Shown: piece after piece, positions 1-64,000 of the stretch | Layout of the letters: the number at the start of each line of letters is the position of its first letter | How positions within the stretch are numbered: the first letter of the stretch is position 1 | Assembly: GCA_025062155.1 (NCBI GenBank) | Contig: JANXAM010000008.1 | Coordinates: forward strand, 11,786-75,785 | Length of the DNA: 64,000 nucleotides | Reading direction: 5' to 3' | DNA from: Gloeomargarita sp. SKYB120 | Lineage (GTDB): Bacteria; Cyanobacteriota; Cyanobacteriia; Gloeomargaritales; Gloeomargaritaceae | Translations under genes and position numbers: made by a program | The notes under the pieces: model-generated | What the model saw: the letters and a program-made list of their open reading frames with translations, nothing else | Told to the model about the DNA's origin: nothing | Database searches by the model: none

Positions 1-1
1 C

Positions 2-337
2 AAGTTCACCCGGAATCACCAATTTCCCCCCGACGACGTGCGGGCCAAAAACCGCCTGTTTCAAGGGGAATTGTACCAGCGGGCGCAGGCGGCCCTCGAA
101 CGGTTGCGGCCCATTGCCGAGTCCTACCACATTTCCCTGGGAAATCTGGCGCTGGCCTGGGTCCTGCACCAGCCCCAGACCTGTGCGATTGTGGGGGTGC
201 GCAACCGGGAACAGGTGCTGGGGAACCTGGGTGCCTTGCACGTGCGCCTGCGACCAGAAACCCTCGCCGAATTGGATGAAATCAGCCGCCCGGTTAATGA
301 ACTGATTCCACCGGGGGCCATCCTGTGGAATTTCTAG
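2..337 (+). CDS. aldo/keto reductase, C-terminal part (5' truncated by window edge)
   Basis: Open frame from base 2; IAESYHISLGNLALAWVLHQPQTCAIVGVRNREQV matches the AKR C-terminal QxALAWxL...IPGxxxxEQL pattern. Confidence 0.75.
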   Translation, partial: KFTRNHQFPPDDVRAKNRLFQGELYQRAQAALERLRPIAESYHISLGNLALAWVLHQPQTCAIVGVRNREQVLGNLGALHVRLRPETLAELDEISRPVNELIPPGAILWNF

Positions 338-348
338 CGGGAGGCGCG

Positions 349-1062
349 ATGGTTCCCTTGGGTTCGCACCGTCAACGGCAACTGCACCGGCTGCTCCAGC
401 GGCTGGGCGTGGACCCCCAGGGTCTCCAGTGGGATTGGCTGGACCAGGCCCTGACCCACCCTAGCTTTGACCTGCACCGGAACTACGAAGCCCTGGAGTT
501 CGTCGGAGACGGGGTGTTGCGGTTGCTGGCGGCAGATTTTCTGTGGCAGCATTACCCTGGCCAGCCGGTGGGGGAATACACGGCCCTGCGCTCAGTGCTG
601 GTGAGTAACCGCCTGTTGCGGCGTATTGCCGAACACTACGGCCTGGCGGAGGTGGTGCTGGTGGGTCGCGGGTTGGAACCGTCGGGGCTATGGCTGGCGG
701 ACGTCCTAGAGGCGGTGGCCGGCGCGATTTACTTGAGCAAGCGGGCGCTTGCCGTCTTGTACCCCGTGTTTTATCCCCACTGGCGACCGGAAGCCGAACG
801 GGTGCGCCAAGACCCCGCCCGCTGGAACTACAAAAACGCCCTGCAGGAGTGGACCCAGGCCCATTACCACAGCTTGCCCATCTACCAGACCGAATCCCTA
901 GCGGGGACGCCGGAGCGATTCCTGGCCCGCGTCTACGTGCAGGAGCAACTGGTGGGCGTCGGCCAGGGCAACTCCATCAAAGCGGCGCAGCAGGAAGCAG
1001 CACGGGTGGCGTGGGGTGTCTTAACCGGCGAGTCCGCCGATGGCTCACCGAATTGCAACTGA
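349..1062 (+). CDS. rnc: ribonuclease III
   Basis: NYEALEFVGDGVL signature, second acidic motif LADVLEA, C-terminal dsRBD (NYKNALQEWTQ...GQGNSIKAAQQEAA); ATG at 349 preferred over GTG 325. Confidence 0.92.
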   Translation: MVPLGSHRQRQLHRLLQRLGVDPQGLQWDWLDQALTHPSFDLHRNYEALEFVGDGVLRLLAADFLWQHYPGQPVGEYTALRSVLVSNRLLRRIAEHYGLAEVVLVGRGLEPSGLWLADVLEAVAGAIYLSKRALAVLYPVFYPHWRPEAERVRQDPARWNYKNALQEWTQAHYHSLPIYQTESLAGTPERFLARVYVQEQLVGVGQGNSIKAAQQEAARVAWGVLTGESADGSPNCN

Positions 1063-1245
1063 AGGCGGCCCATGTTATGTTAACGGACATAGCAGTATCT
1101 CACAGAATTTACGGAACTGAATGGCGGGTGTCAACGTCCCTCTAGGGGAGCTTGCAGGAGACTATCGAACGGCCACTTCGCCTGTCCAGCAACAGGGAGT
1201 CAAAATGCTGAAAAACCATTTTTGACCACGCCAAAATAGCACCCG

Positions 1246-3489
1246 ATGTTCACGTCATCCCCGCAGGCGATCTCCCCCGATGCCCTATCCCAGGAGTGGC
1301 TGGTAACCGTCCTGAATAGCATTGCCGATGGCGTGATTGTCACGGACGGGCAGGGGCGGGTGACGGCAATCAATCGCGCGGCGCTGCAACTGACGGGGTT
1401 GACCACGGAACAGGCCCTGGGACGGCCCTTGCCCGAAGTGCTGTGTCTTTCCCATCCCCAGCAGGAACAGGTGTTGCCCGACTTGATGCAGCGGGTGTTG
1501 CAGCAGGGAGTGACCACGGGTTTGCCGCGCGATACGCGCTTGGTGCGCCCCGACGGGTTGGACTACCTCTCGGCGACCTTGACCCCCCTGGCGAAACCGG
1601 GCCAGGGAATGGTGGTGACCTTTCGGGAAATCAACCGGCACCGGCAGTTGGAGGACTCGCTGCGGGAGCAGGTAAAGCGGGAGCATCTGCTGGGGGAAAT
1701 CGCCAGCCGGATTCACCGCTCGCTGGAACTGGAAACCATCCTGCAGACGGCAGTGACGGAAATTCGCCTGTGCCTGCAAGCAGAACGGGTCTGGGTCTGC
1801 CGGCTCGGGTCCGAGGGGTGGATGGAGGTGGCGCACGAAGCCACAGCCCCGAGTAGTCGTTCCTTGTTGGGCCGGCGCTGGCAGTTGACCCAGGAGGAGG
1901 TGGCGTCACGCCTGTACCGTGGGGAATCGGTGGTCTTGGCGGACCTGGAGACGACGCCTTGGCAGACCCCCTGGCTCACGGACTGGCGAGCCCTTGGCCT
2001 CAAATCGGCGCTGCTGACCCCGATCCGCCAGGGAGACCGACTGTGGGGAATTCTGGTGGCCGCCGACGGCTTGCGAGGACGCGCTTGGACCACCGCCGAA
2101 CGGCAACTGGTGGAGCGCTTGGCGGTGCAGTTGGGGATTGGCATTGAGCAGGCCCAGTTGGTGCAGCAGCTACGCACCCTCAACAGCACGCTGGAGATGC
2201 AGGTGGCGGAACGGACGCGGGAGTTGCGCCAGGCGTTGGACGCCGCCCAGGTGCTCTACACTGTGACCGAGCAGGTGCGCCGGAGTCTGGATGAAGGCCA
2301 GATTTTTCGCACGGCCCTGGACTGCTTGGGGAAAACCCTGGAGGCCGATTACTGCTGGGCCGCCCTGTACGACGAGGCGCAAATGCAGGCGGTGATTGCC
2401 TACGAGTACCTGGCCCAGCCCCATGCGCCTTCAACCATCGGCACCCAGATTCCCCTGCGCCACTACCGCGAACTCTACGACCGGTTGCTAGATGGGGAGG
2501 TGTGGCGCTACCCGCCGGTGGAGTTGTTGCCGCCGGTCTATGCCCAGTTCCGGGTCAGCGGCGGCCATATGGTCATTGCACCCCTGATGGATGACCAGGG
2601 GGTGATCGGCGAACTGGGGGTGGCCTTGACCCGACCTCAGGCGGGCGTTTCGTTGGACTTGGTGCCCCACGTGGCCAACCAGTGCGCGATTGCCAGCCGC
2701 CAGGCGCGGTTGTATCAGCAGTCCCAGGCCCAGGTGGTGGAACTGGAACGGCTGCACCGGCTCAAGGACGACTTTCTGAGCACCGTTTCCCACGAGTTGC
2801 GCACCCCCCTGTCCAACATGAAGCTGGCGTTGAAGATGCTCGGGTTGTCCCTGCGCAAGGGGGGCTACACGTCAGCCAAAGCCGCCAAAATGCTGCAATA
2901 CCTAGAGATTCTGGAGCGGGAGTACGAGCGGGAGGCCCAGCTCATCCAGGACTTGCTGCAGCTACGACAACTGGACAGCACCCAGCCTGCCTTGCCCCAG
3001 GTCACTTTGGATTTGCACCAGTGGATACCGGGGCTACTCAACCGGTTTCAACCCCAAGCCGAACAAAAGGCCCTGGCCTTGACCTGCACCTTAGACCCGC
3101 AATTACGCCAGATCAGCGTGCATCTGTTTAGCCTAGAGCGGGTGGTGGTGGAACTTCTGACCAACGCCCTGAAGTACACCCCCGCCGGCAACACGATTCA
3201 TCTCAGCACCCGCAAGCTGGGGGATTTTTGGCAACTGGAGGTAACTAACACCGGCGTGGAGATTCCCCCGTCGGAGCTGGGGTTGATTTTTGAACGGTTT
3301 TACCGCGTGCCCCGCAGCGACCCCTGGCAACAAGGTGGGATGGGCCTGGGCCTGGCGCTGGTGCAGCGGCTGGTGACCCATCTGGGGGGCACGATCACCG
3401 CCGATAGCGGTCGCGGGCAAACCCAATTTCGGGTGATTTTGCCCCTGTCTGCGCAGACCCCCCGCGAAAATGCTAAAATGACGGACTAA
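1246..3489 (+). CDS. PAS-GAF-GAF sensor histidine kinase
   Basis: PAS (IADGVIVTD...AINRAA), two GAFs (SLELETILQTAVTEIR; SLDEGQIF), HisKA VSHELRTPLSN, HATPase ELLTNALKYT and GMGLGL. Confidence 0.9.
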   Translation: MFTSSPQAISPDALSQEWLVTVLNSIADGVIVTDGQGRVTAINRAALQLTGLTTEQALGRPLPEVLCLSHPQQEQVLPDLMQRVLQQGVTTGLPRDTRLVRPDGLDYLSATLTPLAKPGQGMVVTFREINRHRQLEDSLREQVKREHLLGEIASRIHRSLELETILQTAVTEIRLCLQAERVWVCRLGSEGWMEVAHEATAPSSRSLLGRRWQLTQEEVASRLYRGESVVLADLETTPWQTPWLTDWRALGLKSALLTPIRQGDRLWGILVAADGLRGRAWTTAERQLVERLAVQLGIGIEQAQLVQQLRTLNSTLEMQVAERTRELRQALDAAQVLYTVTEQVRRSLDEGQIFRTALDCLGKTLEADYCWAALYDEAQMQAVIAYEYLAQPHAPSTIGTQIPLRHYRELYDRLLDGEVWRYPPVELLPPVYAQFRVSGGHMVIAPLMDDQGVIGELGVALTRPQAGVSLDLVPHVANQCAIASRQARLYQQSQAQVVELERLHRLKDDFLSTVSHELRTPLSNMKLALKMLGLSLRKGGYTSAKAAKMLQYLEILEREYEREAQLIQDLLQLRQLDSTQPALPQVTLDLHQWIPGLLNRFQPQAEQKALALTCTLDPQLRQISVHLFSLERVVVELLTNALKYTPAGNTIHLSTRKLGDFWQLEVTNTGVEIPPSELGLIFERFYRVPRSDPWQQGGMGLGLALVQRLVTHLGGTITADSGRGQTQFRVILPLSAQTPRENAKMTD

Positions 3490-3500
3490 GATATAGTCAA

Positions 3501-3908
3501 ATGATGGATATAGACCTGCTTGCCGGCAGCCACCCTATGTCTCAGCCGACCCAGCCCAATTCCCTGACCCCCCTGCAGGCCCAGCAGCCGCGACTAGTGC
3601 ATGTGCGCACAGGTACGGTGGTGCCCATTCCCCAGCATCGGAACGTCCTGTTGGTGGGCAAACCTAATGACTATCTCCCGCCGGACATTGACGTGGCTGG
3701 TTTTCCCGATGCCGATATCGTCTCGCGCATCCATGCCCGCCTGATTCTGGAGAACAACCAGGTGGCGATTGAGGATATGGGCAGCACCAACGGCACCTAC
3801 GTCAACGGCCAGCGGTTGCGGGTGGGACAACGATACACCTTGCGGGCTGGCGACTGGATTGCGCTGGGGAAGGAGGACAAGGTCACTTTCTTGTTGCAGC
3901 AGGACTGA
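3501..3908 (+). CDS. FHA domain protein
   Basis: VGKP...DID...IVSRIHA...IEDMGSTNGTYVNG FHA motifs. Confidence 0.9.
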   Translation: MMDIDLLAGSHPMSQPTQPNSLTPLQAQQPRLVHVRTGTVVPIPQHRNVLLVGKPNDYLPPDIDVAGFPDADIVSRIHARLILENNQVAIEDMGSTNGTYVNGQRLRVGQRYTLRAGDWIALGKEDKVTFLLQQD

Positions 3909-3912
3909 CGCT

Positions 3913-4806
3913 ATGGAAACTGCCCCATCCATGCCGAACGATGCCTTGGCGACCCAGGCGCCGCCCCGGTTAGTGAATTTGGAGGTCGCTGGACTTACGG
4001 ATGTCGGCTGTCAGCGGGAGTATAACCAGGACTATTTCTATGCCCATACGGTGATCCAGCGCCGGCTCAGCCCCCAAGGGGAAGTGGTACAGGGCAAGGG
4101 ACTATACATTCTTTGCGACGGCATGGGCGGTCATGCAGGTGGGGATGAGGCGAGCCAGTTGGCTACCCATAAGTTGGCCACGTATTTGTTGGAGCATTGG
4201 AGCGAAGGGGAATTGCCGGGACCGGATGTGATCCATGCCGGCGTCGGGGTTGCCAATCAAGCGATTTACTTACGCAATGAAGAAGAGTACCGCCGGGGCA
4301 AGGGCCGGATGGGGACAACGCTGGTGGCGGCACTGGTACAGGATAACCAAGTGGCGATAACCCATGTGGGGGACAGCCGGGCGTACCGGATCACGCAGTC
4401 GGAGGGGCTGAAGCAGCTCACGCTCGACCACGAAGTGGGGCAATGGGAAATCCAACGGGGCACGGACCCAGCGATTGCCTACAGCCGTCCTGACGCCTAT
4501 CAATTGACCCAGGCGCTCGGACCTCGTCACGAGCAGACCCTGGAGGTGGACGTAGACTATTTCACCATTACAGAGGACACGGTGTTGCTGCTGTGTTCGG
4601 ACGGGTTATCGGATAACGGGCTGGTGGAAAACCACTGGCAGCAGTACCTCAAACCGTTGCTGTTGCCCCAGGCGGGCCTGATTCATCTCCAGGCGGCCAC
4701 GCGCCAGTTGATTGACCTGGCCAACGAACTCAATGGCCACGACAACATCACCGTTGTTCTGGTCAAGATACAGGTGCAGCCGCCGGCGTCGGCAGGGAAA
4801 GGATGA
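3913..4806 (+). CDS. PP2C-family Ser/Thr protein phosphatase
   Basis: TDVGCQREYNQD, ILCDGMGGH, GTT, HVGDSRAY, LLCSDGL, GHDNIT; start at ATG 3913 just after the FHA stop. Confidence 0.92.
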   Translation: METAPSMPNDALATQAPPRLVNLEVAGLTDVGCQREYNQDYFYAHTVIQRRLSPQGEVVQGKGLYILCDGMGGHAGGDEASQLATHKLATYLLEHWSEGELPGPDVIHAGVGVANQAIYLRNEEEYRRGKGRMGTTLVAALVQDNQVAITHVGDSRAYRITQSEGLKQLTLDHEVGQWEIQRGTDPAIAYSRPDAYQLTQALGPRHEQTLEVDVDYFTITEDTVLLLCSDGLSDNGLVENHWQQYLKPLLLPQAGLIHLQAATRQLIDLANELNGHDNITVVLVKIQVQPPASAGKG

Positions 4807-5969
4807 CCACTACTTCTCCAGTCCTGGTAATTCACGTCAGCGAACTGGAGGCGCAAGGGATTTCCTACCATCAAGGCGCATACTTCACGTTTCAAGCTCA
4901 CCGGCTGCGGAAAGGTCAATCCTTTGGGGGCCATTTGCGGGACGAGGCCATCGCGCTAGCGACCCAGTACCAGTCAGAGGGGCGGTTTTGCATCCTGGTG
5001 GAAGAAGAGGGGATGTTGACCCTGTGTCGGGAAGACCCGCCGGCAAGCACCGATACCAACGCGAAACCCCTGTTGACGGTTCCCCCCTGCCCAGTGCCGG
5101 CGTTAACCCCACCCTACCAGCACCTATCGCCGCCCGACCGGACGTTAGCTGAATTGCTGGCCCAGGTGCGGCAGCATTTTGCGCGTCGCACGGTATCGGT
5201 TGCCGGTTTGACGTGGCGCTACTGGGTAGGCGGTGCGGGCGCTCAGGCCATCCTGTTTCTCCCTGGAACTGTGCATTGGGGCGAGATGTGGTTTGCCTAT
5301 CTGCACGCCTGGCAGGGGGATTTTCGGGTCCTGGCGCCCACCTATCCGGCGGCGACGCGGGTGGAACAACTGGTGGAGGGACTGCGCCAGCTCCTGAAAC
5401 AGGAGCAACTCCAGCAGGTGCATCTGGTGGGGCATTCGCTGGGGGGCCTGATCGCGCTGGCGTTCCTGCGGCAATATCCGGTGCTGGTGGATAAACTGGT
5501 GCTTTCCCATACGGGTGTGGGCGCGCCCGGCTCAGACCGCGTGAAACAAGCCCGCCAAGCCGAACGGCACCTGCAAGGGATGTCAGCAACTGAGATTGCG
5601 CAGCAGATTTATGCACGGATTGCCCAGAAACACTTGACCGCCATACCAAACCAGGAATTTTGGCGAGCCTACTTCCGGGAAGTGTTGCAAGGGACGAGCA
5701 AGACGGAATTCATCCATCTCAACTGCCGGGTGGTGGCGGACTTTTTCCAGCATTACCGGTTGCGGAGCCAAGACCTCAACGACCCCAAGCGCCCGGTTTT
5801 GCTCGTCGAGGCGGACAACGACACCACCTTTACCCCCGCTGAGCAGGCCGCCTTGAAGGCGCTGTTTCCCCAGGCGCAAACCTTGACCTGTCACGGCACC
5901 GGTCACTATAGCGTGGTGGTGGCGGCTGAGCAGGTGATGCCCCGCCTGGTTCAGTTCTGGCGAGCGTAG
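4803..5969 (+). CDS. alpha/beta hydrolase with extra N-terminal domain
   Basis: GHSLG nucleophile elbow, EADNDT Asp region, TGHY His; about 110-aa N-terminal extension. Confidence 0.8.
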   Translation: MTTTSPVLVIHVSELEAQGISYHQGAYFTFQAHRLRKGQSFGGHLRDEAIALATQYQSEGRFCILVEEEGMLTLCREDPPASTDTNAKPLLTVPPCPVPALTPPYQHLSPPDRTLAELLAQVRQHFARRTVSVAGLTWRYWVGGAGAQAILFLPGTVHWGEMWFAYLHAWQGDFRVLAPTYPAATRVEQLVEGLRQLLKQEQLQQVHLVGHSLGGLIALAFLRQYPVLVDKLVLSHTGVGAPGSDRVKQARQAERHLQGMSATEIAQQIYARIAQKHLTAIPNQEFWRAYFREVLQGTSKTEFIHLNCRVVADFFQHYRLRSQDLNDPKRPVLLVEADNDTTFTPAEQAALKALFPQAQTLTCHGTGHYSVVVAAEQVMPRLVQFWRA

Positions 5970-6031
5970 GGGTCATGCCCCGTTTTGTTTACAATAAAGG
6001 CATTGTGGAGATAACGGGGTGGTCAGCAACG

Positions 6032-6376
6032 ATGCAGGTGTACGTCCTGATCTACAATCCGGGTACCGACAACGAGGGGATTCACAGCCTGAAATTGCAA
6101 GGCGAAGACACGATTTTAATGTTTGAAGACCGGGACGACGCTGTGCGGTTTGCTGACTATTTGGAAGCCCAGGATTTTCCGGTACCGACGGTCGAAGCGA
6201 TTGACCCTGAAGAAATTCGCCAGTTTTGCGAAGAACACGGGTTTCACTACCAACTGGTGCCCGCCGGAACCTTGCTTTTGCCCCCCGAGCGGAATGTCGA
6301 GCGCACGGACTGGCAACCCACACCTGCTGACGATGGGTTGGACGAAATTCGCCGTCGCCTGGAACGCTTGCTGTAG
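6032..6376 (+). CDS. DUF3110 family protein
   Basis: VYVLIYNPGTDNEGIHSL...LMFEDRDDAVRFA..LEAQDFP, a cyanobacterial DUF3110 pattern (from recall). Confidence 0.8.
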   Translation: MQVYVLIYNPGTDNEGIHSLKLQGEDTILMFEDRDDAVRFADYLEAQDFPVPTVEAIDPEEIRQFCEEHGFHYQLVPAGTLLLPPERNVERTDWQPTPADDGLDEIRRRLERLL

Positions 6377-6379
6377 GCC

Positions 6380-7882
6380 ATGACCCATCGCCCGGGGGAG
6401 GAACTGCGCCAGCAACGCCTGGAAAAAGCTCACCAGTGGCGACAGGTCGGCGTTAATCCCTATCCCTACCGCTACGAACGCACCCACCACACAGTCGAAC
6501 TGCAAAAGCAATACCACGACCTAGCGCCCGGGGGAGAAGTAGCAACGACCGTTCGTGTGGCTGGTCGGATCATGGCGCGACGGGTGTTTGGGAAACTTGC
6601 CTTTTTTACCCTGCGGGATGAACACGGCACGATTCAGTTGTATTTGGAAAAACAGCGCATCCAAGCCGGGATGGGAGAGGCGGCGTTTGAGCAACTCAAG
6701 CAATGGACCGATGTGGGGGATTTTCTCGGCGCAGAAGGCACAATCAAACGCACGGAAAAAGGCGAGTTATCGGTCTATGTCCAGCGCTATGAACTGCTCA
6801 CCAAATCCCTGTTGCCGTTGCCGGATAAGTGGCATGGGTTGACGGATGTGGAAAAACGCTATCGCCAGCGCTACGTGGATTTGATTGTCAATCCCGACGT
6901 TCGTGACATTTTCCGCAAGCGAGCGAAATTGGTGCAATTGACGCGCCGGTACTTGGATGAACGGGGTTTTTTGGAAATGGAAACGCCCGTGTTGCAACCC
7001 CAAGCCGGTGGCGCTGAAGCCCGCCCGTTTATTACCCATCACAACGCGCTGGATATGGACTTGTACTTGCGCATTGCCACGGAGTTGCACCTGAAACGGC
7101 TGGTGGTGGGGGGATTTGAAAAGGTGTACGAACTGGGGCGCATCTTTCGCAATGAAGGAGTGTCCACACGCCATAACCCCGAATTCACGTCCATCGAGGT
7201 CTATCAAGCCTACGCCGACTACACCGACATGATGCAATTAACCGAAGATTTGATCACGACGGTCACGCAGGAGTTGCTGGGCACGTTGCAGTTGACCTAC
7301 CAAGGGCAAGCGATTGATTTGACGCCGCCCTGGCGCCGGGTGACGATGGTGGATTTAGTGCGAGACAAAACGGGCTGGGATTTCTACAAGTTTGACACGC
7401 TAGAGCAGGGGCAAAAAGCGGCGCAGCAATGTGGGTTAATCAACGCCGATGAACATGACAGTTTGGGGCGCTTGTTGAATGCCTTGTTTGAAGAGTTTTG
7501 CGAGGTGGATTTGGTGCAGCCCACGTTTGTGCTGGATTTTCCGGTGGAGGTTTCTCCCCTGGCGAAAAAACACCGCACCCAACCGGGATTGGTTGAGCGC
7601 TTTGAGTTGTTTATTGCGGGACGAGAGTTAGCTAATAGCTTTTCAGAATTGACCGACCCCATTGACCAGCGCGAGCGATTTGAACAGCAGGCTGCCCGTA
7701 GAGCTGCTGGCGACCTGGAAGCGCACGGGGTCGATGAAGATTTCTTGACCGCGCTGGAGTATGGGATGCCGCCAACGGGGGGCATGGGCCTGGGCATTGA
7801 CCGCTGGGTGATGCTGGTGACGGATGCGGCTAGTATTCGCGAGGTGATTCCCTTCCCGCTGCTCAAGCCGGAGCATGGGTAA
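6380..7882 (+). CDS. lysS: lysine--tRNA ligase
   Basis: OB-fold N-terminus, [44 protein letters not shown]. Confidence 0.97.
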
Positions 7883-9044
7883 ACGCTGGGGTTACTGGTC
7901 CCTGTGGGGTGCGCTCTGGGGCGTTAGTTTAGGCTTGCGGTTTTGGGGCTTGGGACGCTTCGACGAGTTCGTCTTTGATGAAGTCTATTTCGCCAAGTTC
8001 GCCCACAACTATTTGCAGAACATTCCCTTTTTCGACGGGCACCCGCCCCTAGGGAAATACCTGATTGCGCTGGGGATTTATATCGCCGGGGGCTTTCACG
8101 CCTGGGGGTATCGCTGGGTCAATGCGCTGGTGGGTTCTGCGCTTCCCTTGCTGACCGGATTGCTGGTCTATGAACTGAGTCGGCAGCGATGGTTGGCGTT
8201 GGTCGCCGGTTATCTGGTGGCAACGGATGGACTGTTGCTGGTGGAATCCCGCTACGCCCTGATCAATGTGCATTTGATGGCGCTAGGGCTATTGGGGCAA
8301 TGGCTGGTGTTGCGCCGGCAGGTCTGGGCGGGGGTGTTTCTGGGCGCGAGTGCCGCAGTGAAATGGAATGGCCTAGCCTACTGGTTTGGGGGTCTCCTAG
8401 CTGCCATGAAATTGCGCTGGCGTTGGGTTCCCCTGGTGCTAGGGCTGTTCCTGCTTCCCCTGGCAACGTATCTGCTCACTTGGTGGCCCCACCTGCGGCA
8501 AAATCCAGAGCGAGATTTGCTGGCCCTGCATCGCGACATGCTCAGCGCCCATACCCGCATTGGCTCCGGGCCAGACGTGCATCCCTACTGTTCAGCGTGG
8601 TGGTCATGGCCTTTGATGCTGCGCCCGCTGAGTTACTACTACCAGAGCCACGACGGCTGGGTCACCCATGTCCAGGCGATGGGCAACCCCGTGCTCTGGT
8701 GGCTGGTTTTGGCAGCGGTGCTTTTTTCCCTGCCCCAGCTCCGGCGGCGGGATTGCCCCTGGACGCTGCAATTCGCCCTGGGGAACTACCTGCTCCAGTG
8801 GCTGCCCTGGGCGCTCATCCGGCGGTGCGTTTTTCTCTATCACTACCTGCCGGCGCTGGTGTTTGGGTGTGTGGTGTTGGCGTGGGGGCTGGTCACCCTT
8901 TGGCAACGAGGTTACCAGCGAGTCGCGGGGGCCTTGCTCGCTTTACCAGCTATCGCCCTGGCGTTTTGGTTGCCCGTGTACCTAGGGTTGCCCTTGACCC
9001 CCACTGCCTGGCGCTGGCGCTTTTGGTTGCCCAGTTGGATTTAG
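7875..9044 (+). CDS. dolichyl-phosphate-mannose protein mannosyltransferase-like (GT-C/PMT) membrane glycosyltransferase
   Basis: FDEVYF...[38 protein letters not shown]; many TM segments. Confidence 0.85.
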
Positions 9045-9046
9045 CC

Positions 9047-10081
9047 CTAGACAACCGCCAATTGCCGCTGGAACAACTGGGCGAGTTTGCGGGGTTGCCG
9101 GTGGCGCCAGTGACCCTTGCCATAGACATAGCCCGCCAGCAACGGGAACGCCAGCGTTGCTTCCGCAAACACCATCTGCTCGGTGCTCATATCCACCTTG
9201 CCCCAGGAATGGGCTTCCCGCAGCGTGGAACCCGACAGCGCCCCATCCCGCTCATCCGCCACCGTAATCTGGATGGCATAGCGGTGCATCGCCGTTTCAA
9301 ACCCCAGCAGTTCCGCCGCCACCACCGTATCCTGGGCAAAGTTTTTGGGCACGCCGCCCCCAATCATCACCAAACCCGTCGCTGGGCTGGCCAGTTTGCA
9401 CTGGGTGAGTTCCCGGAAATCCCGCACCGAGTCAATCGTCACGTGCCGGTCGGGGGAGTACCACTGGTGATAGACCAGGCCAAACCCCGCCGAGCAGTCG
9501 CTAAACGCCGGCACAAAGATGGGCACCTGGTGCCGATAGGCCGCCAGCACCACCGACGGTTCCGTCACCCCCCGTCGTTCTAGGTACAACCCCATCTGCT
9601 CAATAAACTCCCGCGACGAGTAGGGGCGCGGCTCCAGACCATCGGCAATTTCGGCGATCACGTGGTCGCACACCCGCAACTCCCGCTCATCAATGTAGGT
9701 GTCGTAGATGCGGTCAATCTGGTGCTGGCGCAGCAGTTCATCATCCGCCAGCGGGTCGCCCACGTAATGCCGGAACCCCAGCGCTTCAAAGAAATCCTGG
9801 TCCACGATGTTGGCGCCGGTGGAAACAATCACATCCACCATGTGGTGGGTAATCAAATCCACCACCACCTGCTTGAGTCCGGCGCTAAACAGCGACCCCG
9901 CCAAACACAGGATGATGGTGCAGTCCGGGTCCTGGAGCATCCGGTCGTAAATTTGGGCAGCCCGTCCCAAGTTGCGCGCCTGAAACGCCATCTGCGCCAT
10001 CGCCTCGACCAGACCCACCACGTCAAATTGTTTAATGTCGATCGCCTCGACCGTCTTTTGCAACAACTCCCGACGTTCCAT
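9047..10081 (-). CDS. deoxyhypusine-synthase-like homospermidine-pathway enzyme (SpeY-like)
   Basis: IVSTGANIVDQD, PAFSDCSAG, IGGGVPKNF, DGALSGSTLREAHSWGKV with catalytic Lys; start taken as MERRE at 10081. Confidence 0.85.
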   Translation of the reverse strand: MERRELLQKTVEAIDIKQFDVVGLVEAMAQMAFQARNLGRAAQIYDRMLQDPDCTIILCLAGSLFSAGLKQVVVDLITHHMVDVIVSTGANIVDQDFFEALGFRHYVGDPLADDELLRQHQIDRIYDTYIDERELRVCDHVIAEIADGLEPRPYSSREFIEQMGLYLERRGVTEPSVVLAAYRHQVPIFVPAFSDCSAGFGLVYHQWYSPDRHVTIDSVRDFRELTQCKLASPATGLVMIGGGVPKNFAQDTVVAAELLGFETAMHRYAIQITVADERDGALSGSTLREAHSWGKVDMSTEQMVFAEATLAFPLLAGYVYGKGHWRHRQPRKLAQLFQRQLAVV

Positions 10082-10422
10082 TTCTCTGCCTCCTAGTCCC
10101 AAAGCAAAAATTTCCAGTGCCACGACTGTCGCTTCACCTTCCACAGGGAAGGTCAGCGGGGACTAGGCGCTTCACAACGGTCATGCCAAAACAGGCCAGG
10201 GTCCGATTCCCGCCGCTTCTCCAACTGCGTTTCCAGGTACCACAACCCGGCAACTCGCCACGCAACTGGCATTTGTGCAACACTAGGCACGGATATTCCA
10301 TTTATAAACTATAGCACCCTCATCGCAAAACGCAATCCCTGATCCCCAGGGGGAAAATTCGGTGTTGTGAGGGGTTGCACCTTCTGTTACAATCGTCGCA
10401 ACAGTAATTTTCACGACAAGAT

Positions 10423-11427
10423 ATGTCCAATCGTTCAGAGCCAATCGTCGTCATTGGGGTGGCAGGAGACTCCGGCTGTGGGAAATCCACCTTTTTGCGC
10501 CGGCTGACGGACTTGTTTGGGGCCGACTTGATGACCGTCATCTGTCTGGATGATTACCACAGCATGGACCGCAAGCAGCGCAAGATTGCGGGCGTGACGG
10601 CCCTCAACCCGAAAGCGAACAACTTTGACTTAATGTACGAGCAGATCAAAGCGCTCAAAGAGGGCAAGCCCATCGAAAAGCCCATCTATAACCACGTGAC
10701 CGGTACGATTGACCCGCCGGAAACGGTTTATCCCCGTCCCATTGTCGTGATTGAGGGGTTACATCCTTTCTATGATGAACGGGTGCGGAACCTAGTGGAT
10801 TTTGGCGTTTATCTCGATTTGGACGATGCGGTGAAGATCGCCTGGAAAATTCAGCGGGACATGGCCGAACGGGGGCATACCTACGAGGATGTCATCCGTT
10901 CCATTGAAGCCCGCCGTCCCGACTTTATGGCCTACATTGACCCCCAAAAACAATACGCCGATGTGGTGATTCAAATTCTCCCTACCCAATTGATTCCCAA
11001 CGATACGGAACGAAAAGTTTTGCGGGTGCGGATGATCCAGCGGGAGGGGCGCCCCGGCTTTACACCGGTTTACCTGTTTGACGAAGGCTCGACCATTACC
11101 TGGATTCCCTGTGGTCGCAGGCTGACCTGTTCCTATCCGGGTATCCGCCTGTACTATGGTCCCGAGGAGTACTTTGGCCATCCGGTGTCAGTGCTAGAGG
11201 TGGACGGGCAATTTGACAAGTTGGAAGAGCTGATTTACATCGAACAACACCTCAGCAATACGTCCACCCAGTATTACGGCGAGCTGACCGAACTCCTGCG
11301 TAAGCATCCTGAATACCCTGGCTCGAACAACGGCACAGGGCTGTTCCAGGTGCTAGTGGGTCTCAAGATGCGGGCGATGTATCAGTATATCCGTTCCCAG
11401 CACAGTCCCTTGCCGGCGGCGGTCTAG
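10423..11427 (+). CDS. prk: phosphoribulokinase
   Basis: GVAGDSGCGKST Walker A, ICLDDYH, KIQRDMAERGH, IPCGRRLTCSYPG. Confidence 0.97.
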   Translation: MSNRSEPIVVIGVAGDSGCGKSTFLRRLTDLFGADLMTVICLDDYHSMDRKQRKIAGVTALNPKANNFDLMYEQIKALKEGKPIEKPIYNHVTGTIDPPETVYPRPIVVIEGLHPFYDERVRNLVDFGVYLDLDDAVKIAWKIQRDMAERGHTYEDVIRSIEARRPDFMAYIDPQKQYADVVIQILPTQLIPNDTERKVLRVRMIQREGRPGFTPVYLFDEGSTITWIPCGRRLTCSYPGIRLYYGPEEYFGHPVSVLEVDGQFDKLEELIYIEQHLSNTSTQYYGELTELLRKHPEYPGSNNGTGLFQVLVGLKMRAMYQYIRSQHSPLPAAV

Positions 11428-13739
11428 TCCTCCAGGGGGATCAATTTCTCCCGGCGCGGGTCAATCAGGTGGAGCGTGAACCGGTTTTCGAACCGGACAA
11501 ACAGGAAAGGGCGCTTGGCGTCGTCTGAAACCGCCACGACTTTCCCCACACCAATGGTCTGGTGCAGGCAACGGTCCCCAACTTGCCAGCGGTGGGTGTT
11601 TTTGCTTCTGGGTTTAGATGGGGGGTTTGGCGCGGGTAGCCCAAACCGGCCTCGGTCCATCTCCACCACGTGCGGGGGTAACTCCTGCAGAAACATTGAG
11701 GCCATAGCCGGTTCCCGCTGGTTGCCGTAGAGACGCCGGGAAGTGGCGTGGGTAAGGAACAGGCGCTCCTTGGCGCGGGTGATGCCCACGTAGCACAAGC
11801 GGCGCTCCTCCTCCAGGGCCGCCGGGTCGTGCAGGGCGCGGAAATTGGGAAAGAGACCCTGCTCTAACCCCACCAGGAACACCACCGGAAACTCCAGCCC
11901 TTTAGAGGCATGCAGGGTCATCAGGGTCACCCGGTCCGCCCCTTCTTGCAACTCGTCGGTGTCTGATGCCAACGATGCGCTGGCTAGAAAGCCCACCAGT
12001 GAAGGGTCGTCGTTTTCTTCGCCGTACTGGATGGCAGCGTTCACCAGCTCCTGCAGGTTCTGCAACCGTTCCAGAGCCTCGTCAGTGCCCTCCTGTTCCA
12101 GTTCCCGCCGGTAGCCCGATTCGGTCAAAATCCCCTGGATGATCTCCGGCGCCGTCTTCTGGTTCAGTTCCTGTTGCCAACGCTCAATCAGTTGCACAAA
12201 ATCCTGGAGACCTTTGCGGGTGCGGCTGGGGAAGGCGGCCAGTTGGTCGGGGTCTGTCAGCACTTGCCATAGGGAACGCCCCTGAGCCATCGCTTCTTGC
12301 ACCAGTTGGTCCAGCGTCACCTTGCCCAGGCCCCGTTTGGGGGTGTTGATCACCCGCAGCAGGCTTAGGTTGTCAGCAGGGTTAACCAGCAGGCGCAGGT
12401 AAGCCAAGGCGTCCTTAATTTCTTTACGCTCGTAGAACCGCACGCCCCCCACCACGCGGTAGGGCACATTGCCCCGCACCAGCACCTCTTCTAGGACGCG
12501 GGATTGGGCGTTGGTGCGATACAAAATGGCAAAACTCCGCCAGGTGTACTCAGGGTGTTGCTGGCGTAACCGGCGCAACTGGTGCAGGACATAATCGGCC
12601 TCGTCCCGCTCGTCGGTGGCTTCAAAGGTGCAGATTTTGTGGCCGGCTTCGCGGGTCGGGCGCAACACCTTGTCAATGCGTTCCTGGTTGTGGCGGATCA
12701 GGTGATTGGCCGCCTCCAGGATGTTGGCGACTGAGCGGTAGTTGTCCTCCAGCTTGACCATCGTGCGGGTGTCGTCGTCGGGAAGACGGTCGCCAAAGTC
12801 GTTTTGAAAATTCATCAGGATAGTGAAATCGGCACCCCGGAACCGGTAGATGGATTGGTCCGCGTCCCCCACCACAAAAATCGAGCGATTGTCCCACGCT
12901 ACGTCCTGAATCTCAGCGCCCTGGGTAACTAGCAACCGAATGAATTCGTACTGGATGTGGTTGGTGTCCTGGTATTCATCTACGGCGATGTGGCGAAATC
13001 GCTGGTGCCAGTAGGCCAGCACCTGCTCGTTCTGACGAAATAAACGCACGGGCACCAGGAGCAAATCGTCAAAGTCCAGGCTGTTATTGCGGGCAAGTTC
13101 CTGCTGGTAACGACTGTACACTTCGGCGATGACCCGGCCTCGGTAGTTGGGCTCTTCCCGTTCATACTGGCTGGGGGTTTTCCCCTGGTTTTTCAGGCGA
13201 CTGATGGTGTAGTAAACTTGGCGAGGTTCAAACCGGCGCTCGTCCAGATTCATTTCGTTCACGATTTGTTTGATCAAGCTTTGGGCGTCGTTTTCGTCCA
13301 GGATGGTGAAATTGCGGGTCCACTGGCGTCCCTGTTCGTCCCGATATTTCTCGATGTCATAGCGCAGGAGACGGGCGCACAAACTGTGGAACGTCCCCAT
13401 CCACAGATAGCGGGTGAACTGCTGATAGACCTGGGAGCGCCAGTGCTGCTGGGCTGCCGGTGAAAGGCGCGTCCAATCTTCCTGCGCCCGTTGTGCCAGC
13501 CGTTGGGCCAGTAGGTCCTCCACTCGCGTTTTGATTTCCCGCGCCGCCTTGTTGGTAAAGGTGACCGCCACGATATGTTCCGGGTCCACGCGGTAGTGCT
13601 CCAGCAGGTAGGCGATGCGGTAGGTTAGGGTGCGGGTTTTACCCGAACCGGCACCGGCTACCACCAGCAGGGGGCCGCAAAAATGTTGTACAGCCCGCCG
13701 TTGGGCCGCATTTAAACCCGATAAAAGCCAATCATCCAT
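11424..13739 (-). CDS. pcrA: ATP-dependent DNA helicase PcrA/UvrD
   Basis: LVVAGAGSGKT, VDEYQDTN, VVGDADQSIYRFRGA, LMTLHASKGLEF, EERRLCYVGITRA. Confidence 0.95.
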   Translation of the reverse strand: MDDWLLSGLNAAQRRAVQHFCGPLLVVAGAGSGKTRTLTYRIAYLLEHYRVDPEHIVAVTFTNKAAREIKTRVEDLLAQRLAQRAQEDWTRLSPAAQQHWRSQVYQQFTRYLWMGTFHSLCARLLRYDIEKYRDEQGRQWTRNFTILDENDAQSLIKQIVNEMNLDERRFEPRQVYYTISRLKNQGKTPSQYEREEPNYRGRVIAEVYSRYQQELARNNSLDFDDLLLVPVRLFRQNEQVLAYWHQRFRHIAVDEYQDTNHIQYEFIRLLVTQGAEIQDVAWDNRSIFVVGDADQSIYRFRGADFTILMNFQNDFGDRLPDDDTRTMVKLEDNYRSVANILEAANHLIRHNQERIDKVLRPTREAGHKICTFEATDERDEADYVLHQLRRLRQQHPEYTWRSFAILYRTNAQSRVLEEVLVRGNVPYRVVGGVRFYERKEIKDALAYLRLLVNPADNLSLLRVINTPKRGLGKVTLDQLVQEAMAQGRSLWQVLTDPDQLAAFPSRTRKGLQDFVQLIERWQQELNQKTAPEIIQGILTESGYRRELEQEGTDEALERLQNLQELVNAAIQYGEENDDPSLVGFLASASLASDTDELQEGADRVTLMTLHASKGLEFPVVFLVGLEQGLFPNFRALHDPAALEEERRLCYVGITRAKERLFLTHATSRRLYGNQREPAMASMFLQELPPHVVEMDRGRFGLPAPNPPSKPRSKNTHRWQVGDRCLHQTIGVGKVVAVSDDAKRPFLFVRFENRFTLHLIDPRREKLIPLED

Positions 13740-13800
13740 GCCAGGGGGCACAACCGTTGGATGGTATTTTAACATTGGGACTTTCTCGGCTTGGCTGCCG

Positions 13801-14631
13801 ATGACTCGTCTGTTGCCCTGGTTGTGCCTGGCACCGGCGCTGGGTCTTTTAGGCGTCTTTACCTTCTGGCCAATGGGGTTTCTCGTGGGTTTGAGTTTGA
13901 CCCAGGGTAGTCTGACCCGCCGTGGAAGCTACTGGGTGGGGTTGGCCAATTACGCTCGCCTGCTCAGCGACCCCGATTTTGCGCAGGTGCTGGTCAATAC
14001 GCTGATTTACACGGTGGGGACGGTGGTTCCAGCGGTGATATTGCCCCTGGTGCTGGCGGTGATGTTGAACCAAAACCTGCCGGGCCGGAGCCTGTGGCGC
14101 TTGCTCTACTTTTTGCCCTCTGTCATCTCCCTGGTGGCGGCGGGTTTGGCGTTTCGATGGCTGTTTCAAACCGAGGGGCCGTTGAACCAGTTGTTCCACC
14201 TGTCCATCCCCTGGCTGAGCCAACCCTGGGGGGCGCGGGTGGCGCTGATAGTGGTCAGCGTCTGGCATCAATTGGGCTTTAACCTGGTGGTGTTTTTAGC
14301 CGGTTTGCAAACGATTCCCCTGACCCAGTACGAAGCGGCGTTACTTGATGGCGCCAATGCCTGGCAACGGTTCTGGTACATCACCCTGCCCAACCTGCGG
14401 CCCACGCTGGTGCTGGTGACCGTCACAACGACCCTCTTTACCCTACGCAACTTTGAACCGGTGTACGTGATGACCGGCGGCGGCCCCTTGAACCGCACCA
14501 ACATCCTGGTTTATTACATCTATGACCAGGCATTTAACCAATTTGATTTGGGCTATGCGGCGGCGGCGGCAGTGGTGCTGTTTACCGTGGTGTTGGGGTT
14601 GCTCCTTTGGCGGTTAAAGACGGTTGGCTAA
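13801..14631 (+). CDS. carbohydrate ABC transporter permease
   Basis: Six hydrophobic segments, EAALLDGANAWQRFWYITLP EAA loop, TGGGP. Confidence 0.9.
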   Translation: MTRLLPWLCLAPALGLLGVFTFWPMGFLVGLSLTQGSLTRRGSYWVGLANYARLLSDPDFAQVLVNTLIYTVGTVVPAVILPLVLAVMLNQNLPGRSLWRLLYFLPSVISLVAAGLAFRWLFQTEGPLNQLFHLSIPWLSQPWGARVALIVVSVWHQLGFNLVVFLAGLQTIPLTQYEAALLDGANAWQRFWYITLPNLRPTLVLVTVTTTLFTLRNFEPVYVMTGGGPLNRTNILVYYIYDQAFNQFDLGYAAAAAVVLFTVVLGLLLWRLKTVG

Positions 14632-15263
14632 CGTCGGCATTGGAGATAGTAGTGCCACAGCAAGCGGGCGGCCACAGCACGCCAGGGTCGCCAGGGCGCC
14701 GTTACTTTGGACCAGTCGCGGACGCTGCATTTGGCGGGTAAGCCGTAGAGCTGTTGGACAGCCCATTCCAGCGCCAGATCGCCGGTGGGCCACACGTCAG
14801 GACGCCCCAACGCCATGAGTAGATAAATGTTGGCCGTCCAGGCGCCAATGCCGCGAATTTGGGTTAATTCCCCATAGACCTGCTGGTCATCCTTATCCTT
14901 CAGGGCCTCCAGGTTCAGACGCTGTTCCCAAATCGCTGTCGCCAAGTGACGGATATAGGTCTGTTTAGGGCGGCTGACGCCACAGCATCGCCATTGTTCA
15001 GGCGTCAAGGCCAACAGTTGCTCGGCGGTAAAGGGCTGGCAAAGCGCTTGCAACCGGTTGAAGATGGCTTGGGCGGAAGCCAAGGACACTTGTTGCTCCA
15101 GGATGATCTGAACCAGGGTTGCCAAACCGGGCGGGCGTAACCACAAAGGCGGCGTCTGCACCTGGGCATAGACTTGGGCTAGCACAGGGTCCTGTTGGGT
15201 GAGAAATTGCAGGCCCTGTACTAGGGTGGCGGGATTGATTGTCAGGCGTGGGACGCTTGCCAT
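14628..15263 (-). CDS. DNA-3-methyladenine glycosylase (AlkA family)
   Basis: ILEQQVS, HhH motif LTQIRGIGAWTA, DVWPTGDL, WRPWRAVAARLLW. Confidence 0.88.
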   Translation of the reverse strand: MASVPRLTINPATLVQGLQFLTQQDPVLAQVYAQVQTPPLWLRPPGLATLVQIILEQQVSLASAQAIFNRLQALCQPFTAEQLLALTPEQWRCCGVSRPKQTYIRHLATAIWEQRLNLEALKDKDDQQVYGELTQIRGIGAWTANIYLLMALGRPDVWPTGDLALEWAVQQLYGLPAKCSVRDWSKVTAPWRPWRAVAARLLWHYYLQCRR

Positions 15264-15279
15264 CGGCGCCGCTTCCAAA

Positions 15280-15480
15280 CCGCTGATCATCGCTGATCAA
15301 CGCTGGAACTTGCACTGAGTGCAAGCCTGTTGAACCTATCCAGTGATGGCTCACCAGTGCCAACTTCCTGCTTCATTGCACACGTAGCTCGTAGACCGAC
15401 TTCCATCGTTCCGCCGCCAGAGGTGGCTCCACAGGCAGCCACGGTCGGGCTGACCGCGGGGGCTAGGTAGGAGTGCACTA
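15280..15480 (-). ncRNA. predicted omegaRNA scaffold of the first TnpB
   Basis: Overlaps the tnpB 3' end; contains GTGGCTGCCTGTGGAG...TGAAGCAGGAAG typical of tnpB 3' ends and the hairpin CTTGCAC-TCA-GTGCAAG; boundaries inferred. Confidence 0.5.
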
Positions 15481-16513
15481 GATTGCAAGCGGCATTGCAG
15501 TCCCTATCAACTGGACTGTCCGAACCAAACCCACAGTGGGAACAGACAAACCACTCGCTACTACCTAACCCTTTATGGATATGTCCACATCTTGAACAAC
15601 GCTTGCTAGAAGGATACCAGCGGTCGGCTATCACCAACCGACTACCGTACAGCTGGCATTTGTATTCAAGTTGTCGTCTGACTTCGTACAGTCCTATGTC
15701 TGCTATGGTGCGTGCCAGCCAGCGATTCCTCAACATACCCCTCACATGCAAATCTTCGATTACGATAGTGCCGTGGTTCTTGGCTAGTCTCGAGGTTAGT
15801 TGATGGATGGCATTGGCACGTAAGCAGGCTATACGGTAGTGCACCTTAGCTATCCGTATTCTGGTCTTCTCACGATTGGCTCCTCCTTGGACTTGACGAC
15901 TCAACTTTCTTTGCAACCGCCGCAACTTCTGCAACGCCCCTTTCAAGGCATGCGGATTCTCAAAGACTTCACCAGTCGAAAGCACCGCGAGCTTCCGACC
16001 CCCTAGGTCAACCCCGACAACGTCTATTTTCTTCGGCGTGGGCTGCGGTTCAACCTCGTAGTGGAACGACACAAACCACCGGCCCGCTCGCCTGCTAACG
16101 ACGACGCTCTTTGGCTGAACCGCCGAGAGTGTCTCGTAGCACCGCACCCAGCCTATCTTAGGAAGTTTAATGCAGTTGCTGCTGATGCGAACCGACCCTT
16201 CAAGATAAAAGCTGTCGTCCCGGTTCTTCTTCTTGAACCGCGGGAACAACGCGGTCTCTAAGTCCCGTAGCGCCTGCTGGGGGGCGTAGCCCCAAGGGTT
16301 CTCCCGCTTAACTTCAGCAACCAGGCGCTTGTGCAGGTCGATGGCACTGGGGAGCTTTTGCTTGTGGTCGGGACGCTCCCGGTTGTGTTGAAACACTCCC
16401 TGGCAAACCTGCAGGCCCCAGTTCCAAGCGTGTCGTGCTACTCCCGCGTGCTTCGCTAGCAAAGTGCGCTGCTTGTTGTTCGGACGGAGCTCCGTCTTAA
16501 AGCCTAACAGCAT
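15287..16513 (-). CDS. tnpB: TnpB RNA-guided endonuclease (IS200/IS605/IS607 OrfB)
   Basis: MLLGFKTEL HTH start, RuvC-I VGVDLG, RuvC-II VIEDL, Zn finger CSRCG...CSHCG, RuvC-III DRDCNAACNL. Confidence 0.92.
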   Translation of the reverse strand: MLLGFKTELRPNNKQRTLLAKHAGVARHAWNWGLQVCQGVFQHNRERPDHKQKLPSAIDLHKRLVAEVKRENPWGYAPQQALRDLETALFPRFKKKNRDDSFYLEGSVRISSNCIKLPKIGWVRCYETLSAVQPKSVVVSRRAGRWFVSFHYEVEPQPTPKKIDVVGVDLGGRKLAVLSTGEVFENPHALKGALQKLRRLQRKLSRQVQGGANREKTRIRIAKVHYRIACLRANAIHQLTSRLAKNHGTIVIEDLHVRGMLRNRWLARTIADIGLYEVRRQLEYKCQLYGSRLVIADRWYPSSKRCSRCGHIHKGLGSSEWFVCSHCGFGSDSPVDRDCNAACNLVHSYLAPAVSPTVAACGATSGGGTMEVGLRATCAMKQEVGTGEPSLDRFNRLALSASSSVDQR

Positions 16514-16782
16514 ATGTACCGTTTTACACCATTATCCACTTCTGTCCATCGTCTTGAACACCTAGGTCATCCCTCCAAGGCTACGGGGCAGGGATACATT
16601 TCATCTTGCCAGAATGCGCACGTCCTGAACCCCTGTTGATTACGGCTCAGTCATTATCATCTCTGGTAGTCCTGTTCTTGTCATGGATAGGCCAAGGCCA
16701 GATAATCGCTCCACTGATTAAGCCTTATTGACAATAGTCGGCAAGGGAATCGCGCTTTATGAAGCTATGCTTTGACCAGTGC

Positions 16783-16806
16783 TACAACGCATCATTACCT
16801 ACATAG
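16783..16806 (+). mobile_element. IS1 3'-end fragment
   Basis: TACAACGCATCATTACCTACATAG (YNASLPT*) is 21/24 identical to the reverse complement of 42253-42276, the insB end of the IS1 remnant. Confidence 0.55.
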
Positions 16807-17195
16807 ATCATTGAACTGCTTATGTCTATGCATTAACGATGGTCTTTTTCATCTTATAGCCAAGCACAGAATGCTTGACATAGGCAGCAACCGGAATCCT
16901 AGATGCTTTCGCGTTGGTTGCTTCTCAAAGGCGACAATCTAAACGTTTTCTGCTTGCTGGGTATCGGCATTGGCCTATTAGCTGTAATCCCGTTAGGAGA
17001 TACGCTTGGTATCCTTTAAGAGTGTCGTCCCAGGGGCTGAGTTGGCAATCGTTTTACCTGCTGTTGACCAGGTTGTGGATAATGTGGTGATTAACTGGGT
17101 TCAATCCCGTTTGGGTTCTACTTTCATTGCCAATTGGCTCTCAGGTAGCTGGTGTCCTGGGAATCCTACTCCGTGTCAAGGATTCCTGCATGAAA

Positions 17196-17224
17196 GGGAC
17201 AGGGCTTCATGCTGCACCTGTCCC
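17196..17224 (-). terminator. stem-loop downstream of ndhJ, possible terminator
   Basis: GGGACAGG/CCTGTCCC 8-bp inverted repeat 20 bp past the ndhJ stop; no clear U-tract. Confidence 0.35.
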
Positions 17225-17243
17225 CATGACAGGGTTATTCTCT

Positions 17244-17759
17244 TCAGTAGGCATCCTGCAACTCGTAAAAATCGGGCGTGATATAGTCCTTGCGCATCGG
17301 CCAGCCCACCCAGTCCTCTGGTAACAGGATGCGCTTCAAGTGCGGATGACCAACGTACTCGATGCCGTAGAGGTCGTAGGTCTCCCGCTCCTGCCAGTCT
17401 GCTGCTCGCCAAATCCAGTAGACGGACGGCACCTTCGGGTCATGGCGAGGCAAAAACACCTTGACGCAGACCTCCTCGGGCCGGTCGGCGTTGTCCGCCA
17501 GTTTCACCAGGTAGTAAAAGCTCACCAGGTCTTGCCCTGGCCCGACGTCATAGCCCCCCTGGCAACGCAGGTAGTTAAACCCGTAACCGTAGAGCGCCGT
17601 GGCAATTGGCAGGAGTACGTCCCGCTCCACCCGCAGGATTTCCACACCCTGGTGGTCGCGCCCCAAGTACTGGTGGGCAAACCCCTGCTCGGTCAACCAG
17701 CGGGAAATCGGGCCCACCTCAGTTGGAGTTATAGTTCCAGGTTCAGGATTTGCCGCCAC
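17244..17759 (-). CDS. ndhJ: NDH-1 subunit J
   Basis: [47 protein letters not shown]. Confidence 0.97.
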
Positions 17760-18471
17760 CGCTGACCTCCACCGCTTGGGCTTGCAATGCCGGAGGAACT
17801 GGCATCCCCATCGCTTGGGCCAACTCCAAGGGGGGCGCTTGCCGCGTCGGGCTTTGCAGGTATTGACCCGTATGCACCGGCGGTACCACCTTCAACTCAT
17901 GCTTAACCGTGAAGTAGCGGTGGGTCTGTTCGTACAACCGCCGTTCCCGCGCATCCTCCTGGGCAATCTTCTTGCGCAACTTGATGATGGCATCAATGAT
18001 AGCCTCAGGCTTGGGCGGACAACCCGGCAGGTACACATCCACCGGAATGATCTTGTCCACGCCCCGCACGACGGTGTAGGAATCGGTGCTGAACATCCCC
18101 CCCGTAATCGTGCAGGCCCCCATGGCAATCACGTATTTGGGGTCAGGCATTTGCTCGTACAACCGCACCAACGCTGGCGCCATCTTCATCGTGATCGTGC
18201 CCGCCGTGATGATCAAATCCGCCTGCCGCGGGCTGGACCGGGGAATCAACCCAAACCGGTCGAAGTCAAACCGCGACCCAATCAGGGCGGCAAATTCAAT
18301 GAAGCAACAACTCGTGCCATACAGCAAGGGCCATAGACTCGATAAGCGCGCCCAATCGTACAAGTCATTCAAAGTGGTTAGGATAACGTTATTGGCTAAG
18401 TCTTGGGTTACTTGGGGCCGGTCCACCGGATTCAGAATTTTGGCCTCCCCAAACGTCGGCGTCATGACCAT
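17743..18471 (-). CDS. ndhK: NDH-1 subunit K
   Basis: [41 protein letters not shown]; ATGGTCATGA overlap with ndhC. Confidence 0.97.
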
Positions 18472-18824
18472 TCCAAAGCTCCTTTGCGCCAGGCATAGAC
18501 CAATGCAATTACCAGGATAGCAATAAAAATTAAAGCTTCAACAAATGCAAGTAATCCTAACTGGTTAAACGCCACCGCCCAGGGGTAGAGAAAAACCGTC
18601 TCAACATCAAACACTACAAACACCAGCGCAAACATGTAGTAGCGGATGTTGAACTGTATCCAAGCTTCCCCCAAGGGTTCCATCCCCGACTCGTAATTGG
18701 TGCGCCGCTCAGGACCGGTGCCCTTAGCCCGTAGCCAGGCCGATAAACCCAACGCCGCAATCGGCACGAGACTGCACACCAGCAAAAACATTAACAGATA
18801 GTCGTAGCCCTGTAGCTCAAACAC
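18462..18824 (-). CDS. ndhC: NDH-1 subunit C
   Basis: [46 protein letters not shown]; GTG start at 18824. Confidence 0.97.
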
Positions 18825-18997
18825 GCGCAACCCCCCCCTATCCATCTTCTCCCATGATGCCATAGCCGGTCTGGGTGTGCAGAAAAATGGGATCGAGGCC
18901 GCCCCCCAGGGGTTTGGGCGGTAAAACGGGCCTGGGTTATTGCTGAAGAACAGTTATGATGAAGGTGGTCGGCCAGCGCCAGCATTCCCTTGGTCCT

Positions 18998-21091
18998 ATG
19001 AGCTACTGCCTCAACCCCGACTGCCTTGCCCCGGACAAGAATTCGCCTGACGCCCTTAACTGCTCGGCCTGTGGGAGTTCACTCGTTCTGAAAGGTCGTT
19101 ATCGCGCCATCAAGCCCATTGGTAAAGGGAGTTTTGGCCGTACTTTTCAAGCGGTGGATGAGAGTCTCCCTTCCCGCCCCCGTTGCGTCATCAAACTGTT
19201 CCAGCCTCAGGTGATCACCTCCCCAGAGCAAATGCAAAAGGCGATGGTCCTGTTTGAGCAGGAGGCGGTGCAACTGGACCGGCTGGGCAACCACCCCCAG
19301 ATCCCTGACCTGCTGGCCTACTTCGTCCTGGAGGGGCGCTCCTACCTGGTGCAGGAATTTATTGACGGGCAAGACCTGGCGGAGGAACTCCTGCGGCAAG
19401 GGCCATTTGATGAGACAAAGATTCGCCAACTGCTGGCGGACTTGCTGCCGGTTCTGGACTACATCCATCGGGAGCAGGTTATCCACCGGGACATCAAACC
19501 CAAGAACATCATCCGTCGGGCGGCGGACCAAAAGCTGTTTTTGGTGGACTTTGGGGCGGTCAAGTTTGTGCGGGAGTCGGGCCTGTTCAAAACCGGTACG
19601 GCCATCGGCAGCAGTGGCTTTGCCGCGCCGGAACAGCTGATGGGCAAGGCGGTTTTCGCCAGCGACCTCTACAGCTTGGGGGCCACTTGCATCTACCTGC
19701 TCACGGGCATTTCCCCCGCCAAGTTGTTCAACATCCGCGAGAACGTCTGGCTGTGGCGCCAGGCCCTCAAACAACCCCTGAGCGAAGGCTTGATGGACTT
19801 TTTGGACAAGCTGGTGCAGCGGTTGCCGGGTCAGCGGTTTGCGTCGGCGGCCCAGGCTCTCGAGGCGTTGCAACGGCTGGAACAACCGGCCCGGTCGGTG
19901 AGCACGCTGGGACGGCTCGGCGCATTGGGAACCCCAGTCAATCCCTTGCCGGGATTAGGCCGCTTGGGCACGACCCCGCCGGTGACGCTGAAAGGGGATG
20001 GTGGCACCTCGCCACCGGGCTTGGGGACCTTTCCCCCCGGTCAACCAAGTTGTCTAGACGTGGGAACAACGCCGCCGAGTCGCTTAGGCGTTACTTCGGG
20101 TCACTTGCGCCCTCCCACTCGGATTGGCGCGCCCACGCCGCCGCCTCAGGTGACGACCGTCCAGACGGAACCGCTGTGGCCCTGCGAGCACACGTTAACG
20201 GGGCATAGCCACTGGGTCAAGGCCTTGTGCTTTAGTCCCGACAGCCGATACCTGTTCAGTTGTGGCCGCGATGGCGCGGTCCTGTGCTGGAACTTGAACA
20301 GCCCGGCCTATCCTCGGCCCCTGCAGTGGGGGGGCAACCCCGGCGGCCTGCATGCTTTAGCCCTCAGTCCCGATGGCCGGTTTTTGGCGGCAGCTGGCGA
20401 GGACCGGGTGATCAAGATTTGGCAACTGCCGGGGGATAAACCGATTCGCACGCTCGGGAATTTGTTTAACAAGCACGGGGGGACAATTGACGCCCTGGCA
20501 ATTCGCCCGGATGGACTGGTTTTGGCTAGCGCTAGTGAGGACCGTACGGTGAAGCTGTGGCAGGTGGACAACGGCGCGCTTCTGACCACCCTACATGGCC
20601 ACGCCAGCTATGTGCGCTCGGTGGCCTTCACCCCGGATGGGCGGTTAGTTGTCAGCGCTAGTTGGGATAACAGCGTCAAGGTTTGGTTGACGGATGGGGG
20701 TGACCCCCTGCGCAACATCATCGGGCCGTCGAGCTTCAGCGGCAGTGGCTTTAACGCTGTTGCCGTCAGTCCCAACGGGCGGGTGATTGCTGCTGGCGGC
20801 GAGGATACGGCGGTCCACCTGTGGCACCTGCACAATGGCGACCCAATTGCCACCTTGACGGGACACCGGGAGGGCGTGCGGGCGATTGCCTACAGTTCTC
20901 AAGGGCGCTACCTGGCCAGCGGCGGGTGGGAAGGGGAAATCCGCATTTGGGATGGGCAATCCTACGCCCATCTACTGACGCTGACCGGCCATGAGAAGGG
21001 GATCACCTGTTTGGCCTTTAGCCCGGACCAGCAGTGGTTAGCTAGTGGCAGTCGCGACAACACCATCAGGCTGTGGCGGGTGATGCGCTAG
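18998..21091 (+). CDS. Ser/Thr protein kinase with 4-Cys prefix and C-terminal WD40 repeats
   Basis: YCLNPDC...CSACG prefix; GKGSFG, VIK, HRDIKP, DFG, APE intact; about 7 GH...WD-type repeats. Confidence 0.93.
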   Translation: MSYCLNPDCLAPDKNSPDALNCSACGSSLVLKGRYRAIKPIGKGSFGRTFQAVDESLPSRPRCVIKLFQPQVITSPEQMQKAMVLFEQEAVQLDRLGNHPQIPDLLAYFVLEGRSYLVQEFIDGQDLAEELLRQGPFDETKIRQLLADLLPVLDYIHREQVIHRDIKPKNIIRRAADQKLFLVDFGAVKFVRESGLFKTGTAIGSSGFAAPEQLMGKAVFASDLYSLGATCIYLLTGISPAKLFNIRENVWLWRQALKQPLSEGLMDFLDKLVQRLPGQRFASAAQALEALQRLEQPARSVSTLGRLGALGTPVNPLPGLGRLGTTPPVTLKGDGGTSPPGLGTFPPGQPSCLDVGTTPPSRLGVTSGHLRPPTRIGAPTPPPQVTTVQTEPLWPCEHTLTGHSHWVKALCFSPDSRYLFSCGRDGAVLCWNLNSPAYPRPLQWGGNPGGLHALALSPDGRFLAAAGEDRVIKIWQLPGDKPIRTLGNLFNKHGGTIDALAIRPDGLVLASASEDRTVKLWQVDNGALLTTLHGHASYVRSVAFTPDGRLVVSASWDNSVKVWLTDGGDPLRNIIGPSSFSGSGFNAVAVSPNGRVIAAGGEDTAVHLWHLHNGDPIATLTGHREGVRAIAYSSQGRYLASGGWEGEIRIWDGQSYAHLLTLTGHEKGITCLAFSPDQQWLASGSRDNTIRLWRVMR

Positions 21092-22613
21092 GGTCTTTGG
21101 GAGTAAAGGCGTCGCAGTAGCCCTCGGGCGCCACCTGGAGACCCATCAGGGGTGATTCCGGCTGGGTACAGCGTTGCCCGCGGTAGTACCGGCAATGGGC
21201 GCAGGACCGCTCCGGCGTAGGGGGCGTGGCCAAGACTTCTTTGGGCGTGAGTCCCCGCAGCACCAGCTCGTCGCCTTGCCAGCGGGCTTCCACCAGTCCT
21301 GTGGCGCTGAAGGGCAACCAGCGCGGGTCGGCCTTCAACGTCGGGGGCAGTTCAATGCGCACACCCGTGGCGGTTTCGTGGAGTTCGCCCTCGTAGCTCC
21401 CTGCCGGTTCGGTCGTCGGGCCAACCACCCAGGTCCCCACCGGCAATTCCAACCAGGCGCCCGGCGACGGCACATGCACGTGATAGCGGTTGCGCAGCTC
21501 CTCCAGCCCCGCCAGGTCCTCCAGGTAGGGAAGCAACCCGTGGATCAACACCAGATGTTGCGGGCGCAGGGTGTGAATCAGCTGCAAGGTGGCTACGCCG
21601 TCGTTGTGAGCCTGGAGCAGGTAGGTCTGGTACGGCACCTCCCGAGGCAAGGGTTCGCCCTCGGGCCACAGCACCCACCAGTCCCGGCAGTCTTCGTCAA
21701 TGAAATCGGGCAAATCGCTACACAGCAGCAGGTCAAACCGGTCGGGCGGCTCGTCCACCCGCCAGCGATAACTGTGGGGATACACCCGGTCATCCCAAAA
21801 CAGCCCCTGGTGACGGGCAAAATTCTGGACAGGGGCCGGTAAAAACGCCAGTAGGTCCCACAGGGCGTCACATCCACGCGCCACCACCGGGTCCACACCG
21901 ATACACACGGGGCGGCCCGTCAGCAGGTAATGGGTGCGCAACACCAGTAGAATTTCCTGGGCGTCGCCAATGCCTCCCGCCACGATACACACCCGCTGGC
22001 CTCGCGACAGACCCCAAACGACCAGCTCCGCCAGGTGTTGTTCCTGCTGCTTGCGCCGGGGATATTTGCGCGTGCCCGCTGGCGCTCCCAGGATGAGCAC
22101 ATCGGGATGCAACCCCCGCAACTCGTCCAATCGCAGCCCTTCCGTCAAGCGCGTGTTGGCCAAAAAACAATTCCCGGCGTAGAGCAGCGAATACACCCGC
22201 TCTGGCGTTTGGTACTGCACCCACACCAGGGAGGCCCCTGGGAGATGTCCCGCCGGGAGCAATTCCACCGTCAGGTCGGGGGCCAGATGCACCGGCAACC
22301 GCCAGGGCAACCCGGTTCCCAATCCCGACAATCCCTCCTCCACCGGCCAGTTTAGGGGCAACAGGCGGTGGGTCACTTCACTGGCGTAAATCGGTAGCTC
22401 GGGAAAGCCCCGGTGCAACGCCAGCATACCCCGGGCATGGTCAGGGTGGGCATGGGAACAAACCACCCAGTCCGCTGGCGGCGTCAGGTCAAAGTAGGGG
22501 TCGAGCCGCGAGAGTCCACAGTCCAGCATCAGCCGGTACGGCCCTAGATGCGCCACTAAGCAAACACCAGCGCCCCCATGCCCTGGACTGTAAACCCGGC
22601 ATCCCAGGGTCAT
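21066..22613 (-). CDS. MBL-fold/beta-CASP hydrolase with C-terminal Cys cluster
   Basis: LDCG, SHAHPDH, AGHLPGA, QAHND and LIHG motifs; tail CAHCRYY...C...GYC. Confidence 0.8.
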   Translation of the reverse strand: MTLGCRVYSPGHGGAGVCLVAHLGPYRLMLDCGLSRLDPYFDLTPPADWVVCSHAHPDHARGMLALHRGFPELPIYASEVTHRLLPLNWPVEEGLSGLGTGLPWRLPVHLAPDLTVELLPAGHLPGASLVWVQYQTPERVYSLLYAGNCFLANTRLTEGLRLDELRGLHPDVLILGAPAGTRKYPRRKQQEQHLAELVVWGLSRGQRVCIVAGGIGDAQEILLVLRTHYLLTGRPVCIGVDPVVARGCDALWDLLAFLPAPVQNFARHQGLFWDDRVYPHSYRWRVDEPPDRFDLLLCSDLPDFIDEDCRDWWVLWPEGEPLPREVPYQTYLLQAHNDGVATLQLIHTLRPQHLVLIHGLLPYLEDLAGLEELRNRYHVHVPSPGAWLELPVGTWVVGPTTEPAGSYEGELHETATGVRIELPPTLKADPRWLPFSATGLVEARWQGDELVLRGLTPKEVLATPPTPERSCAHCRYYRGQRCTQPESPLMGLQVAPEGYCDAFTPKDPSASPATA

Positions 22614-22622
22614 GAACCGGCG

Positions 22623-22745
22623 TCAGTGGGCCGAACCGTTGCCGTGGTAGTTATCCGTATCGTAAAAGCCGTTGCGCGTGCCGAAGTACAGCGTCGCCAG
22701 GGTAAACACCATCGTCAGTCCCAGCACAACTGTTTTTACATCCAT
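22623..22745 (-). CDS. ndhP: NDH-1L small subunit P (40 aa)
   Basis: MDVKTVVLGLTMVFTLATLYFGTRNGFYDTDNYHGNGSAH, recognised NdhP C-terminus; the ORF track gives a spurious 103-aa extension. Confidence 0.92.
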   Translation of the reverse strand: MDVKTVVLGLTMVFTLATLYFGTRNGFYDTDNYHGNGSAH

Positions 22746-22876
22746 GGGCGGTCTCCAACATCCCCCTGTGATCACCATAGCGAATTCGTCCCCCCACGCT
22801 CCGGTTGCTCCAGGGAAAACTTTATGTTTCCAGCCAACCCGACCGGACAACGCCCGTGTTAAAATGGCCAGTATAG

Positions 22877-22953
22877 CTAGGGGTGTCCCCGTTAGGGGGC
22901 TGAGAGCATACCCTAAGAACCTGAACCGGGTCATACCGGCGGAGGGAAGCTAG
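22877..22953 (+). promoter_or_regulatory. TPP riboswitch
   Basis: CTAGGGG...GGCTGAGA...ACCC..GAACCTGAACCGGGTCATACCGGCGGAGGGAAGCTAG consensus, 20 bp upstream of thiC. Confidence 0.93.
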
Positions 22954-22963
22954 CATTTCTTGA

Positions 22964-24343
<1,380 letters not shown>

Positions 24344-24345
24344 CC

Positions 24346-24870
24346 TTGGCGACGCGACCGCTAGGGCTCCAGGACGTCAGTTTGCTGGCGCAGTTGCTGG
24401 CTGCCTGTTTCCCACCGCCGTTGAATCCAGGTGGGTGCTGGACGTCCCTATGGGAACGTACCATTGAACACGACATCCGCCAGCGCCTGGAGCGGGACGG
24501 CGACAAAATTCTCTGGCTCGGGACGTGGCGGGAGGGGAAGCTGGTGGGAGCGGTGGAACTCAGCCAGCGCCAGTGGCGGCATAGGCAGTATATTTACCTG
24601 GCGAATCTAGCGGTAGCGCCAGCGTATCGGCGTCAGGGGATTGGGCGAGCACTCCTGCAGCTAGCGGAGCAGGCGGTACAGTCCTGGCCCCAGGAGCAGG
24701 TGTATCTCCACGTGATGGAGGACAACCAAGCGGCCCGCAATCTCTACGCCCAGTTGGGCTACCAGGTGCAGCGGTGGGAATGGACCTGGCGTACCTGGTT
24801 GGGGGGCCCTCGGCGGTTGCTGTTAGCCAAAACCGTTTGCCGGTACAATCAAGAGTGTTCTGCCGTTTGA
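24346..24870 (+). CDS. GNAT family N-acetyltransferase
   Basis: YLANLAVAPAYRRQGIG motif A, NQAARNLYAQLGY motif B; start uncertain (TTG 24346). Confidence 0.85.
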   Translation: MATRPLGLQDVSLLAQLLAACFPPPLNPGGCWTSLWERTIEHDIRQRLERDGDKILWLGTWREGKLVGAVELSQRQWRHRQYIYLANLAVAPAYRRQGIGRALLQLAEQAVQSWPQEQVYLHVMEDNQAARNLYAQLGYQVQRWEWTWRTWLGGPRRLLLAKTVCRYNQECSAV

Positions 24871-24879
24871 GGGACGTCT

Positions 24880-25401
24880 GTGGAGGTCAGTCGCATTCCC
24901 CCCCAGCCCGCCGAAGGGCTTGTGCATTTAATCATTGAAATTCCTGGCGGGTCGCGCAACAAGTACGAGCTGGACAAGGAACTCGGTGTGATCAAGCTCG
25001 ACCGGGTGTTGTACTCGTCGGTGCAGTATCCCTTTGACTACGGCTTTATCCCCAACACCTTAGGCGACGACGGCGACCCCTTGGATGGCCTGGTGATGAT
25101 GGATGAACCCACGTTTCCGGGGTGCTTGGTGGTGGCGCGGCCCATTGGTATGTTGGAGATGACGGACCAGGGGCAACAGGACGAAAAACTGTTGTGCGTG
25201 CCGGCGGACGACCCCCGCTACGCCACCTACAAGTCCCTCAGCGACGTGCCCGCCCACCGGTTGGCCGAAATTGCCGAATTCTTCCGCACCTACAAGAACC
25301 TAGAGAATAAAAAGGTTGAAATCGGCGAGTGGAAAGATGTCTATGCGGTGAAACCCTTGATCAGTCGAGCGATTGCCGCATATCAACAACAACAAACGTA
25401 A
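24880..25401 (+). CDS. ppa: inorganic pyrophosphatase
   Basis: [32 protein letters not shown]. Confidence 0.95.
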
Positions 25402-25407
25402 CGTCCC

Positions 25408-25785
25408 ATGTGGCGCGTCTTTTTGCTCAGCAAATTGCACAACGCCCGCTTAACCGGCACCTATCCCGATTACACCGGCAGCATCGCCATTGACGCCGAT
25501 TTGCTAGATAAAGCTGGAATCTTACCCTACGAGCAGGTGCAGGTGGCTAACATCAGCAATGGTCAGCGGTTGGTCACCTATGCTATCCCTGCGCCTGCTG
25601 GTTCAGGACGGGTTGAACTCAACGGGGCGGCGGCCCACTGCGGCCAGGTGGGGGACCGGTTGATCATCATGACCTACGGTTTGCTACCCCCTGAACGCTG
25701 GTCCCAGCATATCCCCCGCGTACTGCAGTTGGATGAACAGAATCGGGTGATGAGCGCCGACATTACTCCTCTTCCGTCCCTATAA
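25408..25785 (+). CDS. panD: aspartate 1-decarboxylase
   Basis: [12 protein letters not shown] self-cleavage site, TYAI, LNGAAA. Confidence 0.93.
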
Positions 25786-25822
25786 TAGGTAGTTGCGAAT
25801 TATTTTTCCTGCATTTTTTACC

Positions 25823-27148
25823 ATGCCCCGCACCTATCACATCGTCACCTTTGGGTGTCAAATGAACCGCGCCGACTCGGAGCGGATGGCCGGTATTCTG
25901 GATGCGTTGGGCTGGCAAGCAGTGGAAGACGAAGACCAAGCCGATTTGGTGCTGTACAACACCTGTACAATCCGCGACAACGCCGAGCAGAAGGTGTATT
26001 CCTACCTGGGGCGGCAAGTCAAACGGAAGCGCGAAAATCCCCATTTAACGTTGGTGGTGGCGGGGTGTGTGGCCCAGCAAGAAGGGGAACGGCTCTTGCG
26101 GCGGGTGCCGGAGTTGGATTTGGTGATGGGGCCGCAGTACGCCAACCGCTTGGGCGATTTACTGGAGCAAGTGGAACAGGGGCAGCAGGTGGTTGCCACC
26201 GATGAAATTGACATTATCGAAGACATTACCAAGCCCCGGCGCAGCAGTCGCGTCACCGCCTGGGTGAATGTGATCTATGGCTGCAACGAGCACTGTACCT
26301 ACTGCGTGGTGCCCCTGGTGCGCGGCAAAGAGCAATCCCGGCAACCGGAGGCCATCAAAAACGAAATCATGGACTTGGCGGCGCAGGGGTATAAGGAGGT
26401 GACGCTGCTGGGGCAAAACATTGACGCCTACGGGCGGGACTTGGGGACGCGGCCAGACGGGCGGTACCGGGTGACCCTGACGGATTTGCTGTATTACATC
26501 CATGACGTGCCGGGGATTGAGCGGATTCGCTTTGTCACTAGCCATCCCCGCTACTTTACCGAGCGGTTGATCCGCGCCTGCGCCGAATTGCCCAAGGTGT
26601 GCGAGCACTTCCACATTCCATTCCAGTCAGGGGACAATGACATTCTCAAAGCCATGCAGCGGGGCTATACCCGCGAACGCTACGTGCAGATCATCGAAAA
26701 AATCCGGCATTACATTCCCGATGCCGCCATCAGCGCCGATGCCATTGTGGGATTTCCCGGGGAAACCGAGGCCCAGTTTGAACAGACGCTGCGCTTGGTA
26801 GAGGAAGTCGGTTTTGACCAGTTGAACACGGCGGCCTACTCGCCGCGACCGGGCACACCGGCGGCTACCTGGCCGAATCAAGTCCCTGATGAGGTGAAAC
26901 AGGACCGGCTGCAACGGTTGAATCGTCTAGTAGCGCAGGTGGCGGCCCAGCGGTCCCAGCGCTATCTCGGTCGAGTCGAAGAGGTGCTCATCGAGGGCGT
27001 CAACCCCAAAGACCCTACCCAAGGCATGGGCCGCACCCGTACTAACCGGTTGACCTTTGTGGTGGGCGCGACGGAACCGGGTCAACTCGTGCCAGTGAAA
27101 ATTACGGAAGCGCGGGCGTTTAGCTTAACCGGGGTAGCCCAGAACTAG
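25823..27148 (+). CDS. miaB: tRNA-2-methylthio-N6-dimethylallyladenosine synthase
   Basis: [22 protein letters not shown] radical-SAM motif, SHP, VGFPGET, TRAM domain. Confidence 0.96.
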
Positions 27149-27152
27149 TTCT

Positions 27153-28610
27153 CTATTGCCAGTCGGTCCCCCAGATGGATTCCTGCATGGGTTGCCAGCC
27201 GGCTTGATGTAGGTCTCGTTCCAGGTCACTGCCCCGCTCGACGGTGCCATAGAGATCACCCCAGGTAGGGTCTTTCCAAAAGCGCCCCTCATCCCAGACT
27301 TTTTTGTACACACGCAGTACGTCGCCCGTTTCCGGGTCGCGCAGATAAGTCTGGTCGGAAAGGGCATTACTCCAGGCGCGCGCTATTTCACTGCTGAAGG
27401 GTTCGGTTGCGTAGGTGTCACTAGAACTGGGCGAGCTGGTGTAGGTCCGGGCTTGCCGACGCTGGCTGAGGTATGCCGCAAGTTGTTGATTGATTCGACG
27501 GTTGGTACTCACGAATTCCTGATGGGCTCGGAACGCCCATTCCGGCGAGGGCTGCAGCGAGCCAAGAATTCCCCGCACCACGGGTAAAACCGCCGCCAAG
27601 TCCCCTTGGGGTACATCCAATACCTTCAGTTGGCTGTTGAGCTGGCCGTAAGCATTGCCCAGCCAGTCAAAGACCCCACCAGCTCCATAGCATTGCATTT
27701 CCACATACCGTTGCCAGCGCCCAGCCGATGCCTGCAGCGTTCCTTGCCAAGCCATCCCCTGGCCGAAGGGACCAGCGTTTAGGGGCGGTAAGGGGTGAAT
27801 TTCTGGCTGCCCCAGCTGCCATGACTGCCCTGTTTCCAATTGCCATAGCTGGGCCAGCAAGGCGCCCAGTTGGGTTGGTTGTTGCAGCGGAGGTCCCCAT
27901 CCATTGGGCCACGGCTGGCTGTTGCCGTTGTAGGTGATGAGGGTCATGCTCTGGCCCATCACCACCTGGGTTTGGACATCTACAAAATCAAGGCGCAGGC
28001 CGAAGTGCCGTTCCTTGACCTCCCAACGATAGCAGTACTTATGGCCCTGGCGCAGGGGGAAACCTTGGATCTGAGCGGTGATGGGCACATGCAGCATACC
28101 ATAGGGCACCCCTAGGTAAGGGTCCGGCAAGAGGACGGCCTGGTAGGGCACTCGCTGGTCAGCCGGTAGAAAGCGTAACCGGGCCACAGATTGACGGGCT
28201 TCCTGCAGCCAGGACAAGGGCGTTCCCATCGGCAAGTAAAACAGGGTCAGCATCAGGGTCGTCTGGCCTCCAAACAGTTCCCCAATCAACCGGTACTGCT
28301 GGGGGAGTGGCTCCTGGGACATCACTTCAATGGGATTCAAGAAAAAGGGATAGCTCACCCCATCGGCCACCATCGTCAAACCCTGAGGCGTTGAGCGTTG
28401 GTAGAAACGAGCGCTAGGACCGCTAACGTTCTGCAACTGGGTGAGCAACTGGGATGCTGCCGCTGCCAGGCCCTGGGGAGCCTGGATGGCACCTACAGCC
28501 ACCCACATATGGGCTTTGCGTAGCAGGATAAGGTTGTGATGGACCAATGTCAGCCAACCTGGCAGTAACTCAATCTCGTAGCCGTGTAGAGCATCCCGAT
28601 AGACATGCAT
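27153..28610 (-). CDS. hypothetical protein (485 aa)
   Basis: Long uninterrupted ORF filling the gap; no recognised family. Confidence 0.7.
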   Translation of the reverse strand: MHVYRDALHGYEIELLPGWLTLVHHNLILLRKAHMWVAVGAIQAPQGLAAAASQLLTQLQNVSGPSARFYQRSTPQGLTMVADGVSYPFFLNPIEVMSQEPLPQQYRLIGELFGGQTTLMLTLFYLPMGTPLSWLQEARQSVARLRFLPADQRVPYQAVLLPDPYLGVPYGMLHVPITAQIQGFPLRQGHKYCYRWEVKERHFGLRLDFVDVQTQVVMGQSMTLITYNGNSQPWPNGWGPPLQQPTQLGALLAQLWQLETGQSWQLGQPEIHPLPPLNAGPFGQGMAWQGTLQASAGRWQRYVEMQCYGAGGVFDWLGNAYGQLNSQLKVLDVPQGDLAAVLPVVRGILGSLQPSPEWAFRAHQEFVSTNRRINQQLAAYLSQRRQARTYTSSPSSSDTYATEPFSSEIARAWSNALSDQTYLRDPETGDVLRVYKKVWDEGRFWKDPTWGDLYGTVERGSDLERDLHQAGWQPMQESIWGTDWQ

Positions 28611-29038
28611 AAACGATCCCTAGCACTACCGCTGGGGTCATTATCGCCTGAAGGGAGCTGGCAGAAAAGTCAGCAGTGGCTATGGCAGAAAACATTTAAG
28701 TTGGCGTGCTTGAGCAGAAGGCAAGGCCAAAGCGTCAAGGTCCCCAGTTGTTGTTCATGCTAAACATTGTGTGCCCAGCCATAGAATTGAAAGCTCAGGG
28801 CTGGGGTGGCAACCGCCCTAGGAGTGCCTAAGCAGCGGCCAAACCAAGAAAGTTCGCAGGTACCTGAAAGGCCTTACAGATTGGATGCCTCCTTTCCTTG
28901 GCTAAGCCATGCTTGTCATATCTTGGGGTTGTAGGGCACAGCCTCGCCATGTTCCCTGACAAACTGAAGCAGTTTAGCTATGTTACCAGCACTCCATTCA
29001 TTTGACTTCCCAAGCGCTTGCATGTTTCAGTCTTCAAC

Positions 29039-31600
29039 TCACCAATACAGTAGAGGTTTGACCCAGTGGCAGGGCGGGTTGTTCACGTCTACCAAGGTCC
29101 CTTCCTCCCATTCCACGTGGCTAGGCTGGGTGGCGGTGATGCGTCGTATCCACTGGCCCGTGAGACAGGACAGGGTTTCGGCAATGTCCATGTCGGCGTA
29201 CAGCCGGTTCAGGATGACGCGCATCTCCCCATCGGCCCACTCGACGACCGGCTCGCCGGTTTCGGCATTGTCCAGCAGCTTGAGGTCGCACTGAAAGATG
29301 GACTGTTCTGGAGCTACCGTTTCCAGGTCATCTTGGTAGCGCGCCCGGCGCAAAATGTCCTCGTACTGTTCCAACCGGAAGTACTTGGCGAAGTGGCTGA
29401 TGCCCCGGCCTGTGGCTTGGGCTTGACCGTTTTTCCAAAGGTCGGAAAAGATGGCCCTTTTGAGGCGAGGTAACAGCACGGTGTCGAAGGTCTCTCCCAT
29501 CTCAACCAGCAGGTACTTGCGGCGTCCGCCATCCCGGCGATTGAGGTCCAAAACCGCCTGGGCGGTGGTCCCAGAGCCAGCAAAAAAGTCGAGCACCAGA
29601 GCTTCGGGGTCGTCGCCGCAACCAATGGTCACGACCCGCTGGAGCAAACGCACCGGCTTCGGCGTGCCAAAGACCGCTTCCGTGCCACTGAGCATCCGTT
29701 TCAGTTCCTGTTTGGCCTCCTGGGTATGCCCGACCTCCGCATAGGTCCACAGGGTCAGGGGCGTCACACCCTGCTTAATTTCGTGCAGGAAACGTTTCAA
29801 ACGAGGCACTCCGTGACCATCCCGCCCGAACCAAATGCGGTTATCGGCCAGCAATTCCTGGAACCGTTCCCGGGAGACGCGCCAGCAATAGCCCTGGGGC
29901 GGGTAAACCACCCGTCCTGTCGGTGTGGTGATGGGGTAATCGCCCGCCGGTGAATAGGTTTTCACGGCCAAGTTGTCTGACTGCCAGGGGCCTCGGGGGT
30001 CGCGGTCCGGGTTTTGGTACCGCCGGTTTTGGTCAAGGGTGCGCGGCAATAAACCGGGACGCCACTTCTCTTTATTTTTGGCAAACAGCACCAGGAAGTC
30101 GTGATTATCCGACAACCAGCGGGCATCGTTCTGGGGAGCGTACTTCTTTTGCCAGATGAGATTGTTGACGAAGTTCTCTGGACCAAAAATGGTTTCCAGC
30201 AGTTGCCGCAGGGTCGCCTGCTCGCCGTCGTCCACGCTGACGAAGATCACCCCATCGTCCCGCAGCCATTCCCGCGCCAAGCGCAAGCGATTCTCCATCA
30301 TCGTCAACCAGCTACTGCGCCGGAAGCGGTCGCGGTAAATGAACTCATCGCCGCCGGTGTTGTAGGGCGGGTCAATATAGATGCACTTCACGCGCCCGCG
30401 AAACTTGGGAAGGAGTGTGTTTAGGGCCTGATAGTTCTCGCTATGAACCAGCCAGCCGTCGAGTTGCTGGTCTAGAGGGTCGAACAGCGACAGGATGGCC
30501 AGCTCCATGTCTGGGAAGTAGCGCGTGTCCAGGGGCAGATACTGGTAGCGTTCGTGCAAAAACCGGCCCCAAAGATTTTCCACCCATAGCTGCGCAGGTG
30601 TGAATCCAGCCGCCACCATGCCCAGGTCGCGCCACTCCTGACATTGAGCGGCCATGCCAGGGTGAGTTACAAGCTGTTCCAGCAGGGCAAGACCTCCCTC
30701 CTGGGCGGCGATCCGGTCGAGGGTGATCAGGTAGTGACTGTCTAGGACAAACCTAGGTTTATTCCAGAGGCGGGCCAGCTCCTCCTCAAACTGGGCGATG
30801 AAATCAATGACTTGTTCGGCTATGTCCTTGAGAACCTGGAGCTGGCGGAGACGCCGTTCGCTCCACAAGGTTCCCCGCTGCTGTTCAGGTTCAAAGAGAT
30901 AGCGGTAGAGCCACTGGTGAAACTGCTCCCGTAGAAACTGGCGGGCGTCTTTGTGGATAAAGTAGTCCACGTCCTGCTGGCGCTCGAAAAGACGCAAGAC
31001 CTGGCTTAGCGTTGCCTCGTCCACCTCCAGGCCGGTGTGCTGGCGGATGTCCCGTTGAATCTCCGCAATCTGTGTCCGGCGCCCCCGTCCACTGGCGGTT
31101 ACCTGCAAGACCAGTGTCCCGTCCGAGCGCTGTTTCTGGAAGCGATACAGGAACGCCTGTTTCTCGTTCGCCGCAGGCCGCCAACCGGAGACATCCAGTA
31201 AAAAGCGCCAACCGTCTATCTCCACAGTCATGCTGCGCACCTGGCGTTCAGTTTTGACGTAGTAGAGCCGATGGGTTTTCCAGAACAACATCACGTCCCG
31301 GTCGCTGGTGTAAATCAGTTCATAGACCGGTTCGTGGGCAATCGCCCCCGCCTCCGTGAAATAGCGGCGAAAGAAGCTGTAAAGACGGTCAAACAGCTCC
31401 TCCCGAAATTCGGGGAAAGGGGCCAGCGCGCGGTCAATCGCCGCCTTGAGATGGGGCAAAACCCGTCTCTGGTAATAGCGAGCCTTGAGATGCATCAGAT
31501 GGGCCAAACCCGACTCCCCCTCGACGGGCGCGCCGATGAACAGTTGCCCTAGCGCCTCAAAAAACTGTCGCTCCTTGGGGGTGTGAGCCGTCTGGTCCAT
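29039..31600 (-). CDS. type III-like (beta class) site-specific adenine DNA methyltransferase (Mod)
   Basis: IYIDPPYN (motif IV) precedes LDFFAGSGTTA (motif I); GVIFVSVDD, TPKPVRL; start MDQTAH at 31600. Confidence 0.88.
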   Translation of the reverse strand: MDQTAHTPKERQFFEALGQLFIGAPVEGESGLAHLMHLKARYYQRRVLPHLKAAIDRALAPFPEFREELFDRLYSFFRRYFTEAGAIAHEPVYELIYTSDRDVMLFWKTHRLYYVKTERQVRSMTVEIDGWRFLLDVSGWRPAANEKQAFLYRFQKQRSDGTLVLQVTASGRGRRTQIAEIQRDIRQHTGLEVDEATLSQVLRLFERQQDVDYFIHKDARQFLREQFHQWLYRYLFEPEQQRGTLWSERRLRQLQVLKDIAEQVIDFIAQFEEELARLWNKPRFVLDSHYLITLDRIAAQEGGLALLEQLVTHPGMAAQCQEWRDLGMVAAGFTPAQLWVENLWGRFLHERYQYLPLDTRYFPDMELAILSLFDPLDQQLDGWLVHSENYQALNTLLPKFRGRVKCIYIDPPYNTGGDEFIYRDRFRRSSWLTMMENRLRLAREWLRDDGVIFVSVDDGEQATLRQLLETIFGPENFVNNLIWQKKYAPQNDARWLSDNHDFLVLFAKNKEKWRPGLLPRTLDQNRRYQNPDRDPRGPWQSDNLAVKTYSPAGDYPITTPTGRVVYPPQGYCWRVSRERFQELLADNRIWFGRDGHGVPRLKRFLHEIKQGVTPLTLWTYAEVGHTQEAKQELKRMLSGTEAVFGTPKPVRLLQRVVTIGCGDDPEALVLDFFAGSGTTAQAVLDLNRRDGGRRKYLLVEMGETFDTVLLPRLKRAIFSDLWKNGQAQATGRGISHFAKYFRLEQYEDILRRARYQDDLETVAPEQSIFQCDLKLLDNAETGEPVVEWADGEMRVILNRLYADMDIAETLSCLTGQWIRRITATQPSHVEWEEGTLVDVNNPPCHWVKPLLYW

Positions 31601-31763
31601 GCCACAAAGATTTCGGTCATTCAATAGACTATACGACGATAACCAGACGCCTCGACCTGGCGACAGCTTGCCCCATTTCGTTCGCGCAAATACAGATGAA
31701 TGGCTCTCACCTGGGTCACCATAGGCCAAGTAAGGTATTTGGTGTTCGGTGCTAGGGAAACCC

Positions 31764-32492
31764 ATGCGATTTTTGGTGGTCAAGCACGTGCCGGAGGAGG
31801 GGTTGGGTCTGATTGCGCCTTGGTGTGCTGAGGCGGGGATTGCGGTTGAGGTGGTGGAACTGGGTCAAGGTGAACCGTTGCCGTCGCCGGTGGGCTACCA
31901 GGCGGTGTGGGTGATGGGCGGCCCGATGAACGTGGACCAGGAAGCAGAATACCCCTGGCTAGTTGGGGAAAAACGGTGGATTCGCCAGGTGGTGCAGGAC
32001 TATCAAATTCCCTACATCGGCGTGTGTCTGGGGGCGCAGTTGTTGGCTGAAGCGTTGGGTGGTCGTGTAGGGGCGATGCCCCGGCCCGAGGTGGGGTTGA
32101 CACCAGTGTACCTGACGCCCTGCGCCCAGGACCATCCCTTGCTGCGGGGATTGCCCACGCCGTTTGTGGCGCTCCACTGGCACGGGCAAGAGGTGCAAGC
32201 GTTACCCCCACAAGCGAAACGGCTCGCCTCGTCAGACCTGTGCCAGGTGCAGGCGTTCAGCGTGGGGGACTGGGCGCTCGGGTTGCAGTTTCACCTGGAG
32301 GCGGACGCGGCAACGGTGCGAGATTGGTGTCGCCTGCCGGATTATGCCGATGATTTCATCCAGGCCATGGGGGCAACAGGCGCGCAGGCGCTGGTGGCGA
32401 AAATGGATGAAGAATCCCCCCGGATGACCCAGGTGGCGCGGCAATTGTTTGCCAATATCTGCGCGATGGTGGAACGGCGCTGGCGCGCATGA
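31764..32492 (+). CDS. type 1 glutamine amidotransferase (GuaA-like GATase)
   Basis: MGGPM, GVCLGAQ nucleophile Cys, WHG, LQFHLE His-Glu. Confidence 0.9.
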   Translation: MRFLVVKHVPEEGLGLIAPWCAEAGIAVEVVELGQGEPLPSPVGYQAVWVMGGPMNVDQEAEYPWLVGEKRWIRQVVQDYQIPYIGVCLGAQLLAEALGGRVGAMPRPEVGLTPVYLTPCAQDHPLLRGLPTPFVALHWHGQEVQALPPQAKRLASSDLCQVQAFSVGDWALGLQFHLEADAATVRDWCRLPDYADDFIQAMGATGAQALVAKMDEESPRMTQVARQLFANICAMVERRWRA

Positions 32493-34526
32493 TTACCAAG
32501 GCATTTCGTCCAAGTTGATGGCGCGGTGAAATCGCCGGCGCAGGTCTTGGCACAGGTGGGGGTCATTGGTTTTCAGGCTGATTTCGCGGCTGGCATGGTT
32601 GCCCCCCAGCAGGGCATGACTCCCCAACAGCGCCAGGCGGTCGTCGCTGACCAGGTAGTGCTCCTGGGTGCCAATGAGTTTGAGATGAAACCGCTCAGGA
32701 AACTCCCGCTCCAGTTGTTCCAAATCTGCCAGGGCGTTGTATTTCCACGAGAAGCGGCCAGGGCCGTCCCGCCACTGGTTGCGGGCATTGCGCTTGAGTT
32801 CCTGGTTCTTGAGGTCCTGGGCATCGCCCCAGCCGATGGATACCTGCACCCCGCGGCTGAGCAAATCCCGTAGCGCCTGGATAAACCCGCGGTCAATCAC
32901 CTGCTGGCTGAGCCAAGGGGAGACGATGATCAGTTCCTGGGTGGTTTGCCCGAGCGCCTGCTGGAGAACCTCCCGCACCCCAAACCGGTCGGTCACTAGC
33001 TCGTACCGGTAGTGGGGAATCTGGCGCAGGTGCTGGTTGAGGGTTTCCGCCCAGGTTTGCACGGCGTCGGCCACCTGTTGCGGCACCTGCTGGAGTTGGG
33101 TTTGGGTGTCCCGCCACTGCTGTTCCATTTGACTTTGCCGCGTGGCCAGGGTCTGGGCGTATTCCCGCAAATCCCCGTGACTGTGGTCAATTTGCACCAC
33201 CAATTGGGTGATGTCGCTCAGTTGCTGCTGGAGTTGGGGCAAATCCCGGAGTTGGGTTTGGACCTGGGTTAGTTCGGTTTTCACCTGCGTCAGTTGCTCA
33301 GCCTGGGCCTGCTGCGCCTGTTCCATTTGCTGCCGGAGCTGGTCCAGGGCGGTTTGCAGGGACGCCAAAACGGTTGGGTCGGGAAGGGTGCTTTGCAGTT
33401 GGGCAAGTTCAGTCTGCAGCGTGGTTAAGGTGGCGCTCAAAGGTTCCAATTGCTGTTGCTGCTGGGTTTGTCGTCGGTGCAGGCGTTCCACAGCGGTCAC
33501 GAGCGGGAGCAAGGCGGCGCGGTGCAGGTAGCCCTCGGCCTGTTGCTGGAGCGTTTGCACCTTTTGCTGGAGTTGTTGCACCAGCTCGGCCTGGCGCTCC
33601 CAGGCGGTCCACCGGCTCTGCCAGGTTTGGAGTTGCGCCAGTTCTTGAGCCAGGGTCTGGGCGAGCTGCTGTTGCTTTTGGGTTTGGGTCGCCACCTGCT
33701 CCAAGTCTTGGCGCAGTTGTTGCACCAGGGGCGCTAGTTGACTTTGACGCTGCACCTCCTGCTCCAAACGGCCCAGGTTGACTTGGACTTGTTTGGCGCT
33801 GGCGACTTCTTCGCCCAGTTGTTGCACAGCGGTCTGGAGCCGTTGGGTTGCGGTTTCCAGGGCGTCAATTTGGGCTTGCAAGGTCTGGGGCGCGGTCACT
33901 TGCTGGCTCAAGAATTGAATCTGAGCCTCCAGAGGTTGCAGGTTCACAACGGGCATTTGCCGCAGTTGCTGGACAGTGACCTGCAGTTGGGCGGTTTGCC
34001 GTTGCAGTTGCTCGAACCCCTGTTCAAGACGATGAACTCGCTGTGCTGGGGGCAACTGGGCAACCTGCTGGGCCAAGTCCTGAAGTCCGTTGCCCAGGAG
34101 CCGGTATTGCGCTTGCAGTTGTTGCAATTGCTGATAAAGGGGGTCGAGCGTGAGATGTTCAACCGGGGTCAACCGTTGATGCATTTCCCCCTGCAAACGC
34201 CCCAACGCCTGTTGCAGGTCCTGGAGCGCCTGTTGCACAGGAGCTAGGTTGACCGATTCGGGGAGCAGAGCCAATTCCTGCAACCGCCGCCGCAAAAATT
34301 TAAGGTCGGTGCCGTAGCGCTGGTGCAGGTTTTCCAGGGTTTGGAGCAGGAGCTGTTGGTGATGGGTCGCTAGCTGGGTGCGCTGGAGAAGATTGATGAC
34401 CAAAGCCAAAGACAGGGGCACAACCGCCGCCAGCATTTGTTGGGAAACCGCCGCCACCACAGTGCCCACCAACGACCCCAATACCAAGGCGTATTCAGCG
34501 GTTTCCAGCCATAGGCGACGGGTCAC
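32493..34526 (-). CDS. membrane-anchored long coiled-coil protein with C-terminal PLD-like domain
   Basis: Two N-terminal hydrophobic helices, about 450 aa Q/L-rich heptads, IIVSPWL...VSIGWG...GTQEHYLVSD..ALLGSH. Confidence 0.75.
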   Translation of the reverse strand: MTRRLWLETAEYALVLGSLVGTVVAAVSQQMLAAVVPLSLALVINLLQRTQLATHHQQLLLQTLENLHQRYGTDLKFLRRRLQELALLPESVNLAPVQQALQDLQQALGRLQGEMHQRLTPVEHLTLDPLYQQLQQLQAQYRLLGNGLQDLAQQVAQLPPAQRVHRLEQGFEQLQRQTAQLQVTVQQLRQMPVVNLQPLEAQIQFLSQQVTAPQTLQAQIDALETATQRLQTAVQQLGEEVASAKQVQVNLGRLEQEVQRQSQLAPLVQQLRQDLEQVATQTQKQQQLAQTLAQELAQLQTWQSRWTAWERQAELVQQLQQKVQTLQQQAEGYLHRAALLPLVTAVERLHRRQTQQQQQLEPLSATLTTLQTELAQLQSTLPDPTVLASLQTALDQLRQQMEQAQQAQAEQLTQVKTELTQVQTQLRDLPQLQQQLSDITQLVVQIDHSHGDLREYAQTLATRQSQMEQQWRDTQTQLQQVPQQVADAVQTWAETLNQHLRQIPHYRYELVTDRFGVREVLQQALGQTTQELIIVSPWLSQQVIDRGFIQALRDLLSRGVQVSIGWGDAQDLKNQELKRNARNQWRDGPGRFSWKYNALADLEQLEREFPERFHLKLIGTQEHYLVSDDRLALLGSHALLGGNHASREISLKTNDPHLCQDLRRRFHRAINLDEMPW

Positions 34527-34569
34527 GACGGCCTCCTATGTGACTGATCACTACTGTAATCCATCCCCT

Positions 34570-35100
34570 TCAGTTCGTTGGGGTCGTCCCGGTGACCTGA
34601 AACGAATCGAAAAATTGGGGTAAATCTCCTTGATGGTTCTGGGGCACAATCGCGTAAAGCCCGTAAACCCGTTGCCCCACAAAATAAAACCGCATTTGGG
34701 CAATGCCGCCGCCCTTGAGCCGTTCGGGAGGAACGCTTAGAGTGATTTCTCGCCCTGGATATGGCCCTAGCTGGATTGCGCGTTCCCGGGTCACTTGCCC
34801 CTGCACCCGCTGTTGCGCCTGCGCCTTGAGTTGCGCCCACATCAGCGGGGAGTCCACCAAACGCGCCACTGGCTGGTTATAGTCCGTCAAGATGAGCGCG
34901 TAGGACCCCTGGGGGCGGTTTACCTCCCACGCCTGAGTTTTCACGTCCCCGACAGGCGTTTCCAGTTGCCGCTCCTCATACTGGGGTTTCCCCGGCAAGC
35001 GCACCTGAAACCCATTACCCTCTACCAGTTGCCAGCGTGTCCCAAGCTGACAACCCGCAACCAACACCATGACTCCGACACCCCACCGTGCCAGCCGCAT
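34570..35100 (-). CDS. putative lipoprotein
   Basis: Basic N-terminus, hydrophobic stretch, lipobox LVAG-C at residue 17. Confidence 0.6.
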   Translation of the reverse strand: MRLARWGVGVMVLVAGCQLGTRWQLVEGNGFQVRLPGKPQYEERQLETPVGDVKTQAWEVNRPQGSYALILTDYNQPVARLVDSPLMWAQLKAQAQQRVQGQVTRERAIQLGPYPGREITLSVPPERLKGGGIAQMRFYFVGQRVYGLYAIVPQNHQGDLPQFFDSFQVTGTTPTN

Positions 35101-35152
35101 GGAATCACCTGGCGCTTAAGACTTCATCTATAGTAGGGCAATCGTCGTCGCC

Positions 35153-35425
35153 TTAGGCCTTGAGTAACGTCAAGAAACCAATGACAATAAAACCAGCCCC
35201 TGCAAGATAGTGCAGGAATTTAGGATGCACAACGTGGGTCAAGCTCTCGCCGAATAGAACTCCTAGACCTGATGTAAGAACCAAAGCCAACGCCGCGCCA
35301 CTGAAGACTAACCATTTGCTGGCCGTTCGTTCTGCCGCAAACAACACCGTCGCCAACTGAGTTTTGTCACCCAACTCAGCAAAAAAAACCGTACTAAATA
35401 CAACCAAAAATACGCGCCAGTCCAT
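35153..35425 (-). CDS. TMEM165/GDT1 (UPF0016) family Mn/Ca transporter, single-repeat form
   Basis: FFAELGDKTQLA motif, three TM helices, 90 aa. Confidence 0.9.
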   Translation of the reverse strand: MDWRVFLVVFSTVFFAELGDKTQLATVLFAAERTASKWLVFSGAALALVLTSGLGVLFGESLTHVVHPKFLHYLAGAGFIVIGFLTLLKA

Positions 35426-35512
35426 GAGAATGCATGATTAGTCATTACCTCAACCAGACTCTATTTTAGAAAAGGACAACAACGAATGCAACTAGATAGG
35501 GGTCTGCGAAGC

Positions 35513-35552
35513 ATCATATTTTATTCATATTGAATTCATATTTTATTCATAG
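35513..35552 (-). promoter_or_regulatory. tandem OmpR-type (ManR-like) direct-repeat boxes
   Basis: TCATA at plus positions 35514, 35525, 35536, 35547 (period exactly 11); minus strand TATGAATAAAATATGAATTCAATATGAATAAAATATGAT. Confidence 0.55.
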
Positions 35553-35689
35553 TTTTGATTGGGGCAAAATGCCTTGAGTTTGCAGGAAGAGCACGGAGAA
35601 GAACCCAAGGACGGGACTGGACCCTGCAACTCCTTTCATCGCAATTGCTCGTCAGGACCTGGTCAGGCAGTCTTTGGGTCTCTCGATCA

Positions 35690-35834
35690 TTGCTTCTAGT
35701 ATTTGGTAGGGTTTCGGGGTCGCGGGATGTTTCTCGTCTCAGGGCCTGCTTGTAACCCCTTTGGATGGCTTCCGGCAAGTAGGGTTTTCCTGAGGGGGTC
35801 ACTCAATTTTCAAGCGCTGTTCACGGATGATGTA
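35690..35834 (-). pseudogene. DUF29 family C-terminal remnant
   Basis: Minus-strand pieces YIIREQRLKIE* and TPSGKPYLPEAIQRGYKQALRRETSRDPETLP match the DUF29 pattern IREQR...SPSLKPYL..A...Y...RETG. Confidence 0.6.
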
Positions 35835-35864
35835 TATCTAGCTTTTGGGGCGCAACTCCGGTTG

Positions 35865-36725
35865 ATATAGCTAGAAACATTTAGTCTGGCTTAGAATAAG
35901 GCTGAGCGGTTACGGAGCGATGTCTATACAGCACAGATTTATGTCAGAAAGCCATTGAAGCAGTTGCGGGGAGCGCGACGCTTATTGAAGTCAGCCAGAT
36001 GCTCAACATTGGGTATCGCACGTTACAACGCTGGCTTAAACAATGGTCTGAAACCGGTGATTGTTTACCAAAAGGGGCATAGTCATAAGATTAAAGACTT
36101 CGATGAATTTCGCAAGTTTGTTGAGGCAAACCCCAGTCTGACCCAGAAGGAAACGGCGGCTATAGCTAAAAACAGTCAGTTTGTCGCGGACAGACAGGAA
36201 TTAGGGTTGGCAGCTCAGGGATTTCAGCCGTCACCCATGTCAAACATTCTGTGCTTAGCCATAGTATGACGATTTGTAGGGCGCTTAATCCTACCAAGAG
36301 CAAGATGAGCAGGAGCGGCAGGCGTGCCTGGAGAGAATGAAGGATGTAAATATCCAAGCGGGGATAGACTAGTGAGCAGTCTATGAAAGAGAAAAGGGTT
36401 TATGGGAAAAAGGCGGGTGGGATATGTGAAAGAGTGAGTATGATGAGTGGTTAATCGAGCCATTAACGTGGATAGGGAGCTTTAACTTGGTTGCGTGAGT
36501 AGTTACTACCAGCGATTGGGCCTGGTAAACTATGCCGATTTTCAACTGACACTTCGTGAGACGGTTGGATGCGAGCTAATATATTTGCCTAGATATTCAC
36601 CAGATTTGAATCCGATTGATTAAGCAAAAGGTGCGTAAGTTACAGGTGAGTGCAATCGAAAATCTACAATCTTTGGTCAATGAAACTATTCTTATGCTTA
36701 TGTCAAGTTTCGTAATTTTAGTCAT
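35865..36725 (+). pseudogene. decayed IS630-family transposase
   Basis: Frame-broken fragments YSTDLCQKAIEAV...TLQRWLKQWSETGD, GHSHKIKDFDEFRKFVEANP, YQEQDEQER, WLRE*LLP, LIYLPRYSPDLNPID*. Confidence 0.85.
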
Positions 36726-36917
36726 AGGACCAACCCCTGCACCGCCCGCTCTAGCGGGAAGATGACTTTCCAATGAAACCCTGACCACCTGAACCCTCTT
36801 GACTTTTCATAGGTTTGACCCATCGCTTACACTGGAACCGGGGAACTCACGGTCTGGCCGGCTCTTGGCATTGAACCAGATTCCCAACGACAACGGCACA
36901 TCCTGAAGGAGTGAACC

Positions 36918-37325
36918 ATGGCTCTACCCGCACGCTCGGCGTTCCCCGACCTTCGCCCTCACTCCGAAACAGTTGTCCATCTCCCCCGCAAGAGCAGGTC
37001 GTCCCTCGTCCTGCGCCGGGTCTGTCGCGTCACCCAGGGAATTGTCGTCTTACTGAGCGGCGCTACGCTCTTCCTGTATGCGGCAACGGTCGGGGTGGAA
37101 AGGCGCTGGCAAAAACAGTACGACTACCTCTTGAGATTGCGCCAGCAACGCCAGGAACTCATGGCGGCAACGGCCACCTTGCAACACCATCTCCGGCAAT
37201 CACCCAGACCAGGCACAATTGTTCCAACCCCTGCCCAGACCGTATTTATTACACCGGCGCCAGCACGTCCCCCGCGTCCGTTGCCGAAGCCATCTGCGCG
37301 TCCTTGGCCAGTGGAGGGCTACTGA
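36918..37325 (+). CDS. FtsL-like cell division membrane protein
   Basis: AAGGAG RBS; one TM helix, then leucine-zipper-like WQKQYDYLLRLRQQRQEL, Pro-rich tail; directly upstream of ftsI. Confidence 0.65.
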   Translation: MALPARSAFPDLRPHSETVVHLPRKSRSSLVLRRVCRVTQGIVVLLSGATLFLYAATVGVERRWQKQYDYLLRLRQQRQELMAATATLQHHLRQSPRPGTIVPTPAQTVFITPAPARPPRPLPKPSARPWPVEGY

Positions 37326-37327
37326 GC

Positions 37328-39079
37328 GTGGCGACCGCTCCCCTGCGTCCCAGTCAAGTGCGGGTGCATTTGGCCCGGCAACGCTTTCGCCTGCGGCTGG
37401 TCTGGCTGGGGTTAAGCTTGGGAGCACTGGGCTTGGCGGCGCGATTGGTGTATCTGCAAGTCATTCAGGCGGCATGGCTACGGGAGCAGGCGGCTCAACA
37501 ACAGAAAGCCTTGGTGCGTCAGCCGTTGCCCCGTCGCCCGGTGATTGATGCCCAAGGGGTAGTGCTGGCGGTAGACCAGCCGGTGTACGAACTCTATGCC
37601 CATCCCCGCCTATTTAAGCGACCCACTTCCCAGATTGCCCAAGCACTGGCGCCGCTCCTGAACCGGCCTGCGGCTGATCTCCAGCGGGAATTGCAACGGG
37701 CGCCGAGCGGGATTCCCTTGGCAAGGGGATTGTTGCCACCAGTGGCCCAGCAGATTGAGCGATTGCACCTGGACGGCTTGGAGTTGGTGGCGGGGTTCCA
37801 GCGGGTGTATCCCCAGCGGCGGGTGGCGGCGGAAGTCGTGGGCTATGTCAACCAGGAACACCGGGGCCAGGCGGGCGTGGAACTGAGCCAAGAAGCCCTG
37901 TTGCGACAGGCAGCTGCGCCGGCTGTGTTAGCCCATGATGGGCGGGGCCATTACCAGAGCACGACCTTGCCCGCCAGTTGGTTGCTGGACGACCCGCGCC
38001 AGTTGCAGTTGACGATTGATGTACGGCTCCAGCAGGCGGCCCAGGAGCAACTCCAACGGGCGCTTGCGAAATTCCAGGCGCAACGGGGCGCGGTGATAGT
38101 CCTGCGGGTCCAAGACGGAGCGATCCGGGCGCTAGTGGTGGAACCCGGCTACGACCCCAATACCTTTTACCGATTTCCCCTGGAGCGCTTCAAAAACTGG
38201 GCGGTTACCGATTTGTACGAACCAGGTTCCACCTTCAAGCCGATTAATGTGGCGATTGCCCTAGAGAGCCAGCGGGTGCGTCCCGACCAGGTGTTTTATG
38301 ACCCCGGGCGGATCATCGTGGGGGGCTGGCCCATCCAAAACTTCAACTTTGACCAGGTGGGTGCCGGCGGCAGTCTGACGGTGAGCGAAATCCTGGAGCA
38401 ATCCAGCAACGTGGGGATGGTGCGCCTGATGGACCAATTGCCCCGCGCGGATTATTACCAAGCCCTGCGCCGGTTGGGTCTGGGGGACGAACTGGCGACT
38501 GATTTACCCTTCATCAGCCCCACTAGCCTGAAATCGCGGGAAGAGTTTGTCAACTATCCAGTGGAAGCAGCGACAGCATCCTTTGGCCAGGGGTTGGCGC
38601 TGACGCCCTTGAAACTGGCGCAACTGTACGCTGCCATTGGCAACGGCGGCTGGCTGGTGCAACCCCACGTGGTCGCTGGCCTGTGGAACCCCCAAACCCA
38701 CGAATTGACACCCCTACCACGTCCCCAGCCGGTGCGAGTGTTTTCCCAAACCACCTGTGATGCGGTTGTACGCATGTTGGAACGGGTGGTAGAACGGGGG
38801 ACGGGCAAACCCGCGCGTATCCCGCGTTACCGGTTAGGAGGAAAGACGGGCACGGCCCAAAAAGCTGGCATCGGCGGTTACCGCAGCGGCAAAATTACCA
38901 GTTTTGTGGCGCTGTTTCCAGTCCCCAAACCCGCATACGTGGTGCTGGCAGTGGTGGATGAACCCCAGACGGCCAATGCGTTTGGTTCCACCGTGGCAGC
39001 GCCGGTGGTCAAGGCGGTCATCGAGCGTTTGATTGTCCTGGAAGGGATTCCCCCGTCACAACCCGCTGGCCGCCAGTAG
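37328..39079 (+). CDS. ftsI: class B penicillin-binding protein (FtsI/PBP3-like)
   Basis: N-terminal TM, EPGSTFK (SxxK), SSNVG (SxN), GKTGT; GTG start at 37328, since the ORF-track start overlaps the ftsL-like gene. Confidence 0.88.
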   Translation: MATAPLRPSQVRVHLARQRFRLRLVWLGLSLGALGLAARLVYLQVIQAAWLREQAAQQQKALVRQPLPRRPVIDAQGVVLAVDQPVYELYAHPRLFKRPTSQIAQALAPLLNRPAADLQRELQRAPSGIPLARGLLPPVAQQIERLHLDGLELVAGFQRVYPQRRVAAEVVGYVNQEHRGQAGVELSQEALLRQAAAPAVLAHDGRGHYQSTTLPASWLLDDPRQLQLTIDVRLQQAAQEQLQRALAKFQAQRGAVIVLRVQDGAIRALVVEPGYDPNTFYRFPLERFKNWAVTDLYEPGSTFKPINVAIALESQRVRPDQVFYDPGRIIVGGWPIQNFNFDQVGAGGSLTVSEILEQSSNVGMVRLMDQLPRADYYQALRRLGLGDELATDLPFISPTSLKSREEFVNYPVEAATASFGQGLALTPLKLAQLYAAIGNGGWLVQPHVVAGLWNPQTHELTPLPRPQPVRVFSQTTCDAVVRMLERVVERGTGKPARIPRYRLGGKTGTAQKAGIGGYRSGKITSFVALFPVPKPAYVVLAVVDEPQTANAFGSTVAAPVVKAVIERLIVLEGIPPSQPAGRQ

Positions 39080-40666
39080 CGCTTGGGTGTAGGGATGCTG
39101 GGGATGGGTCAGCACGTCCCGCGCCGGCCCGTATTCCACAATGCGTCCCTGTTGCAACACGGCCACGGTATGGCAAAACTGACGCGCCACCCGCAGGTCG
39201 TGGGTGATAAACAGCAGCGTTAACCCCAATTCCTGACGCAGGCGGGCCAGTAGTTCTAGAATCTGCGCCTGCACTTGGGCATCTAACATGCTCACCGGCT
39301 CATCGCAAACCAGCACCTGGGGCCGCACCAGTAATGCCCGCGCGATGGCCACTCGCTGTTGTTGACCGCCGGACAGTTGGTGGGGGTAACGCGAAAGCAA
39401 GTCCACTGGCAAACCCACCTGCGCGAGGGCTTCCACGAGGAGTTGCCGGGCTTTGCGCCCCTGGGCCAAGCGATGGATGCGCAAAGGTTCTTGCAGGATT
39501 TGCTCCACCGTAAGCAGGGGATTCAGGCAGGCGCAGGGGTCTTGGAAAATGATCTGCAACTGGCGGCGGTAGGGACGAAATTGCCGCAGGCTCAGGGACG
39601 TCAACTCCTGCCCTTGCCAGTACACACACCCCTGGGTGGGCTGGAGAAGCTTGAGAATGATACGGGCGCAGGTGCTCTTGCCCGAACCCGATTCCCCCAC
39701 CAACCCCAGCGTTTCGCCAGGTCGTACCTCCAAGTCAATCCCATCCAACACCCGCAGCCGGGGCGGTGGTTGCAGGCCCAACACCTGACCCAGATGCCGG
39801 GGCGGCAAGGGGTACTCATGCCCGATGTGGCGCAGGGTTAAACAGGGCGACTGGTCGGGCAACGGGGGAATCGTCCAGCTATGGGTGATGGCCGCATCGC
39901 GCAGCGCCTGGGTGTAGGGATGCTGGGGCCGGTCGAGCACTGCATCGGCGTCCCCCTGTTCCACGATTTCCCCCCGGTGCATCACCGCCACCCGTTGACA
40001 ATAGCGACGGACCCAGTGCAGGTCGTGGGAAATCAGAATCAAACCCGGCGCTAGACGCACCAGCAGTTCCAAGATTTCCTGGGCGACCGTCACATCCAAA
40101 GCGGTCGTGGGTTCATCGGCAATGACGAGACGGGGCCGCAGTAGTAGCGCCAGCGCAATGCCCACCCGTTGCCGCATGCCCCCAGACAACTGGTGCGGAT
40201 ATTGTCCCCAGCACCGGCGCGGCAATTGCACCGCTTCCAACATCGCCAATCCTTCCGCTTCTGCCTGTTTGGCTCCCACTTGCCGGTGCGCCCGCAAGGT
40301 CTCCCGTACATGCTCCCCCACCGTCATCACGGGATTCAGCCGGGTCATTGGGTCTTGGAACACAAACCCCACCAGTTCCCCCCGCAGGCGCCGCAACTGC
40401 TGAGCTGGCAGCGTGGCCACATCCACACCTGCAATTTGGAGATGCCCTTGCACCCGGCTCCCCGGCGGCAACAGGCGAATGAGTGCCCGTCCCAAAGTTG
40501 ATTTCCCGGAACCTGATTCCCCCACTAACCCTAGGCGTTCCCCTGGCGCTAGGTCCAAGTCAATCGCCCGCAACACCCAGTCGCCCTGAGGGTAGGCCAC
40601 CCATAGCCCCCGCACCGATACCAGCGGCTGGTCAATACCGGTTGTCAACGTCGTTTCCCGCGCCAC
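39056..40666 (-). CDS. fused double-domain peptide/nickel-type ABC ATPase
   Basis: Two GESGSGKS Walker A motifs, two PHQLSGG signatures, PQHPYT tails. Confidence 0.92.
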   Translation of the reverse strand: MARETTLTTGIDQPLVSVRGLWVAYPQGDWVLRAIDLDLAPGERLGLVGESGSGKSTLGRALIRLLPPGSRVQGHLQIAGVDVATLPAQQLRRLRGELVGFVFQDPMTRLNPVMTVGEHVRETLRAHRQVGAKQAEAEGLAMLEAVQLPRRCWGQYPHQLSGGMRQRVGIALALLLRPRLVIADEPTTALDVTVAQEILELLVRLAPGLILISHDLHWVRRYCQRVAVMHRGEIVEQGDADAVLDRPQHPYTQALRDAAITHSWTIPPLPDQSPCLTLRHIGHEYPLPPRHLGQVLGLQPPPRLRVLDGIDLEVRPGETLGLVGESGSGKSTCARIILKLLQPTQGCVYWQGQELTSLSLRQFRPYRRQLQIIFQDPCACLNPLLTVEQILQEPLRIHRLAQGRKARQLLVEALAQVGLPVDLLSRYPHQLSGGQQQRVAIARALLVRPQVLVCDEPVSMLDAQVQAQILELLARLRQELGLTLLFITHDLRVARQFCHTVAVLQQGRIVEYGPARDVLTHPQHPYTQALLAASGL

Positions 40667-40695
40667 TTCCCTGGGATCATACGGGATGCCGCCAT

Positions 40696-42093
40696 TTACT
40701 CCAACTCAAATTCTTCCGCCAGGATTTCCTGCAACCTCACCTGGGTTCGTTCCGCAAAGGCTTTCACATCCACCGCCCGCAACAACAGCGCTGCCAACCC
40801 CAACAGCAACACCTGCGTCCCGAATACCGGCACATAGGCCCAAAAACTTTCCGCCCCAAACCAGCGCGTCCCCAGTTCTAGCAACCCGCCGCCGCACAGG
40901 GTGGACAAGGCCCGCGCCAGCGCTTGCGCCAGCCCCCACGCCCCGATGAACGTCCCCGCCGTTTCCGCCAGCGTCAAATCCAGCATCAACGTCAAGGCGC
41001 CGGTGGTGGTGACGCCGGAAGCAATCCCGAATGCCAGCACCATGACCGTAAACAAACCCGCCTGACCAAGCCACCCCGCCAGCATGATCCCCATAAACGC
41101 CAGCGCCGAAAGGACACAGCCCAGCACCGTCGTCGGTCGTTTCCCCAGGCGCGGCACAATGACAAACCCGGTCAACACCAGCCCCAGCAACGTTCCCACC
41201 CCAAAGTAGGCATTCAACCGCGTCGTCTGGGCAATCGGCATGTTAAAAATGGTGCCGCCATAGGGTTCCAGCACCGGCTCCTGCATAAACAACCCCAGCG
41301 TCATGCACAGCAGGAAGGTGAAAAACAAGCCCGTCTGGGGACTGGCCGTCAGAATCCGCAGCGCTCGCCCCAGGGTAATCTGGTCTTCTCGTTCCGCCAC
41401 CCGCGACCGTTGCCGATAGCGAGAAAATTTGCCTTCAATTCCTGCGGTCGAGACCACTGCCAGTCCAAATACCGCCAGCGGCACGATGGTGAACAACCGG
41501 TTCATACTCGCCCGTATCACGTCCGGCGCGGCATCCAATTCCACCTGCCTGAGTAACCCGCTCCCCGTAATCGCCCCGGCAATAATCCCTACCATCAGCA
41601 ATGACCAGACCACCCCGACAATCTGAGAGCGATTATCTTCATCAGAAATATCCACCAGCAACGCCGCAAAAGGAGTCGAACTGGCGCTTACCGCCAACCC
41701 GTACAGGGCAAACCCCAATCCCAGCAGCGCCACCCACGCCCAAGTCACCCATGTCCAGCCCGCTTGCATCTGCGCTGCTGCCTGCCAAGTCATTTGCACG
41801 ACGCTCCAGGCCAAAAACGCAAAGGTCGCCGCCCCCAGCCACACATACCCCGTGCGATGGGTGCCTGCGATGGGATGGGCATCGGACAATTGACCAAACC
41901 ACACCCGCGCCGGCGCCACCAACTGGTGCATAGCAATGACTCCTGCGGCCACCAACGGCGGAATCGCCAACTCGCTGATCATCACCCGGTTGAGAATTCC
42001 CAGCATGAGCACCGACATCATCCCCAAACCGGCCTGGAAGAGACCCAAGCGCACCATCGTCCACACGGTAATACGGGGGTATGGCTGACTCAT
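40696..42093 (-). CDS. PucC/BCD-family MFS transporter
   Basis: RLGLFQ...LNRVMISEL, GTHRTGY, QEPVLEPYGG, TAGTFIGAWGLAQA. Confidence 0.9.
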   Translation of the reverse strand: MSQPYPRITVWTMVRLGLFQAGLGMMSVLMLGILNRVMISELAIPPLVAAGVIAMHQLVAPARVWFGQLSDAHPIAGTHRTGYVWLGAATFAFLAWSVVQMTWQAAAQMQAGWTWVTWAWVALLGLGFALYGLAVSASSTPFAALLVDISDEDNRSQIVGVVWSLLMVGIIAGAITGSGLLRQVELDAAPDVIRASMNRLFTIVPLAVFGLAVVSTAGIEGKFSRYRQRSRVAEREDQITLGRALRILTASPQTGLFFTFLLCMTLGLFMQEPVLEPYGGTIFNMPIAQTTRLNAYFGVGTLLGLVLTGFVIVPRLGKRPTTVLGCVLSALAFMGIMLAGWLGQAGLFTVMVLAFGIASGVTTTGALTLMLDLTLAETAGTFIGAWGLAQALARALSTLCGGGLLELGTRWFGAESFWAYVPVFGTQVLLLGLAALLLRAVDVKAFAERTQVRLQEILAEEFELE

Positions 42094-42245
42094 ATGCTTA
42101 CCCTTGAGCGCTGCCCTTTTTCATTGTGGGACAATCGCTCGCTACCCGCCACGTCTGACGCGACTCTACATTTCAGGAGACATAGCATCCTATTTTAGAA
42201 TGGGACTTGGGGTATACCGGACAGCTTTGTAAAACAAGGTATTGA

Positions 42246-42829
42246 GGCAGTGCTATGTAGGTAGTGATGCATTATAGTTGAATATAATGCCGATTTTCTA
42301 GGTTTTTAGAAAAGGACAGAGTTCTCCTAGTCAGGCGACTCACTCGCTGTCGAAGCGTGTTGTTGAAGCGCTCAATTAATGACGTCCTATCACTCCCTTT
42401 GGTACTGGCGACGTGTTGAGACTTTGGAATCACCTTCCGATAAACTGGCCAAGAATCAGTATAAAATTTTGCCCGTTTTCGTCAAATAATCGGCACTCTC
42501 TCCCATAACTTTTTTGCTGTCTCTATGCTTCTGTCTCCCACACAGGCGGCTACAATCATACGTGTCTTCCTCTCGAGAACTACCCAGAGCCACTGGAGAT
42601 GCTTTTTCGAGCCGCAAAACGACCCTATCTCGTCGCATTCCAGCTGTATCTCTTCATCGTTGCGGGGCTGAATATCCATCATTTCTGATGTATTTATACA
42701 GCCAAGATTGTGAAATGCTAGTCACCCGTGAGATGGCGGCAATTGAGATACGACCATACTTCACAATCTTTTAAGACTGGCGACGGGGGCAAGTAATTAT
42801 ACTCATGGCTTCGCCCAAATCTAACTACC
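42246..42829 (-). mobile_element. decayed IS1-family element (insA/insB remnants)
   Basis: Ends GGTAGTTAG... and ...CACTGCC; insA fragments TCPRRQS*KIVKYGR and ISRVTSISQSWL; insB fragments ECDEIGSF...WLWVVLERKTR..VGDRS and YTDSW...IERFNNTLRQRVSRLTRRTLSFSK. Confidence 0.88.
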
Positions 42830-43027
42830 CCCTATTTTAACCATTACAATAACAGGACTATCTGATGCCAGTAACCCCAGCCCCAGATAGCTGCTGTCGA
42901 TGATGAGCGACACCGCCAGGCTCAGGACCAAGACCATCCCGGCCAACAAGCTCAAAGTGACGACTATGGACACCAGGGTTAACGAACCGCTCCCCGCCGC
43001 CAAAGGTAAGGAATTCCGCGCCGTCAT
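42821..43027 (-). CDS. small hydrophobic protein whose stop lies in the IS1 end
   Basis: 68-aa ORF with a long hydrophobic stretch; its last codons GGT AGT TAG are the IS1 terminus. Confidence 0.35.
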   Translation of the reverse strand: MTARNSLPLAAGSGSLTLVSIVVTLSLLAGMVLVLSLAVSLIIDSSYLGLGLLASDSPVIVMVKIGGS

Positions 43028-43104
43028 GGTAGTGGATTCCTTTTGTCACCCCGACGCCCCTATTGTAGGCATCCGTTTGAGCAGTGTAACGAGAGATTAA
43101 GCGT

Positions 43105-44718
43105 TTAAGACTGGGCGACCAAGGCGGCTGTTGAGACCTTGCTGGCTGGAGCCAAATGGGCCTGCACCTGCAAACCAAACAAAGATTCAAACCAGGTTTT
43201 TTTGTAGCTCAAATTCCACAACTCCAACGCGCAATCATCGTTGGGGTCTTGGGGGTAGAGATAGAGATGAAAATCGGGGGGATCAATCTTACACTCCAGG
43301 TGTTGAATCGCTCCAATTTGCCGTCGGTCTAGGGCCACCGCAATGCGCAAAAATGCACTCAGTCGCTCAATCATGGCTCGGCTAGATTTGTCCAGTTGAC
43401 TATAATTTTCGTGTTTACGCTTCGGGGGACTCTTGCGATGATAACGGGCAATGTTGGCGATGACGGCAATTTCATTTTCCGTATAGCCCAGCAATTCCCC
43501 GTAGCGAATCAGGTAATAGGAGTGTTTGTGGTGGGCGTCGTGGCTGATGAAATGGCCGCAGTTGTGCAACATGGCCGCAGCCCATAGGTACTCTCGCTCC
43601 AAGGGGTCGCCTGGATGCAATCGCCCCTGGGTTTGGTCAAATAATTGCAAGGCCAAGGACGCGACTTGTTGCGCATGGTCCAAACGCACTTGATATTTAT
43701 CGGCGAGTTTGTACACACTGCGTTGGCGCACGGAGCTTTGATACCGCAGGCGGTCGGCAATCAGCCCGTGGTTGAGCATCCAATTCACAATCAATCCTTC
43801 GCGCAGCGCCCGCTCGCAAAAAATAATTAGTTCGCAATCCAGCAAATGCATGGCTTCTTGCAGAATCATGGCGCCAGCCAGGATGATTTCTGACCGTTTG
43901 GGGGGGATATTGAGCTGGTCGCGCCGTTGCTGGTCGTTCAAGCTGCGCAGTTTTTGCACCAGGTTTTGGACCTGACTGCGACTTAATCGTTGACCTTGGA
44001 GCGGCTGAGGTGGCGGGGAATTGTTTAAGTGCGCTTGCAACAAAAACAGGGCTTCAATGGTTCCCGACGTCCCAATCATCGGCACGCGCCGCCGCCCCAA
44101 TAACCGTCGGATGTCCTGGGTGGGCCACTCTAGCATCCCCTGTAAATAGGCCCGCAACCAGTTGTATTCGGCGTTGCTGATGGGATCGGTGGTGATCATT
44201 TCCTGGGTTAGGCGCACTGCCCCGACTTTCGTACTGCTTAGGTACTGCGGTTCGCCCCCGTCGCCCAGGATTAACTCGGTTGACCCACCGCCAATGTCAA
44301 TGATGACGTGGGGTTGACCATTGAGTTCCATCCCCGACAAGACGCCCAGGTAAATGCAGCGGGCCTCTTCGGTGCCGGAGATTAAATCTACACTTAGCCC
44401 GGTTTCGTCGGCGACTCGCTGTAGAAATTCGTGACCATTGGGAGCTTCACGGACGGCACTGGTGGCTACAGCAAGGATGGCTTCAGCCTGGTGGGTTTGC
44501 GCCAGAGTACGGTATCGTTTCAGCGCTTGGATGGCCCGCTGCATCGCACCCGGTGTCAAATTCCCGGTATCCGGACATCGCTCCCCCAGCCGGACGGTTT
44601 CCTTCTCGCGCGCAATGACGGTAAAAGCGGGCAGGTGGGGCTGAATCTGCACCACCACCATGTGGATGGAATTGGTGCCGACGTCAATGGCTGCTAGGTT
44701 AAAGGGGGTTTTCACCAC
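43105..44718 (-). CDS. ppx: exopolyphosphatase Ppx/GppA with HD domain
   Basis: AIDVGTNS, ATSAVREA, EEAR, DIGGGSTE, ALREG, AAMLHNCG, HHKHSYYLI. Confidence 0.93.
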   Translation of the reverse strand: MVKTPFNLAAIDVGTNSIHMVVVQIQPHLPAFTVIAREKETVRLGERCPDTGNLTPGAMQRAIQALKRYRTLAQTHQAEAILAVATSAVREAPNGHEFLQRVADETGLSVDLISGTEEARCIYLGVLSGMELNGQPHVIIDIGGGSTELILGDGGEPQYLSSTKVGAVRLTQEMITTDPISNAEYNWLRAYLQGMLEWPTQDIRRLLGRRRVPMIGTSGTIEALFLLQAHLNNSPPPQPLQGQRLSRSQVQNLVQKLRSLNDQQRRDQLNIPPKRSEIILAGAMILQEAMHLLDCELIIFCERALREGLIVNWMLNHGLIADRLRYQSSVRQRSVYKLADKYQVRLDHAQQVASLALQLFDQTQGRLHPGDPLEREYLWAAAMLHNCGHFISHDAHHKHSYYLIRYGELLGYTENEIAVIANIARYHRKSPPKRKHENYSQLDKSSRAMIERLSAFLRIAVALDRRQIGAIQHLECKIDPPDFHLYLYPQDPNDDCALELWNLSYKKTWFESLFGLQVQAHLAPASKVSTAALVAQS

Positions 44719-44738
44719 ATCCCAGATGGTTATCGCCG

Positions 44739-45440
44739 CTACTTTATCATCTTAGGGGATGGATGTACTCCGTTTGACGCCGCCACCAATGCATCCCGGG
44801 AAGGACAAATATCGGCAAGCAAACACGCATGGCATTTGGGGTGGCGAGCCGTGCAGGTGTCGCGCCCGTGGTAGATCAACCGGATAGACCAGTTTTCCCA
44901 ATCAGGTTGGGGAATGAGTTCAATCAAGTCCCGCTCGATGCGCAGGGGGTCGGTGTGGTCGGTCAAACCCAAGCGACGCGACACGCGCTTGACATGGGTG
45001 TCCACCGTGACGCCGGCATTAATCCCGTAGGCATGGGCCAGCACCACATTGGCGGTCTTGCGGGCGACCCCTGGCAGCGTGAGCAGTTGCTCCATACTTT
45101 TGGGCACCTGTCCCCCAAATTCTTGGACAATCTTGCGACAGGCACCCTGGATATGGCGAGCCTTGTTGCGGTAAAAACCGGTGGGTTTGATCAGGGTCTC
45201 TAATTCGTGAATATCGGCATTCGCTAGAGCTTGGGCGTCGGGAAACCGGGCAAACAGCGCCGGCGTCACCTGATTCACCCGCTCATCGGTGCACTGAGCC
45301 GAGAGAATGGTGGCCACGAGCAGTTGCACGGGCGTCTGGTAGTTCAGGGTGCAGGTGGCATCGGGATACCGCCGTTTGAGTCGCACCAGCACTTCGTTGG
45401 CCCGTTGTTTACGCACTGCCAGGCGTCGCAGAATTGCCAT
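44739..45440 (-). CDS. nth: endonuclease III
   Basis: ILSAQCTD, HhH LPGVARKTANV, VDTHV, C-x6-C-x2-C-x5-C Fe-S loop. Confidence 0.95.
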   Translation of the reverse strand: MAILRRLAVRKQRANEVLVRLKRRYPDATCTLNYQTPVQLLVATILSAQCTDERVNQVTPALFARFPDAQALANADIHELETLIKPTGFYRNKARHIQGACRKIVQEFGGQVPKSMEQLLTLPGVARKTANVVLAHAYGINAGVTVDTHVKRVSRRLGLTDHTDPLRIERDLIELIPQPDWENWSIRLIYHGRDTCTARHPKCHACLLADICPSRDALVAASNGVHPSPKMIK

Positions 45441-45520
45441 AGAGGTGCAAGCACTGCGGTTTTCAGTATAGCGATTCGTCCCGATGACATAATCAACCTG
45501 ATTGGGCGAGGAGGGAACCT

Positions 45521-46522
45521 GTGCTGCGACCGGTGGTACTCGTAGGAGACATTGGCGGGACCAACACTCGTTTGGAGCTGCTGCACCTGGCGGACCCACC
45601 TCAGGTTTTGTCGGCCCGAAGCTACCGCAACGACGACTACCCAGATTTGACCGCTATTGGACAGGCGTTTCTCGCTCAAGCGGCTGCCCGACCGGAGCTG
45701 GCTTGTCTTGCTGTCGCCGGACCAGTGGAAGAAAATACGATGAACCTGACGAACCGCAACTGGCGGATCACGGGCGATGCGCTGGCCCAACAGTGGGACA
45801 TTCCCCAGGTGCGTTTTCTCAACGACCTCGAAGCGGTCGGCTATGGGTTGTTACAGCTCACGCCGGCGGATTGGGTGGTGCTCCAGGAGGGCAAGAAGGT
45901 CCCTGGCGCGCCGATAGGGGTGGTGGCAGCCGGCACAGGACTGGGGGAATGTTTTTTGACCTGGGACGGGCAACAGTACAGAGTTTGGCCATCGGAGGGC
46001 GGTCACGTGGATTTTGCCCCGCGCAACGACCGGGAGCTGGGACTGTGGCGCTACCTGCAGGCCCAATTTGGACGGGTGTCGGCGGAACGGGTCGTTTCTG
46101 GGCCGGGCTTGTGGAACATCTACCGCTACCTGGCCCAGGTGTATCCTGAACAGGCCAAGGCAGAGATTCTCGCTCGTCAAGACCCCGCGATGATTACCGC
46201 CTGTTTGCACGACCCCCTGTGCAGCCAAGCGGTGGATATTTTTATCGCCAATTACGGCAGTGAGGCGGGCAACCTGGCGCTGAAATTGCTGGCGCGCGGG
46301 GGGATCTATCTCGCTGGCGGCATTGCCCCCCAGTTGGTGGAGCGCTTCCAGCAGGGGGGATTCCTGCGGGCTTTTTCCGATAAGGGACGCATGGGACCAT
46401 TGCTGGCCCAAATCCCTGTGTATTTGATCACCAACCCCCGTGTGGGCCTGTTGGGCGCTACCGCGGCGGCGCGGTCGTTTTTAGCGGGCCAGTCGAACTG
46501 CCCACCGGCGGGTCCAAGCTGA
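45521..46522 (+). CDS. glk: glucokinase
   Basis: GDIGGTN, LAVAGPV, NDLEA, GTGLG, SEGGH, SAERVVSG, LAGGI. Confidence 0.93.
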   Translation: MLRPVVLVGDIGGTNTRLELLHLADPPQVLSARSYRNDDYPDLTAIGQAFLAQAAARPELACLAVAGPVEENTMNLTNRNWRITGDALAQQWDIPQVRFLNDLEAVGYGLLQLTPADWVVLQEGKKVPGAPIGVVAAGTGLGECFLTWDGQQYRVWPSEGGHVDFAPRNDRELGLWRYLQAQFGRVSAERVVSGPGLWNIYRYLAQVYPEQAKAEILARQDPAMITACLHDPLCSQAVDIFIANYGSEAGNLALKLLARGGIYLAGGIAPQLVERFQQGGFLRAFSDKGRMGPLLAQIPVYLITNPRVGLLGATAAARSFLAGQSNCPPAGPS

Positions 46523-47564
46523 CCACGCGCAGGGCATGGGGCGGCAAAGTCACTTCCACTGGCTCCCCCACCTGCAAACCCGACCCCGCCTGGCGCACAC
46601 GCACGGTCAGGCCACCGGCCATCTGCACGGTGTAGCGGGTATCCAACCCCAGGTAATCGGCACTGAGAAGATGGGCGGTAGAGTCCGCCGTACCGGGTTG
46701 CAGGTGGACTTTTTCGGGGCGAATCATCAGGGTGACCTCCGCGCCGGGGCTGTAGGTGGGTTCGCTGTGGTGCACCCGCACTAGGTGGTCGTTGGTCAAA
46801 CGCACTAGCAGCCAAGGGGGATGATGCTCCACCACCGTCCCCGGGAGAAAGTTGGACTCGCCGATGAAATCCGCCACAAAGTAGCTGGTGGGGTGTTCAT
46901 AGACCTGCTGGGGCGTCCCTACCTGCAACAGCCGCCCCCCCTGCATGACCGCCAGCCGGTCGGCCAGGGTCAGCGCCTCCTCCTGGTCGTGGGTGACGTA
47001 GAGAAACGTAATCCCCAACTGCTGTTGCATCTGCTTGAGTTCACTTTGCATTTGCCTGCGCAGTTTCAAATCCAAGGCCCCCAGGGGTTCATCCAGCAGC
47101 AGCACCTGGGGTTTTTGGATCAGGGCGCGTGCCAGGGCTACCCGCTGTTGCTGGCCGCCCGAGAGTTCTCGGGGATAGCGGTGCGCCAAGCCGTCCAAAC
47201 GCACCAGCGCCAGCATTTCCCCCACCCGCGAGCGAATCTCTCGCCGGGACACGCCCCGCATCTCCAACCCGAAGGCAATGTTGCGGGCCACCGTCAAATG
47301 GGGAAACAGGGCGTAGTTTTGAAACACGGTGTGCACAGGACGGCGGAACGGGGGCAACCCCAGCAATGACCGGTCTCCCAAGCGAATATCCCCCCGGTCA
47401 GGCGTTTCAAACCCAGCAATCAGCCGCAAGGTCGTGGTTTTGCCGCACCCCGACGGCCCAAGCAGAGCAAAAAACTCCCCCGCTTGGACGGTAAAATCCA
47501 CTCCCGCCACCGCCGGACGCGCCTCCCGACCGTAGGTTTTCCATACCTGGGAGAGGGTCAACAT
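46458..47564 (-). CDS. potA: polyamine ABC transporter ATPase (PotA-like)
   Basis: [40 protein letters not shown] tail. Confidence 0.88.
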
Positions 47565-48640
47565 CAGCCCCGCCCGACTCGCAACTTAATCTCATTCCAG
47601 GCCGCCTCGTAACGCTGCAACGCCGCCGGCGGCAAATTCTCCAATACCCGGAGCCGATTCAAAACGTCAGGGGGCGGATAAATCCCCGGGTTTTGCAAGT
47701 CTTTGACCTGGATCAATCGGCGGTCAATCGCCGTTTGGTTCGGCGTGGCGTAGTGGGTGTAGTTGGCAATCTGGGCCGCTACTTCCGGGTCGAGCAAGTA
47801 GTTGATGAAGGCGTGGGCCAGCTCAACGTGGGGCGCTCCCTTGGGAATGGCCATCGCGTCCACCCACAAAATCGCCCCCTCTTTGGGGATGGCGTAGGCA
47901 ATGTCCGGGTTTTGGGCCATCACCTGGAACACATCGCCGCTGTTTTCAAACGCCAGGGTCACTTCCCCCTGGTTGAGCAATTCTTCCCCCGTATCCGGCG
48001 CAAAGGCCACGACGTTGCCCCGGTGTTGGATAAGCCAATCCCGCGCCCGATTGATCTCCGCAGGGTCGGTCGTGTTAGGGTTCAACCCCAGGGCAATCAG
48101 CACGGCCCCTAGGGTCGCCCGGGATTCCTCCTGCCAGGCCACGCGGTACTGAGGGTCAAACATGGCCTGCCAACTGTCAATCACTTTGCCAGTCTGCCTA
48201 CGGTTGTAGCCAATCCCTTGCGTTCCCCACAGGTAGGGCACGCTGTAGCGACCGCCGGGGTCGTAGGGCAAGTTTTGAAACCGCTTCCCTAGATGCACCC
48301 GGTTGGGCAGTTTGTCCAGCGCCAGGGGTATCAGCATCTGCTCCTGGATCATGCGGTTCACCATATAGTCCGACGGGAAGATGACGTCGTATCCAGGATT
48401 ACCGGGCTTTAACTTGGCGTAGAGGGTGTCAGGGCTGTCAAAGGTGTCGTATTTGATGCGCACATTAAATTTCTTCTCGAAATCCGTGAGTACTTGGGGC
48501 GCAATATAGGTGGCCCAGTTGTACACGCTCAGGGTTTGGGTCGGTTGCGCCGGTCCGGGAGGCCGTTCCCCAAGGCCGCAGCCAAGTACCAGCCCAGCCA
48601 CCCCCAGCACCACCAGCCACCACTTCCACCAGCGTCGCAT
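47564..48640 (-). CDS. potD: polyamine ABC substrate-binding lipoprotein (PotD/F-like)
   Basis: Lipobox VLG-C, VYNWATYI, YDVIFPSDY, PYLWGT, PKEG..WVD. Confidence 0.88.
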   Translation of the reverse strand: MRRWWKWWLVVLGVAGLVLGCGLGERPPGPAQPTQTLSVYNWATYIAPQVLTDFEKKFNVRIKYDTFDSPDTLYAKLKPGNPGYDVIFPSDYMVNRMIQEQMLIPLALDKLPNRVHLGKRFQNLPYDPGGRYSVPYLWGTQGIGYNRRQTGKVIDSWQAMFDPQYRVAWQEESRATLGAVLIALGLNPNTTDPAEINRARDWLIQHRGNVVAFAPDTGEELLNQGEVTLAFENSGDVFQVMAQNPDIAYAIPKEGAILWVDAMAIPKGAPHVELAHAFINYLLDPEVAAQIANYTHYATPNQTAIDRRLIQVKDLQNPGIYPPPDVLNRLRVLENLPPAALQRYEAAWNEIKLRVGRG

Positions 48641-49485
48641 CAGCCGCCTTCCTTGCACCAATCTCGCTTGGATGGGCGTTGTAGCCCCCAGGCCATGAGC
48701 ACCAGCACCGAAGACGCCAGTAGCATCAGGGTCGAGATGGCATTGATCGCCGGCGTTACTGAAAATTTAATCATGCCATAGACGAAAACCGGTAGCGTGG
48801 TGGCGCCTGTCCCAGCGGTAAACAGAGTCACGACGAAATCGTCGAGCGACAGGGTAAACGCCAGCAGCGCCCCGCTCAGGACCGCCGGCGTCAACCAGGG
48901 CAAGGTAATATGCCACAGGGTCTGCCAGCGGTTGGCCCCCAAATCCATCGCCGCTTCTTCCCAGCGGGGATTCAACTCCGCCAGGCGCGCCCGCACCACC
49001 AACGTCACGAAGGAAATGGCAAAGGTGATATGGCCGATGGTCACCGTCGGCAACCCCAGGGTGAGTTCTTGGCCGGTCCAGGCCCGCCACAGGCGAAACA
49101 TCCCGTGGAAAAACACCAGCAGCGACACGCCCTGGGCAATTTCTGGGATGACCAGCGGCAACAACACCAGCGCCTCGACACTCACCCGCCCCGGCCAACG
49201 CACCCGGTCGAGTCCTAGGGCCAAGGCTGTTCCCAGCGCCGTCGCCACCAGGGTCGTGACCGTCGCTACCAGGAGACTATTTGCCAGCGCCGGCCATAAC
49301 CCGTAACGCCCAAAGCCCACAGTTTCGGGGAAAGCCGCTCCTTGACCCGTCAGGAGAACGCTATACCAATCCCAGGTAAACCCCCGCCAGACCCCAATAA
49401 ACCGCGAGTTATTAAACGAAAAAATCACCAGTACCAGGATGGGCAGGTAGATAAACCCAATCACTCCCACCGCCCACAGGGTCAA
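48640..49485 (-). CDS. potC: polyamine ABC permease (PotC-like)
   Basis: YLPILVLVIFSFN, EEAAMDLGA, LSLDDFV, TTLP; start uncertain. Confidence 0.85.
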   Translation of the reverse strand: MTLWAVGVIGFIYLPILVLVIFSFNNSRFIGVWRGFTWDWYSVLLTGQGAAFPETVGFGRYGLWPALANSLLVATVTTLVATALGTALALGLDRVRWPGRVSVEALVLLPLVIPEIAQGVSLLVFFHGMFRLWRAWTGQELTLGLPTVTIGHITFAISFVTLVVRARLAELNPRWEEAAMDLGANRWQTLWHITLPWLTPAVLSGALLAFTLSLDDFVVTLFTAGTGATTLPVFVYGMIKFSVTPAINAISTLMLLASSVLVLMAWGLQRPSKRDWCKEGG

Positions 49486-49502
49486 ACCACGGCGCGGCCA
49501 AC

Positions 49503-50024
49503 CTAACCCCGATCCGACGATTCTTGTCCCTCACCGCGACGGGCGCTCCAGCCCACAAAATCCTCCGGGCGCACCTTAGAAACAAACTCCCGGAAGGCCT
49601 CCAGTTCCGCCTCGTCCGCCTCGCGGTCTACCGGGATGGACGCACTGGCCACCACTTCCTCCATCACCCAGATCGGCACATTCGCCTTAAGGGCCAGGGC
49701 AATCGCATCGCTGGGACGGGCATCTAACTGGCGAACGTCATCGCCTTGGGCCAGAAACAGCACTGCGTGAAATACATTGTCCTGCAGGGAATGGATGATC
49801 ACCCGCTGGAGGGTCAGCCCCCACAATTTCCAACTGTTGAGCATCAGGTCATGGGTCAAGGGGCGGGGTAACTCCTCTCCCTCCAGGGCGCTGACAATCG
49901 CCCGCGCCTCCGCCTGCCCAATCCAAATCGGCAACGCTCGCCGTTCCGACGTATCCTTCAGGAGCACAATCGGGCTGCGGCTAAGAGCGTCTAGGGCAAT
50001 CCCGGCAACTTTCATCTCAATCAT
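49503..50024 (-). CDS. bifunctional nuclease family (DUF151) protein
   Basis: LPIWIG..EA..I, RPLTHDL, DARPSDAIALA. Confidence 0.9.
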   Translation of the reverse strand: MIEMKVAGIALDALSRSPIVLLKDTSERRALPIWIGQAEARAIVSALEGEELPRPLTHDLMLNSWKLWGLTLQRVIIHSLQDNVFHAVLFLAQGDDVRQLDARPSDAIALALKANVPIWVMEEVVASASIPVDREADEAELEAFREFVSKVRPEDFVGWSARRGEGQESSDRG

Positions 50025-50101
50025 GCTCGGACCTGCCGCCTCGGGGTGGTTGAACTCTATCTCTACTATACTAGGACGGAAAGGCACCAGTGGGGCACCC
50101 C

Positions 50102-50728
50102 ATGTTTACGGGTTTGGTCCAGGCCCTGGGCCAGGTGCAGCGCTACTGCAGCGACTACATCCAGATCACGACGGCGATGCACCGTTTTCCCGACCTGGCG
50201 GTGGGCGATAGTATTGCGGTGGATGGGGTGTGTCTGACGGTCACAGCGCTGGACGCCCAGGGATTTACCGCCGCCATGTCTCCGGAAACGCGCCGGCGCA
50301 GCACCTTGGGCCAACGGCGCTGGGTAAATCTCGAAGCGGCGCTGCGGGTAGGCCAAAAACTGGGAGGCCACTTCGTCACGGGCCATGTGGATGGGGTCGG
50401 CTATCTGCAACGCACGACCATGGTCGGCCAGGACTTCTGGGAAATGGACTTTACCGCCCCGCCCGAGGTTGCGCGCTACCTGGTGCCCAAGGGAAGTATC
50501 GCGGTTAATGGAGTAAGTTTGACCATCGCCGCAGTTGCAGACGCCCTGTTTCGGGTGGCGGTGATTCCCTTGACCTACCGGAGCACCAACCTGCAGTACC
50601 TGCGCCCTGGCGACCCGGTAAACCTAGAGGCGGATATTCTGGGCAAGTACGTGGAACGGTTGCTCCAGCCTCGGTCGGTCGCGCCGGACTTGACGCTGGA
50701 AGTTCTCGCGCAACACGGGTTTGTCTAG
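50102..50728 (+). CDS. ribE: riboflavin synthase (alpha chain)
   Basis: MFTG start, SIAVDGVCLT, VNLE, GGHFVTGHVDG, KGSIAVNGVSLT. Confidence 0.95.
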   Translation: MFTGLVQALGQVQRYCSDYIQITTAMHRFPDLAVGDSIAVDGVCLTVTALDAQGFTAAMSPETRRRSTLGQRRWVNLEAALRVGQKLGGHFVTGHVDGVGYLQRTTMVGQDFWEMDFTAPPEVARYLVPKGSIAVNGVSLTIAAVADALFRVAVIPLTYRSTNLQYLRPGDPVNLEADILGKYVERLLQPRSVAPDLTLEVLAQHGFV

Positions 50729-53700
50729 GCCGCTACACCTTCCAGCCGGTCTTCTAGGTCAGCGTAAATCTCCCGCAACTGGGCGATGGTGTCCGCGTCC
50801 GCTTGCCACAGCCCCCGACCGTTGGCCTCCAGCAGGCGCCCCACGATATTGCGCATGGCTTGGGGGTTGAGCTTGGTCAGGCGCTCCCGCATGGTGGGGT
50901 CCAAGGCATAGGTGCGCGCCGCCGCCGTGTAGGTCCAATCGTCTACTGCACCGCTGACGGCGTCCCACCCCAGCAGGTAGGTGAAGCGGTTGCTGATCTC
51001 GGCGGCGCCGCTGTGGCCGTGCTGCAACATCCCCTCGTACCAGTGGGGGTTGAGTAGCTTGGTGCGGTATTCCAGCCGGAGCACCTGCGGCAGGTCCTCC
51101 ACGCGCGTATCGGCGGTGAAGGTTTCGATGTAGTTTAATGGCACGTCGCCGCCGTGGTGCTTGCGGGCCGCCAGTTGGAGAGCACCCGACGAGGCAAAGT
51201 AGTGGTCGATGTCGGTGACCCCGAACTCGACCGAGTCAATGGTGTGGGCCACCCGCTCGACTGTGCGCAACAGCCGCTCTAGGGTTTGGGGCACGGGTTG
51301 GCCGTGGCGACCGCCCCCGTAGGCGTAGGCGTTGCGGCGGATAAACGTCTGGGCCAGGTCGTCGTCGGTTTGCCAGGCGGCGTCCTCCACCAGGTCATCT
51401 ACGTAGGTGCCGTACTGGCCCGGCGGCTGGGTGAATAGGCGGGCGGTGGCCTGCTCGAAGGTCAATCCATCCTGCAGGGCCGCTTCGACATGTTTTTTGA
51501 TGAAGTTCATCTCCAGGGGTTCGTCGGCACGGGCGGCTTCCTTCACCAGGCGGTCCAGGTGGTCCATCAGTTGCGCGAAGGTGTCCCGGAAGATAGGGCT
51601 GAGCTGCATCAGAACGTCAATGCGCGGGCGGCCCAGTTCCTTCAGGGGAATCAGTTGGTAGTGGCTGATTTTGCCCTGGCTGTCGTGGTGGGGTCGCGCG
51701 CCTATGAGATGTAACGCAACGGCCACCGCCTCTCCCTTGGTTTTGATGGTGTCCAGCCCCCAAATGACCTGGGCCACGGTTTCGGGGTACTGGCCGTTGT
51801 GTTCCGCCAGGTGTTTGGCCAGCAGGGCGTCGGCGATCTGTTTGCCTCGCCGGTAGGCCAGCTCGCTGGGAATCCGCCAGGGGTCAATGGCATGGATATT
51901 GCGCCCTGTGGGTAAGACCGCCAGGCCGTCCCGGATCAAATCGCCCCCTGGCGCTGGTGGGATATAGCGCCCGTTCAAGCCGCGCACCAACGCTTCCAGT
52001 TCGCTGCGGTTGTCCTGCAGGAGCTGGGCCATCCGACGGCCCATCTGGGCGGCCTCCTGCAACACCGCCCGGTCGCTTTCCGTCAGAGTTGTGCCTTGCA
52101 CGGCGAGACGCTCCAGGCTCTTGAGGGGGTCTTCTCCATGAAACACGGCGCGTTCGACCCATTCCCGACAGGCTTCGTCCACCCGCTCCCGCAGGCGCAA
52201 GGCGGTGGGGTCCCCTTGCCGCGCTCGGGCCGCCAGTTCGCGGTAAGTCGGCACGGGCGTCTCTGGCGCTACTTCCCGCAGCATCAGATTCGCCAGGCCG
52301 TGCCCGTTCCCCCGCACCTTCAGCGCTTCCGTGACGGTTACCTGCTGCGACGCCAGGGGCGGGGCTTCCCCAAACACATGGAGCGAGCTGGTGATCAGGC
52401 GCTGCTCTAGGTCGCGCAGGTAGGCGTACAGGCGGGCCACATAGTCGTCAAAGGGTTCTCCTTGCAGGCGCGGGCAATCCGTGTCCAGGTTGGCCAGGGC
52501 CACTTTTTGTGCAATGGCCTCGGCCAGGGATGGGTCCCCCTGACCGCCGTGCTCCATCTGGCGCTCCCGGTAGTCCTGCACCATCGCCTGGAGAGCCGCC
52601 AGTTCCTTGTACAACCCAGCGCGGGCCAAGGGCGGTACCCCGTGGGATACCATCACGGCATAGCCCCGGCGCTTGGCGATGTTGGCCTCGCTGGGATTGT
52701 TCATCGGGTAGAGGTACAACTGGGGCAATTCACCCAGCAGCACATCGGGCCAACACTGCTGGGTCAGCCCTAGGGGTAACCCTGGCATCCATTCCACCGA
52801 GCCGTGCATCCCCACATGCACCAGAGCGTGCGCGCCGAAACCACGGCTGAGCCAGCGGTAGAACGCCAGGTATTGGTGGTGGGGGGTGTTTTCCTTGTCA
52901 AACAGCAAGCGCATTGGGTCGCCAGTGACCCCCAACCGCGGTTGCACGCCGATGTAGATGTTTCCAAACTGGAGACCGCCAATGAAAACGGCATCCCGAC
53001 CCGCAGGGGCAATGTCGCCTGGCCAGGGTCCCCAGCGCTGCTCGACGCGCTCCCGTTCCTTGGGCGTGGTCCACTGGCAGAACTTGTCCCAGGTCACCCG
53101 CAGACCGCCTGGCTGCAGGGTGGTGGCCGCCTCCAGTTGCGCTAGCAGGGCCTCTGGCGTCTCTGGTAGAGCCCCAACGGTGTAGCCCTCCGCTTTCAGC
53201 CGCCGCAGGATGTTGAGCAGGGAGCGGGGGACATCTAGCAGGGCTGCCGTCGCTTTTTTCCCTAGTCCTGGCGGGTAGTCGTACACCACAAACGCAATCC
53301 TTTTCTCCCGATTGGGAGTGTGCCGCAGACGCGCCCAGTTTTTGACGCGAGTGACCAGCCGTTGGACCCGGTCCGGCACGACAGTGAAGTGGCCATGGTC
53401 GAGCGCCCCAATGACTACGGGGTTGATTGCGCCGTCCATCTCCGGCAGGTCGTACAGCGCCGCCGCCTGCATGGGTCCCACGCCCTGGCTGTGCCACGAG
53501 GTGACATCTTGCACGTATAGGGGTTGGGCCACCAGGTAGGGAACGTCTAGGCGCTCTAAGATGGCAATCGCCGCATCCCGATGGGTGCCAGGGCTGGTAG
53601 AACCGGCAGGACCGCCCACCAGCGCAAAGCCAATCGTGCTAACTAGCACGTCCACCGATTCCTGGGTCAGCCAGTCGCGCACTACGACATGCCCCTCCAC

Positions 53701-54525
53701 GCCAGCTACAAAGATGGGAAGCACCTGCAGGTCGGCGGCCTCCATCGCCCGGATCAGCGCGTCAATATAGCTCCGCTCCTGCAACAAGTGCTTGCGGAAA
53801 AACAGCAGGGCGACGGTATAGGTCTCTCGCCCATGGGAGTGGGTGCGTTTGGCTTGCCATTGGCGGTAACTTTTGAGGTCTTTGAAAAAGTGAGGCGCAT
53901 CCGGGTGGTACAGCCCCATCAGGGGAACCTCCACCACCGGCTGCACCTCCACCGGCACGCCGAAGTACTCCCGCAGCAGGAAGCGGAACAGGTTGGTGAT
54001 GTTGACCGGCAGGGGCTGGTTCCAGTAGAGGTTGACCTGCATCCAGTTCTTGAAATCCCGCAGCTTGGCCGGCAGGAAGCGCAGCAAGGTGGGCATGAGC
54101 TTCAAAAGCTGGGTGTAGCCGTAGAGAGTGTCTTCATCGCGACCTCGCACTAACAAGCGCACGACTTGCTTGATGGGCTCCGGCATCCCACCCTTTTGCC
54201 CCGACCGTTGCGCGACCACGTAATCCCCCAAGCGGTTGAGGGCCATCACCTCCGGCATGGATTCAAACGCCAGCACCACCTGAGCACGGGATTGGGCCAC
54301 CTGCTCCCGCAGCCAGTCCGCCTGCTCTTTGAAGTTGATCATGGTGATGAACAGCGCATCGGCTTTCCGGATGGCCTCGGCCACGGCAGGGTCGCGGCGT
54401 TCCAACTCCCATTCGGTAAATTGCTGCAAATCGGCAACGGGCGCCAAGTCGGCTTTCACTTGGTCCCACACCGACCGGTTAAAGTGTTCTAGACCGACGA
54501 TGGCAACAAGCTGGGGCTTGGACAT
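50725..54525 (-). CDS. bchH: magnesium chelatase subunit H (BchH/BchS/BchT-like)
   Basis: 1266 aa; HVGMHGSVEWMPG, NNPSEANIAKRR, LPTGRNIHAIDP, DSVEFGVTDIDHY, RTKLLNPHWYEGML are Mg-chelatase-H type rather than CobN type. Confidence 0.85.
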   Translation of the reverse strand: MSKPQLVAIVGLEHFNRSVWDQVKADLAPVADLQQFTEWELERRDPAVAEAIRKADALFITMINFKEQADWLREQVAQSRAQVVLAFESMPEVMALNRLGDYVVAQRSGQKGGMPEPIKQVVRLLVRGRDEDTLYGYTQLLKLMPTLLRFLPAKLRDFKNWMQVNLYWNQPLPVNITNLFRFLLREYFGVPVEVQPVVEVPLMGLYHPDAPHFFKDLKSYRQWQAKRTHSHGRETYTVALLFFRKHLLQERSYIDALIRAMEAADLQVLPIFVAGVEGHVVVRDWLTQESVDVLVSTIGFALVGGPAGSTSPGTHRDAAIAILERLDVPYLVAQPLYVQDVTSWHSQGVGPMQAAALYDLPEMDGAINPVVIGALDHGHFTVVPDRVQRLVTRVKNWARLRHTPNREKRIAFVVYDYPPGLGKKATAALLDVPRSLLNILRRLKAEGYTVGALPETPEALLAQLEAATTLQPGGLRVTWDKFCQWTTPKERERVEQRWGPWPGDIAPAGRDAVFIGGLQFGNIYIGVQPRLGVTGDPMRLLFDKENTPHHQYLAFYRWLSRGFGAHALVHVGMHGSVEWMPGLPLGLTQQCWPDVLLGELPQLYLYPMNNPSEANIAKRRGYAVMVSHGVPPLARAGLYKELAALQAMVQDYRERQMEHGGQGDPSLAEAIAQKVALANLDTDCPRLQGEPFDDYVARLYAYLRDLEQRLITSSLHVFGEAPPLASQQVTVTEALKVRGNGHGLANLMLREVAPETPVPTYRELAARARQGDPTALRLRERVDEACREWVERAVFHGEDPLKSLERLAVQGTTLTESDRAVLQEAAQMGRRMAQLLQDNRSELEALVRGLNGRYIPPAPGGDLIRDGLAVLPTGRNIHAIDPWRIPSELAYRRGKQIADALLAKHLAEHNGQYPETVAQVIWGLDTIKTKGEAVAVALHLIGARPHHDSQGKISHYQLIPLKELGRPRIDVLMQLSPIFRDTFAQLMDHLDRLVKEAARADEPLEMNFIKKHVEAALQDGLTFEQATARLFTQPPGQYGTYVDDLVEDAAWQTDDDLAQTFIRRNAYAYGGGRHGQPVPQTLERLLRTVERVAHTIDSVEFGVTDIDHYFASSGALQLAARKHHGGDVPLNYIETFTADTRVEDLPQVLRLEYRTKLLNPHWYEGMLQHGHSGAAEISNRFTYLLGWDAVSGAVDDWTYTAAARTYALDPTMRERLTKLNPQAMRNIVGRLLEANGRGLWQADADTIAQLREIYADLEDRLEGVAA

Positions 54526-54544
54526 GGCTGATTCCTCCGCGTCT

Positions 54545-56347
54545 TTAGGACGGAACGTTCGTCGCCGTCAGCGTCTGGGCAATCTGCTCGGCGCGGGCGT
54601 TGGGCAAGTACACGTAGCGTCCTCCCAACCACTGGGCCAGTTGGGCGGCTTCGCTGCGGGAAAGGTAGTTCACCTGGGTGTCCAGCACGATGGCCTGCAC
54701 CCCATCGGCTTGGAGCTGCTGGGCAAGGCGTTGGACTTCTGCTTGCAGGCGCTGGCGGTCTCCCGCTGGTGCCTGGAGTCCGACGTTGGCCCGGCCATCG
54801 GTCATCAGCACCAGGGTAATGTTGGCGATGCCCCGCTGGCGCGCCTGGTGGGCCAATTGCCAGGCCGTGAGCAACGCCGCAGCCAGGGGCGTCCCACCTC
54901 CTGTAGGCAAAACATCCAGTTCCCGGCGGGCGCGTTCGACGCTCTGGGACGGGGGCAGCAACACCTGGGCGCTTTGCCCCCGAAAGGCCAGCAACGCCAC
55001 CTGGTCCCGATGGACGTAGGCGTTCTGCAGCAGGTGGATGGCGGCCCCCTTGGCCTCGCGCATCCGGTTGATGGCCATGGAACCGCTGGCGTCTACTGCA
55101 AAGATGTACAGGGTGCCGGCCTTGTCCCGGTATCGTTTCACCCGCAGGTCGTCGCGCCGCACGCAAATACGGGTGTGCCCCTGGGACTGGCGCAGGCGTT
55201 GCCAGGGAGCCGCCGCCATCAAGGTCGGCAATAGGGCAATCCGGCCAGTGTCGCCGCTGACAGCCCGCACAAACCGTCCGCGACGGGCATTGAGGGTTTG
55301 CCCCCGACTCCCACGGCGTCCTCGGCGCTGGGCCGCAAAGGGCAGATCCAGCAGGTTGGGCGGCAAAGCGGTTTGCACCGCCTCCAGCAGCAGCTCCTGC
55401 AACGGGCGTTCGCTAGTCGCCGGTGCGTCGTCAGGTTCGGCCTGGTGCGAGTCACTAGCCTGGCTAGGACGAGGCGCGGTCGGCGGCGTCGGCGCAGGGG
55501 TGTCCTCCGTTGGAACCTGGGTTGCCCGCGGCAGGAGCACTAACCGCACAGCTAACTGGAGGTCAGTCTCCTCCACTGTCTCCCGTCCCGCTAGGGCGGC
55601 GCTGGTCAACGCCGCTTGGACGGCGAAGAGGTCGGCGCGGTTGCCTTCCACACCTAGGGCTAGGGCAGTTTGCAGGAGCGCCCTCGTCTGGTCGTCGCTG
55701 ATCTGCACCTGGGGGAGCCGTTCCCGCGCCGCCTGGAGCATCCCCCGCAACAGGGTCGTTTCCTCCACCGCGCCACAGGGGTGAAAGTGACGCCGCACCA
55801 CCTCGGCCCGCAGCCGCGCATCGCCCTGGTTCAGGAGGGGTGCCAGCAAGCCCAACCGGTCCAGTAGCGTCACCGGCAGGTCCCCCTCAGCGGGGTCGTA
55901 GGTGGCAATCAAAACAAAACGCGCTGGCTGCACCGTACTGAGTCCTTCTCGCTCTACCCGCACAACACCGCTGCTCAGCACTTCGGCTAAGGTAGCTGTG
56001 AGGGAGGGTTCCAGGCGATTGGCGTTGTCCAGGTACAGTACGCCCCCGTGGGCCTGGGCCAGCACCCCAGCGGCCAGAACTGGCACTCCCTTGATCAAGG
56101 TCGCCTCCAGGTCTAGACCCCCAATCAGGCGGTCTTCGGTGATGTTGAGGGGCAATTCCACAAAGGGGGTGCCTTCGGGAAGCAAAGCAGCCAGCGCCCG
56201 CACCAGGGTCGATTTGCCACTTCCGGCTTTGGCTGCAATCGCCGCACCCGCTAGCAGGGGGTTGACCGCTAACAGCAGGAGCGCCTGTCGTGCAGTTTCC
56301 AGGCCGACGATACGGGTAAAGGGCACTTCCGCAGGAACTGTTGCCAT
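54545..56347 (-). CDS. bchD: magnesium chelatase subunit D
   Basis: AAA+ N-terminus (GSGKS, FVELPLNITEDRL, VEREG), Pro/acidic linker, vWA with MIDAS VDASGS. Confidence 0.9.
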   Translation of the reverse strand: MATVPAEVPFTRIVGLETARQALLLLAVNPLLAGAAIAAKAGSGKSTLVRALAALLPEGTPFVELPLNITEDRLIGGLDLEATLIKGVPVLAAGVLAQAHGGVLYLDNANRLEPSLTATLAEVLSSGVVRVEREGLSTVQPARFVLIATYDPAEGDLPVTLLDRLGLLAPLLNQGDARLRAEVVRRHFHPCGAVEETTLLRGMLQAARERLPQVQISDDQTRALLQTALALGVEGNRADLFAVQAALTSAALAGRETVEETDLQLAVRLVLLPRATQVPTEDTPAPTPPTAPRPSQASDSHQAEPDDAPATSERPLQELLLEAVQTALPPNLLDLPFAAQRRGRRGSRGQTLNARRGRFVRAVSGDTGRIALLPTLMAAAPWQRLRQSQGHTRICVRRDDLRVKRYRDKAGTLYIFAVDASGSMAINRMREAKGAAIHLLQNAYVHRDQVALLAFRGQSAQVLLPPSQSVERARRELDVLPTGGGTPLAAALLTAWQLAHQARQRGIANITLVLMTDGRANVGLQAPAGDRQRLQAEVQRLAQQLQADGVQAIVLDTQVNYLSRSEAAQLAQWLGGRYVYLPNARAEQIAQTLTATNVPS

Positions 56348-56351
56348 TGCA

Positions 56352-57443
56352 TCAAGTTGGGGCTAACGCCGAGACCATAGCCGGTGGCCGGTGGTGGTGC
56401 CGCGCCAGCAGGTCGGTCAGCGCTTGGCTGACCTTGTCGCCCGCATCCATAGTTTCCAAGGGGTCACGGCGCAAACGGTGGCGCAGGGCGGGTACGGCCA
56501 CACGGCACACATCATCAATCGTGGCCTGGGGACGGGCTTCTAGCGCCGCCAAGGCACAGGCGGCTCGCGCCAAGGTCAACTCCCCGCGGTGACCGTCCAC
56601 GTTGAGCACCATGCACAATTCGGCGGCAAAGCGCAGAACCGCCTCCGGCAGTGTCACCTGGGGAAGACGTTTTTGGGCCGCCAGAATCTGCCGTTGCAGG
56701 GCGCGCTGTTGCGGTTGCCACTGGGCGACAAACGCCACCGGGTCAGCGTCGTAAGCGCGCCGGCGGCGGACAATCTCCAGCCGTTGTTCCAGGTCAGTGA
56801 TGGTGACGATGCGGGCGTGGAGTCCAAAGCGGTCCAGCAGTTGTGGGCGCAACTCCCCCTCTTCCGGGTTGCCCGACCCCACCAGTACAAACCGGGCCGG
56901 GTGCCGCACACTGATTCCCTCGCGTTCCACCACGTTCCACCCGCTGGCGGCCACATCCAGCAGCAGGTCCACCAAGTGGTCCTCCAGCAAATTCACCTCG
57001 TCAATGTAGAGGAACCCCCGATTGGCCTGGGCGAGCAGTCCCGGCTGAAACCGTTTAATCCCCAACGTCAGGGCTGCTTCGATGTCAATGGTGCCGCACA
57101 CCCGGTCCTCCGTCGCCCCCAAGGGCAAGTCCACCACTGGCACCGGGATGCGTTCCGTCCGTTGCGGGCGCTCTGCAATGCCGACTGCCGCCAACAGCGG
57201 GTCCTCCGCCGGTACTTCCTTGGGCGCGCGGTTGAAGGGGTCACCTGCTAGCCGAGTAATTTTGGGAAGCACTGCCGCAAGCGCCCGTACCGCTGTACTT
57301 TTGCCGGTCCCGCGATGCCCCATGACCATCACGCCGCCAATGCGCGGGTCCACGACGTTGAGCAACAGGCACAGTTTCATTTCCTCTTGCCCGACAATGG
57401 CGGTGAAGGGATAAAGCGGCGGGGTTCGCATGCGGTTACCCAT
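56352..57443 (-). CDS. bchI: magnesium chelatase subunit I
   Basis: YPFTAIVGQEEMK, GHRGTGKS, LPLGATEDRVCG, DEVNLL, GSGNPEEGELRPQLLDRFG; alternative start 57431. Confidence 0.93.
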   Translation of the reverse strand: MGNRMRTPPLYPFTAIVGQEEMKLCLLLNVVDPRIGGVMVMGHRGTGKSTAVRALAAVLPKITRLAGDPFNRAPKEVPAEDPLLAAVGIAERPQRTERIPVPVVDLPLGATEDRVCGTIDIEAALTLGIKRFQPGLLAQANRGFLYIDEVNLLEDHLVDLLLDVAASGWNVVEREGISVRHPARFVLVGSGNPEEGELRPQLLDRFGLHARIVTITDLEQRLEIVRRRRAYDADPVAFVAQWQPQQRALQRQILAAQKRLPQVTLPEAVLRFAAELCMVLNVDGHRGELTLARAACALAALEARPQATIDDVCRVAVPALRHRLRRDPLETMDAGDKVSQALTDLLARHHHRPPAMVSALAPT

Positions 57444-57668
57444 AAACCCCCTTCAGGACTTGCTTTCTGAAAATGCTTCAACCGGCTCAGCCCCGGCTGT
57501 GTTTTGGCTTTGGGGCTATTTCTATACTAAGGTGGGGCTATGCCAGTTACCCGGGTCATTGCCGTCACTGTTGCCAAAACGTAACAGTCCATTCATGGTT
57601 GGGGCAATGGGAGTTGCTTGCCAACGGGTCAAAGTTGGTAGATTAGGGGTGCCGGCTAAAGGGTTGTT

Positions 57669-59819
57669 ATGGATGACGTGGTGTCCTTACCCTTGACCCA
57701 TCCCAGCCACTTTCTCAACCGGGAAAAAAGCTGGTTGCGCTTCAACGACCGGGTGTTGCACGAGGCATTAGATAACCGCACGCCCCTGTTGGAGCAGGTG
57801 AAATTTTTAGCCATCTTCAGCACTAACTTAGACGAATACTTCATGGTGCGAATTGATGCCCTGCGCGACCAGATTGAGGCCAACGTCACCACGCCGACGC
57901 CCGATGGTTTAACCCCCCAGGAGCAGTTGGATTTAATCAGTGAGCATTTGGCGCCGGTGGTTGCGCAACAGCATGAGTATTTTGCCAAACACTTGCGTCC
58001 CCGTTTGGCGGAGGCGGGGGTCGTGATTGCGGATTACCCCGACTTGACGCCAGAGCAAAAAGCCTACCTGCACCACGACTTCATGCGGCGGGTCTTTCCC
58101 ATCCTGACGCCCCTGGCGGTGGACCCCGGCCATCCTTTTCCCTACATGTCCAACCTGAGTCTGAACCTGGCGGTGCTGCTGCGGGACAGCCAAACCGGTC
58201 AGCAGCATTTTGCGCGGGTGAAAGTCCCCACCAAGGCGGCGTCGAATCCGGGGGGCAGGGCTCTCAAGCGGTTTGTCACTCTGCCGGAACCCCTGCGACC
58301 GGCGGGGGTGCGCTGGTTAGGCGTGCCGTTGGAGCAAATCATCGGTCACCATCTCGAGAGCCTGTTTCCGGGGATGGAGATTGTGGGCTGGTACCCCTTT
58401 CGGGTGACGCGGGATGCGGACCTGGAAATCCGGGAGGACGAGGCGGGCGACCTGCTGGCGGAGGTGGAAAAGGAGGTCCGCCGTCGCCGTTACGGTCGCG
58501 ATGCCACGCGTCTGGAAATTGCCCAGGACGCGCCGCCTTTGGTGCGGGAGATTCTCACCCAAGGGCTGCACATCAGCGACCCCTGGATTTACAACATCAA
58601 CACGCTCATCAACCTAGGGGATTTGATGGAACTGGCGTTTTTGCCCTTCCCCGATCTGCGCGACCCGGATTGGACGCCCGTGTTGCCAGCCATTTTTGAG
58701 GAAAAAGCCTACAGCGATGCCCTGAACGGGATTGACTGGTTCAACTTGATCCAGCAGGGGGATGTGCTGGTGCATCACCCTTACCATTCCTTTGCCGGGA
58801 CGGTAGAGCGGTTTATCGAGCAGGCGGCCAACGACCCGGACGTATTGGGGATCAAAATGACGCTGTATCGCACCTCCGGGGACTCCCCCATTGTCCAGTC
58901 GCTGATCACGGCGGCGGAAAACGGGATTCAGGTGGCGGTGCTGGTGGAACTCAAGGCGCGCTTTGACGAGGAAAACAACATCCAGTGGGCCAAACGGCTC
59001 GAGCAGGCTGGGGTGCATGTGGTGTATGGACTCATCGGCCTGAAAACCCACTGCAAGGTGGCGCTGGTCGTGCGTCGGGAAGGAGATGACATTCGCCGCT
59101 ACATCCACCTGGGCACCGGCAACTACAACTCGAAAACGGCGCGGATTTACACCGATTTGGGGATGTTGACCTGTCGCGAGGACGTGGCTGCCGATGTCTC
59201 GGAGTTGTTCAACTTTCTCACGGGCTATTCGCGGCAGCGGCAATACCGGCGGCTGCTGGTGGCTCCTGTCAGCATGCGCGAGGAAATGGTGCGGCTGATT
59301 CGCTACGAAGCCGAGCAGGCCCGTCACGGCAAACCCGCCCACATTTTTGCCAAGATGAATGCCTTAGCAGACACCGACATCATTCTGGAACTCTACCAGG
59401 CATCCCAGGCGGGCGTGGACATTCGTTTGCTCGTGCGGGGGATGTGTACCCTGCGACCGGGCGTGCCGGGGTTAAGCGAGCGGATCCGGGTCGTGAGCAT
59501 CATCGGGCGATTTTTGGAGCATTCGCGGGTGTTCTGGTTTCACCACGGCGGCGAAGACCTGATGTACATTGGCAGTGCGGACTGGCGGACGCGCAACCTG
59601 GACCGACGGGTAGAAACCCTGGCGCCGGTGCTAGACGCTGGTCTCAAGCGGGAATTGCAGGAGATCATGGAACTGATGTGGAACGACAACCGCCAGGCCT
59701 GGGATTTGCAGCCCGATGGCACCTATATCCAGCGGATGCCAGGTCCAGGCGAACCGGAGCGAGGTTCCCATGCCCTGTTGATGCAGCGGGCCCTCGCGGA
59801 AGCCAATGCCCTGGTTTAG
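57669..59819 (+). CDS. ppk1: polyphosphate kinase 1
   Basis: NREKSWLRFNDRVL, NLDEYFMVR, HHPYHSF, ARFDEENN, KTHCK, HLGTGNYN, RFLEHSR. Confidence 0.96.
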   Translation: MDDVVSLPLTHPSHFLNREKSWLRFNDRVLHEALDNRTPLLEQVKFLAIFSTNLDEYFMVRIDALRDQIEANVTTPTPDGLTPQEQLDLISEHLAPVVAQQHEYFAKHLRPRLAEAGVVIADYPDLTPEQKAYLHHDFMRRVFPILTPLAVDPGHPFPYMSNLSLNLAVLLRDSQTGQQHFARVKVPTKAASNPGGRALKRFVTLPEPLRPAGVRWLGVPLEQIIGHHLESLFPGMEIVGWYPFRVTRDADLEIREDEAGDLLAEVEKEVRRRRYGRDATRLEIAQDAPPLVREILTQGLHISDPWIYNINTLINLGDLMELAFLPFPDLRDPDWTPVLPAIFEEKAYSDALNGIDWFNLIQQGDVLVHHPYHSFAGTVERFIEQAANDPDVLGIKMTLYRTSGDSPIVQSLITAAENGIQVAVLVELKARFDEENNIQWAKRLEQAGVHVVYGLIGLKTHCKVALVVRREGDDIRRYIHLGTGNYNSKTARIYTDLGMLTCREDVAADVSELFNFLTGYSRQRQYRRLLVAPVSMREEMVRLIRYEAEQARHGKPAHIFAKMNALADTDIILELYQASQAGVDIRLLVRGMCTLRPGVPGLSERIRVVSIIGRFLEHSRVFWFHHGGEDLMYIGSADWRTRNLDRRVETLAPVLDAGLKRELQEIMELMWNDNRQAWDLQPDGTYIQRMPGPGEPERGSHALLMQRALAEANALV

Positions 59820-59886
59820 TGGCAGGGATAACGCTTTTACAGCTTGGAAAGCCAAGGACGAAGCCGGGCTCTGCAGCCTGAAGCGA

Positions 59887-60297
59887 TTATCGCCACAACC
59901 CTACCCCTACACCCAGGCTCAACACGCCCACCAACAAAAAGGCTAGCGTGACCCCCCACAAATCCCGAAAATAGGCCAGCCGGGCTACCTGTGGTCGCTG
60001 GGGATGATAGAGCACTGGTACCGTATCACCGACTCTGCACCCCAAATTCCCCACTTGGGACGTAAAACGCACAAGCTGGCGGTTAGGTAACACAAATTCC
60101 ACGACCGGATAACAGGCGTCGTAGGGCACCCTTCCCACTCGCTGGCGACGGTATTCTAAATCAATCACCCGTCCTGACGTTTTCACGGCCACTTGCAGCA
60201 GTTGGTACGTCCGTAATACTTCCCACAGTCCCCAACCTGTGAACCCTGCGCCCATCAGTAAAGCCAAAATGCTGCCAAGCAGGCGCTGACTCGTCAT
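59887..60297 (-). CDS. DUF3592-like two-TM membrane protein
   Basis: TM - G.V - YPVVEF - GDTVPVLYHPQRPQ.AR - TM architecture. Confidence 0.75.
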   Translation of the reverse strand: MTSQRLLGSILALLMGAGFTGWGLWEVLRTYQLLQVAVKTSGRVIDLEYRRQRVGRVPYDACYPVVEFVLPNRQLVRFTSQVGNLGCRVGDTVPVLYHPQRPQVARLAYFRDLWGVTLAFLLVGVLSLGVGVGLWR

Positions 60298-60354
60298 CCC
60301 TTCCCCAAAACTGCCTATAATGCTGGGCAAGTCCTGTTACCTAATTTACTACCG

Positions 60355-60549
60355 ATGGGAGAAGCCAAACGACGCCAAGCCCAGGCGCAACCATCCCCCA
60401 AGGCGAACCAGGTGGCGCTTTGGTGGCAACAATTTCTCAAATGGACAACGCGGGGGACCTGGGTCGGGATTGGGTTGCTGGTGATCATCTGGGTCACGGT
60501 ACGGTTTATTGGGCCAGGTTTTGGGTGGTGGCAACTAGCGGGTGAATAG
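60355..60549 (+). CDS. DUF2839 family protein
   Basis: MGEAKRR...WTTRGTWVGIG..W..VRFIGP.FGWW. Confidence 0.85.
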   Translation: MGEAKRRQAQAQPSPKANQVALWWQQFLKWTTRGTWVGIGLLVIIWVTVRFIGPGFGWWQLAGE

Positions 60550-60789
60550 ATTGACAAAGACGTTGGTGGGCAGCGTTGCGCTCCTGGTGGCCCAACCAGT
60601 CTATGGCGGCCCCAACCCCACCGTACGTTTAGCTGACACACCGACGCCTGGCCCCTGGTTTGCTGCGCAACTCATTGCCCAGGAAATGAATACGACGCCG
60701 GGACGACCGTTGCGTATCTACGACCGACACATCGCCCATATGTTTGCCGTCACGGAAGCGTTGTGTCGCCGGTTTCCCCAGGTGCAGGG

Positions 60790-62567
60790 TTGATAACTGT
60801 TTAATGTTTTATGTACGCTTATATGGGCATCTAGCCATGAAATTGAGTGAGTGGTGCCAGCGGTTGTGCGTCTGACATTGAGCTACCAAGCGCGGATTGC
60901 CACCAGCTCAGAACAGCATCAGGTGCTGTCTGCCTACGCGGAATTATTTGGCCGGGTGGAGCGGTCTCTCTTTGCCGCGGTGGTTGCTGGGCGGGACAAA
61001 AACCAGATAAAACGGGAATTTCTGCAACGGTTTGGTATCACTGCTAGACAATTCAACAGTGCGCGTGTGGAGCTAGAAGGACGCCTACGGGCTGTCAAGG
61101 AACGTCAAGCAACACAAGTTGAACAGTTGCCGCAGAAGATACGTCAAGCACAACAGATTATTAAGAAGGAAAAACGTCGGTTTGTCTTGCACCAGAAGCA
61201 ACGCCGCTTGGCTAGGTTGCAAAGTCAACTGGCGCGTCTGGAAGCCGACAGGCGCAGTGGCAAGATACGACTGTGTTTCGGTTCTAATTCCTTATTTCGC
61301 CAGCAGTTTGCTCTGGCGGCCAACGGTTATCGCTCCCATGCAGAATGGTTAGCCGACTGGCGGTTGAGCCGCTCTCGACAGTTTTTCGTACTTGGTAGTC
61401 AGGATGAGACAGCCGGTAATGTGTCATGCCAAGCCGTACCGGAAGCTGACGGGATGTTCACGCTTTATCTGCGCGTGCCCGATGCACTCGTGCAGCGGTT
61501 TGCTAACTGTTTGTCTCCCGGGCTGCAACAAAGGGGGAAGAAAGTCTACCTGAAGCTAACGGGTATTCGGTTTGCGTATGGCCAGGACCAAATTGTACAA
61601 GCGTTGCAGGGAGTGAAGGTACGCACCACGACCTGTCGTAGCAAAGCCACGACCAAGCGTATTGGCACACCCGTCAACTATCGTTTCATACGGGATGAGC
61701 GTGGTTGGCGTGTGATGGTCAGTGTTGAACCGATGCCACCAGAGCCGGTGACCAACCGAGCGGCTGGTGCTATTGGTGTGGACATCAATGCTGACCACTT
61801 AGCCGTAACCGAAATGGACCGGTACGGGAATTGGGTGAGCTCCTGGCGGTTGGACCTAGACCTGGATGGGAAAACCGCTGGTCAGAAGCAGGCGGTGATT
61901 TTGGAAGCCTGCGCCCAGGTTGCGCGGTTAGCAGCAGAGAAGGGGAAGCCTTTGGTTGTAGAAGAGCTCGACTTTCAACGGAAGCGAGCACAACTAGAGA
62001 GTGAATCGCCCCGCCGTTGCCGCCAGTTGTCGAGTTTTGCTTACCGTAAGATTCTCACGGGTCTCAAGTCCGCTGCGTTGAGAGCGGGGGTGGAAGTGTG
62101 TGAAGTCAACCCAGCCTACAGCACTGTCATTGGTGCGGTTAATTACGCCAGGAAACTTGGCATTTCACCCCATCTTGCCGCGGCGTTGGTGTTGGCTAGA
62201 AGAGTTTTGCGCCTGAGTGAACGACCCGTTGGTCAGGGGACAGTCATTGTTCCTTGGCGTGGCGGTCATGTCACCTTCTCTCTACCTGCAAGGAATCGAG
62301 AGAAGCATGTATGGTCGTTTTGGCGGGAAGTTGCTCGGGCGCAAGCGGCGGTCGTACCGCAGTCACTGGGTCGTGCGAGTCTCCGGCTACCACCGGTTGG
62401 AGATGACCGACCACCTGGTCATCTGTTAGCCGACACATGGCCTGAGTGCAGCAGTGACTTGCCGGTGGGAGTCCGGCACGCTCCGCTCCTGCAGGTGGCG
62501 GGAGAAGTTGTTGGGAGTGCCGTTTGCCCAGCAGCCTGTGGATAATTGTCCATAGTTTTAGGAACGG
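60790..62567 (+). mobile_element. non-autonomous IS607-like element with tnpA stub and tnpB
   Basis: Follows host GG (60788-60789) and ends ...TTTTAGGAACGG; GGTTG is present at both junctions; MKLSEW stub at 60837. Confidence 0.8.
60851..62545 (+). CDS. tnpB: TnpB-related protein (long IS200/IS605/IS607 accessory type, no Zn finger)
   Basis: YQARI...YAELFGRVERSLF, LCFGS, RuvC-I GVDINAD, RuvC-II VVEELDF, VNPAYS, PHLAAALVLARR; true start uncertain. Confidence 0.85.
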   Translation: MVPAVVRLTLSYQARIATSSEQHQVLSAYAELFGRVERSLFAAVVAGRDKNQIKREFLQRFGITARQFNSARVELEGRLRAVKERQATQVEQLPQKIRQAQQIIKKEKRRFVLHQKQRRLARLQSQLARLEADRRSGKIRLCFGSNSLFRQQFALAANGYRSHAEWLADWRLSRSRQFFVLGSQDETAGNVSCQAVPEADGMFTLYLRVPDALVQRFANCLSPGLQQRGKKVYLKLTGIRFAYGQDQIVQALQGVKVRTTTCRSKATTKRIGTPVNYRFIRDERGWRVMVSVEPMPPEPVTNRAAGAIGVDINADHLAVTEMDRYGNWVSSWRLDLDLDGKTAGQKQAVILEACAQVARLAAEKGKPLVVEELDFQRKRAQLESESPRRCRQLSSFAYRKILTGLKSAALRAGVEVCEVNPAYSTVIGAVNYARKLGISPHLAAALVLARRVLRLSERPVGQGTVIVPWRGGHVTFSLPARNREKHVWSFWREVARAQAAVVPQSLGRASLRLPPVGDDRPPGHLLADTWPECSSDLPVGVRHAPLLQVAGEVVGSAVCPAACG

Positions 62568-62587
62568 TTGGCGGTGGGACTACCGAG
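62330..62587 (+). ncRNA. predicted omegaRNA of the second TnpB (scaffold plus flank-derived guide)
   Basis: The low-complexity TnpB tail reads through GCCGGTGGGAGTCCGGCACG...; guide inferred as the host sequence 3' of 62567. Confidence 0.4.
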
Positions 62588-63230
62588 CAGGTAGCGGCGC
62601 AATTCCGATGGGTGAATTTCGCATCCCCTGCGAAATGGCCGCTGCCATGAAACGTCAATTCGAGCCGAGTTCAACCCAAACGATTGTCATCCAAGTCGGT
62701 CGTCAATCCCAGAATTTGTCGATTCAGCCCTTAAACATCACAGGTGAGCGAGTCTTGGCCTGGTTGGATGTCGCAGAAACATTTCGCCCGTGGGTTCATG
62801 GCCGGGGCCAAATCCAGCAAATCATGGGTACCCTGCGACGGGTGAAAATTCCTGTTCTTTTGCCGGATGAACCCTTGCGTCGGCATGGTGTGCAGTTGTT
62901 TTTCGTAAGTACCGTGCCCAGCCCCAATGAGTACCTTATTGAGCTGTTCACATTCCCAGGTTGCCGAGTGGGAGCTTGTACCGTTGGTTCCTTCAGTGGT
63001 CGGTGGGGCGGCAAGTTGGCTATCCCTAAAAAGGAATGGCCCCGCGATACCCATCAAATGGTTCGTTTAGCCAAGGGTATCCAGGGACAATTTATTAAGA
63101 CGTGCGGAGCCTACTGCACTAGTTTTGTACAGTGGGTCAGCAATGGCGTGTTGTACGAAATCAGCGCCCGAGATGCCGACCGAGATAGCCTTGTGCAACT
63201 TGCCAATCAGGCCATCCAGGCCGGTCCGCG

Positions 63231-63464
63231 TTAACCTAACGCCTTTAACAGGCCAATTAATCCCTTGCCAGTGAGCAGCTCCAGAATAATCAGCGATACA
63301 AACCCAATCATGGCAAGCCGCCCGTTCAATCGTTCGGCGTATTCCGTAAACCCCACCCGCGACACGTCATCCACATACATTCGCGGTTCAATCGCAAAAT
63401 TGTTCAACCGCCCGCCACTTTCTACCGTGTAGCCCCGAGGCCGTGTCATTTCTTGCTGCGTCAT
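63231..63464 (-). CDS. high-light inducible protein (Hli/SCP)
   Basis: AERLNGRLAMIGF chlorophyll-binding helix; N-terminal RLNNFAIEP. Confidence 0.93.
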   Translation of the reverse strand: MTQQEMTRPRGYTVESGGRLNNFAIEPRMYVDDVSRVGFTEYAERLNGRLAMIGFVSLIILELLTGKGLIGLLKALG

Positions 63465-63508
63465 GCTGACTCTCCTAAAACTTTACGTTATTGTACTATT
63501 CTAATCCG

Positions 63509-63526
63509 AATGTTAACTTTTGTAAA
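63509..63526 (-). promoter_or_regulatory. HLR1 (RpaB-binding) element in the hli promoter
   Basis: Minus strand TTTACAAA-AG-TTAACATT, one mismatch to (G/T)TTACA(T/A)(T/A)-N2-repeat; upstream of TAGAAT/TACAAT -10-like hexamers. Confidence 0.7.
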
Positions 63527-63749
63527 GGGTTGGGTTGCAACCGGCGCTGTAGAGTCAGAAAAACTGAGGACGCGGTGAAGATAATAGGCCTATAGCTATG
63601 ACACAGGCAGCAACCAGAGCCCTGGATGTTTCCACGTTACTTGCTTCCCAAGGGCGATAACCTAAATGTTTTCTGCTATAGATAACAGGGCTTAGAACCA
63701 GCAACGGAGCCGCTCCCTGTGACCCGAGGGATGACAATGATATACGACG

Positions 63750-63783
63750 AAAAAAAAAGCCAGTGGGTTGTTCACCCACTAGC
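63750..63783 (-). terminator. rho-independent terminator of dnaK
   Basis: Minus strand GCTAGTGGGT-GAACA-ACCCACTGGC followed by nine T. Confidence 0.85.
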
Positions 63784-63814
63784 TGTTGGATTCATGGCCT
63801 ACGGGACTGGGGGG

Positions 63815-64000
63815 TTATTTCCCCTCGGAAAAGTCGGCGTCAATCACGTCCCCTTCGCTCGAACTGCGGGTTGAGCCGCTGCTAGCGCCGCTGTTGCCGC
63901 TCGTACTGGCGGCCTGTTGATAGAGGTTGGTGCTGACCGAGTAGAGGGTTTGCTCCAGGTCGTTTTTCAGGGTCCTGATGCGGTCGTAGTTTTCCTGGTT
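63815..64000 (-). CDS. dnaK: chaperone DnaK, C-terminal end (5' part outside the window)
   Basis: ENYDRIRTLKNDLEQTLYSVSTNLYQQA + Ser/Gly linker + GDVIDADFSEGK*. Confidence 0.8.
   Translation of the reverse strand, partial: NQENYDRIRTLKNDLEQTLYSVSTNLYQQAASTSGNSGASSGSTRSSSEGDVIDADFSEGK

Follow-up and report, generated by a model that had tools for sequence, protein, structure and literature searches.

The 64,000-nucleotide stretch of DNA from Gloeomargarita sp. SKYB120 that was analysed here (the window) carries a horizontally acquired Mg-chelatase operon of the type found in anoxygenic phototrophs, although its host is a cyanobacterium. We consider it quite probable that a Chloroflexota-type bchIDH operon was inserted in the ancestor of a high-GC hot-spring clade of Gloeomargarita and has been retained since then, most likely as an extra Mg-chelatase.

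The operon consists of bchI, bchD and bchH, which follow one another head to tail on the minus strand and are flanked by ribE and ppk1 (Table 1). The contiguity of the three genes, their gaps of 4 bp (bchI/bchD, 56348-56351) and 19 bp (bchD/bchH, 54526-54544), their flanks and the short D subunit, a 600-aa ORF that contains EGTPFVELPLNITEDRLIGG, were all correctly described in the first-pass annotation. The bchH stop is overlapped by 4 bp by ribE, and 225 bp separate bchI from the start of ppk1. In the NCBI gene call of the metagenome-assembled genome (MAG), bchI starts four codons later, which results in a protein of 359 aa. The operon stands alone, outside any photosynthesis gene cluster with bchF, pucC, bchC and bchXYZ, as expected for a transferred cassette. 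The region upstream of bchI contains neither an ORF nor a bchF remnant, and scanning it for the sigma-70 consensus gave no match. It is weakly conserved across lineages, with a TAtAGAAAT-like stretch common to the window and HHBFW, and presumably serves as promoter of bchIDH and, on the opposite strand, of ppk1.

Table 1. Features of the bchIDH locus (positions in the window)
Feature	Positions	Strand	Description
ribE (riboflavin synthase)	50090-50728	+	NF006767, 210 bits; 3' end rebuilt by the insertion
Inserted segment, ~6.9 kb	50726-57625		bchH, bchD, bchI and upstream region; bounds from the empty site in L006
bchH	50725-54525	-	Porphyrin-binding catalytic subunit, 1266 aa
bchD	54545-56347	-	Bridging subunit, 600 aa; AAA+-like N-terminal domain, Pro-rich linker, VWA/integrin-I domain with MIDAS
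bchI	56352-57443	-	AAA+ motor subunit, 363 aa
bchI upstream region	57444-57625	-	Brought in with, or made by, the insertion
Ancestral ribE 3'-end relic	57626-57646	+	Last ~6 codons and TAG stop
ppk1 (polyphosphate kinase 1), right-hand flank	57669-59819	+	NF003921, 997 bits

All three subunits exceed the cut-offs of the corresponding NCBIfam equivalog profiles, with 533.5 bits for BchI (TIGR02030, cut-off 466.95), 692.4 bits for BchD (TIGR02031, cut-off 499.55) and 1561.9 bits for BchH (TIGR02025, cut-off 829). BchI aligns over its full length with the solved ChlI and BchI structures and has an intact Walker A motif (GHRGTGKS, residue 42) and Walker B motif (FLYIDE, residue 144). It possesses the motifs MGHRG, LDVAAS and DGHRGEL, whereas the two solved cyanobacterial ChlI sequences have MGDRG, LDSAA and DGLRGDI. 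The Pfam domains AAA_5, AAA_lid_2, AAPxQ and VWA are on record for BchD, which carries the MIDAS motif DASGS at residue 419. VAIVGLEHFN and MINFKEQ are present in BchH, so that the motifs originally quoted for the I and H proteins were all recovered. From the list of catalytic and proton-relay residues of ChlH given in a review (PMC13297055), BchH keeps the equivalents of Synechocystis H621, E625, Y651, Y653, E660 and H1174 in alignments to 4ZHJ; the offset of +20 allowed for the tag in the chain numbering is our inference and is backed by the match of all six positions. BchH scores 1105 bits against NF009140, under the cut-off of 1300 of this model. Based on orthology and conserved residues, on which the assignment of Mg specificity rests, the three proteins are predicted to constitute a complete Mg-protoporphyrin IX chelatase.

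It is very improbable that the enzyme chelates another metal or substrate in its new host, for instance cobalt in a CobN-like manner or another porphyrinoid. Such a role might be considered, since H and CobN are homologous, a role of ChlI and ChlD in serving CobN has been proposed for organisms without CobS/T (PMC9227772), and the only cobN annotation in a sister MAG is short. However, while BchH is strong on the BchH equivalog model, it reaches the cut-off of none of six CobN models (705 bits with a cut-off of 1468, 640 with 822, 566 with 1248, the rest lower), its best PDB matches are 767 bits for ChlH versus 488 bits for CobN, and the catalytic residues of Mg-chelatases are kept. The earlier argument against CobN, which was based on the H motifs, is borne out by these scores. 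Moreover, the orthologs in the donor group are placed between bchF and bchC/XYZ.

The host is cyanobacterial, namely a Gloeomargarita of high GC content from hot springs. The same stretch of contig is contained in the NCBI MAG GCA_025054555.1, with Psb34, DUF3181 and DUF2839 as neighbours, and phosphoribulokinase and NdhK are also encoded in the window. Ppk1 of the window clusters with Gloeomargarita MAGs within the cyanobacteria and is 94% identical to that of Gloeomargarita sp. SKYG116. The third codon positions of the operon have a GC content (GC3) of 0.74-0.79, which lies inside the host range, so that composition provides no independent sign of foreign origin.

The site of insertion can be read from a related genome. 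In the sister hot-spring genome L006 the site is empty, with ribE followed directly by ppk1 at the ancestral spacing of 26 bp. In the window, GGGTCAAAGTTGGTAGATTAG aligns with GGTCAAACCTGGTACAGTAG, the true end of ribE in L006, and the conserved ribE-ppk1 spacer GGGTGCCG comes after this relic. Upstream of ppk1, L005 and L088 carry the relic as well, and it is kept in every operon-bearing genome examined. RibE ends with QHGFV in the window, in contrast to QHGFMGAGSNLVQ in L006. The combination of the empty site with the relic in the operon-bearing genomes indicates an insertion of 6.9 kb and neither a chimera nor a deletion elsewhere. In the Ppk1 tree, four operon-bearing genomes form a clade with L006 as its sister (both 100%), and the operon occupies the same site in at least three species-level lineages. 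Since the empty-site relative likewise dwells in hot springs, the distribution of the operon is not a simple reflection of thermophily.

The closest relatives of all three proteins outside Gloeomargarita belong to the Chloroflexota. Identity to the Anaerolineae MAG L085 amounts to 84% for BchI, 78% for BchD and 81% for BchH, and the window BchH shares 75-81% with Chloroflexota. In three database-wide searches, the best matches of H, I and D were Gloeomargarita MAGs, then Anaerolineae, Thermoflexales, Roseilinea and Brachytrichaceae (Chloroflexota), and then Chlorobi; no canonical cyanobacterial protein was among the best 120 matches for any subunit. BchI is about 60% identical to the two solved cyanobacterial ChlI, including that of Synechocystis, and BchH is 39% identical to the representative of the ChlH1 50%-cluster. 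Trees were computed by neighbour joining from distances to which a simple correction was applied. In these trees the Gloeomargarita copies form a single group (bootstrap 100, 100 and 91) that is placed inside the Chloroflexota (H 100; I 100 with the nearest group; D 98-100), with Chlorobi as the sister clade of this joint group. None of the subunits branches with canonical cyanobacterial ChlI, ChlD or ChlH, the sampling of which was thin (two sequences of ChlI, a single 50%-cluster representative of ChlH1 and zero of ChlD). In the Chloroflexota relatives, bchI-bchD-bchH is part of a photosynthesis gene cluster, pucC-bchF-bchI-bchD-bchH-bchC-bchXYZ, and this placement is conserved across deep lineages.

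The first-pass annotation was therefore right in proposing horizontal gain from an anoxygenic phototroph, but the Chlorobium-like source that it favoured (BchS/T) does not hold, since Chlorobi proteins are just 56-60% (H), 64-70% (I) and 52-56% (D) identical and form a sister clade. The I motifs that it had regarded as those of Chlorobium are indeed Bch-type; however, as they occur in all Bch-type sequences examined, they are not a mark of Chlorobium. The likely donor is a phototrophic Chloroflexota bacterium similar to Anaerolineae, as represented by 'Ca. Thermofonsia', Roseilinea and Thermoflexales MAGs.

Two other explanations of how such genes came to lie on a cyanobacterial contig have to be weighed. 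A misjoined Chloroflexota fragment, that is an artefact of assembly or binning, was already named in the first-pass annotation as a danger to its reading. The source is metagenomic, the sample series also includes Chloroflexota whose genes are 77-84% identical (L089 belongs to the same accession series), and the same runs contain further bch-type bchI contigs. Against this, identical ppk1|bchIDH|ribE junctions are found in at least four MAGs that were assembled independently and belong to three diverged species, Logan contigs from four metagenome runs of two studies cross the two junctions with uniform coverage, the relic of ribE occurs along with the rebuilt ribE stop, and the operon and its flanks have diverged in step, with similar dS. 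A metagenomic chimera is thereby effectively refuted, and we regard its probability as negligible. It is also highly unlikely that the operon represents an ancient vertical paralog of the ChlH2/BchH2 type that was lost elsewhere, or that the transfer went from a cyanobacterium to Chloroflexota. An algal CHLH2-like cluster is indeed the sister of the Chlorobi and Chloroflexota group in the BchH tree, but the window BchH is only 42-46% identical to this cluster, compared to 75-81% with Chloroflexota, and the Gloeomargarita clade lies within Chloroflexota diversity at 100% support. The empty site and the relic show the insertion to be derived, ChlH2 is reported to be absent from G. lithophora, and the Chloroflexota genes reside in a cluster that is conserved in deep lineages.

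The ORFs of bchI, bchD and bchH are intact in all lineages examined. With dN/dS values of 0.06-0.13 (dS exceeding 1), which resemble those of the neighbouring ppk1, the operon appears to be under strong purifying selection and to have been inherited vertically since the insertion. In a metatranscriptome of the sister MAG, the three operon genes reach RPKM values of 29-226, a level comparable to that of the native chlI (119), and operon transcripts are zero in some samples (PMC11304991, Table S8). There are 3, 5 and 18 fixed amino acid differences from Chloroflexota in I, D and H, respectively. Those in BchH cluster in the N-terminal 250 residues (10 of 165 invariant sites there versus 8 of 652 elsewhere, p=0.0009, for a region chosen post hoc).

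It is more probable that the acquired enzyme was added to the native one than that it took its place. The sister MAG retains a native chlI with its best match in G. lithophora, which supports the reading that BchIDH is most likely an extra, self-contained chelatase beside native ChlI/D/H. In a xenologous replacement, by contrast, BchIDH would provide the sole H and D subunits of Mg-chelatase, native chlH and chlD (perhaps also gun4) would be lost, and the retained chlI would be redundant or serve CobN. We judge this unlikely. The strong selection on all three acquired genes would fit it, as would operon expression that equals or exceeds native chlI in the sister MAG. The fixed BchH substitutions cluster where Gun4 has been modelled to dock on ChlH. 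The listed annotations of the sister MAG include no canonical chlH or chlD, but this means little, since they cover approximately 0.7 Mb, or roughly one quarter, of its about 3 Mb. The native chlI kept in the sister MAG speaks against replacement. There is a minor chance that an anoxygenic-type, GUN4-less Mg-chelatase acts as the principal or only H/D chelatase of the host, possibly adapting via changes in the N-terminal head of BchH. If true, the oxygen sensitivity and the missing GUN4 control that are commonly attributed to BchH-type enzymes would be no absolute barriers to oxygenic photosynthesis. On this reading, the gain of the operon may in addition have allowed the lineage to grow close to the highest temperatures that cyanobacteria tolerate.

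For an additional chelatase of Chloroflexota origin, which we prefer, the following history can be proposed. Phototrophic Anaerolineae-like Chloroflexota share hot-spring mats with the Gloeomargarita host, and in the common ancestor of the high-GC hot-spring Gloeomargarita clade a 6.9 kb piece with only I, D and H entered the last codons of ribE and split the ancestral ribE-ppk1 pair. It has been passed on vertically under strong purifying selection ever since and is transcribed in the sister species. In the enzyme, BchI acts as AAA+ motor, BchD as MIDAS/integrin-I bridge and BchH in porphyrin binding and catalysis, and the complex most likely inserts Mg2+ into protoporphyrin IX on the way to chlorophyll a. 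The operon may have been retained because, under some condition of hot springs such as high temperature or low O2 at night, a chelatase that stems from thermophilic donors without GUN4 works better.

The closest known systems are the BchIDH proteins of 'Ca. Thermofonsia' clade 3, Ca. Roseilinea and Thermoflexales MAGs, which have the same lengths and Bch-type motifs at 78-84% identity and are encoded in the same contiguous I-D-H order downstream of bchF. In contrast to these Chloroflexota, the present host is oxygenic and its operon is detached from bchF, pucC, bchC and bchXYZ. The BchI/BchD and BchH/S/T proteins of Chlorobi, the next-closest group, are likewise Bch-type, with shared I motifs and similar lengths. 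The canonical chlI, chlD and chlH genes are usually unlinked. The canonical ChlI/D/H system of cyanobacteria and plants, which works with GUN4, shares the predicted reaction, the three-subunit architecture, the catalytic residues of H and the Walker and MIDAS motifs. Compared to it, the window BchH is about 65 residues shorter than ChlH and belongs to another major clade of the BchH tree than the ChlH1 representative, and BchD, set against ChlD, has 600 aa. The likeness to aerobic CobN, which acts with CobS/T or ChlI/D, is that of a homologous H/CobN fold with the Pfam CobN-Mg_chel domain. Some cyanobacteria and green algae have the ChlH2/CHLH2 isoform, likewise a second, BchH-related H subunit in an oxygenic organism. 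However, ChlH2 is described as an old isoform clade, reported absent in G. lithophora (PMC10156173), while the window H came together with I and D subunits of its own, its insertion site has been mapped and it is 75-81% identical to living Chloroflexota; in the BchH tree, this type of isoform was represented by the algal CHLH2-like cluster. Our literature search found no earlier report of such a transfer into cyanobacteria for Mg-chelatase. A comparable case is that of DPOR, since BchL/N/B of a Synechococcus/Prochlorococcus clade group with Proteobacteria (PMC7842958). There, too, an enzyme of chlorophyll biosynthesis has apparently moved from an anoxygenic lineage into cyanobacteria, although enzyme, donor phylum and recipient lineage all differ from those of Gloeomargarita BchIDH.

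Our analysis shows that a full set of Bch-type I, D and H genes, Chloroflexota in origin, has been inserted in ribE and conserved. Three contiguous reading frames lie between ribE and ppk1, with gaps of 4 bp (bchI/bchD) and 19 bp (bchD/bchH), and all three score above the equivalog cut-offs for Mg-chelatase subunits. Every motif quoted in the first-pass annotation was found in the window proteins. As reading frames, equivalog scores, flanks and motifs all check out, that observation holds as it was written. The Walker A and Walker B motifs are intact in BchI, the MIDAS motif is kept in BchD, and BchH retains the equivalents of Synechocystis ChlH H621, E625, Y651, Y653, E660 and H1174, the six positions that make up the essential catalytic residues and the proton path according to a review (PMC13297055). 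BchH stays under the cut-off of every CobN model in NCBIfam, which bears out the earlier argument that the H subunit is not a CobN. Judged by sequence, the window proteins are ordinary members of the BchI, BchD and BchH families, and it is the host and the history that are unusual.

Features of the window discussed in the text
Feature	Position	Strand	Description
TnpB/IS605 OrfB-like gene	15287-16513	-	typical 408 aa; OrfB_IS605 and Cas12f1-like TNB domains
Type III RM methyltransferase	29039-31783	-	914 aa; PADLOC MTase_III 679 bits
PucC/BCD-family MFS gene	40696-42093	-	Pfam PUCC 364 bits
ribE, riboflavin synthase	50090-50728	+	flank; stop overlaps bchH stop
bchH	50725-54525	-	1266 aa; TIGR02025 1562 bits, cut-off 829 (NCBIfam equivalog)
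bchD	54545-56347	-	600 aa; TIGR02031 692 bits, cut-off 500 (NCBIfam equivalog)
bchI	56352-57443	-	363 aa; TIGR02030 533 bits, cut-off 467 (NCBIfam equivalog)
ribE 3' relic	57626-57646	+	21-nt ribE part of GGGTCAAAGTTGGTAGATTAGGGGTGCCG
old ribE tail and spacer	57626-57668		TAGGGGTGCCG
ppk1, polyphosphate kinase	57669-59819	+	flank
TnpB/IS605 OrfB-like gene	60851-62545	+	564 aa, longer; weak TnpB/Cas12f match only

Database-wide, the matches rank alike for I, D and H: a few Gloeomargarita MAG proteins (77-91%) are followed by Chloroflexota (60-86%) with the labels Anaerolineae, Thermoflexales, Ca. Roseilinea and Ca. Brachytrichaceae, and then by Chlorobi (52-70%). No canonical cyanobacterial ChlH, ChlI or ChlD is among the best 120 matches listed per subunit; the representative search for BchH used residues 67-1266. 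Identity to an Anaerolineae MAG (L085) is 84% for I, 78% for D and 81% for H. The window BchI is 60% identical to Synechocystis ChlI, and BchH is 39% identical to P0134, a 50%-cluster representative of the canonical ChlH1 type (1979 bits against Synechocystis ChlH). In neighbour-joining (not maximum-likelihood) trees, built with few canonical cyanobacterial references and no named cyanobacterial ChlH2 sequences, the Gloeomargarita copies are monophyletic (bootstrap 100% in the I and D trees, 91% in the H tree) and fall inside Anaerolineae-type Chloroflexota (H 100% with all of them, I 100% with the nearest group, D 98-100%). The sister group is Chlorobi (100% for H), and the two cyanobacterial ChlI references stand at the opposite end of the I tree. 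The comparison with Chlorobium made in the first-pass annotation named the right kind of enzyme, a Bch-type one, but the wrong phylum, and the MGHRG-type motifs of the I subunit on which it drew turned out to be common to all Bch-type sequences examined. Composition was considered as a further transfer signal and dropped, since the GC3 of the operon lies inside the host range.

The photosynthesis gene cluster of the closest Chloroflexota relatives has the order pucC-bchF-bchI-bchD-bchH-(bchC-bchX...), and that of Roseilinea-like genomes reads bchI-bchD-methyltransferase-pucC-bchH-bchC-bchXYZ. The spacing of bchD and bchH varies in Chloroflexota (L085 13860-14285; two other clusters, L086 7802-9981 and L091 7761-9922): the two genes are adjacent in the closest relatives, and the methyltransferase and a second pucC separate them in the Roseilinea-like genomes. 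In L085, a DUF6069 gene sits between bchH and bchC. A close relative, the Thermoflexales MAG GCA_025054635.1, shares its accession series with the MAG of the window, and further Bch-type bchI contigs are present in the same runs as the window, which indicates that donor-like organisms share the habitat.

The arrangement ppk1, bchI-bchD-bchH, ribE occurs in five MAGs, namely that of the window, SKYG116, SKYB31, HHBFW_bins_205 and SRBZ-1.bins.9, the last according to the available entries of the annotation table published by Tan et al. 2024 (PMC11304991). Next in order of Ppk1 relatedness comes L006, a contig of a hot-spring MAG: it has the same left synteny (ABC transporter, BFN-domain gene, ribE), its ppk1 starts 26 bp after ribE, and there are no bch genes within 10 kb of this ribE-ppk1 pair. 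In the operon-bearing genomes ribE ends early: the C-terminus before the stop is ...QHGFMGAGSNLVQ in L006 versus ...QHGFV in the window. The last ribE codons of L006 together with stop and spacer read GGTCAAACCTGGTACAGTAGGGGTGCCG, and upstream of the window ppk1 the relic GGGTCAAAGTTGGTAGATTAGGGGTGCCG is found; the same ribE relic stands just upstream of ppk1 in two operon-bearing relatives (L005 and L088). Since the relic tells which arrangement came first, ribE directly followed by ppk1 is the ancestral state and the insertion is derived. By this comparison, about 6.9 kb (roughly 50726-57625) entered ribE within its last codons. The Ppk1 tree groups the four operon-bearing genomes together (100%) and makes L006 their sister (100%), which fits one insertion in an ancestor shared by all four. 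Inside the insert no integrase, transposase or tRNA was found, and neither a remnant of bchF nor donor DNA turned up in the region upstream of bchI.

The old ribE tail and the spacer upstream of ppk1 are kept in all lineages (in L006 at 9947-10000), which hints at a role in ppk1 expression. The insertion would perhaps have forced ppk1, once 26 bp behind ribE, to gain its own transcription start, and the operon might carry a promoter of its own in the 182 bp upstream of bchI. A sigma-70 promoter scan gave no match, no consensus promoter was detected in these 182 bp, and terminator-like sites occur at chance level.

BchD with identical flanks is also present on JANWZP010000017.1 (GCA_025054555.1), where its neighbours Psb34, DUF3181 and DUF2839 are of cyanobacterial type. 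A phycobilisome core-membrane linker lies a few genes off at a related locus, and the window itself also encodes phosphoribulokinase, NdhK and a PucC-family protein. The closest Ppk1 proteins, at 94% and 85%, are those of Gloeomargarita sp. SKYG116 and of a further hot-spring MAG, with the remaining cyanobacteria at 60% or less, and the SKYG116 and hot-spring MAG sequences fall within the cyanobacteria in the Ppk1 tree. At 59%, the G+C content of the window clearly exceeds the value of 52% reported for both G. lithophora and G. ahousahtiae, and every sequencing run holding the window is a hot-spring metagenome. Taken together, the neighbours, the Ppk1 placement, the G+C content and the hot-spring runs place the host in the Gloeomargarita lineage, as an uncultured hot-spring organism of high G+C. 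The HIP1 motif (GCGATCGC) is abundant in many cyanobacteria, and its absence from the 64 kb, against about one site expected by chance, is unusual by comparison but uninformative on the host here.

The window PucC is only 23-28% identical to the pucC products flanking bchF-I-D-H in Chloroflexota relatives, and its gene is probably the host's own and was not brought by the operon. The Type III methyltransferase gene has unannotated ORFs of 485, 677 and 176 aa on its flanks (27153-35100), of which the 677-aa ORF has weak MkoB/SMC-like matches. This region is a possible defence island; a Res subunit was not recognised in it. The longer of the two TnpB-like genes lies 1 kb past ppk1, outside the mapped insert.

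All three chelatase reading frames are intact in every lineage. Pairwise dN/dS of bchI, bchD and bchH among three species-level lineages is 0.06-0.13, and the dS of the operon (1.1-1.6) is near that of the flanking ppk1 (0.9-1.2). This indicates that operon and host have diverged together, with strong purifying selection acting on the operon. For the sister-species MAG SRBZ-1.bins.9, whose gene lengths in the available entries agree with the HHBFW-type operon, Table S8 of PMC11304991 gives RPKM values from four hot-spring metatranscriptomes; as far as these entries go, they show that the operon is transcribed in a sister species. In these entries, the best NR match of bchI, bchD and bchH is 'Candidatus Thermofonsia Clade 3 bacterium'; the word 'chelatase' is absent from the main text of that paper. 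No RNA runs with the window's own sequence are listed.

RPKM of chelatase genes of SRBZ-1.bins.9 in the available entries of Table S8 (PMC11304991)
Gene	202207_JZ-3	202207_QQ	202302_JZ-3	202308_JZ-3
bchI	0	0	126	29
bchD	0	0	0	176
bchH	22	0	0	226
native-type chlI	0	0	0	119

The genomes compared are MAGs throughout, and a metagenomic chimera had been named in the first-pass annotation as a possible refutation. The junctions recur in independently assembled MAGs from three diverged species, and both are covered at even depth by Logan contigs from four metagenome runs of two studies (for example, about 36 then 32 in run X1 and 27-31 in run X2), so that the operon is not a chimera. In the runs X2 and X4, the stretches 59912-60320 and 56434-57414 (bchI) are covered at 20-25x local depth with 2-17% differences, and a loose contig end beside bchI matches SKYG116-type upstream sequence; this points to a second, far more abundant operon-bearing Gloeomargarita species in those springs. 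The very deep bchI contigs belong to the SKYG116-like species and other abundant organisms, and additional Bch-type bchI contigs in those runs are probably from Chloroflexota.

BchIDH could have replaced the native chelatase or act beside it. According to the available table entries, SRBZ-1.bins.9 has a second chlI on a separate contig with G. lithophora as best match, which means that the sister species keeps its native I subunit at least. No canonical chlH, chlD or gun4 is among these entries, as replacement would predict, but they cover about 0.7 of about 3 Mb and say little on these genes. We therefore consider replacement unlikely and regard an additional chelatase beside native ChlI/D/H as the probable arrangement. 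Two candidates for native genes were discarded: P0532, a 677-aa BchD match of ChlD-like size, belongs to another Chloroflexota photosynthesis gene cluster, and a contig of fitting depth (36.8x), one of those at 80% likeness to bchI, is another Bch-type bchI (TLARAACALAALEGR..., rebuilt from the listed differences). Since the best NR match of the bch-type genes is Thermofonsia and that of the flanking ppk1 is G. lithophora, we infer that G. lithophora lacks the operon.

By analogy with the family mechanism, BchI and BchD would form an ATP-driven motor, the integrin-I/MIDAS domain of BchD would engage BchH, and BchH would insert Mg2+ into protoporphyrin IX; the Mg-protoporphyrin would then feed the chlorophyll a pathway of the host. 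At some sites four Chloroflexota sequences all agree, and the three Gloeomargarita lineages are all fixed for a different residue; BchI has 3 such differences, BchD 5 and BchH 18. In BchH, ten of them lie within the first 250 residues (10/165 versus 8/652 invariant sites, Fisher p=0.0009, for a region chosen post hoc), and three of the N-terminal changes are Met-to-Leu. Gun4 has been modelled on the head domain of ChlH (PMC13297055), and the N-terminal changes in BchH could mark an adjustment to partners in the host or to oxidative conditions, or simply a relaxation of constraint. Donor-type hot-spring organisms encode aerobic respiration (PMC5826079), so the donor BchH need not match the oxygen sensitivity known from strict anaerobes. 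One may speculate that the benefit of the operon lies in thermostability, in activity at night, when the mats are anoxic, or in independence from GUN4/Mg2+ thresholds. That the operon explains thermophily was rejected: the empty-site relative also comes from hot-spring metagenomes, which leaves a simple link unsupported.

Mg-chelatase is the branch-point enzyme of chlorophyll synthesis, and Gloeomargarita is the genus to which the closest known plastid relative belongs. Here, an anoxygenic Chloroflexota chelatase has been kept complete under purifying selection in an oxygenic lineage of at least three species, and the empty site and the relic cleanly map this case of pigment-pathway genes passing from an anoxygenic to an oxygenic phototroph in hot-spring mats. 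The Mg-chelatase of oxygenic organisms is thought to have needed a special adaptation, ChlH-type H subunits and GUN4, to work with oxygen present (PMC10156173). The cleanly documented transfer of a branch-point enzyme has testable consequences for GUN4 and oxygen tolerance. It offers a natural test of whether a BchH-type enzyme is workable in an oxygen-evolving cell, whether GUN4 is needed, ignored or co-opted by it, and whether subunits of the Bch and native systems can mix. Moreover, it puts a thermophile-derived three-subunit chelatase on offer for biochemical and structural work. Our literature check found no earlier description of an Mg-chelatase of Chloroflexota type in any cyanobacterium, Gloeomargarita included. 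Closest among published work are two studies: in the ChlH1/ChlH2 analysis of Rockwell and Lagarias (PMC10156173), ChlH2 is reported absent from G. lithophora, and in the other, the BchL/N/B of the Synechococcus/Prochlorococcus clade group with the Proteobacteria clade (PMC7842958).

What the first reader, a model, noticed from the sequence alone, without database searches (positions are those of the whole stretch)
60542..63234. TnpB element splits a secreted-protein gene; precise excision restores a 304-aa ORF
Seen: left ...GTG CAG GG|TTGATAAC and right ...GGAACGG|T TGG CGG TGG. Removing 60790-62567 (1778 bp) gives VQGWRWDY in frame, 915 nt in total. Established: IS607 serine recombinases insert and excise at GG without target duplication. 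Inference: a recent knockout that TnpA supplied in trans could revert, acting as a potential switch, while TnpB guided by the right flank (TTGGCGGTGGGACTACCGAG) would cut restored alleles next to an ...AGGG TAM.
Basis: partly seen in the sequence, partly recalled or inferred. Interest (0 to 1): 0.7.

Follow-up and report, generated by a model that had tools for sequence, protein, structure and literature searches.

The report
IS607-type TnpB element splits gene
A 1.8-kb mobile element that carries only an RNA-guided-nuclease-like gene (TnpB) and no transposase has cleanly split a conserved exported-protein gene in a hot-spring cyanobacterium; this is an ordinary insertion of a known element type, and nothing shows that it flips back.

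Summary
Removing 60790-62567 (1778 bp) joins 60542-60789 to 62568-63234 into a 915-nt, 304-codon frame. That frame aligns end to end with intact 306-310-aa orthologues, and the junction FPQVQGWRWDYRAG is invariant. A ~91%-identical sister lineage in the same hot-spring metagenomes carries the predicted empty site, CAGGGTTGGCGGTGGGAC.

The insert is a tnpA-less derivative of an IS607-family element. Its ends are conserved across phyla, and 66 of 82 related loci carry a serine recombinase gene just upstream of the TnpB gene. Left flanks end in GGG and the right end in CGG, with no duplication beyond the GG core.

The 564-aa protein has a Cas12/TnpB fold, conserved D311, E371 and H441, and no zinc finger. 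These features match the published RIIIr-4 TnpB clade. The last 175 nt fold into a strongly covarying RNA that ends at the right boundary, as a guide RNA scaffold would.

The "switch" idea is not supported. No tnpA lies in the window or beside four other copies in the same MAG. Copies differ by 12-16%. The window's strain shows only the filled site in four runs.

Verdict: a new member of a known kind, of modest interest.

The parts
60355..60549 (+). Upstream DUF2839 gene (64 aa). Its end overlaps the GTG start of the split gene, and the same gene order is kept next to the intact orthologue.
   Evidence: ORF list. PF10999 appears on the matching gene in L001 and L084.
60542..60789 (+). 5' part of the split gene: codons 1-82 plus the first two bases of Gly83. 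The N-terminus looks like a signal peptide. In the interrupted state the frame ends at a TGA made by the element's first bases.
   Evidence: NCBI's call for the identical locus starts at 60551 (80 aa).
60785..60789 (+). Target-side motif CAGGG directly 5' of the left end. It holds the GG crossover dinucleotide and is the likely TAM (GGG).
   Evidence: The left flanks of the copies end in GGG with one exception (L058, GAG). The same holds for L002, L003 and L086 and for three further copies in metagenome contigs. The published IS607 target and TAM is TGGG.
60790..62567 (+). The inserted element (1778 bp): a non-autonomous, tnpA-less IS607-family derivative, in the same orientation as the host gene.
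   Evidence: Boundaries come from alignment with other copies, the empty site in L001 and in metagenome contigs, and single matches of both ends in the window.
60790..60850 (+). Left end (61 bp), TTGATAACTGTTTAATG... It contains the AAC-N-GTT motif that recurs in related left ends and in the right-end loop.
   Evidence: That the motif is a TnpA binding site is inference.
60851..62545 (+). TnpB-like ORF, 564 aa (559 aa from the GTG at 60866 in NCBI's call). It has a Cas12/TnpB fold, a RuvC domain with D311, E371 and H441, and no zinc finger.
   Evidence: NCBIfam guided_TnpB 35 bits and TIGR01766 32.4 bits. Alignments A4 and A6. AF2 pLDDT 79 and Foldseek hits to Cas12e/k/m/f/g, Fanzor2 and RuvC. 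dN/dS 0.19-0.26 among copies.
61781..61783 (+). Codon of D311 (RuvC-I, motif GVDINADH).
   Evidence: Invariant in 58 sequences; coordinates.
61961..61963 (+). Codon of E371 (RuvC-II, motif VVEELDF).
   Evidence: Invariant in 58 sequences; coordinates.
62171..62173 (+). Codon of H441 (RuvC-III position, S-x-H-x-A-A-A...A-R-R). It replaces the usual Asp.
   Evidence: Invariant in 58 sequences. This matches the RIIIr-4 description in PMC10691335.
62393..62567 (+). Structured RNA (omegaRNA-like scaffold) that overlaps the 3' end of the ORF and ends at the right boundary. Helix 2 lies at about 62461-62477 and helix 3 at about 62508-62534. A Gloeomargarita-specific hairpin at 62481-62504 is also present.
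   Evidence: Covariance model hit of 80.5 bits, E 6e-24, the only hit in the window. Covariation: 92% of cells paired against 29-46% for slid controls, with 128 and 300 double changes.
62546..62567 (+). Right-end core TTGTCCATAGTTTTAGGAACGG, ending in the GG crossover dinucleotide. It is nearly identical in Verrucomicrobia, Proteobacteria, Nitrospirota and Cyanobacteria.
62568..62587 (+). Guide-equivalent flank TTGGCGGTGGGACTACCGAG. Conservation between copies stops exactly here.
   Evidence: That it serves as a guide is inferred from the published TnpB mechanism.
62568..63234 (+). 3' part of the split gene: the last base of Gly83 through the stop codon, 222 codons.

Best explanation
A non-autonomous IS607-family insertion sequence sits inside a conserved Gloeomargaritales gene for a probably exported protein. 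It consists of a 61-bp left end, a TnpB gene of the Asp-to-His, zinc-finger-less kind, and an overlapping guide-RNA scaffold that runs to the right end. It encodes no transposase.

It entered at a 5'-CAGGG|TTGG-3' site by serine-recombinase crossover at the GG dinucleotide. This leaves no scar, so the host sequence is intact on both sides and exact removal would restore the gene. As it stands the gene is knocked out: the 5' fragment stops at a TGA created by the element, and the 3' fragment has no signal peptide.

Shown here: the split, the empty site in a sister lineage, the family relationship and end structure, purifying selection on TnpB, and the covarying RNA.

Inferred from published IS607/TnpB work: (1) movement needs a TnpA serine recombinase supplied in trans; (2) TnpB with its RNA, whose guide is the right flank, cuts any restored GGG-plus-TTGGCGG... 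joint, so the element is copied back from a sister chromosome. The insertion would then be held in place rather than toggled.
For: - The split and restoration are confirmed.
- The empty site is seen in L001 and in contigs of runs X2-X4.
- The same filled locus, 100% identical over 7135 nt, is in NCBI MAG GCA_025054555.1 and in contigs of four runs, so it is not an assembly artefact.
- Ends are conserved across phyla. Left flanks end in GGG and the right end in CGG.
- 66 of 82 related loci have a serine recombinase directly upstream; the three upstream ORFs scanned (L061, L020, L010) all hit Pfam Resolvase, and the L061 one also MerR.
- The TnpB fold and the D-E-H motif without a zinc finger match clade RIIIr-4 of PMC10691335.
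- dN/dS is 0.19-0.26 among copies, with lower dS and higher dN in the last 90 codons, where the RNA overlaps.
- The RNA covaries, with many G-U pairs on the + strand.
- Published IS607 behaviour: scarless excision at GG, a TGGG target and TAM, 40-bp LE and 60-bp RE sufficient, and mini-elements mobilised in trans.
Against: - No tnpA was found, so present-day mobility is unproven.
- No RNA data exist for this organism, so expression of TnpB and the RNA is unshown.
- The His variant of RuvC-III has, as far as the searchable literature shows, not been tested biochemically, so nuclease activity is an assumption.
- Scores against curated TnpB models are weak: 35 bits against a cut-off of 100, and no Pfam hit.
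- Assignment to RIIIr-4 rests on matching features, not on placement in that paper's tree.
Confidence: 0.85

Rival explanations
1. Reversible switch. A TnpA supplied in trans excises the element at appreciable frequency, so the population toggles between a broken and an intact gene.
For: Excision by IS607 TnpA is scarless and can be efficient, about 5% overnight in E. coli for a Clostridial element. The element keeps a left end of 61 bp and a full right end, more than the 40/60 bp reported to suffice. Both gene halves are free of stops and frameshifts.
Against: No tnpA lies in the window or next to the other copies L002, L003 and L086 of the same MAG. All left-end-to-tnpB contig variants in the community lack it. 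Copies differ by 12-16%. Contigs that match the window exactly show only the filled site in four runs from two studies. Every empty-site contig carries the sister lineage's SNPs. No RE-LE circle junction was seen. By the published model, TnpB removes restored alleles.
Confidence: 0.08
2. The TnpB-like protein is nuclease-dead and acts as an RNA-guided DNA binder or repressor (TldR- or Cas12m-like) rather than a homing nuclease.
For: The third RuvC Asp is replaced and the zinc finger is lost. The closest PDB folds include Cas12k and Cas12m, which do not cut DNA.
Against: D311, E371 and H441 are invariant in 58 sequences across phyla. The gene stays inside multicopy elements with conserved ends, next to tnpA in 66 of 82 loci, unlike exapted TldR genes. 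PMC10691335 argues that the conserved rearrangement implies retained activity. His occupies catalytic positions in other RNase H-fold nucleases (own knowledge).
Confidence: 0.1
3. The element belongs to IS200/IS605: a Y1 transposase, a single-strand intermediate, and insertion 3' of a penta-nucleotide target.
For: NCBI names the protein 'IS200/IS605 family accessory protein TnpB-related'. A conserved motif lies 5' of the left end, as in IS605.
Against: The upstream gene in relatives is a serine recombinase, not a Y1 transposase. GG is present at both junctions. The conserved hairpins covary on the RNA strand and sit at the right end only.
Confidence: 0.02

Closest known systems
IS607-family insertion sequences (e.g. 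IS607 of Helicobacter pylori; the CboIStron studied in bioRxiv 10.1101/2023.11.20.567912)
   Same: Relatives encode a serine recombinase TnpA with a MerR-like HTH upstream of tnpB. The crossover is at GG, there is no target duplication, the donor joint is scarless, and the G-rich target (xGGG) resembles the published TGGG. The guide RNA is encoded at the right end.
   Different: This copy and its four sister copies lack tnpA. There is no group I intron (Rfam found nothing). The TnpB belongs to a different, rearranged clade.
TnpB major clade RIIIr-4 (Altae-Tran et al., PNAS 2023, PMC10691335)
   Same: The RuvC-III Asp is replaced by His, the C4 zinc finger is absent, and the rearrangement is conserved over a large clade, which suggests retained activity.
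   Different: Membership is judged here from these features only, not by placement in their tree. The paper highlights MazE/RHH-associated and viral members. Here the association is with serine recombinases, and the proteins are long (about 540-564 aa).
ISDra2 / IS605 TnpB-omegaRNA homing nuclease
   Same: The protein has a RuvC domain, and a structured RNA overlaps the 3' end of tnpB and ends at the right boundary. The flank serves as guide and the TAM equals the transposase's target motif.
   Different: Different transposase chemistry (Y1, single-stranded DNA), a canonical D-E-D active site with a zinc finger, and a smaller protein (about 400 aa).
TldR / Cas12m / Cas12k (RNA-guided binders derived from TnpB/Cas12)
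   Same: An altered RuvC and a similar fold.
   Different: Those are immobilised, exapted genes. This one is in a multicopy transposon and keeps D, E and H invariant.

Membership tests
IS607 family (this copy as a non-autonomous derivative) | Encodes a serine recombinase TnpA (MerR-like HTH plus resolvase catalytic domain) | tested here: not met
   No match in the window or in L002, L003 or L086. The feature is met in 66 of 82 related loci with the same ends. The copy is therefore filed as a tnpA-less derivative, not an autonomous IS607.
IS607 family (this copy as a non-autonomous derivative) | Ends homologous to those of tnpA-bearing members | tested here: met
   The right-end core TTGTCCATAGTTTTAGGAACGG and the left end TTGATAACTGTT... 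align with the ends of tnpA-bearing elements in Verrucomicrobia, Proteobacteria and Chlamydiota.
IS607 family (this copy as a non-autonomous derivative) | Insertion at a GG core dinucleotide, with the right end ending in GG and no target-site duplication | tested here: met
   CAGGG|LE...RE-CGG|TTGG. Other copies share only GG (L002) or GGT (L003) between their two junctions. The 5-bp GGTTG identity here is specific to this site.
IS607 family (this copy as a non-autonomous derivative) | Scarless donor joint and a circular dsDNA intermediate | tested here: inconclusive
   The natural empty site in a sister lineage equals the predicted joint. No excision product or circle junction of the window's strain was seen in contig-level data.
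TnpB (OMEGA) RNA-guided nuclease, clade RIIIr-4 | Cas12/TnpB fold with a RuvC domain | tested here: met
   Foldseek probability 1.0 to Cas12e/k/m/f/g, Fanzor2 and RuvC. AF2 pLDDT 79.
TnpB (OMEGA) RNA-guided nuclease, clade RIIIr-4 | Passes curated sequence-model thresholds | tested here: inconclusive
   NF040570 guided_TnpB scores 35.4 bits against a cut-off of 100. TIGR01766 scores 32.4 against 32. There is no Pfam hit.
TnpB (OMEGA) RNA-guided nuclease, clade RIIIr-4 | RuvC-III Asp replaced by His; no C4 zinc finger | tested here: met
   H441 is invariant. No CxxC pairs lie between AYS/T and H441. The description is in PMC10691335.
TnpB (OMEGA) RNA-guided nuclease, clade RIIIr-4 | Structured guide RNA at the 3' end with a sharp scaffold-guide boundary | tested here: met
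   Covariation. One model hit per locus, ending at the right boundary. Conservation drops after CGG.
TnpB (OMEGA) RNA-guided nuclease, clade RIIIr-4 | RNA-guided, TAM-dependent DNA cleavage | not testable with these tools
   This needs a biochemical or plasmid-interference assay.
IS200/IS605 family | Y1 (HUH) TnpA and subterminal DNA hairpins at both ends | tested here: not met
   Relatives carry a serine recombinase. Hairpins are found only at the right end and carry G-U pairs on one strand.
IStron (IS607 or IS605 with a group I intron) | Group I intron that splices the element out of the host mRNA | tested here: not met
   No Rfam match at E <= 1 in 60000-64000. The left end is only 61 bp.

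The most novel reading that the evidence does not exclude
The tnpA-less subfamily occupies at least seven different sites in Gloeomargarita, and no serine recombinase was seen in any copy or community contig. The most novel reading still open is that it spreads without a cognate TnpA. One route would be RNA-guided cutting by the D-E-H TnpB followed by repair from the element. Another would be that the rearranged RuvC domain itself acts as the recombinase. The simpler explanation is a tnpA copy that was not assembled or has since been lost.
Probability: 0.04. Interest if true: 0.75.

Novelty: new member of a known kind. Interest (0 to 1): 0.3.

Why it matters
As a gene disruption it is ordinary. 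Its use is as a clean natural example with several features together:
- The filled site and the exact empty site coexist in sister lineages of the same hot springs.
- The element is reduced to its ends plus TnpB and the RNA.
- The TnpB belongs to a large clade with an Asp-to-His active site and no zinc finger. That clade has been described only by computation, and I found no biochemical test of it.

The conserved ends, the GGG flank and the covarying RNA define what is needed to test that clade: protein, scaffold, guide start and a candidate TAM. The source is a thermophilic cyanobacterium. The interrupted gene is a lineage-specific, probably exported protein of unknown function in the group closest to plastids. 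The natural knockout shows that it is dispensable in situ.

Tried and rejected
I therefore could not make a genome-wide count of copies or search the window's whole genome for tnpA.
- Pfam gave no hit for any of the three proteins.
- A profile search of PDB sequences gave no TnpB hit, only a weak Cas12m match at E 0.37.
- Rfam found nothing at E <= 1, which rules out a group I intron (IStron) or a known omegaRNA family.
- No public RNA run holds the region, so transcription is untested.
- The metagenome-contig scan with the window's TnpB returned only distant relatives (33-50% identity) and no Gloeomargarita-type copy with tnpA.
- Reads were available only as Logan contigs, which drop rare variants. 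The absence of same-strain empty sites and of circle junctions is therefore weak evidence.
- A contig that diverges at 60921 looked like a possible tnpA-bearing variant. The break lies 70 nt inside tnpB and the upstream letters do not encode the conserved N-terminus, so I read it as a truncated or rearranged copy.
- The structure of the intact orthologue came out at low confidence (pLDDT 67). Foldseek gave only weak PsbP-like matches (E 0.02), which are not enough to name a function.
- The promoter scan found nothing useful in the left end.
Full report
**Observation.** The sequence at the stated coordinates is as described. The left junction is ...CAG GTG CAG GG|TTGATAAC, with the element starting at 60790. 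The right junction is ...TTTTAGGAACGG|T TGG CGG TGG, with the element ending at 62567. Joining 60542-60789 to 62568-63234 gives 915 nt, a single open frame of 304 codons plus a stop.

A search with the joined protein found intact orthologues of 306-310 aa in Gloeomargaritales. These include Gloeomargarita lithophora GlitD10_0756, Synechococcus sp. C9 and several metagenome proteins, at 60-81% identity over 96-99% of the length. In the alignment the junction region FPQVQGWRWDYRAG is conserved without a gap, and G83, W86 and Y88 are invariant.

The DNA of the closest orthologue (L001) reads CCCCAGGTACAGGGTTGGCGGTGGGACTACC. That is exactly the site predicted by removing the insert. The two halves are therefore one gene, and the insertion is scarless.

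GGTTG occurs at both junctions (60788-60792 and 62566-62570), so the register of the cut is ambiguous within those five bases. Other copies share only GG or GGT between their two junctions.

**It is real, not an assembly artefact.** The same filled locus, 100% identical over 7135 nt, is in NCBI MAG GCA_025054555.1, Gloeomargarita sp. SKYG98. In four hot-spring metagenome runs from two studies (2021 and 2023), contigs with no mismatches run from each flank into the element.

The same runs hold a second lineage, about 91% identical and up to 690x deep against about 29x for the window's strain. Its contigs read ...CAGGGTTG|GCGGTGGGACTACCGGGC..., which is the empty site. Every empty-site contig carries that lineage's SNPs.

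I saw no empty site of the window's own strain and no RE-LE circle junction. Only assembler contigs could be laid, and those drop rare variants.

**What the insert is.** The 564-aa ORF (60851-62545) has no Pfam hit. It matches NCBIfam guided_TnpB and TIGR01766 only weakly, over residues 353-433. It nevertheless belongs to a large family: more than 1600 homologues of about 540 aa in many phyla.

Fetching 80 related loci from genomes showed what the family is. In Verrucomicrobia, Beta- and Gammaproteobacteria, Chlamydiota, Nitrospirota and others, the gene is preceded on the same strand by an ORF of 186-204 aa. That ORF hits Pfam Resolvase, and in the L061 copy a MerR-type HTH as well, which makes it the IS607-type serine recombinase TnpA. 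It is present in 66 of 82 loci.

Multicopy genomes define the ends. The left end begins (T/C)T(G/A)..AAC(A/T)G(T/C)T. The right end finishes ...TTGTC(C/T)ATGGTTTTAGGA(A/G)CGG and is almost identical across phyla.

The window's element has these same ends. Only 61 bp separate the left boundary from the TnpB start, so tnpA is missing. The same holds for the other copies in the same MAG: L002, L003 and two rearranged copies in L086. It also holds for every left-end variant seen in the metagenome contigs.

**Target site.** The base triplet before the left end is GGG in all compared copies but one (L058, GAG). For Gloeomargarita the left flanks are CAGGG, CAGGGG, CAGGGG, AACGGG, CCAGGG, GAAGGG and CAACGGG. 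The right end is always CGG, followed by a pyrimidine.

This is the GG-core pattern of IS607. It is close to the 5'-TGGG-3' target and TAM measured for a Clostridial IS607 element. For that element, excision was scarless, 40 bp of left end and 60 bp of right end sufficed, and a mini-element without tnpA or tnpB was mobilised in trans (bioRxiv 10.1101/2023.11.20.567912).

The third G may also let TnpB tell a vacant site (GGG plus target) from its own right junction (CGG plus target). This is inference.

**The TnpB.** Alignments of 22 and 58 family members show invariant D311 (GVDINADH), E371 (VVEELDF) and H441 (S-x-H-x-A-A-A..A-R-R). H441 sits where canonical TnpB has D-x-N-A-A-x-N-I. There are no cysteine pairs between the AYT/S motif and H441, so there is no zinc finger.

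An AlphaFold2 model has mean pLDDT 79, with residues 462-488 and 502-564 below pLDDT 50. Its best PDB matches are Cas12e, Cas12k, Cas12m, Cas12f, Cas12g and Fanzor2, plus RuvC resolvases for the nuclease domain, all at probability 1.0.

These features match major clade RIIIr-4 of Altae-Tran et al. (PNAS 2023, PMC10691335). That clade has the RuvC-III aspartate replaced by histidine and the C4 zinc finger lost, and it is predicted to remain active because the change is conserved. I found no paper that tests this clade experimentally. My assignment rests on features, not on a tree.

Among the Gloeomargarita copies dN/dS is 0.19-0.26, so the protein is under purifying selection.

**The RNA.** The last 175 nt of 25 elements fold into four helices, with 92.7% of cells paired against 34-46% when partners are slid. 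There are 128 double-sided changes against 16-30 for the slid controls, and no shuffle out of 500 reaches the observed values.

A covariance model built from them finds one hit per locus in 45 further sources, all on the TnpB strand. One fragment in L086 is the only second hit. Every hit not cut off by a contig end finishes at the right boundary. The window has a single hit, 62393-62567, at 80.5 bits. On that larger alignment the covariation is as strong: 91.8% paired, 300 double changes, and many U-G pairs that would be C-A on the other strand.

In the last 90 codons of TnpB, dS falls and dN rises, as expected where an RNA constraint overlaps a loosely constrained protein tail. Sequence conservation between copies stops immediately after ...GGAACGG, which marks the scaffold-guide boundary.

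Gloeomargarita copies lack helix 4 and have an extra hairpin at 62481-62504.

**How it most likely works.**

*Shown:* the element is an IS607-family derivative reduced to its ends, TnpB and the RNA. It is inserted at GG in the same orientation as the host gene. The host gene is split at Gly83 with no other damage.

*Inferred from the published mechanism:* insertion and any excision need a TnpA serine recombinase from elsewhere. If excision happened, the restored CAGGG|TTGGCGG... joint would be the cognate target of the element's own TnpB-RNA complex. It would be cut and repaired from a filled sister chromosome. Cyanobacteria usually carry several chromosome copies (own knowledge).

The system therefore stabilises the knockout rather than toggling it.

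**Against a switch.**
- No tnpA lies in the window or beside any of the five copies examined.
- Copies differ by 12-16% in DNA, so this is not a recent burst.
- The window's strain shows only the filled state across samples and years.

'Recent' can only be argued from the absence of stops or frameshifts in either half. The overall dN/dS of 0.17 against the orthologue mostly reflects divergence before the insertion.

**The host gene.** It follows a DUF2839 gene in both the filled and the intact loci. The N-terminus (basic residues, a hydrophobic stretch, then small residues) looks like a Sec signal peptide in all orthologues, and five cysteines are invariant. This is a reading by eye, because no signal-peptide predictor was available. 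There is no Pfam domain. A low-confidence model of the orthologue gave only weak PsbP-like matches. Its function is unknown.

**Novelty.** The element type, the TnpB clade, scarless IS607 excision and TnpB-mediated retention are all published. This is a new member of a known kind. It is well documented because the exact empty site exists in a co-occurring sister lineage, and because the ends, candidate TAM and RNA scaffold of an untested TnpB clade can be read directly from the comparison.

Noticed in passing
L003:2860-3000 (the same variant appears in metagenome contigs, window 60820-60851): One copy in the same MAG has a tandem duplication of about 45 bp inside the left end (...TATGGGCATCTAGCCATGAAATT... 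twice). Contigs of all four runs show the same joint, with the letters CGCGCTTATATACA between the repeats.
   Followed up: partly
L086:820-3992: A 4.6-kb contig of the same MAG holds a rearranged remnant followed by a full TnpB copy that lacks the first ~70 bp of the left end. The remnant consists of a left end plus ~170 nt, an inverted internal fragment and a right-end fragment. This may be a nested or decayed insertion, or a misassembly, since 8 N are present.
   Followed up: partly
window 60640-60792 and 62677-62718: The sister lineage with the intact gene is far more abundant than the window's strain in two runs: about 690x against 29x in X3 and about 144x against 8x in X4. It is rarer in X1 and X2.
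   Followed up: no
window 63231-63464 (- strand): A 77-aa ORF converges on the split gene's 3' end. It has one hydrophobic helix and a weak Psb34 (PF26394) annotation in the identical NCBI locus, so it is a small photosystem-associated or HLIP-like protein.
   Followed up: no
P0001 / window 60542-63234 (joined): The intact orthologue's model (pLDDT 67) gives only weak Foldseek matches to PsbP-family lumenal proteins (E 0.02-0.1, probability up to 0.8). This hints that the interrupted gene may encode a PsbP-like-fold exported protein. The evidence is too weak to rely on.
   Followed up: partly
window 60796-60803 and 62517-62526; related loci, e.g. L010 left end and right-end helix 3 loop: A near-palindromic AAC-N-GTT motif recurs in the left end (AACTGTT or AACAGTT) and in the conserved loop of RNA helix 3 at the right end (ACTGTTCG). 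It may be the binding site of the TnpA HTH, overlapping the RNA scaffold.
   Followed up: no
window 62481-62504: Gloeomargarita copies carry an extra hairpin (CTCCGCTCCTGCAGGTGGCGGGAG) between helices 2 and 3 of the RNA and lack helix 4, which is present in most other members.
   Followed up: partly
L010, L022, L030 versus L013, L028, L029 (Verrucomicrobia bacterium LP2A): Within one genome some copies have a ~160-bp deletion that truncates tnpA (only residues 1-123 match) while TnpB stays intact. This shows loss of tnpA in progress in this family.
   Followed up: partly

Follow-up and report, generated by a model that had tools for sequence, protein, structure and literature searches.

A RIIIr-4 TnpB with histidine at the RuvC-III position on a tnpA-less IS607 derivative of Gloeomargarita: a candidate omegaRNA-guided unit for GGG-flanked empty sites

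An IS607-type element interrupts a conserved gene at 60790-62567 of the window, by which we mean the whole 64,000-nucleotide stretch of Gloeomargarita sp. SKYB120 DNA that was analysed. The element carries a tnpB-like gene, and by its motifs and its similarity to a described member the encoded 564-aa TnpB is assigned to the major clade RIIIr-4. The locus is an ordinary new member of a known clade, and the trait that marks the clade has already been published. On balance we favor, with moderate confidence, a reading in which this IS607 derivative without tnpA carries a working RIIIr-4 TnpB together with its omegaRNA, a unit that would target GGG-flanked empty sites with a rearranged D-E-H RuvC center.

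The protein, its active site and its clade

An earlier note on this DNA had described a long TnpB with the motifs GVDIN, VEEL and PHLAAA and without a CxxC pair. All of these are present as described, and D311, E371 and H441 were located in the 60851-62545 ORF. An alternative start, the GTG at 60866, would give a protein of 559 aa, and the identical database entry begins five codons downstream of the 60851 ORF start. The features of the gene are as follows.

60851..62545, + strand: tnpB-like ORF of the His type (assigned to clade RIIIr-4), 564 aa
61781..61783, + strand: RuvC-I Asp D311, in GVDIN (aa 309-313, nt 61775-61789); invariant in 61/61 members and aligned with GVDLG of canonical TnpB
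61961..61963, + strand: RuvC-II Glu E371, in VEEL (aa 370-373, nt 61958-61969); invariant in 61/61 members and aligned with VIEDL of canonical TnpB
62120..62158, + strand: short helix of 13 residues (aa 424-436) where canonical TnpB has the C4 zinc finger (TNB domain); placed by the AF2 secondary structure, the lack of a CxxC and the hhalign alignment, which goes no further than YTS
62171..62173, + strand: H441 at the RuvC-III Asp position, in PHLAAA (aa 440-445, nt 62168-62185); invariant in 61/61 members and opening the last RuvC helix (aa 440-452, AF2 model)

At the third catalytic position, H-x-A-A-A stands where canonical TnpB has D-x-N-A-A, so that both the Asp and the Asn are replaced. 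No CxxC motif occurs anywhere in the 564-aa TnpB, though 10 Cys are present. The contrast that had been drawn with the TnpB at 15-16 kb holds: the gene at 15287-16513 on the minus strand is a canonical TnpB and matches the HTH, OrfB_IS605 and Cas12f1-like TNB zinc-ribbon domains, whereas a Pfam search of the 564-aa TnpB returned no match, TNB included. Other profiles score the 564-aa protein near or below their thresholds, with 32.4 bits for TIGR01766 (cut-off 32) and 35 bits for the guided_TnpB profile (cut-off 100), and a profile search of PDB sequences yielded no more than marginal matches, to TnpB/Cas12f at E ~0.02-0.06. Using hhalign against the window's canonical TnpB, the WED strands, RuvC-I (GVDIN/GVDLG) and RuvC-II (VVEEL/VIEDL) align, and the alignment ends at the YTS motif, which is the start point of the zinc finger in canonical TnpB.

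A structure model, one of the checks proposed in the earlier note, was built with AlphaFold2 on 61 relatives (mean pLDDT 86.4, pTM 0.78). Residues 1-510 are confidently folded and residues 511-564 are disordered. Foldseek matched the model to Cas12k, Cas12e, Cas12f, Cas12m, Fanzor2, the ISFba1 and ISDra2 TnpBs and bacterial RuvC, with E-values from 4e-8 to 3e-4. The kinship of the 564-aa protein to TnpB is distant yet genuine. It has in common with canonical TnpB (ISDra2, ISFba1; PDB 8exa, 8iaz), Cas12f and Cas12k the WED plus RuvC fold, the equivalent RuvC-I Asp and RuvC-II Glu, and the architecture with an omegaRNA at the right end, at a sequence similarity that is marginal. Unlike canonical TnpB, it has the D-E-H site and a helix in place of the TNB zinc finger; toward the N terminus there is a long REC region of coiled-coil-like character (aa 20-136), and an additional module near the C terminus (aa ~455-510, RNRxKHVW) is conserved.

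An exhaustive search for the family yielded 3015 cluster representatives (50% identity) at E<=1e-3, 670 of them at E<=1e-30, with relatives named at source as 'IS200/IS605 family accessory protein TnpB-related protein' or 'IS605 OrfB family transposase'. Among the relatives with a named source, the closest comes from Gloeomargarita sp. SKYG98 (84% identity); 61 records of relatives lie on plasmids, and distant relatives are found in Thermus phages. For conservation we aligned 61 diverse members, which are 33-52% identical to the 564-aa TnpB except for the SKYG98 sequence at 84%. Residues D311, N313, E371, H441, R450 and R451 are invariant in all 61, and D323 and E457 are kept in 60/61. The consensus around the His, S-x-H-x-A-A-A-x-x-I-A-R-R, corresponds to the canonical D-x-N-A-A-x-N-I. 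Because D311, E371 and H441 are invariant across the 61 members, the site looks rearranged as opposed to decayed, and such invariance, along with the near-invariance of D323 and E457, is what a functional metal site would lead one to expect. The clade alignment, another of the checks that had been proposed, finds His to be the normal residue in 61/61 relatives and, as read from these sequences, the His site and the missing zinc finger are a normal trait of the family and no lesion.

The earlier note had also placed the protein in a less studied TnpB clade without a zinc finger, and that clade has a name. Altae-Tran et al. (2023, PNAS; PMC10691335) defined five major TnpB clades, in one of which, RIIIr-4, the RuvC-III Asp is mutated to His and the C4 zinc finger is missing; because this arrangement is conserved, the authors inferred that RIIIr-4 is catalytically active, which already made the case for a rearranged site over a decayed one. 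Nety et al. (2023, CRISPR J; PMC10278001) tested 59 orthologs, including ortholog 39 from Nocardiopsis dassonvillei, a 529-aa protein labelled RIIIr-4 and the sole RIIIr-4 ortholog assayed. Ortholog 39, whose scaffold of 466 nt exceeded all others in the set, clearly processed its omegaRNA and was scored 'N' in the IVTT TAM (dsDNA cleavage) screen (PMC10278001). Our BLASTP comparison with a 75-aa stretch of ortholog 39 (Supplementary File S2 of that paper), from RuvC-I to RuvC-II, gave 37% identity at E=2e-13, and the primer that the authors placed at its scaffold 3′ end matches ...GUUCAGGAACGGU, the terminus that we find here too. In the library searched, RIIIr-4 is mentioned by these two papers alone, and a search for its characterization after 2023 found nothing relevant.

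The likeness to RIIIr-4 and ortholog 39 thus covers the His in place of the RuvC-III Asp, the lack of a C4 zinc finger, a length of ~530-565 aa, a long omegaRNA (predicted here) over the 3′ end of the gene and a scaffold 3′ end of ...AGGAACGG. Unlike ortholog 39, the copy described here sits in a tnpA-deleted element of a Gloeomargarita-lineage cyanobacterium. The required RNA/right-end region here would be ~300-330 nt, as miniature derivatives of the element suggest, versus the 466-nt processed species of Nocardiopsis.

The element, its insertion site and its copies

The element spans 1778 bp (60790-62567), is of IS607 type and has a GG core at both ends. Its parts and those of the gene that it splits are listed here.

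60542..60789, + strand: 5′ part of the split gene for a conserved signal-peptide protein; ends in the target GGG at 60787-60789, with the left GG core at 60788-60789
60790..60850, + strand: left end (LE), beginning TTGATAACTGTTTAATG...; from boundary alignments of the genome's copies (4 full and, in diverged form, 9 miniatures)
60837..60875, + strand: tnpA-start remnant of 12 codons, MKLSEWCQRLCV and then a stop; overlaps the tnpB start
62258..62567, + strand: structured RNA of ~310 nt at the right end, predicted to be the omegaRNA scaffold and ending ...TGTCCATAGTTTTAGGAACGG; overlaps the last ~95 codons of tnpB, with the right GG core at 62566-62567
62568..62587, + strand: predicted guide, TTGGCGGTGGGACTACCGAG, which is the resumed host gene; flank directly 3′ of the scaffold
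62568..63234, + strand: 3′ part of the split secreted-protein gene; rejoining matches the uninterrupted genes of relatives

The earlier note had carried the tnpB feature to 62587, past the ORF end at 62545; this coordinate lies 20 nt past the right end at 62567, so it covers the predicted guide.

When 60542-60789 is joined to 62568-63234, a 304-aa frame results (...FPQVQGWRWDYRAG...) with the same junction as in the uninterrupted genes of two relatives (L018 and L021), and the empty-site DNA CAGGGTTGGCGGTGGGACTACC is present in L018. The junctions read ...CAGGG/TTGAT at the left and ...AACGG/TTGG at the right, and the target is split at GGG/TTGG (slashes mark the boundaries). Cutting out 60790-62567 restores the gene as in the relatives, with no target-site duplication. 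The GG at both junctions and the absence of a target duplication are the signature of IS607, whose recombinase is of the serine type, and the element shares with that family the GG crossover dinucleotide at each end. In other phyla the left ends likewise begin GGG(G)T...AAC(A/T)G. A sigma-70 scan of the left end found no convincing promoter.

The remnant at the tnpB start, ATGAAATTGAGTGAGTGG... (MKLSEW...), compares with the TnpA N-termini MKLSVWA... of two related loci (L025 and L027) and is kept in 4/4 full copies of the genome; the 12 remaining codons indicate that tnpA was lost by internal deletion. Among 80 related loci from many phyla, which were retrieved with a closer alignment of 18 sequences, an IS607 transposase gene lies directly upstream in 57. 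In two of the three relatives that were looked up, a 185-aa gene overlaps the tnpB start and scores 132 and 196 bits against NF033518 (IS607 family transposase; cut-off 110). Autonomous IS607 relatives have tnpB downstream of and overlapping a tnpA that scores above the NF033518 cut-off, and the element here differs from them in that tnpA is cut to the remnant. Its TnpB also differs from the canonical D-E-D protein of IS607 in being of the His type and lacking the zinc finger. Neither IS607 TnpA, nor a resolvase domain, nor Y1 TnpA was detected in the assembly of the thermophilic host (2.48 Mb, 91 contigs, 96% complete). Since TnpA is missing from both element and assembly, the element is a non-autonomous IS607 derivative, and TnpA-coupled homing cannot run from the assembled DNA. 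We also weighed a Y1-type (IS200/IS605) mechanism and discarded it, given the GG at both ends, the adjoining IS607 TnpA in relatives and the lack of a Y1 TnpA.

The genome holds four full-length copies with DNA identities of 85-88%, open frames of 562-569 aa and all catalytic residues, as well as one further copy, on C19, that has decayed and contains stops. There are also nine miniature derivatives of 400-510 bp, each with ~100 nt of left end and ~300-330 nt of right end, and two right-end fragments. Every copy opens GG(G)T... and closes ...GTCCATAGTTTTAGGAACGG. The four full-length copies have diverged to a dS of 0.33-0.44, and between them dN/dS is 0.17-0.22 over aa 1-470. Over aa 471-564, where the gene overlaps the RNA, dN/dS rises to 0.33-0.75 and dS is lower, which fits constraint as RNA and not as protein. 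The residues that are disordered in the model fall in this stretch. A search of nine further genomes from the taxonomic family did not turn up the tnpB family, so it was probably acquired horizontally. Part of the divergence between the copies may predate arrival in the Gloeomargarita genome.

Right-end RNA, guide and target rule

Among the copies, sequence conservation breaks off right behind GGAACGG. Chlamydial members of the family have GGAGCGG at this point; the GGAACGG end is otherwise kept family-wide and in the tested Nocardiopsis scaffold. RNAalifold on 13 copies of the genome predicted 77 pairs, 20 of which have compensatory double changes. Across these copies 97.3% of the paired cells can pair, as compared to 35-51% when the partners are slid by 1-3 columns, and none of 500 shuffles equaled the observed pairing or covariation. 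G-U wobbles make up 20% of the paired cells and pairing falls to 77% on the minus strand; the structure is thus sense-strand specific. Among 49 right ends from several phyla, two helices have compensatory changes at 11/11 pairs, with one pair found as AU in 17, GC in 12, CG in 10 and GU in 5. An Rfam search of the RNA region returned no match.

The predicted layout is that of a standard OMEGA system, in which the scaffold forms part of the right end and the flank next to it supplies the guide. The 20-mer guide follows GGG at the L018 empty site with one mismatch. When we searched for targets in trans, the 16-nt guides of all 15 right ends matched their own flanks only; the remaining 16-mer matches carry 1-2 mismatches, and one of them follows GGG. 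Guides that match only their own flanks fit selfish homing, as opposed to regulation in trans.

The target at insertions follows the rule GGG/Y in 12 of 13 cases in the genome and in 24/24 resolved insertions in other phyla, the pyrimidine following the core GG at the resolved insertions. The right end reads CGG before the flank in every case. A CAG TAM, which the four full copies had suggested, was rejected once the miniatures were added, as GGG alone is constant. The empty site of the window shows that the G at -3 is supplied by the target. As a consequence, an empty site presents GGG and then the guide match, whereas an occupied site presents CGG and then the guide match. A protein that reads a GGG TAM would then tell empty sites from occupied ones by position -3.

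Proposed function, alternatives and significance

We hypothesize that the 564-aa TnpB binds the right-end omegaRNA, with the adjoining flank serving as guide, and that the complex would recognize the empty donor site, where GGG precedes the guide match. With CGG at the same position, the occupied site would be spared. The empty site would then be cut or nicked by the D311-E371-H441 RuvC site and recombination would restore the element, so that the role of the protein would be transposon retention, as for canonical TnpB. What the data show are the clade features, the IS607 context, the empty site, the covariation of the RNA, the multicopy state and purifying selection; RNA binding, the GGG TAM and DNA cleavage by the 564-aa TnpB are predictions. 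Other RNase H-fold nucleases use His as a metal ligand, among them Argonaute PIWI (DDH/DEDH), Thermus RuvC and the RuvC-III of Cas9. In canonical TnpB the TNB zinc finger helps load DNA into RuvC, and we counted the missing finger and the negative dsDNA result of ortholog 39, as well as the lack of a TnpA in the assembly, against the favored reading.

The first two points bring us to the main rival, an RNA-guided binder or nickase that does not cleave dsDNA and would aid the IS607 element other than by double-strand breaks, which we regard as possible but not probable. Ortholog 39 processed its 466-nt omegaRNA yet was negative in the dsDNA TAM screen, and in this family the Asp and the Asn of D-x-N-A-A are both replaced, giving H-x-A-A-A, and the zinc finger is gone. 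However, the negative is a single IVTT result under one condition at 37 C, with a scaffold that ended one base (U) past the conserved CGG, so the guide register may have been off. Against a non-cutting protein there are also the strict invariance of D, E and H, the near-invariance of D323 and E457, which is the pattern of a working metal site, and the general precedent for His as a metal ligand in RNase H-fold nucleases. A wider version extends to the clade as a whole: RIIIr-4 TnpBs would not be dsDNA homing nucleases but GGG-TAM RNA-guided nickers, ssDNA cutters or binders, and in this cyanobacterium, where a transposase is lacking, selection would then maintain the four tnpB copies and nine promoter-plus-scaffold miniatures for a task that does not need TnpA, for example self-homing or a function for the host. 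We consider this wider version doubtful.

The copies might instead be functionless relics of an IS607 invasion whose transposase is gone, with ORFs still intact for want of time. Consistent with this, there is no TnpA in the assembly, the C19 copy has already decayed with stops, and nine further genomes from the taxonomic family yielded no member of the element family. Four copies that have diverged to a dS of 0.33-0.44, however, keep open frames and catalytic residues at a dN/dS of ~0.2, and the miniatures keep the RNA pairing through compensatory changes, so we think relics quite unlikely.

The earlier note had leaned toward an absent nuclease activity or a repressor, and this part of it we do not follow: D311, E371 and H441 are invariant in 61/61 members, the element is mobile and multicopy, and the guides match their own flanks. 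The least credible of the readings is that the protein was domesticated as a TldR-like, RNA-guided repressor of transcription in the service of the host, and we hold it to be very improbable indeed. In its favor there are an unusual active site and a genome that lacks a transposase, and nothing else. The gene, however, is multicopy and mobile and interrupts a conserved gene, the locus is without synteny in relatives, the catalytic D and E, which TldRs do not keep, are both present, and all 15 guides match their own flanks only. Nuclease-dead TnpB-like repressors (TldR) and Cas12m/Cas12k-type binders do have a non-canonical RuvC in a TnpB fold, as here, but they are immobile, have fixed partner genes or targets and have lost catalytic residues, whereas the protein here is encoded by a mobile, multicopy element and retains the Asp and Glu along with a His that does not vary in the family. 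We therefore rejected TldR-like membership, which would call for an immobile locus, lost catalytic residues and a guide directed at a host promoter.

The locus leaves the DNA-targeting status of RIIIr-4, one of the five major TnpB clades, unchanged, and what it provides is an unusually well-defined test case: its ends are exact, its empty site is proven, the miniatures point to a minimal scaffold, and the TAM prediction is specific, with GGG at empty sites versus CGG at the occupied right end. If the D-E-H site is active without a zinc finger, as in the reading that we favor, this would extend the range of chemistry known from compact RNA-guided nucleases. If the protein is instead a binder or a nickase, it would be a natural mobile-element precedent for a non-cutting TnpB.

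The interrupted host gene and the C-terminal module

Insertion of the element that encodes P0001, the His-type TnpB without a zinc finger, inactivated a conserved gene:

60542-60789 and 62568-63234: two halves of a gene for a signal-peptide protein

Once the halves are joined, the gene encodes a protein of 304 aa, in which no Pfam domain was found. Intact homologues are present in six of the eight other genomes of the genus, and the homologue in a seventh, G003, is broken by stop codons.

P0001 itself carries a conserved module after RuvC-III:

62213-62380: aa 455-510 of P0001, a stretch that holds E457 and a beta-hairpin as well as the motif P-x-R-N-R-x-K-H-V-W

Canonical TnpB has no counterpart of this module, which may substitute for the missing TNB zinc finger.

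Canonical TnpB and an IS607 tnpA in another genome of the genus

A second tnpB lies in the window:

15287-16513 (-): TnpB of the canonical type, which has both a C4 zinc finger and the motif DRDxNAA

Among NCBIfam models IS607_TnpB matches it best (271.8 bits, below the cut-off), and, as with the His-type tnpB, no transposase for it was found anywhere in the assembly. Another genome of the genus, G002, holds an IS607 tnpA whose reading frame contains a TGA (L124, G002:C1:1064819-1065223). The His-type tnpB is absent from that genome, which shows that IS607 elements of other kinds have reached the lineage.

Further copies and miniature derivatives

Several copies of the His-type element in G000, the assembly containing the window, lie at contig ends, and an unassembled autonomous copy may therefore exist. 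A decayed tnpB copy with several stop codons occupies one such end (G000:C19:1-951, L005/L015). The copy on contig C5 has a tandem duplication of ~45 bp in its left end (G000:C5:39370-39510, L112), within which the tnpA-start remnant falls.

The same assembly carries smaller relatives:

Contigs C11, C12, C22, C8 and C91: nine miniature derivatives of the element (L113-L121)

These are 400-510 bp long, form two subfamilies and each occupy a separate GGG|Y site (left flank GGG, pyrimidine after the core GG). All consist of the left end and the ~300-nt region of the right-end RNA, the predicted omegaRNA scaffold. The miniature derivatives would need TnpA and TnpB in trans, and suggest what the minimal scaffold is.
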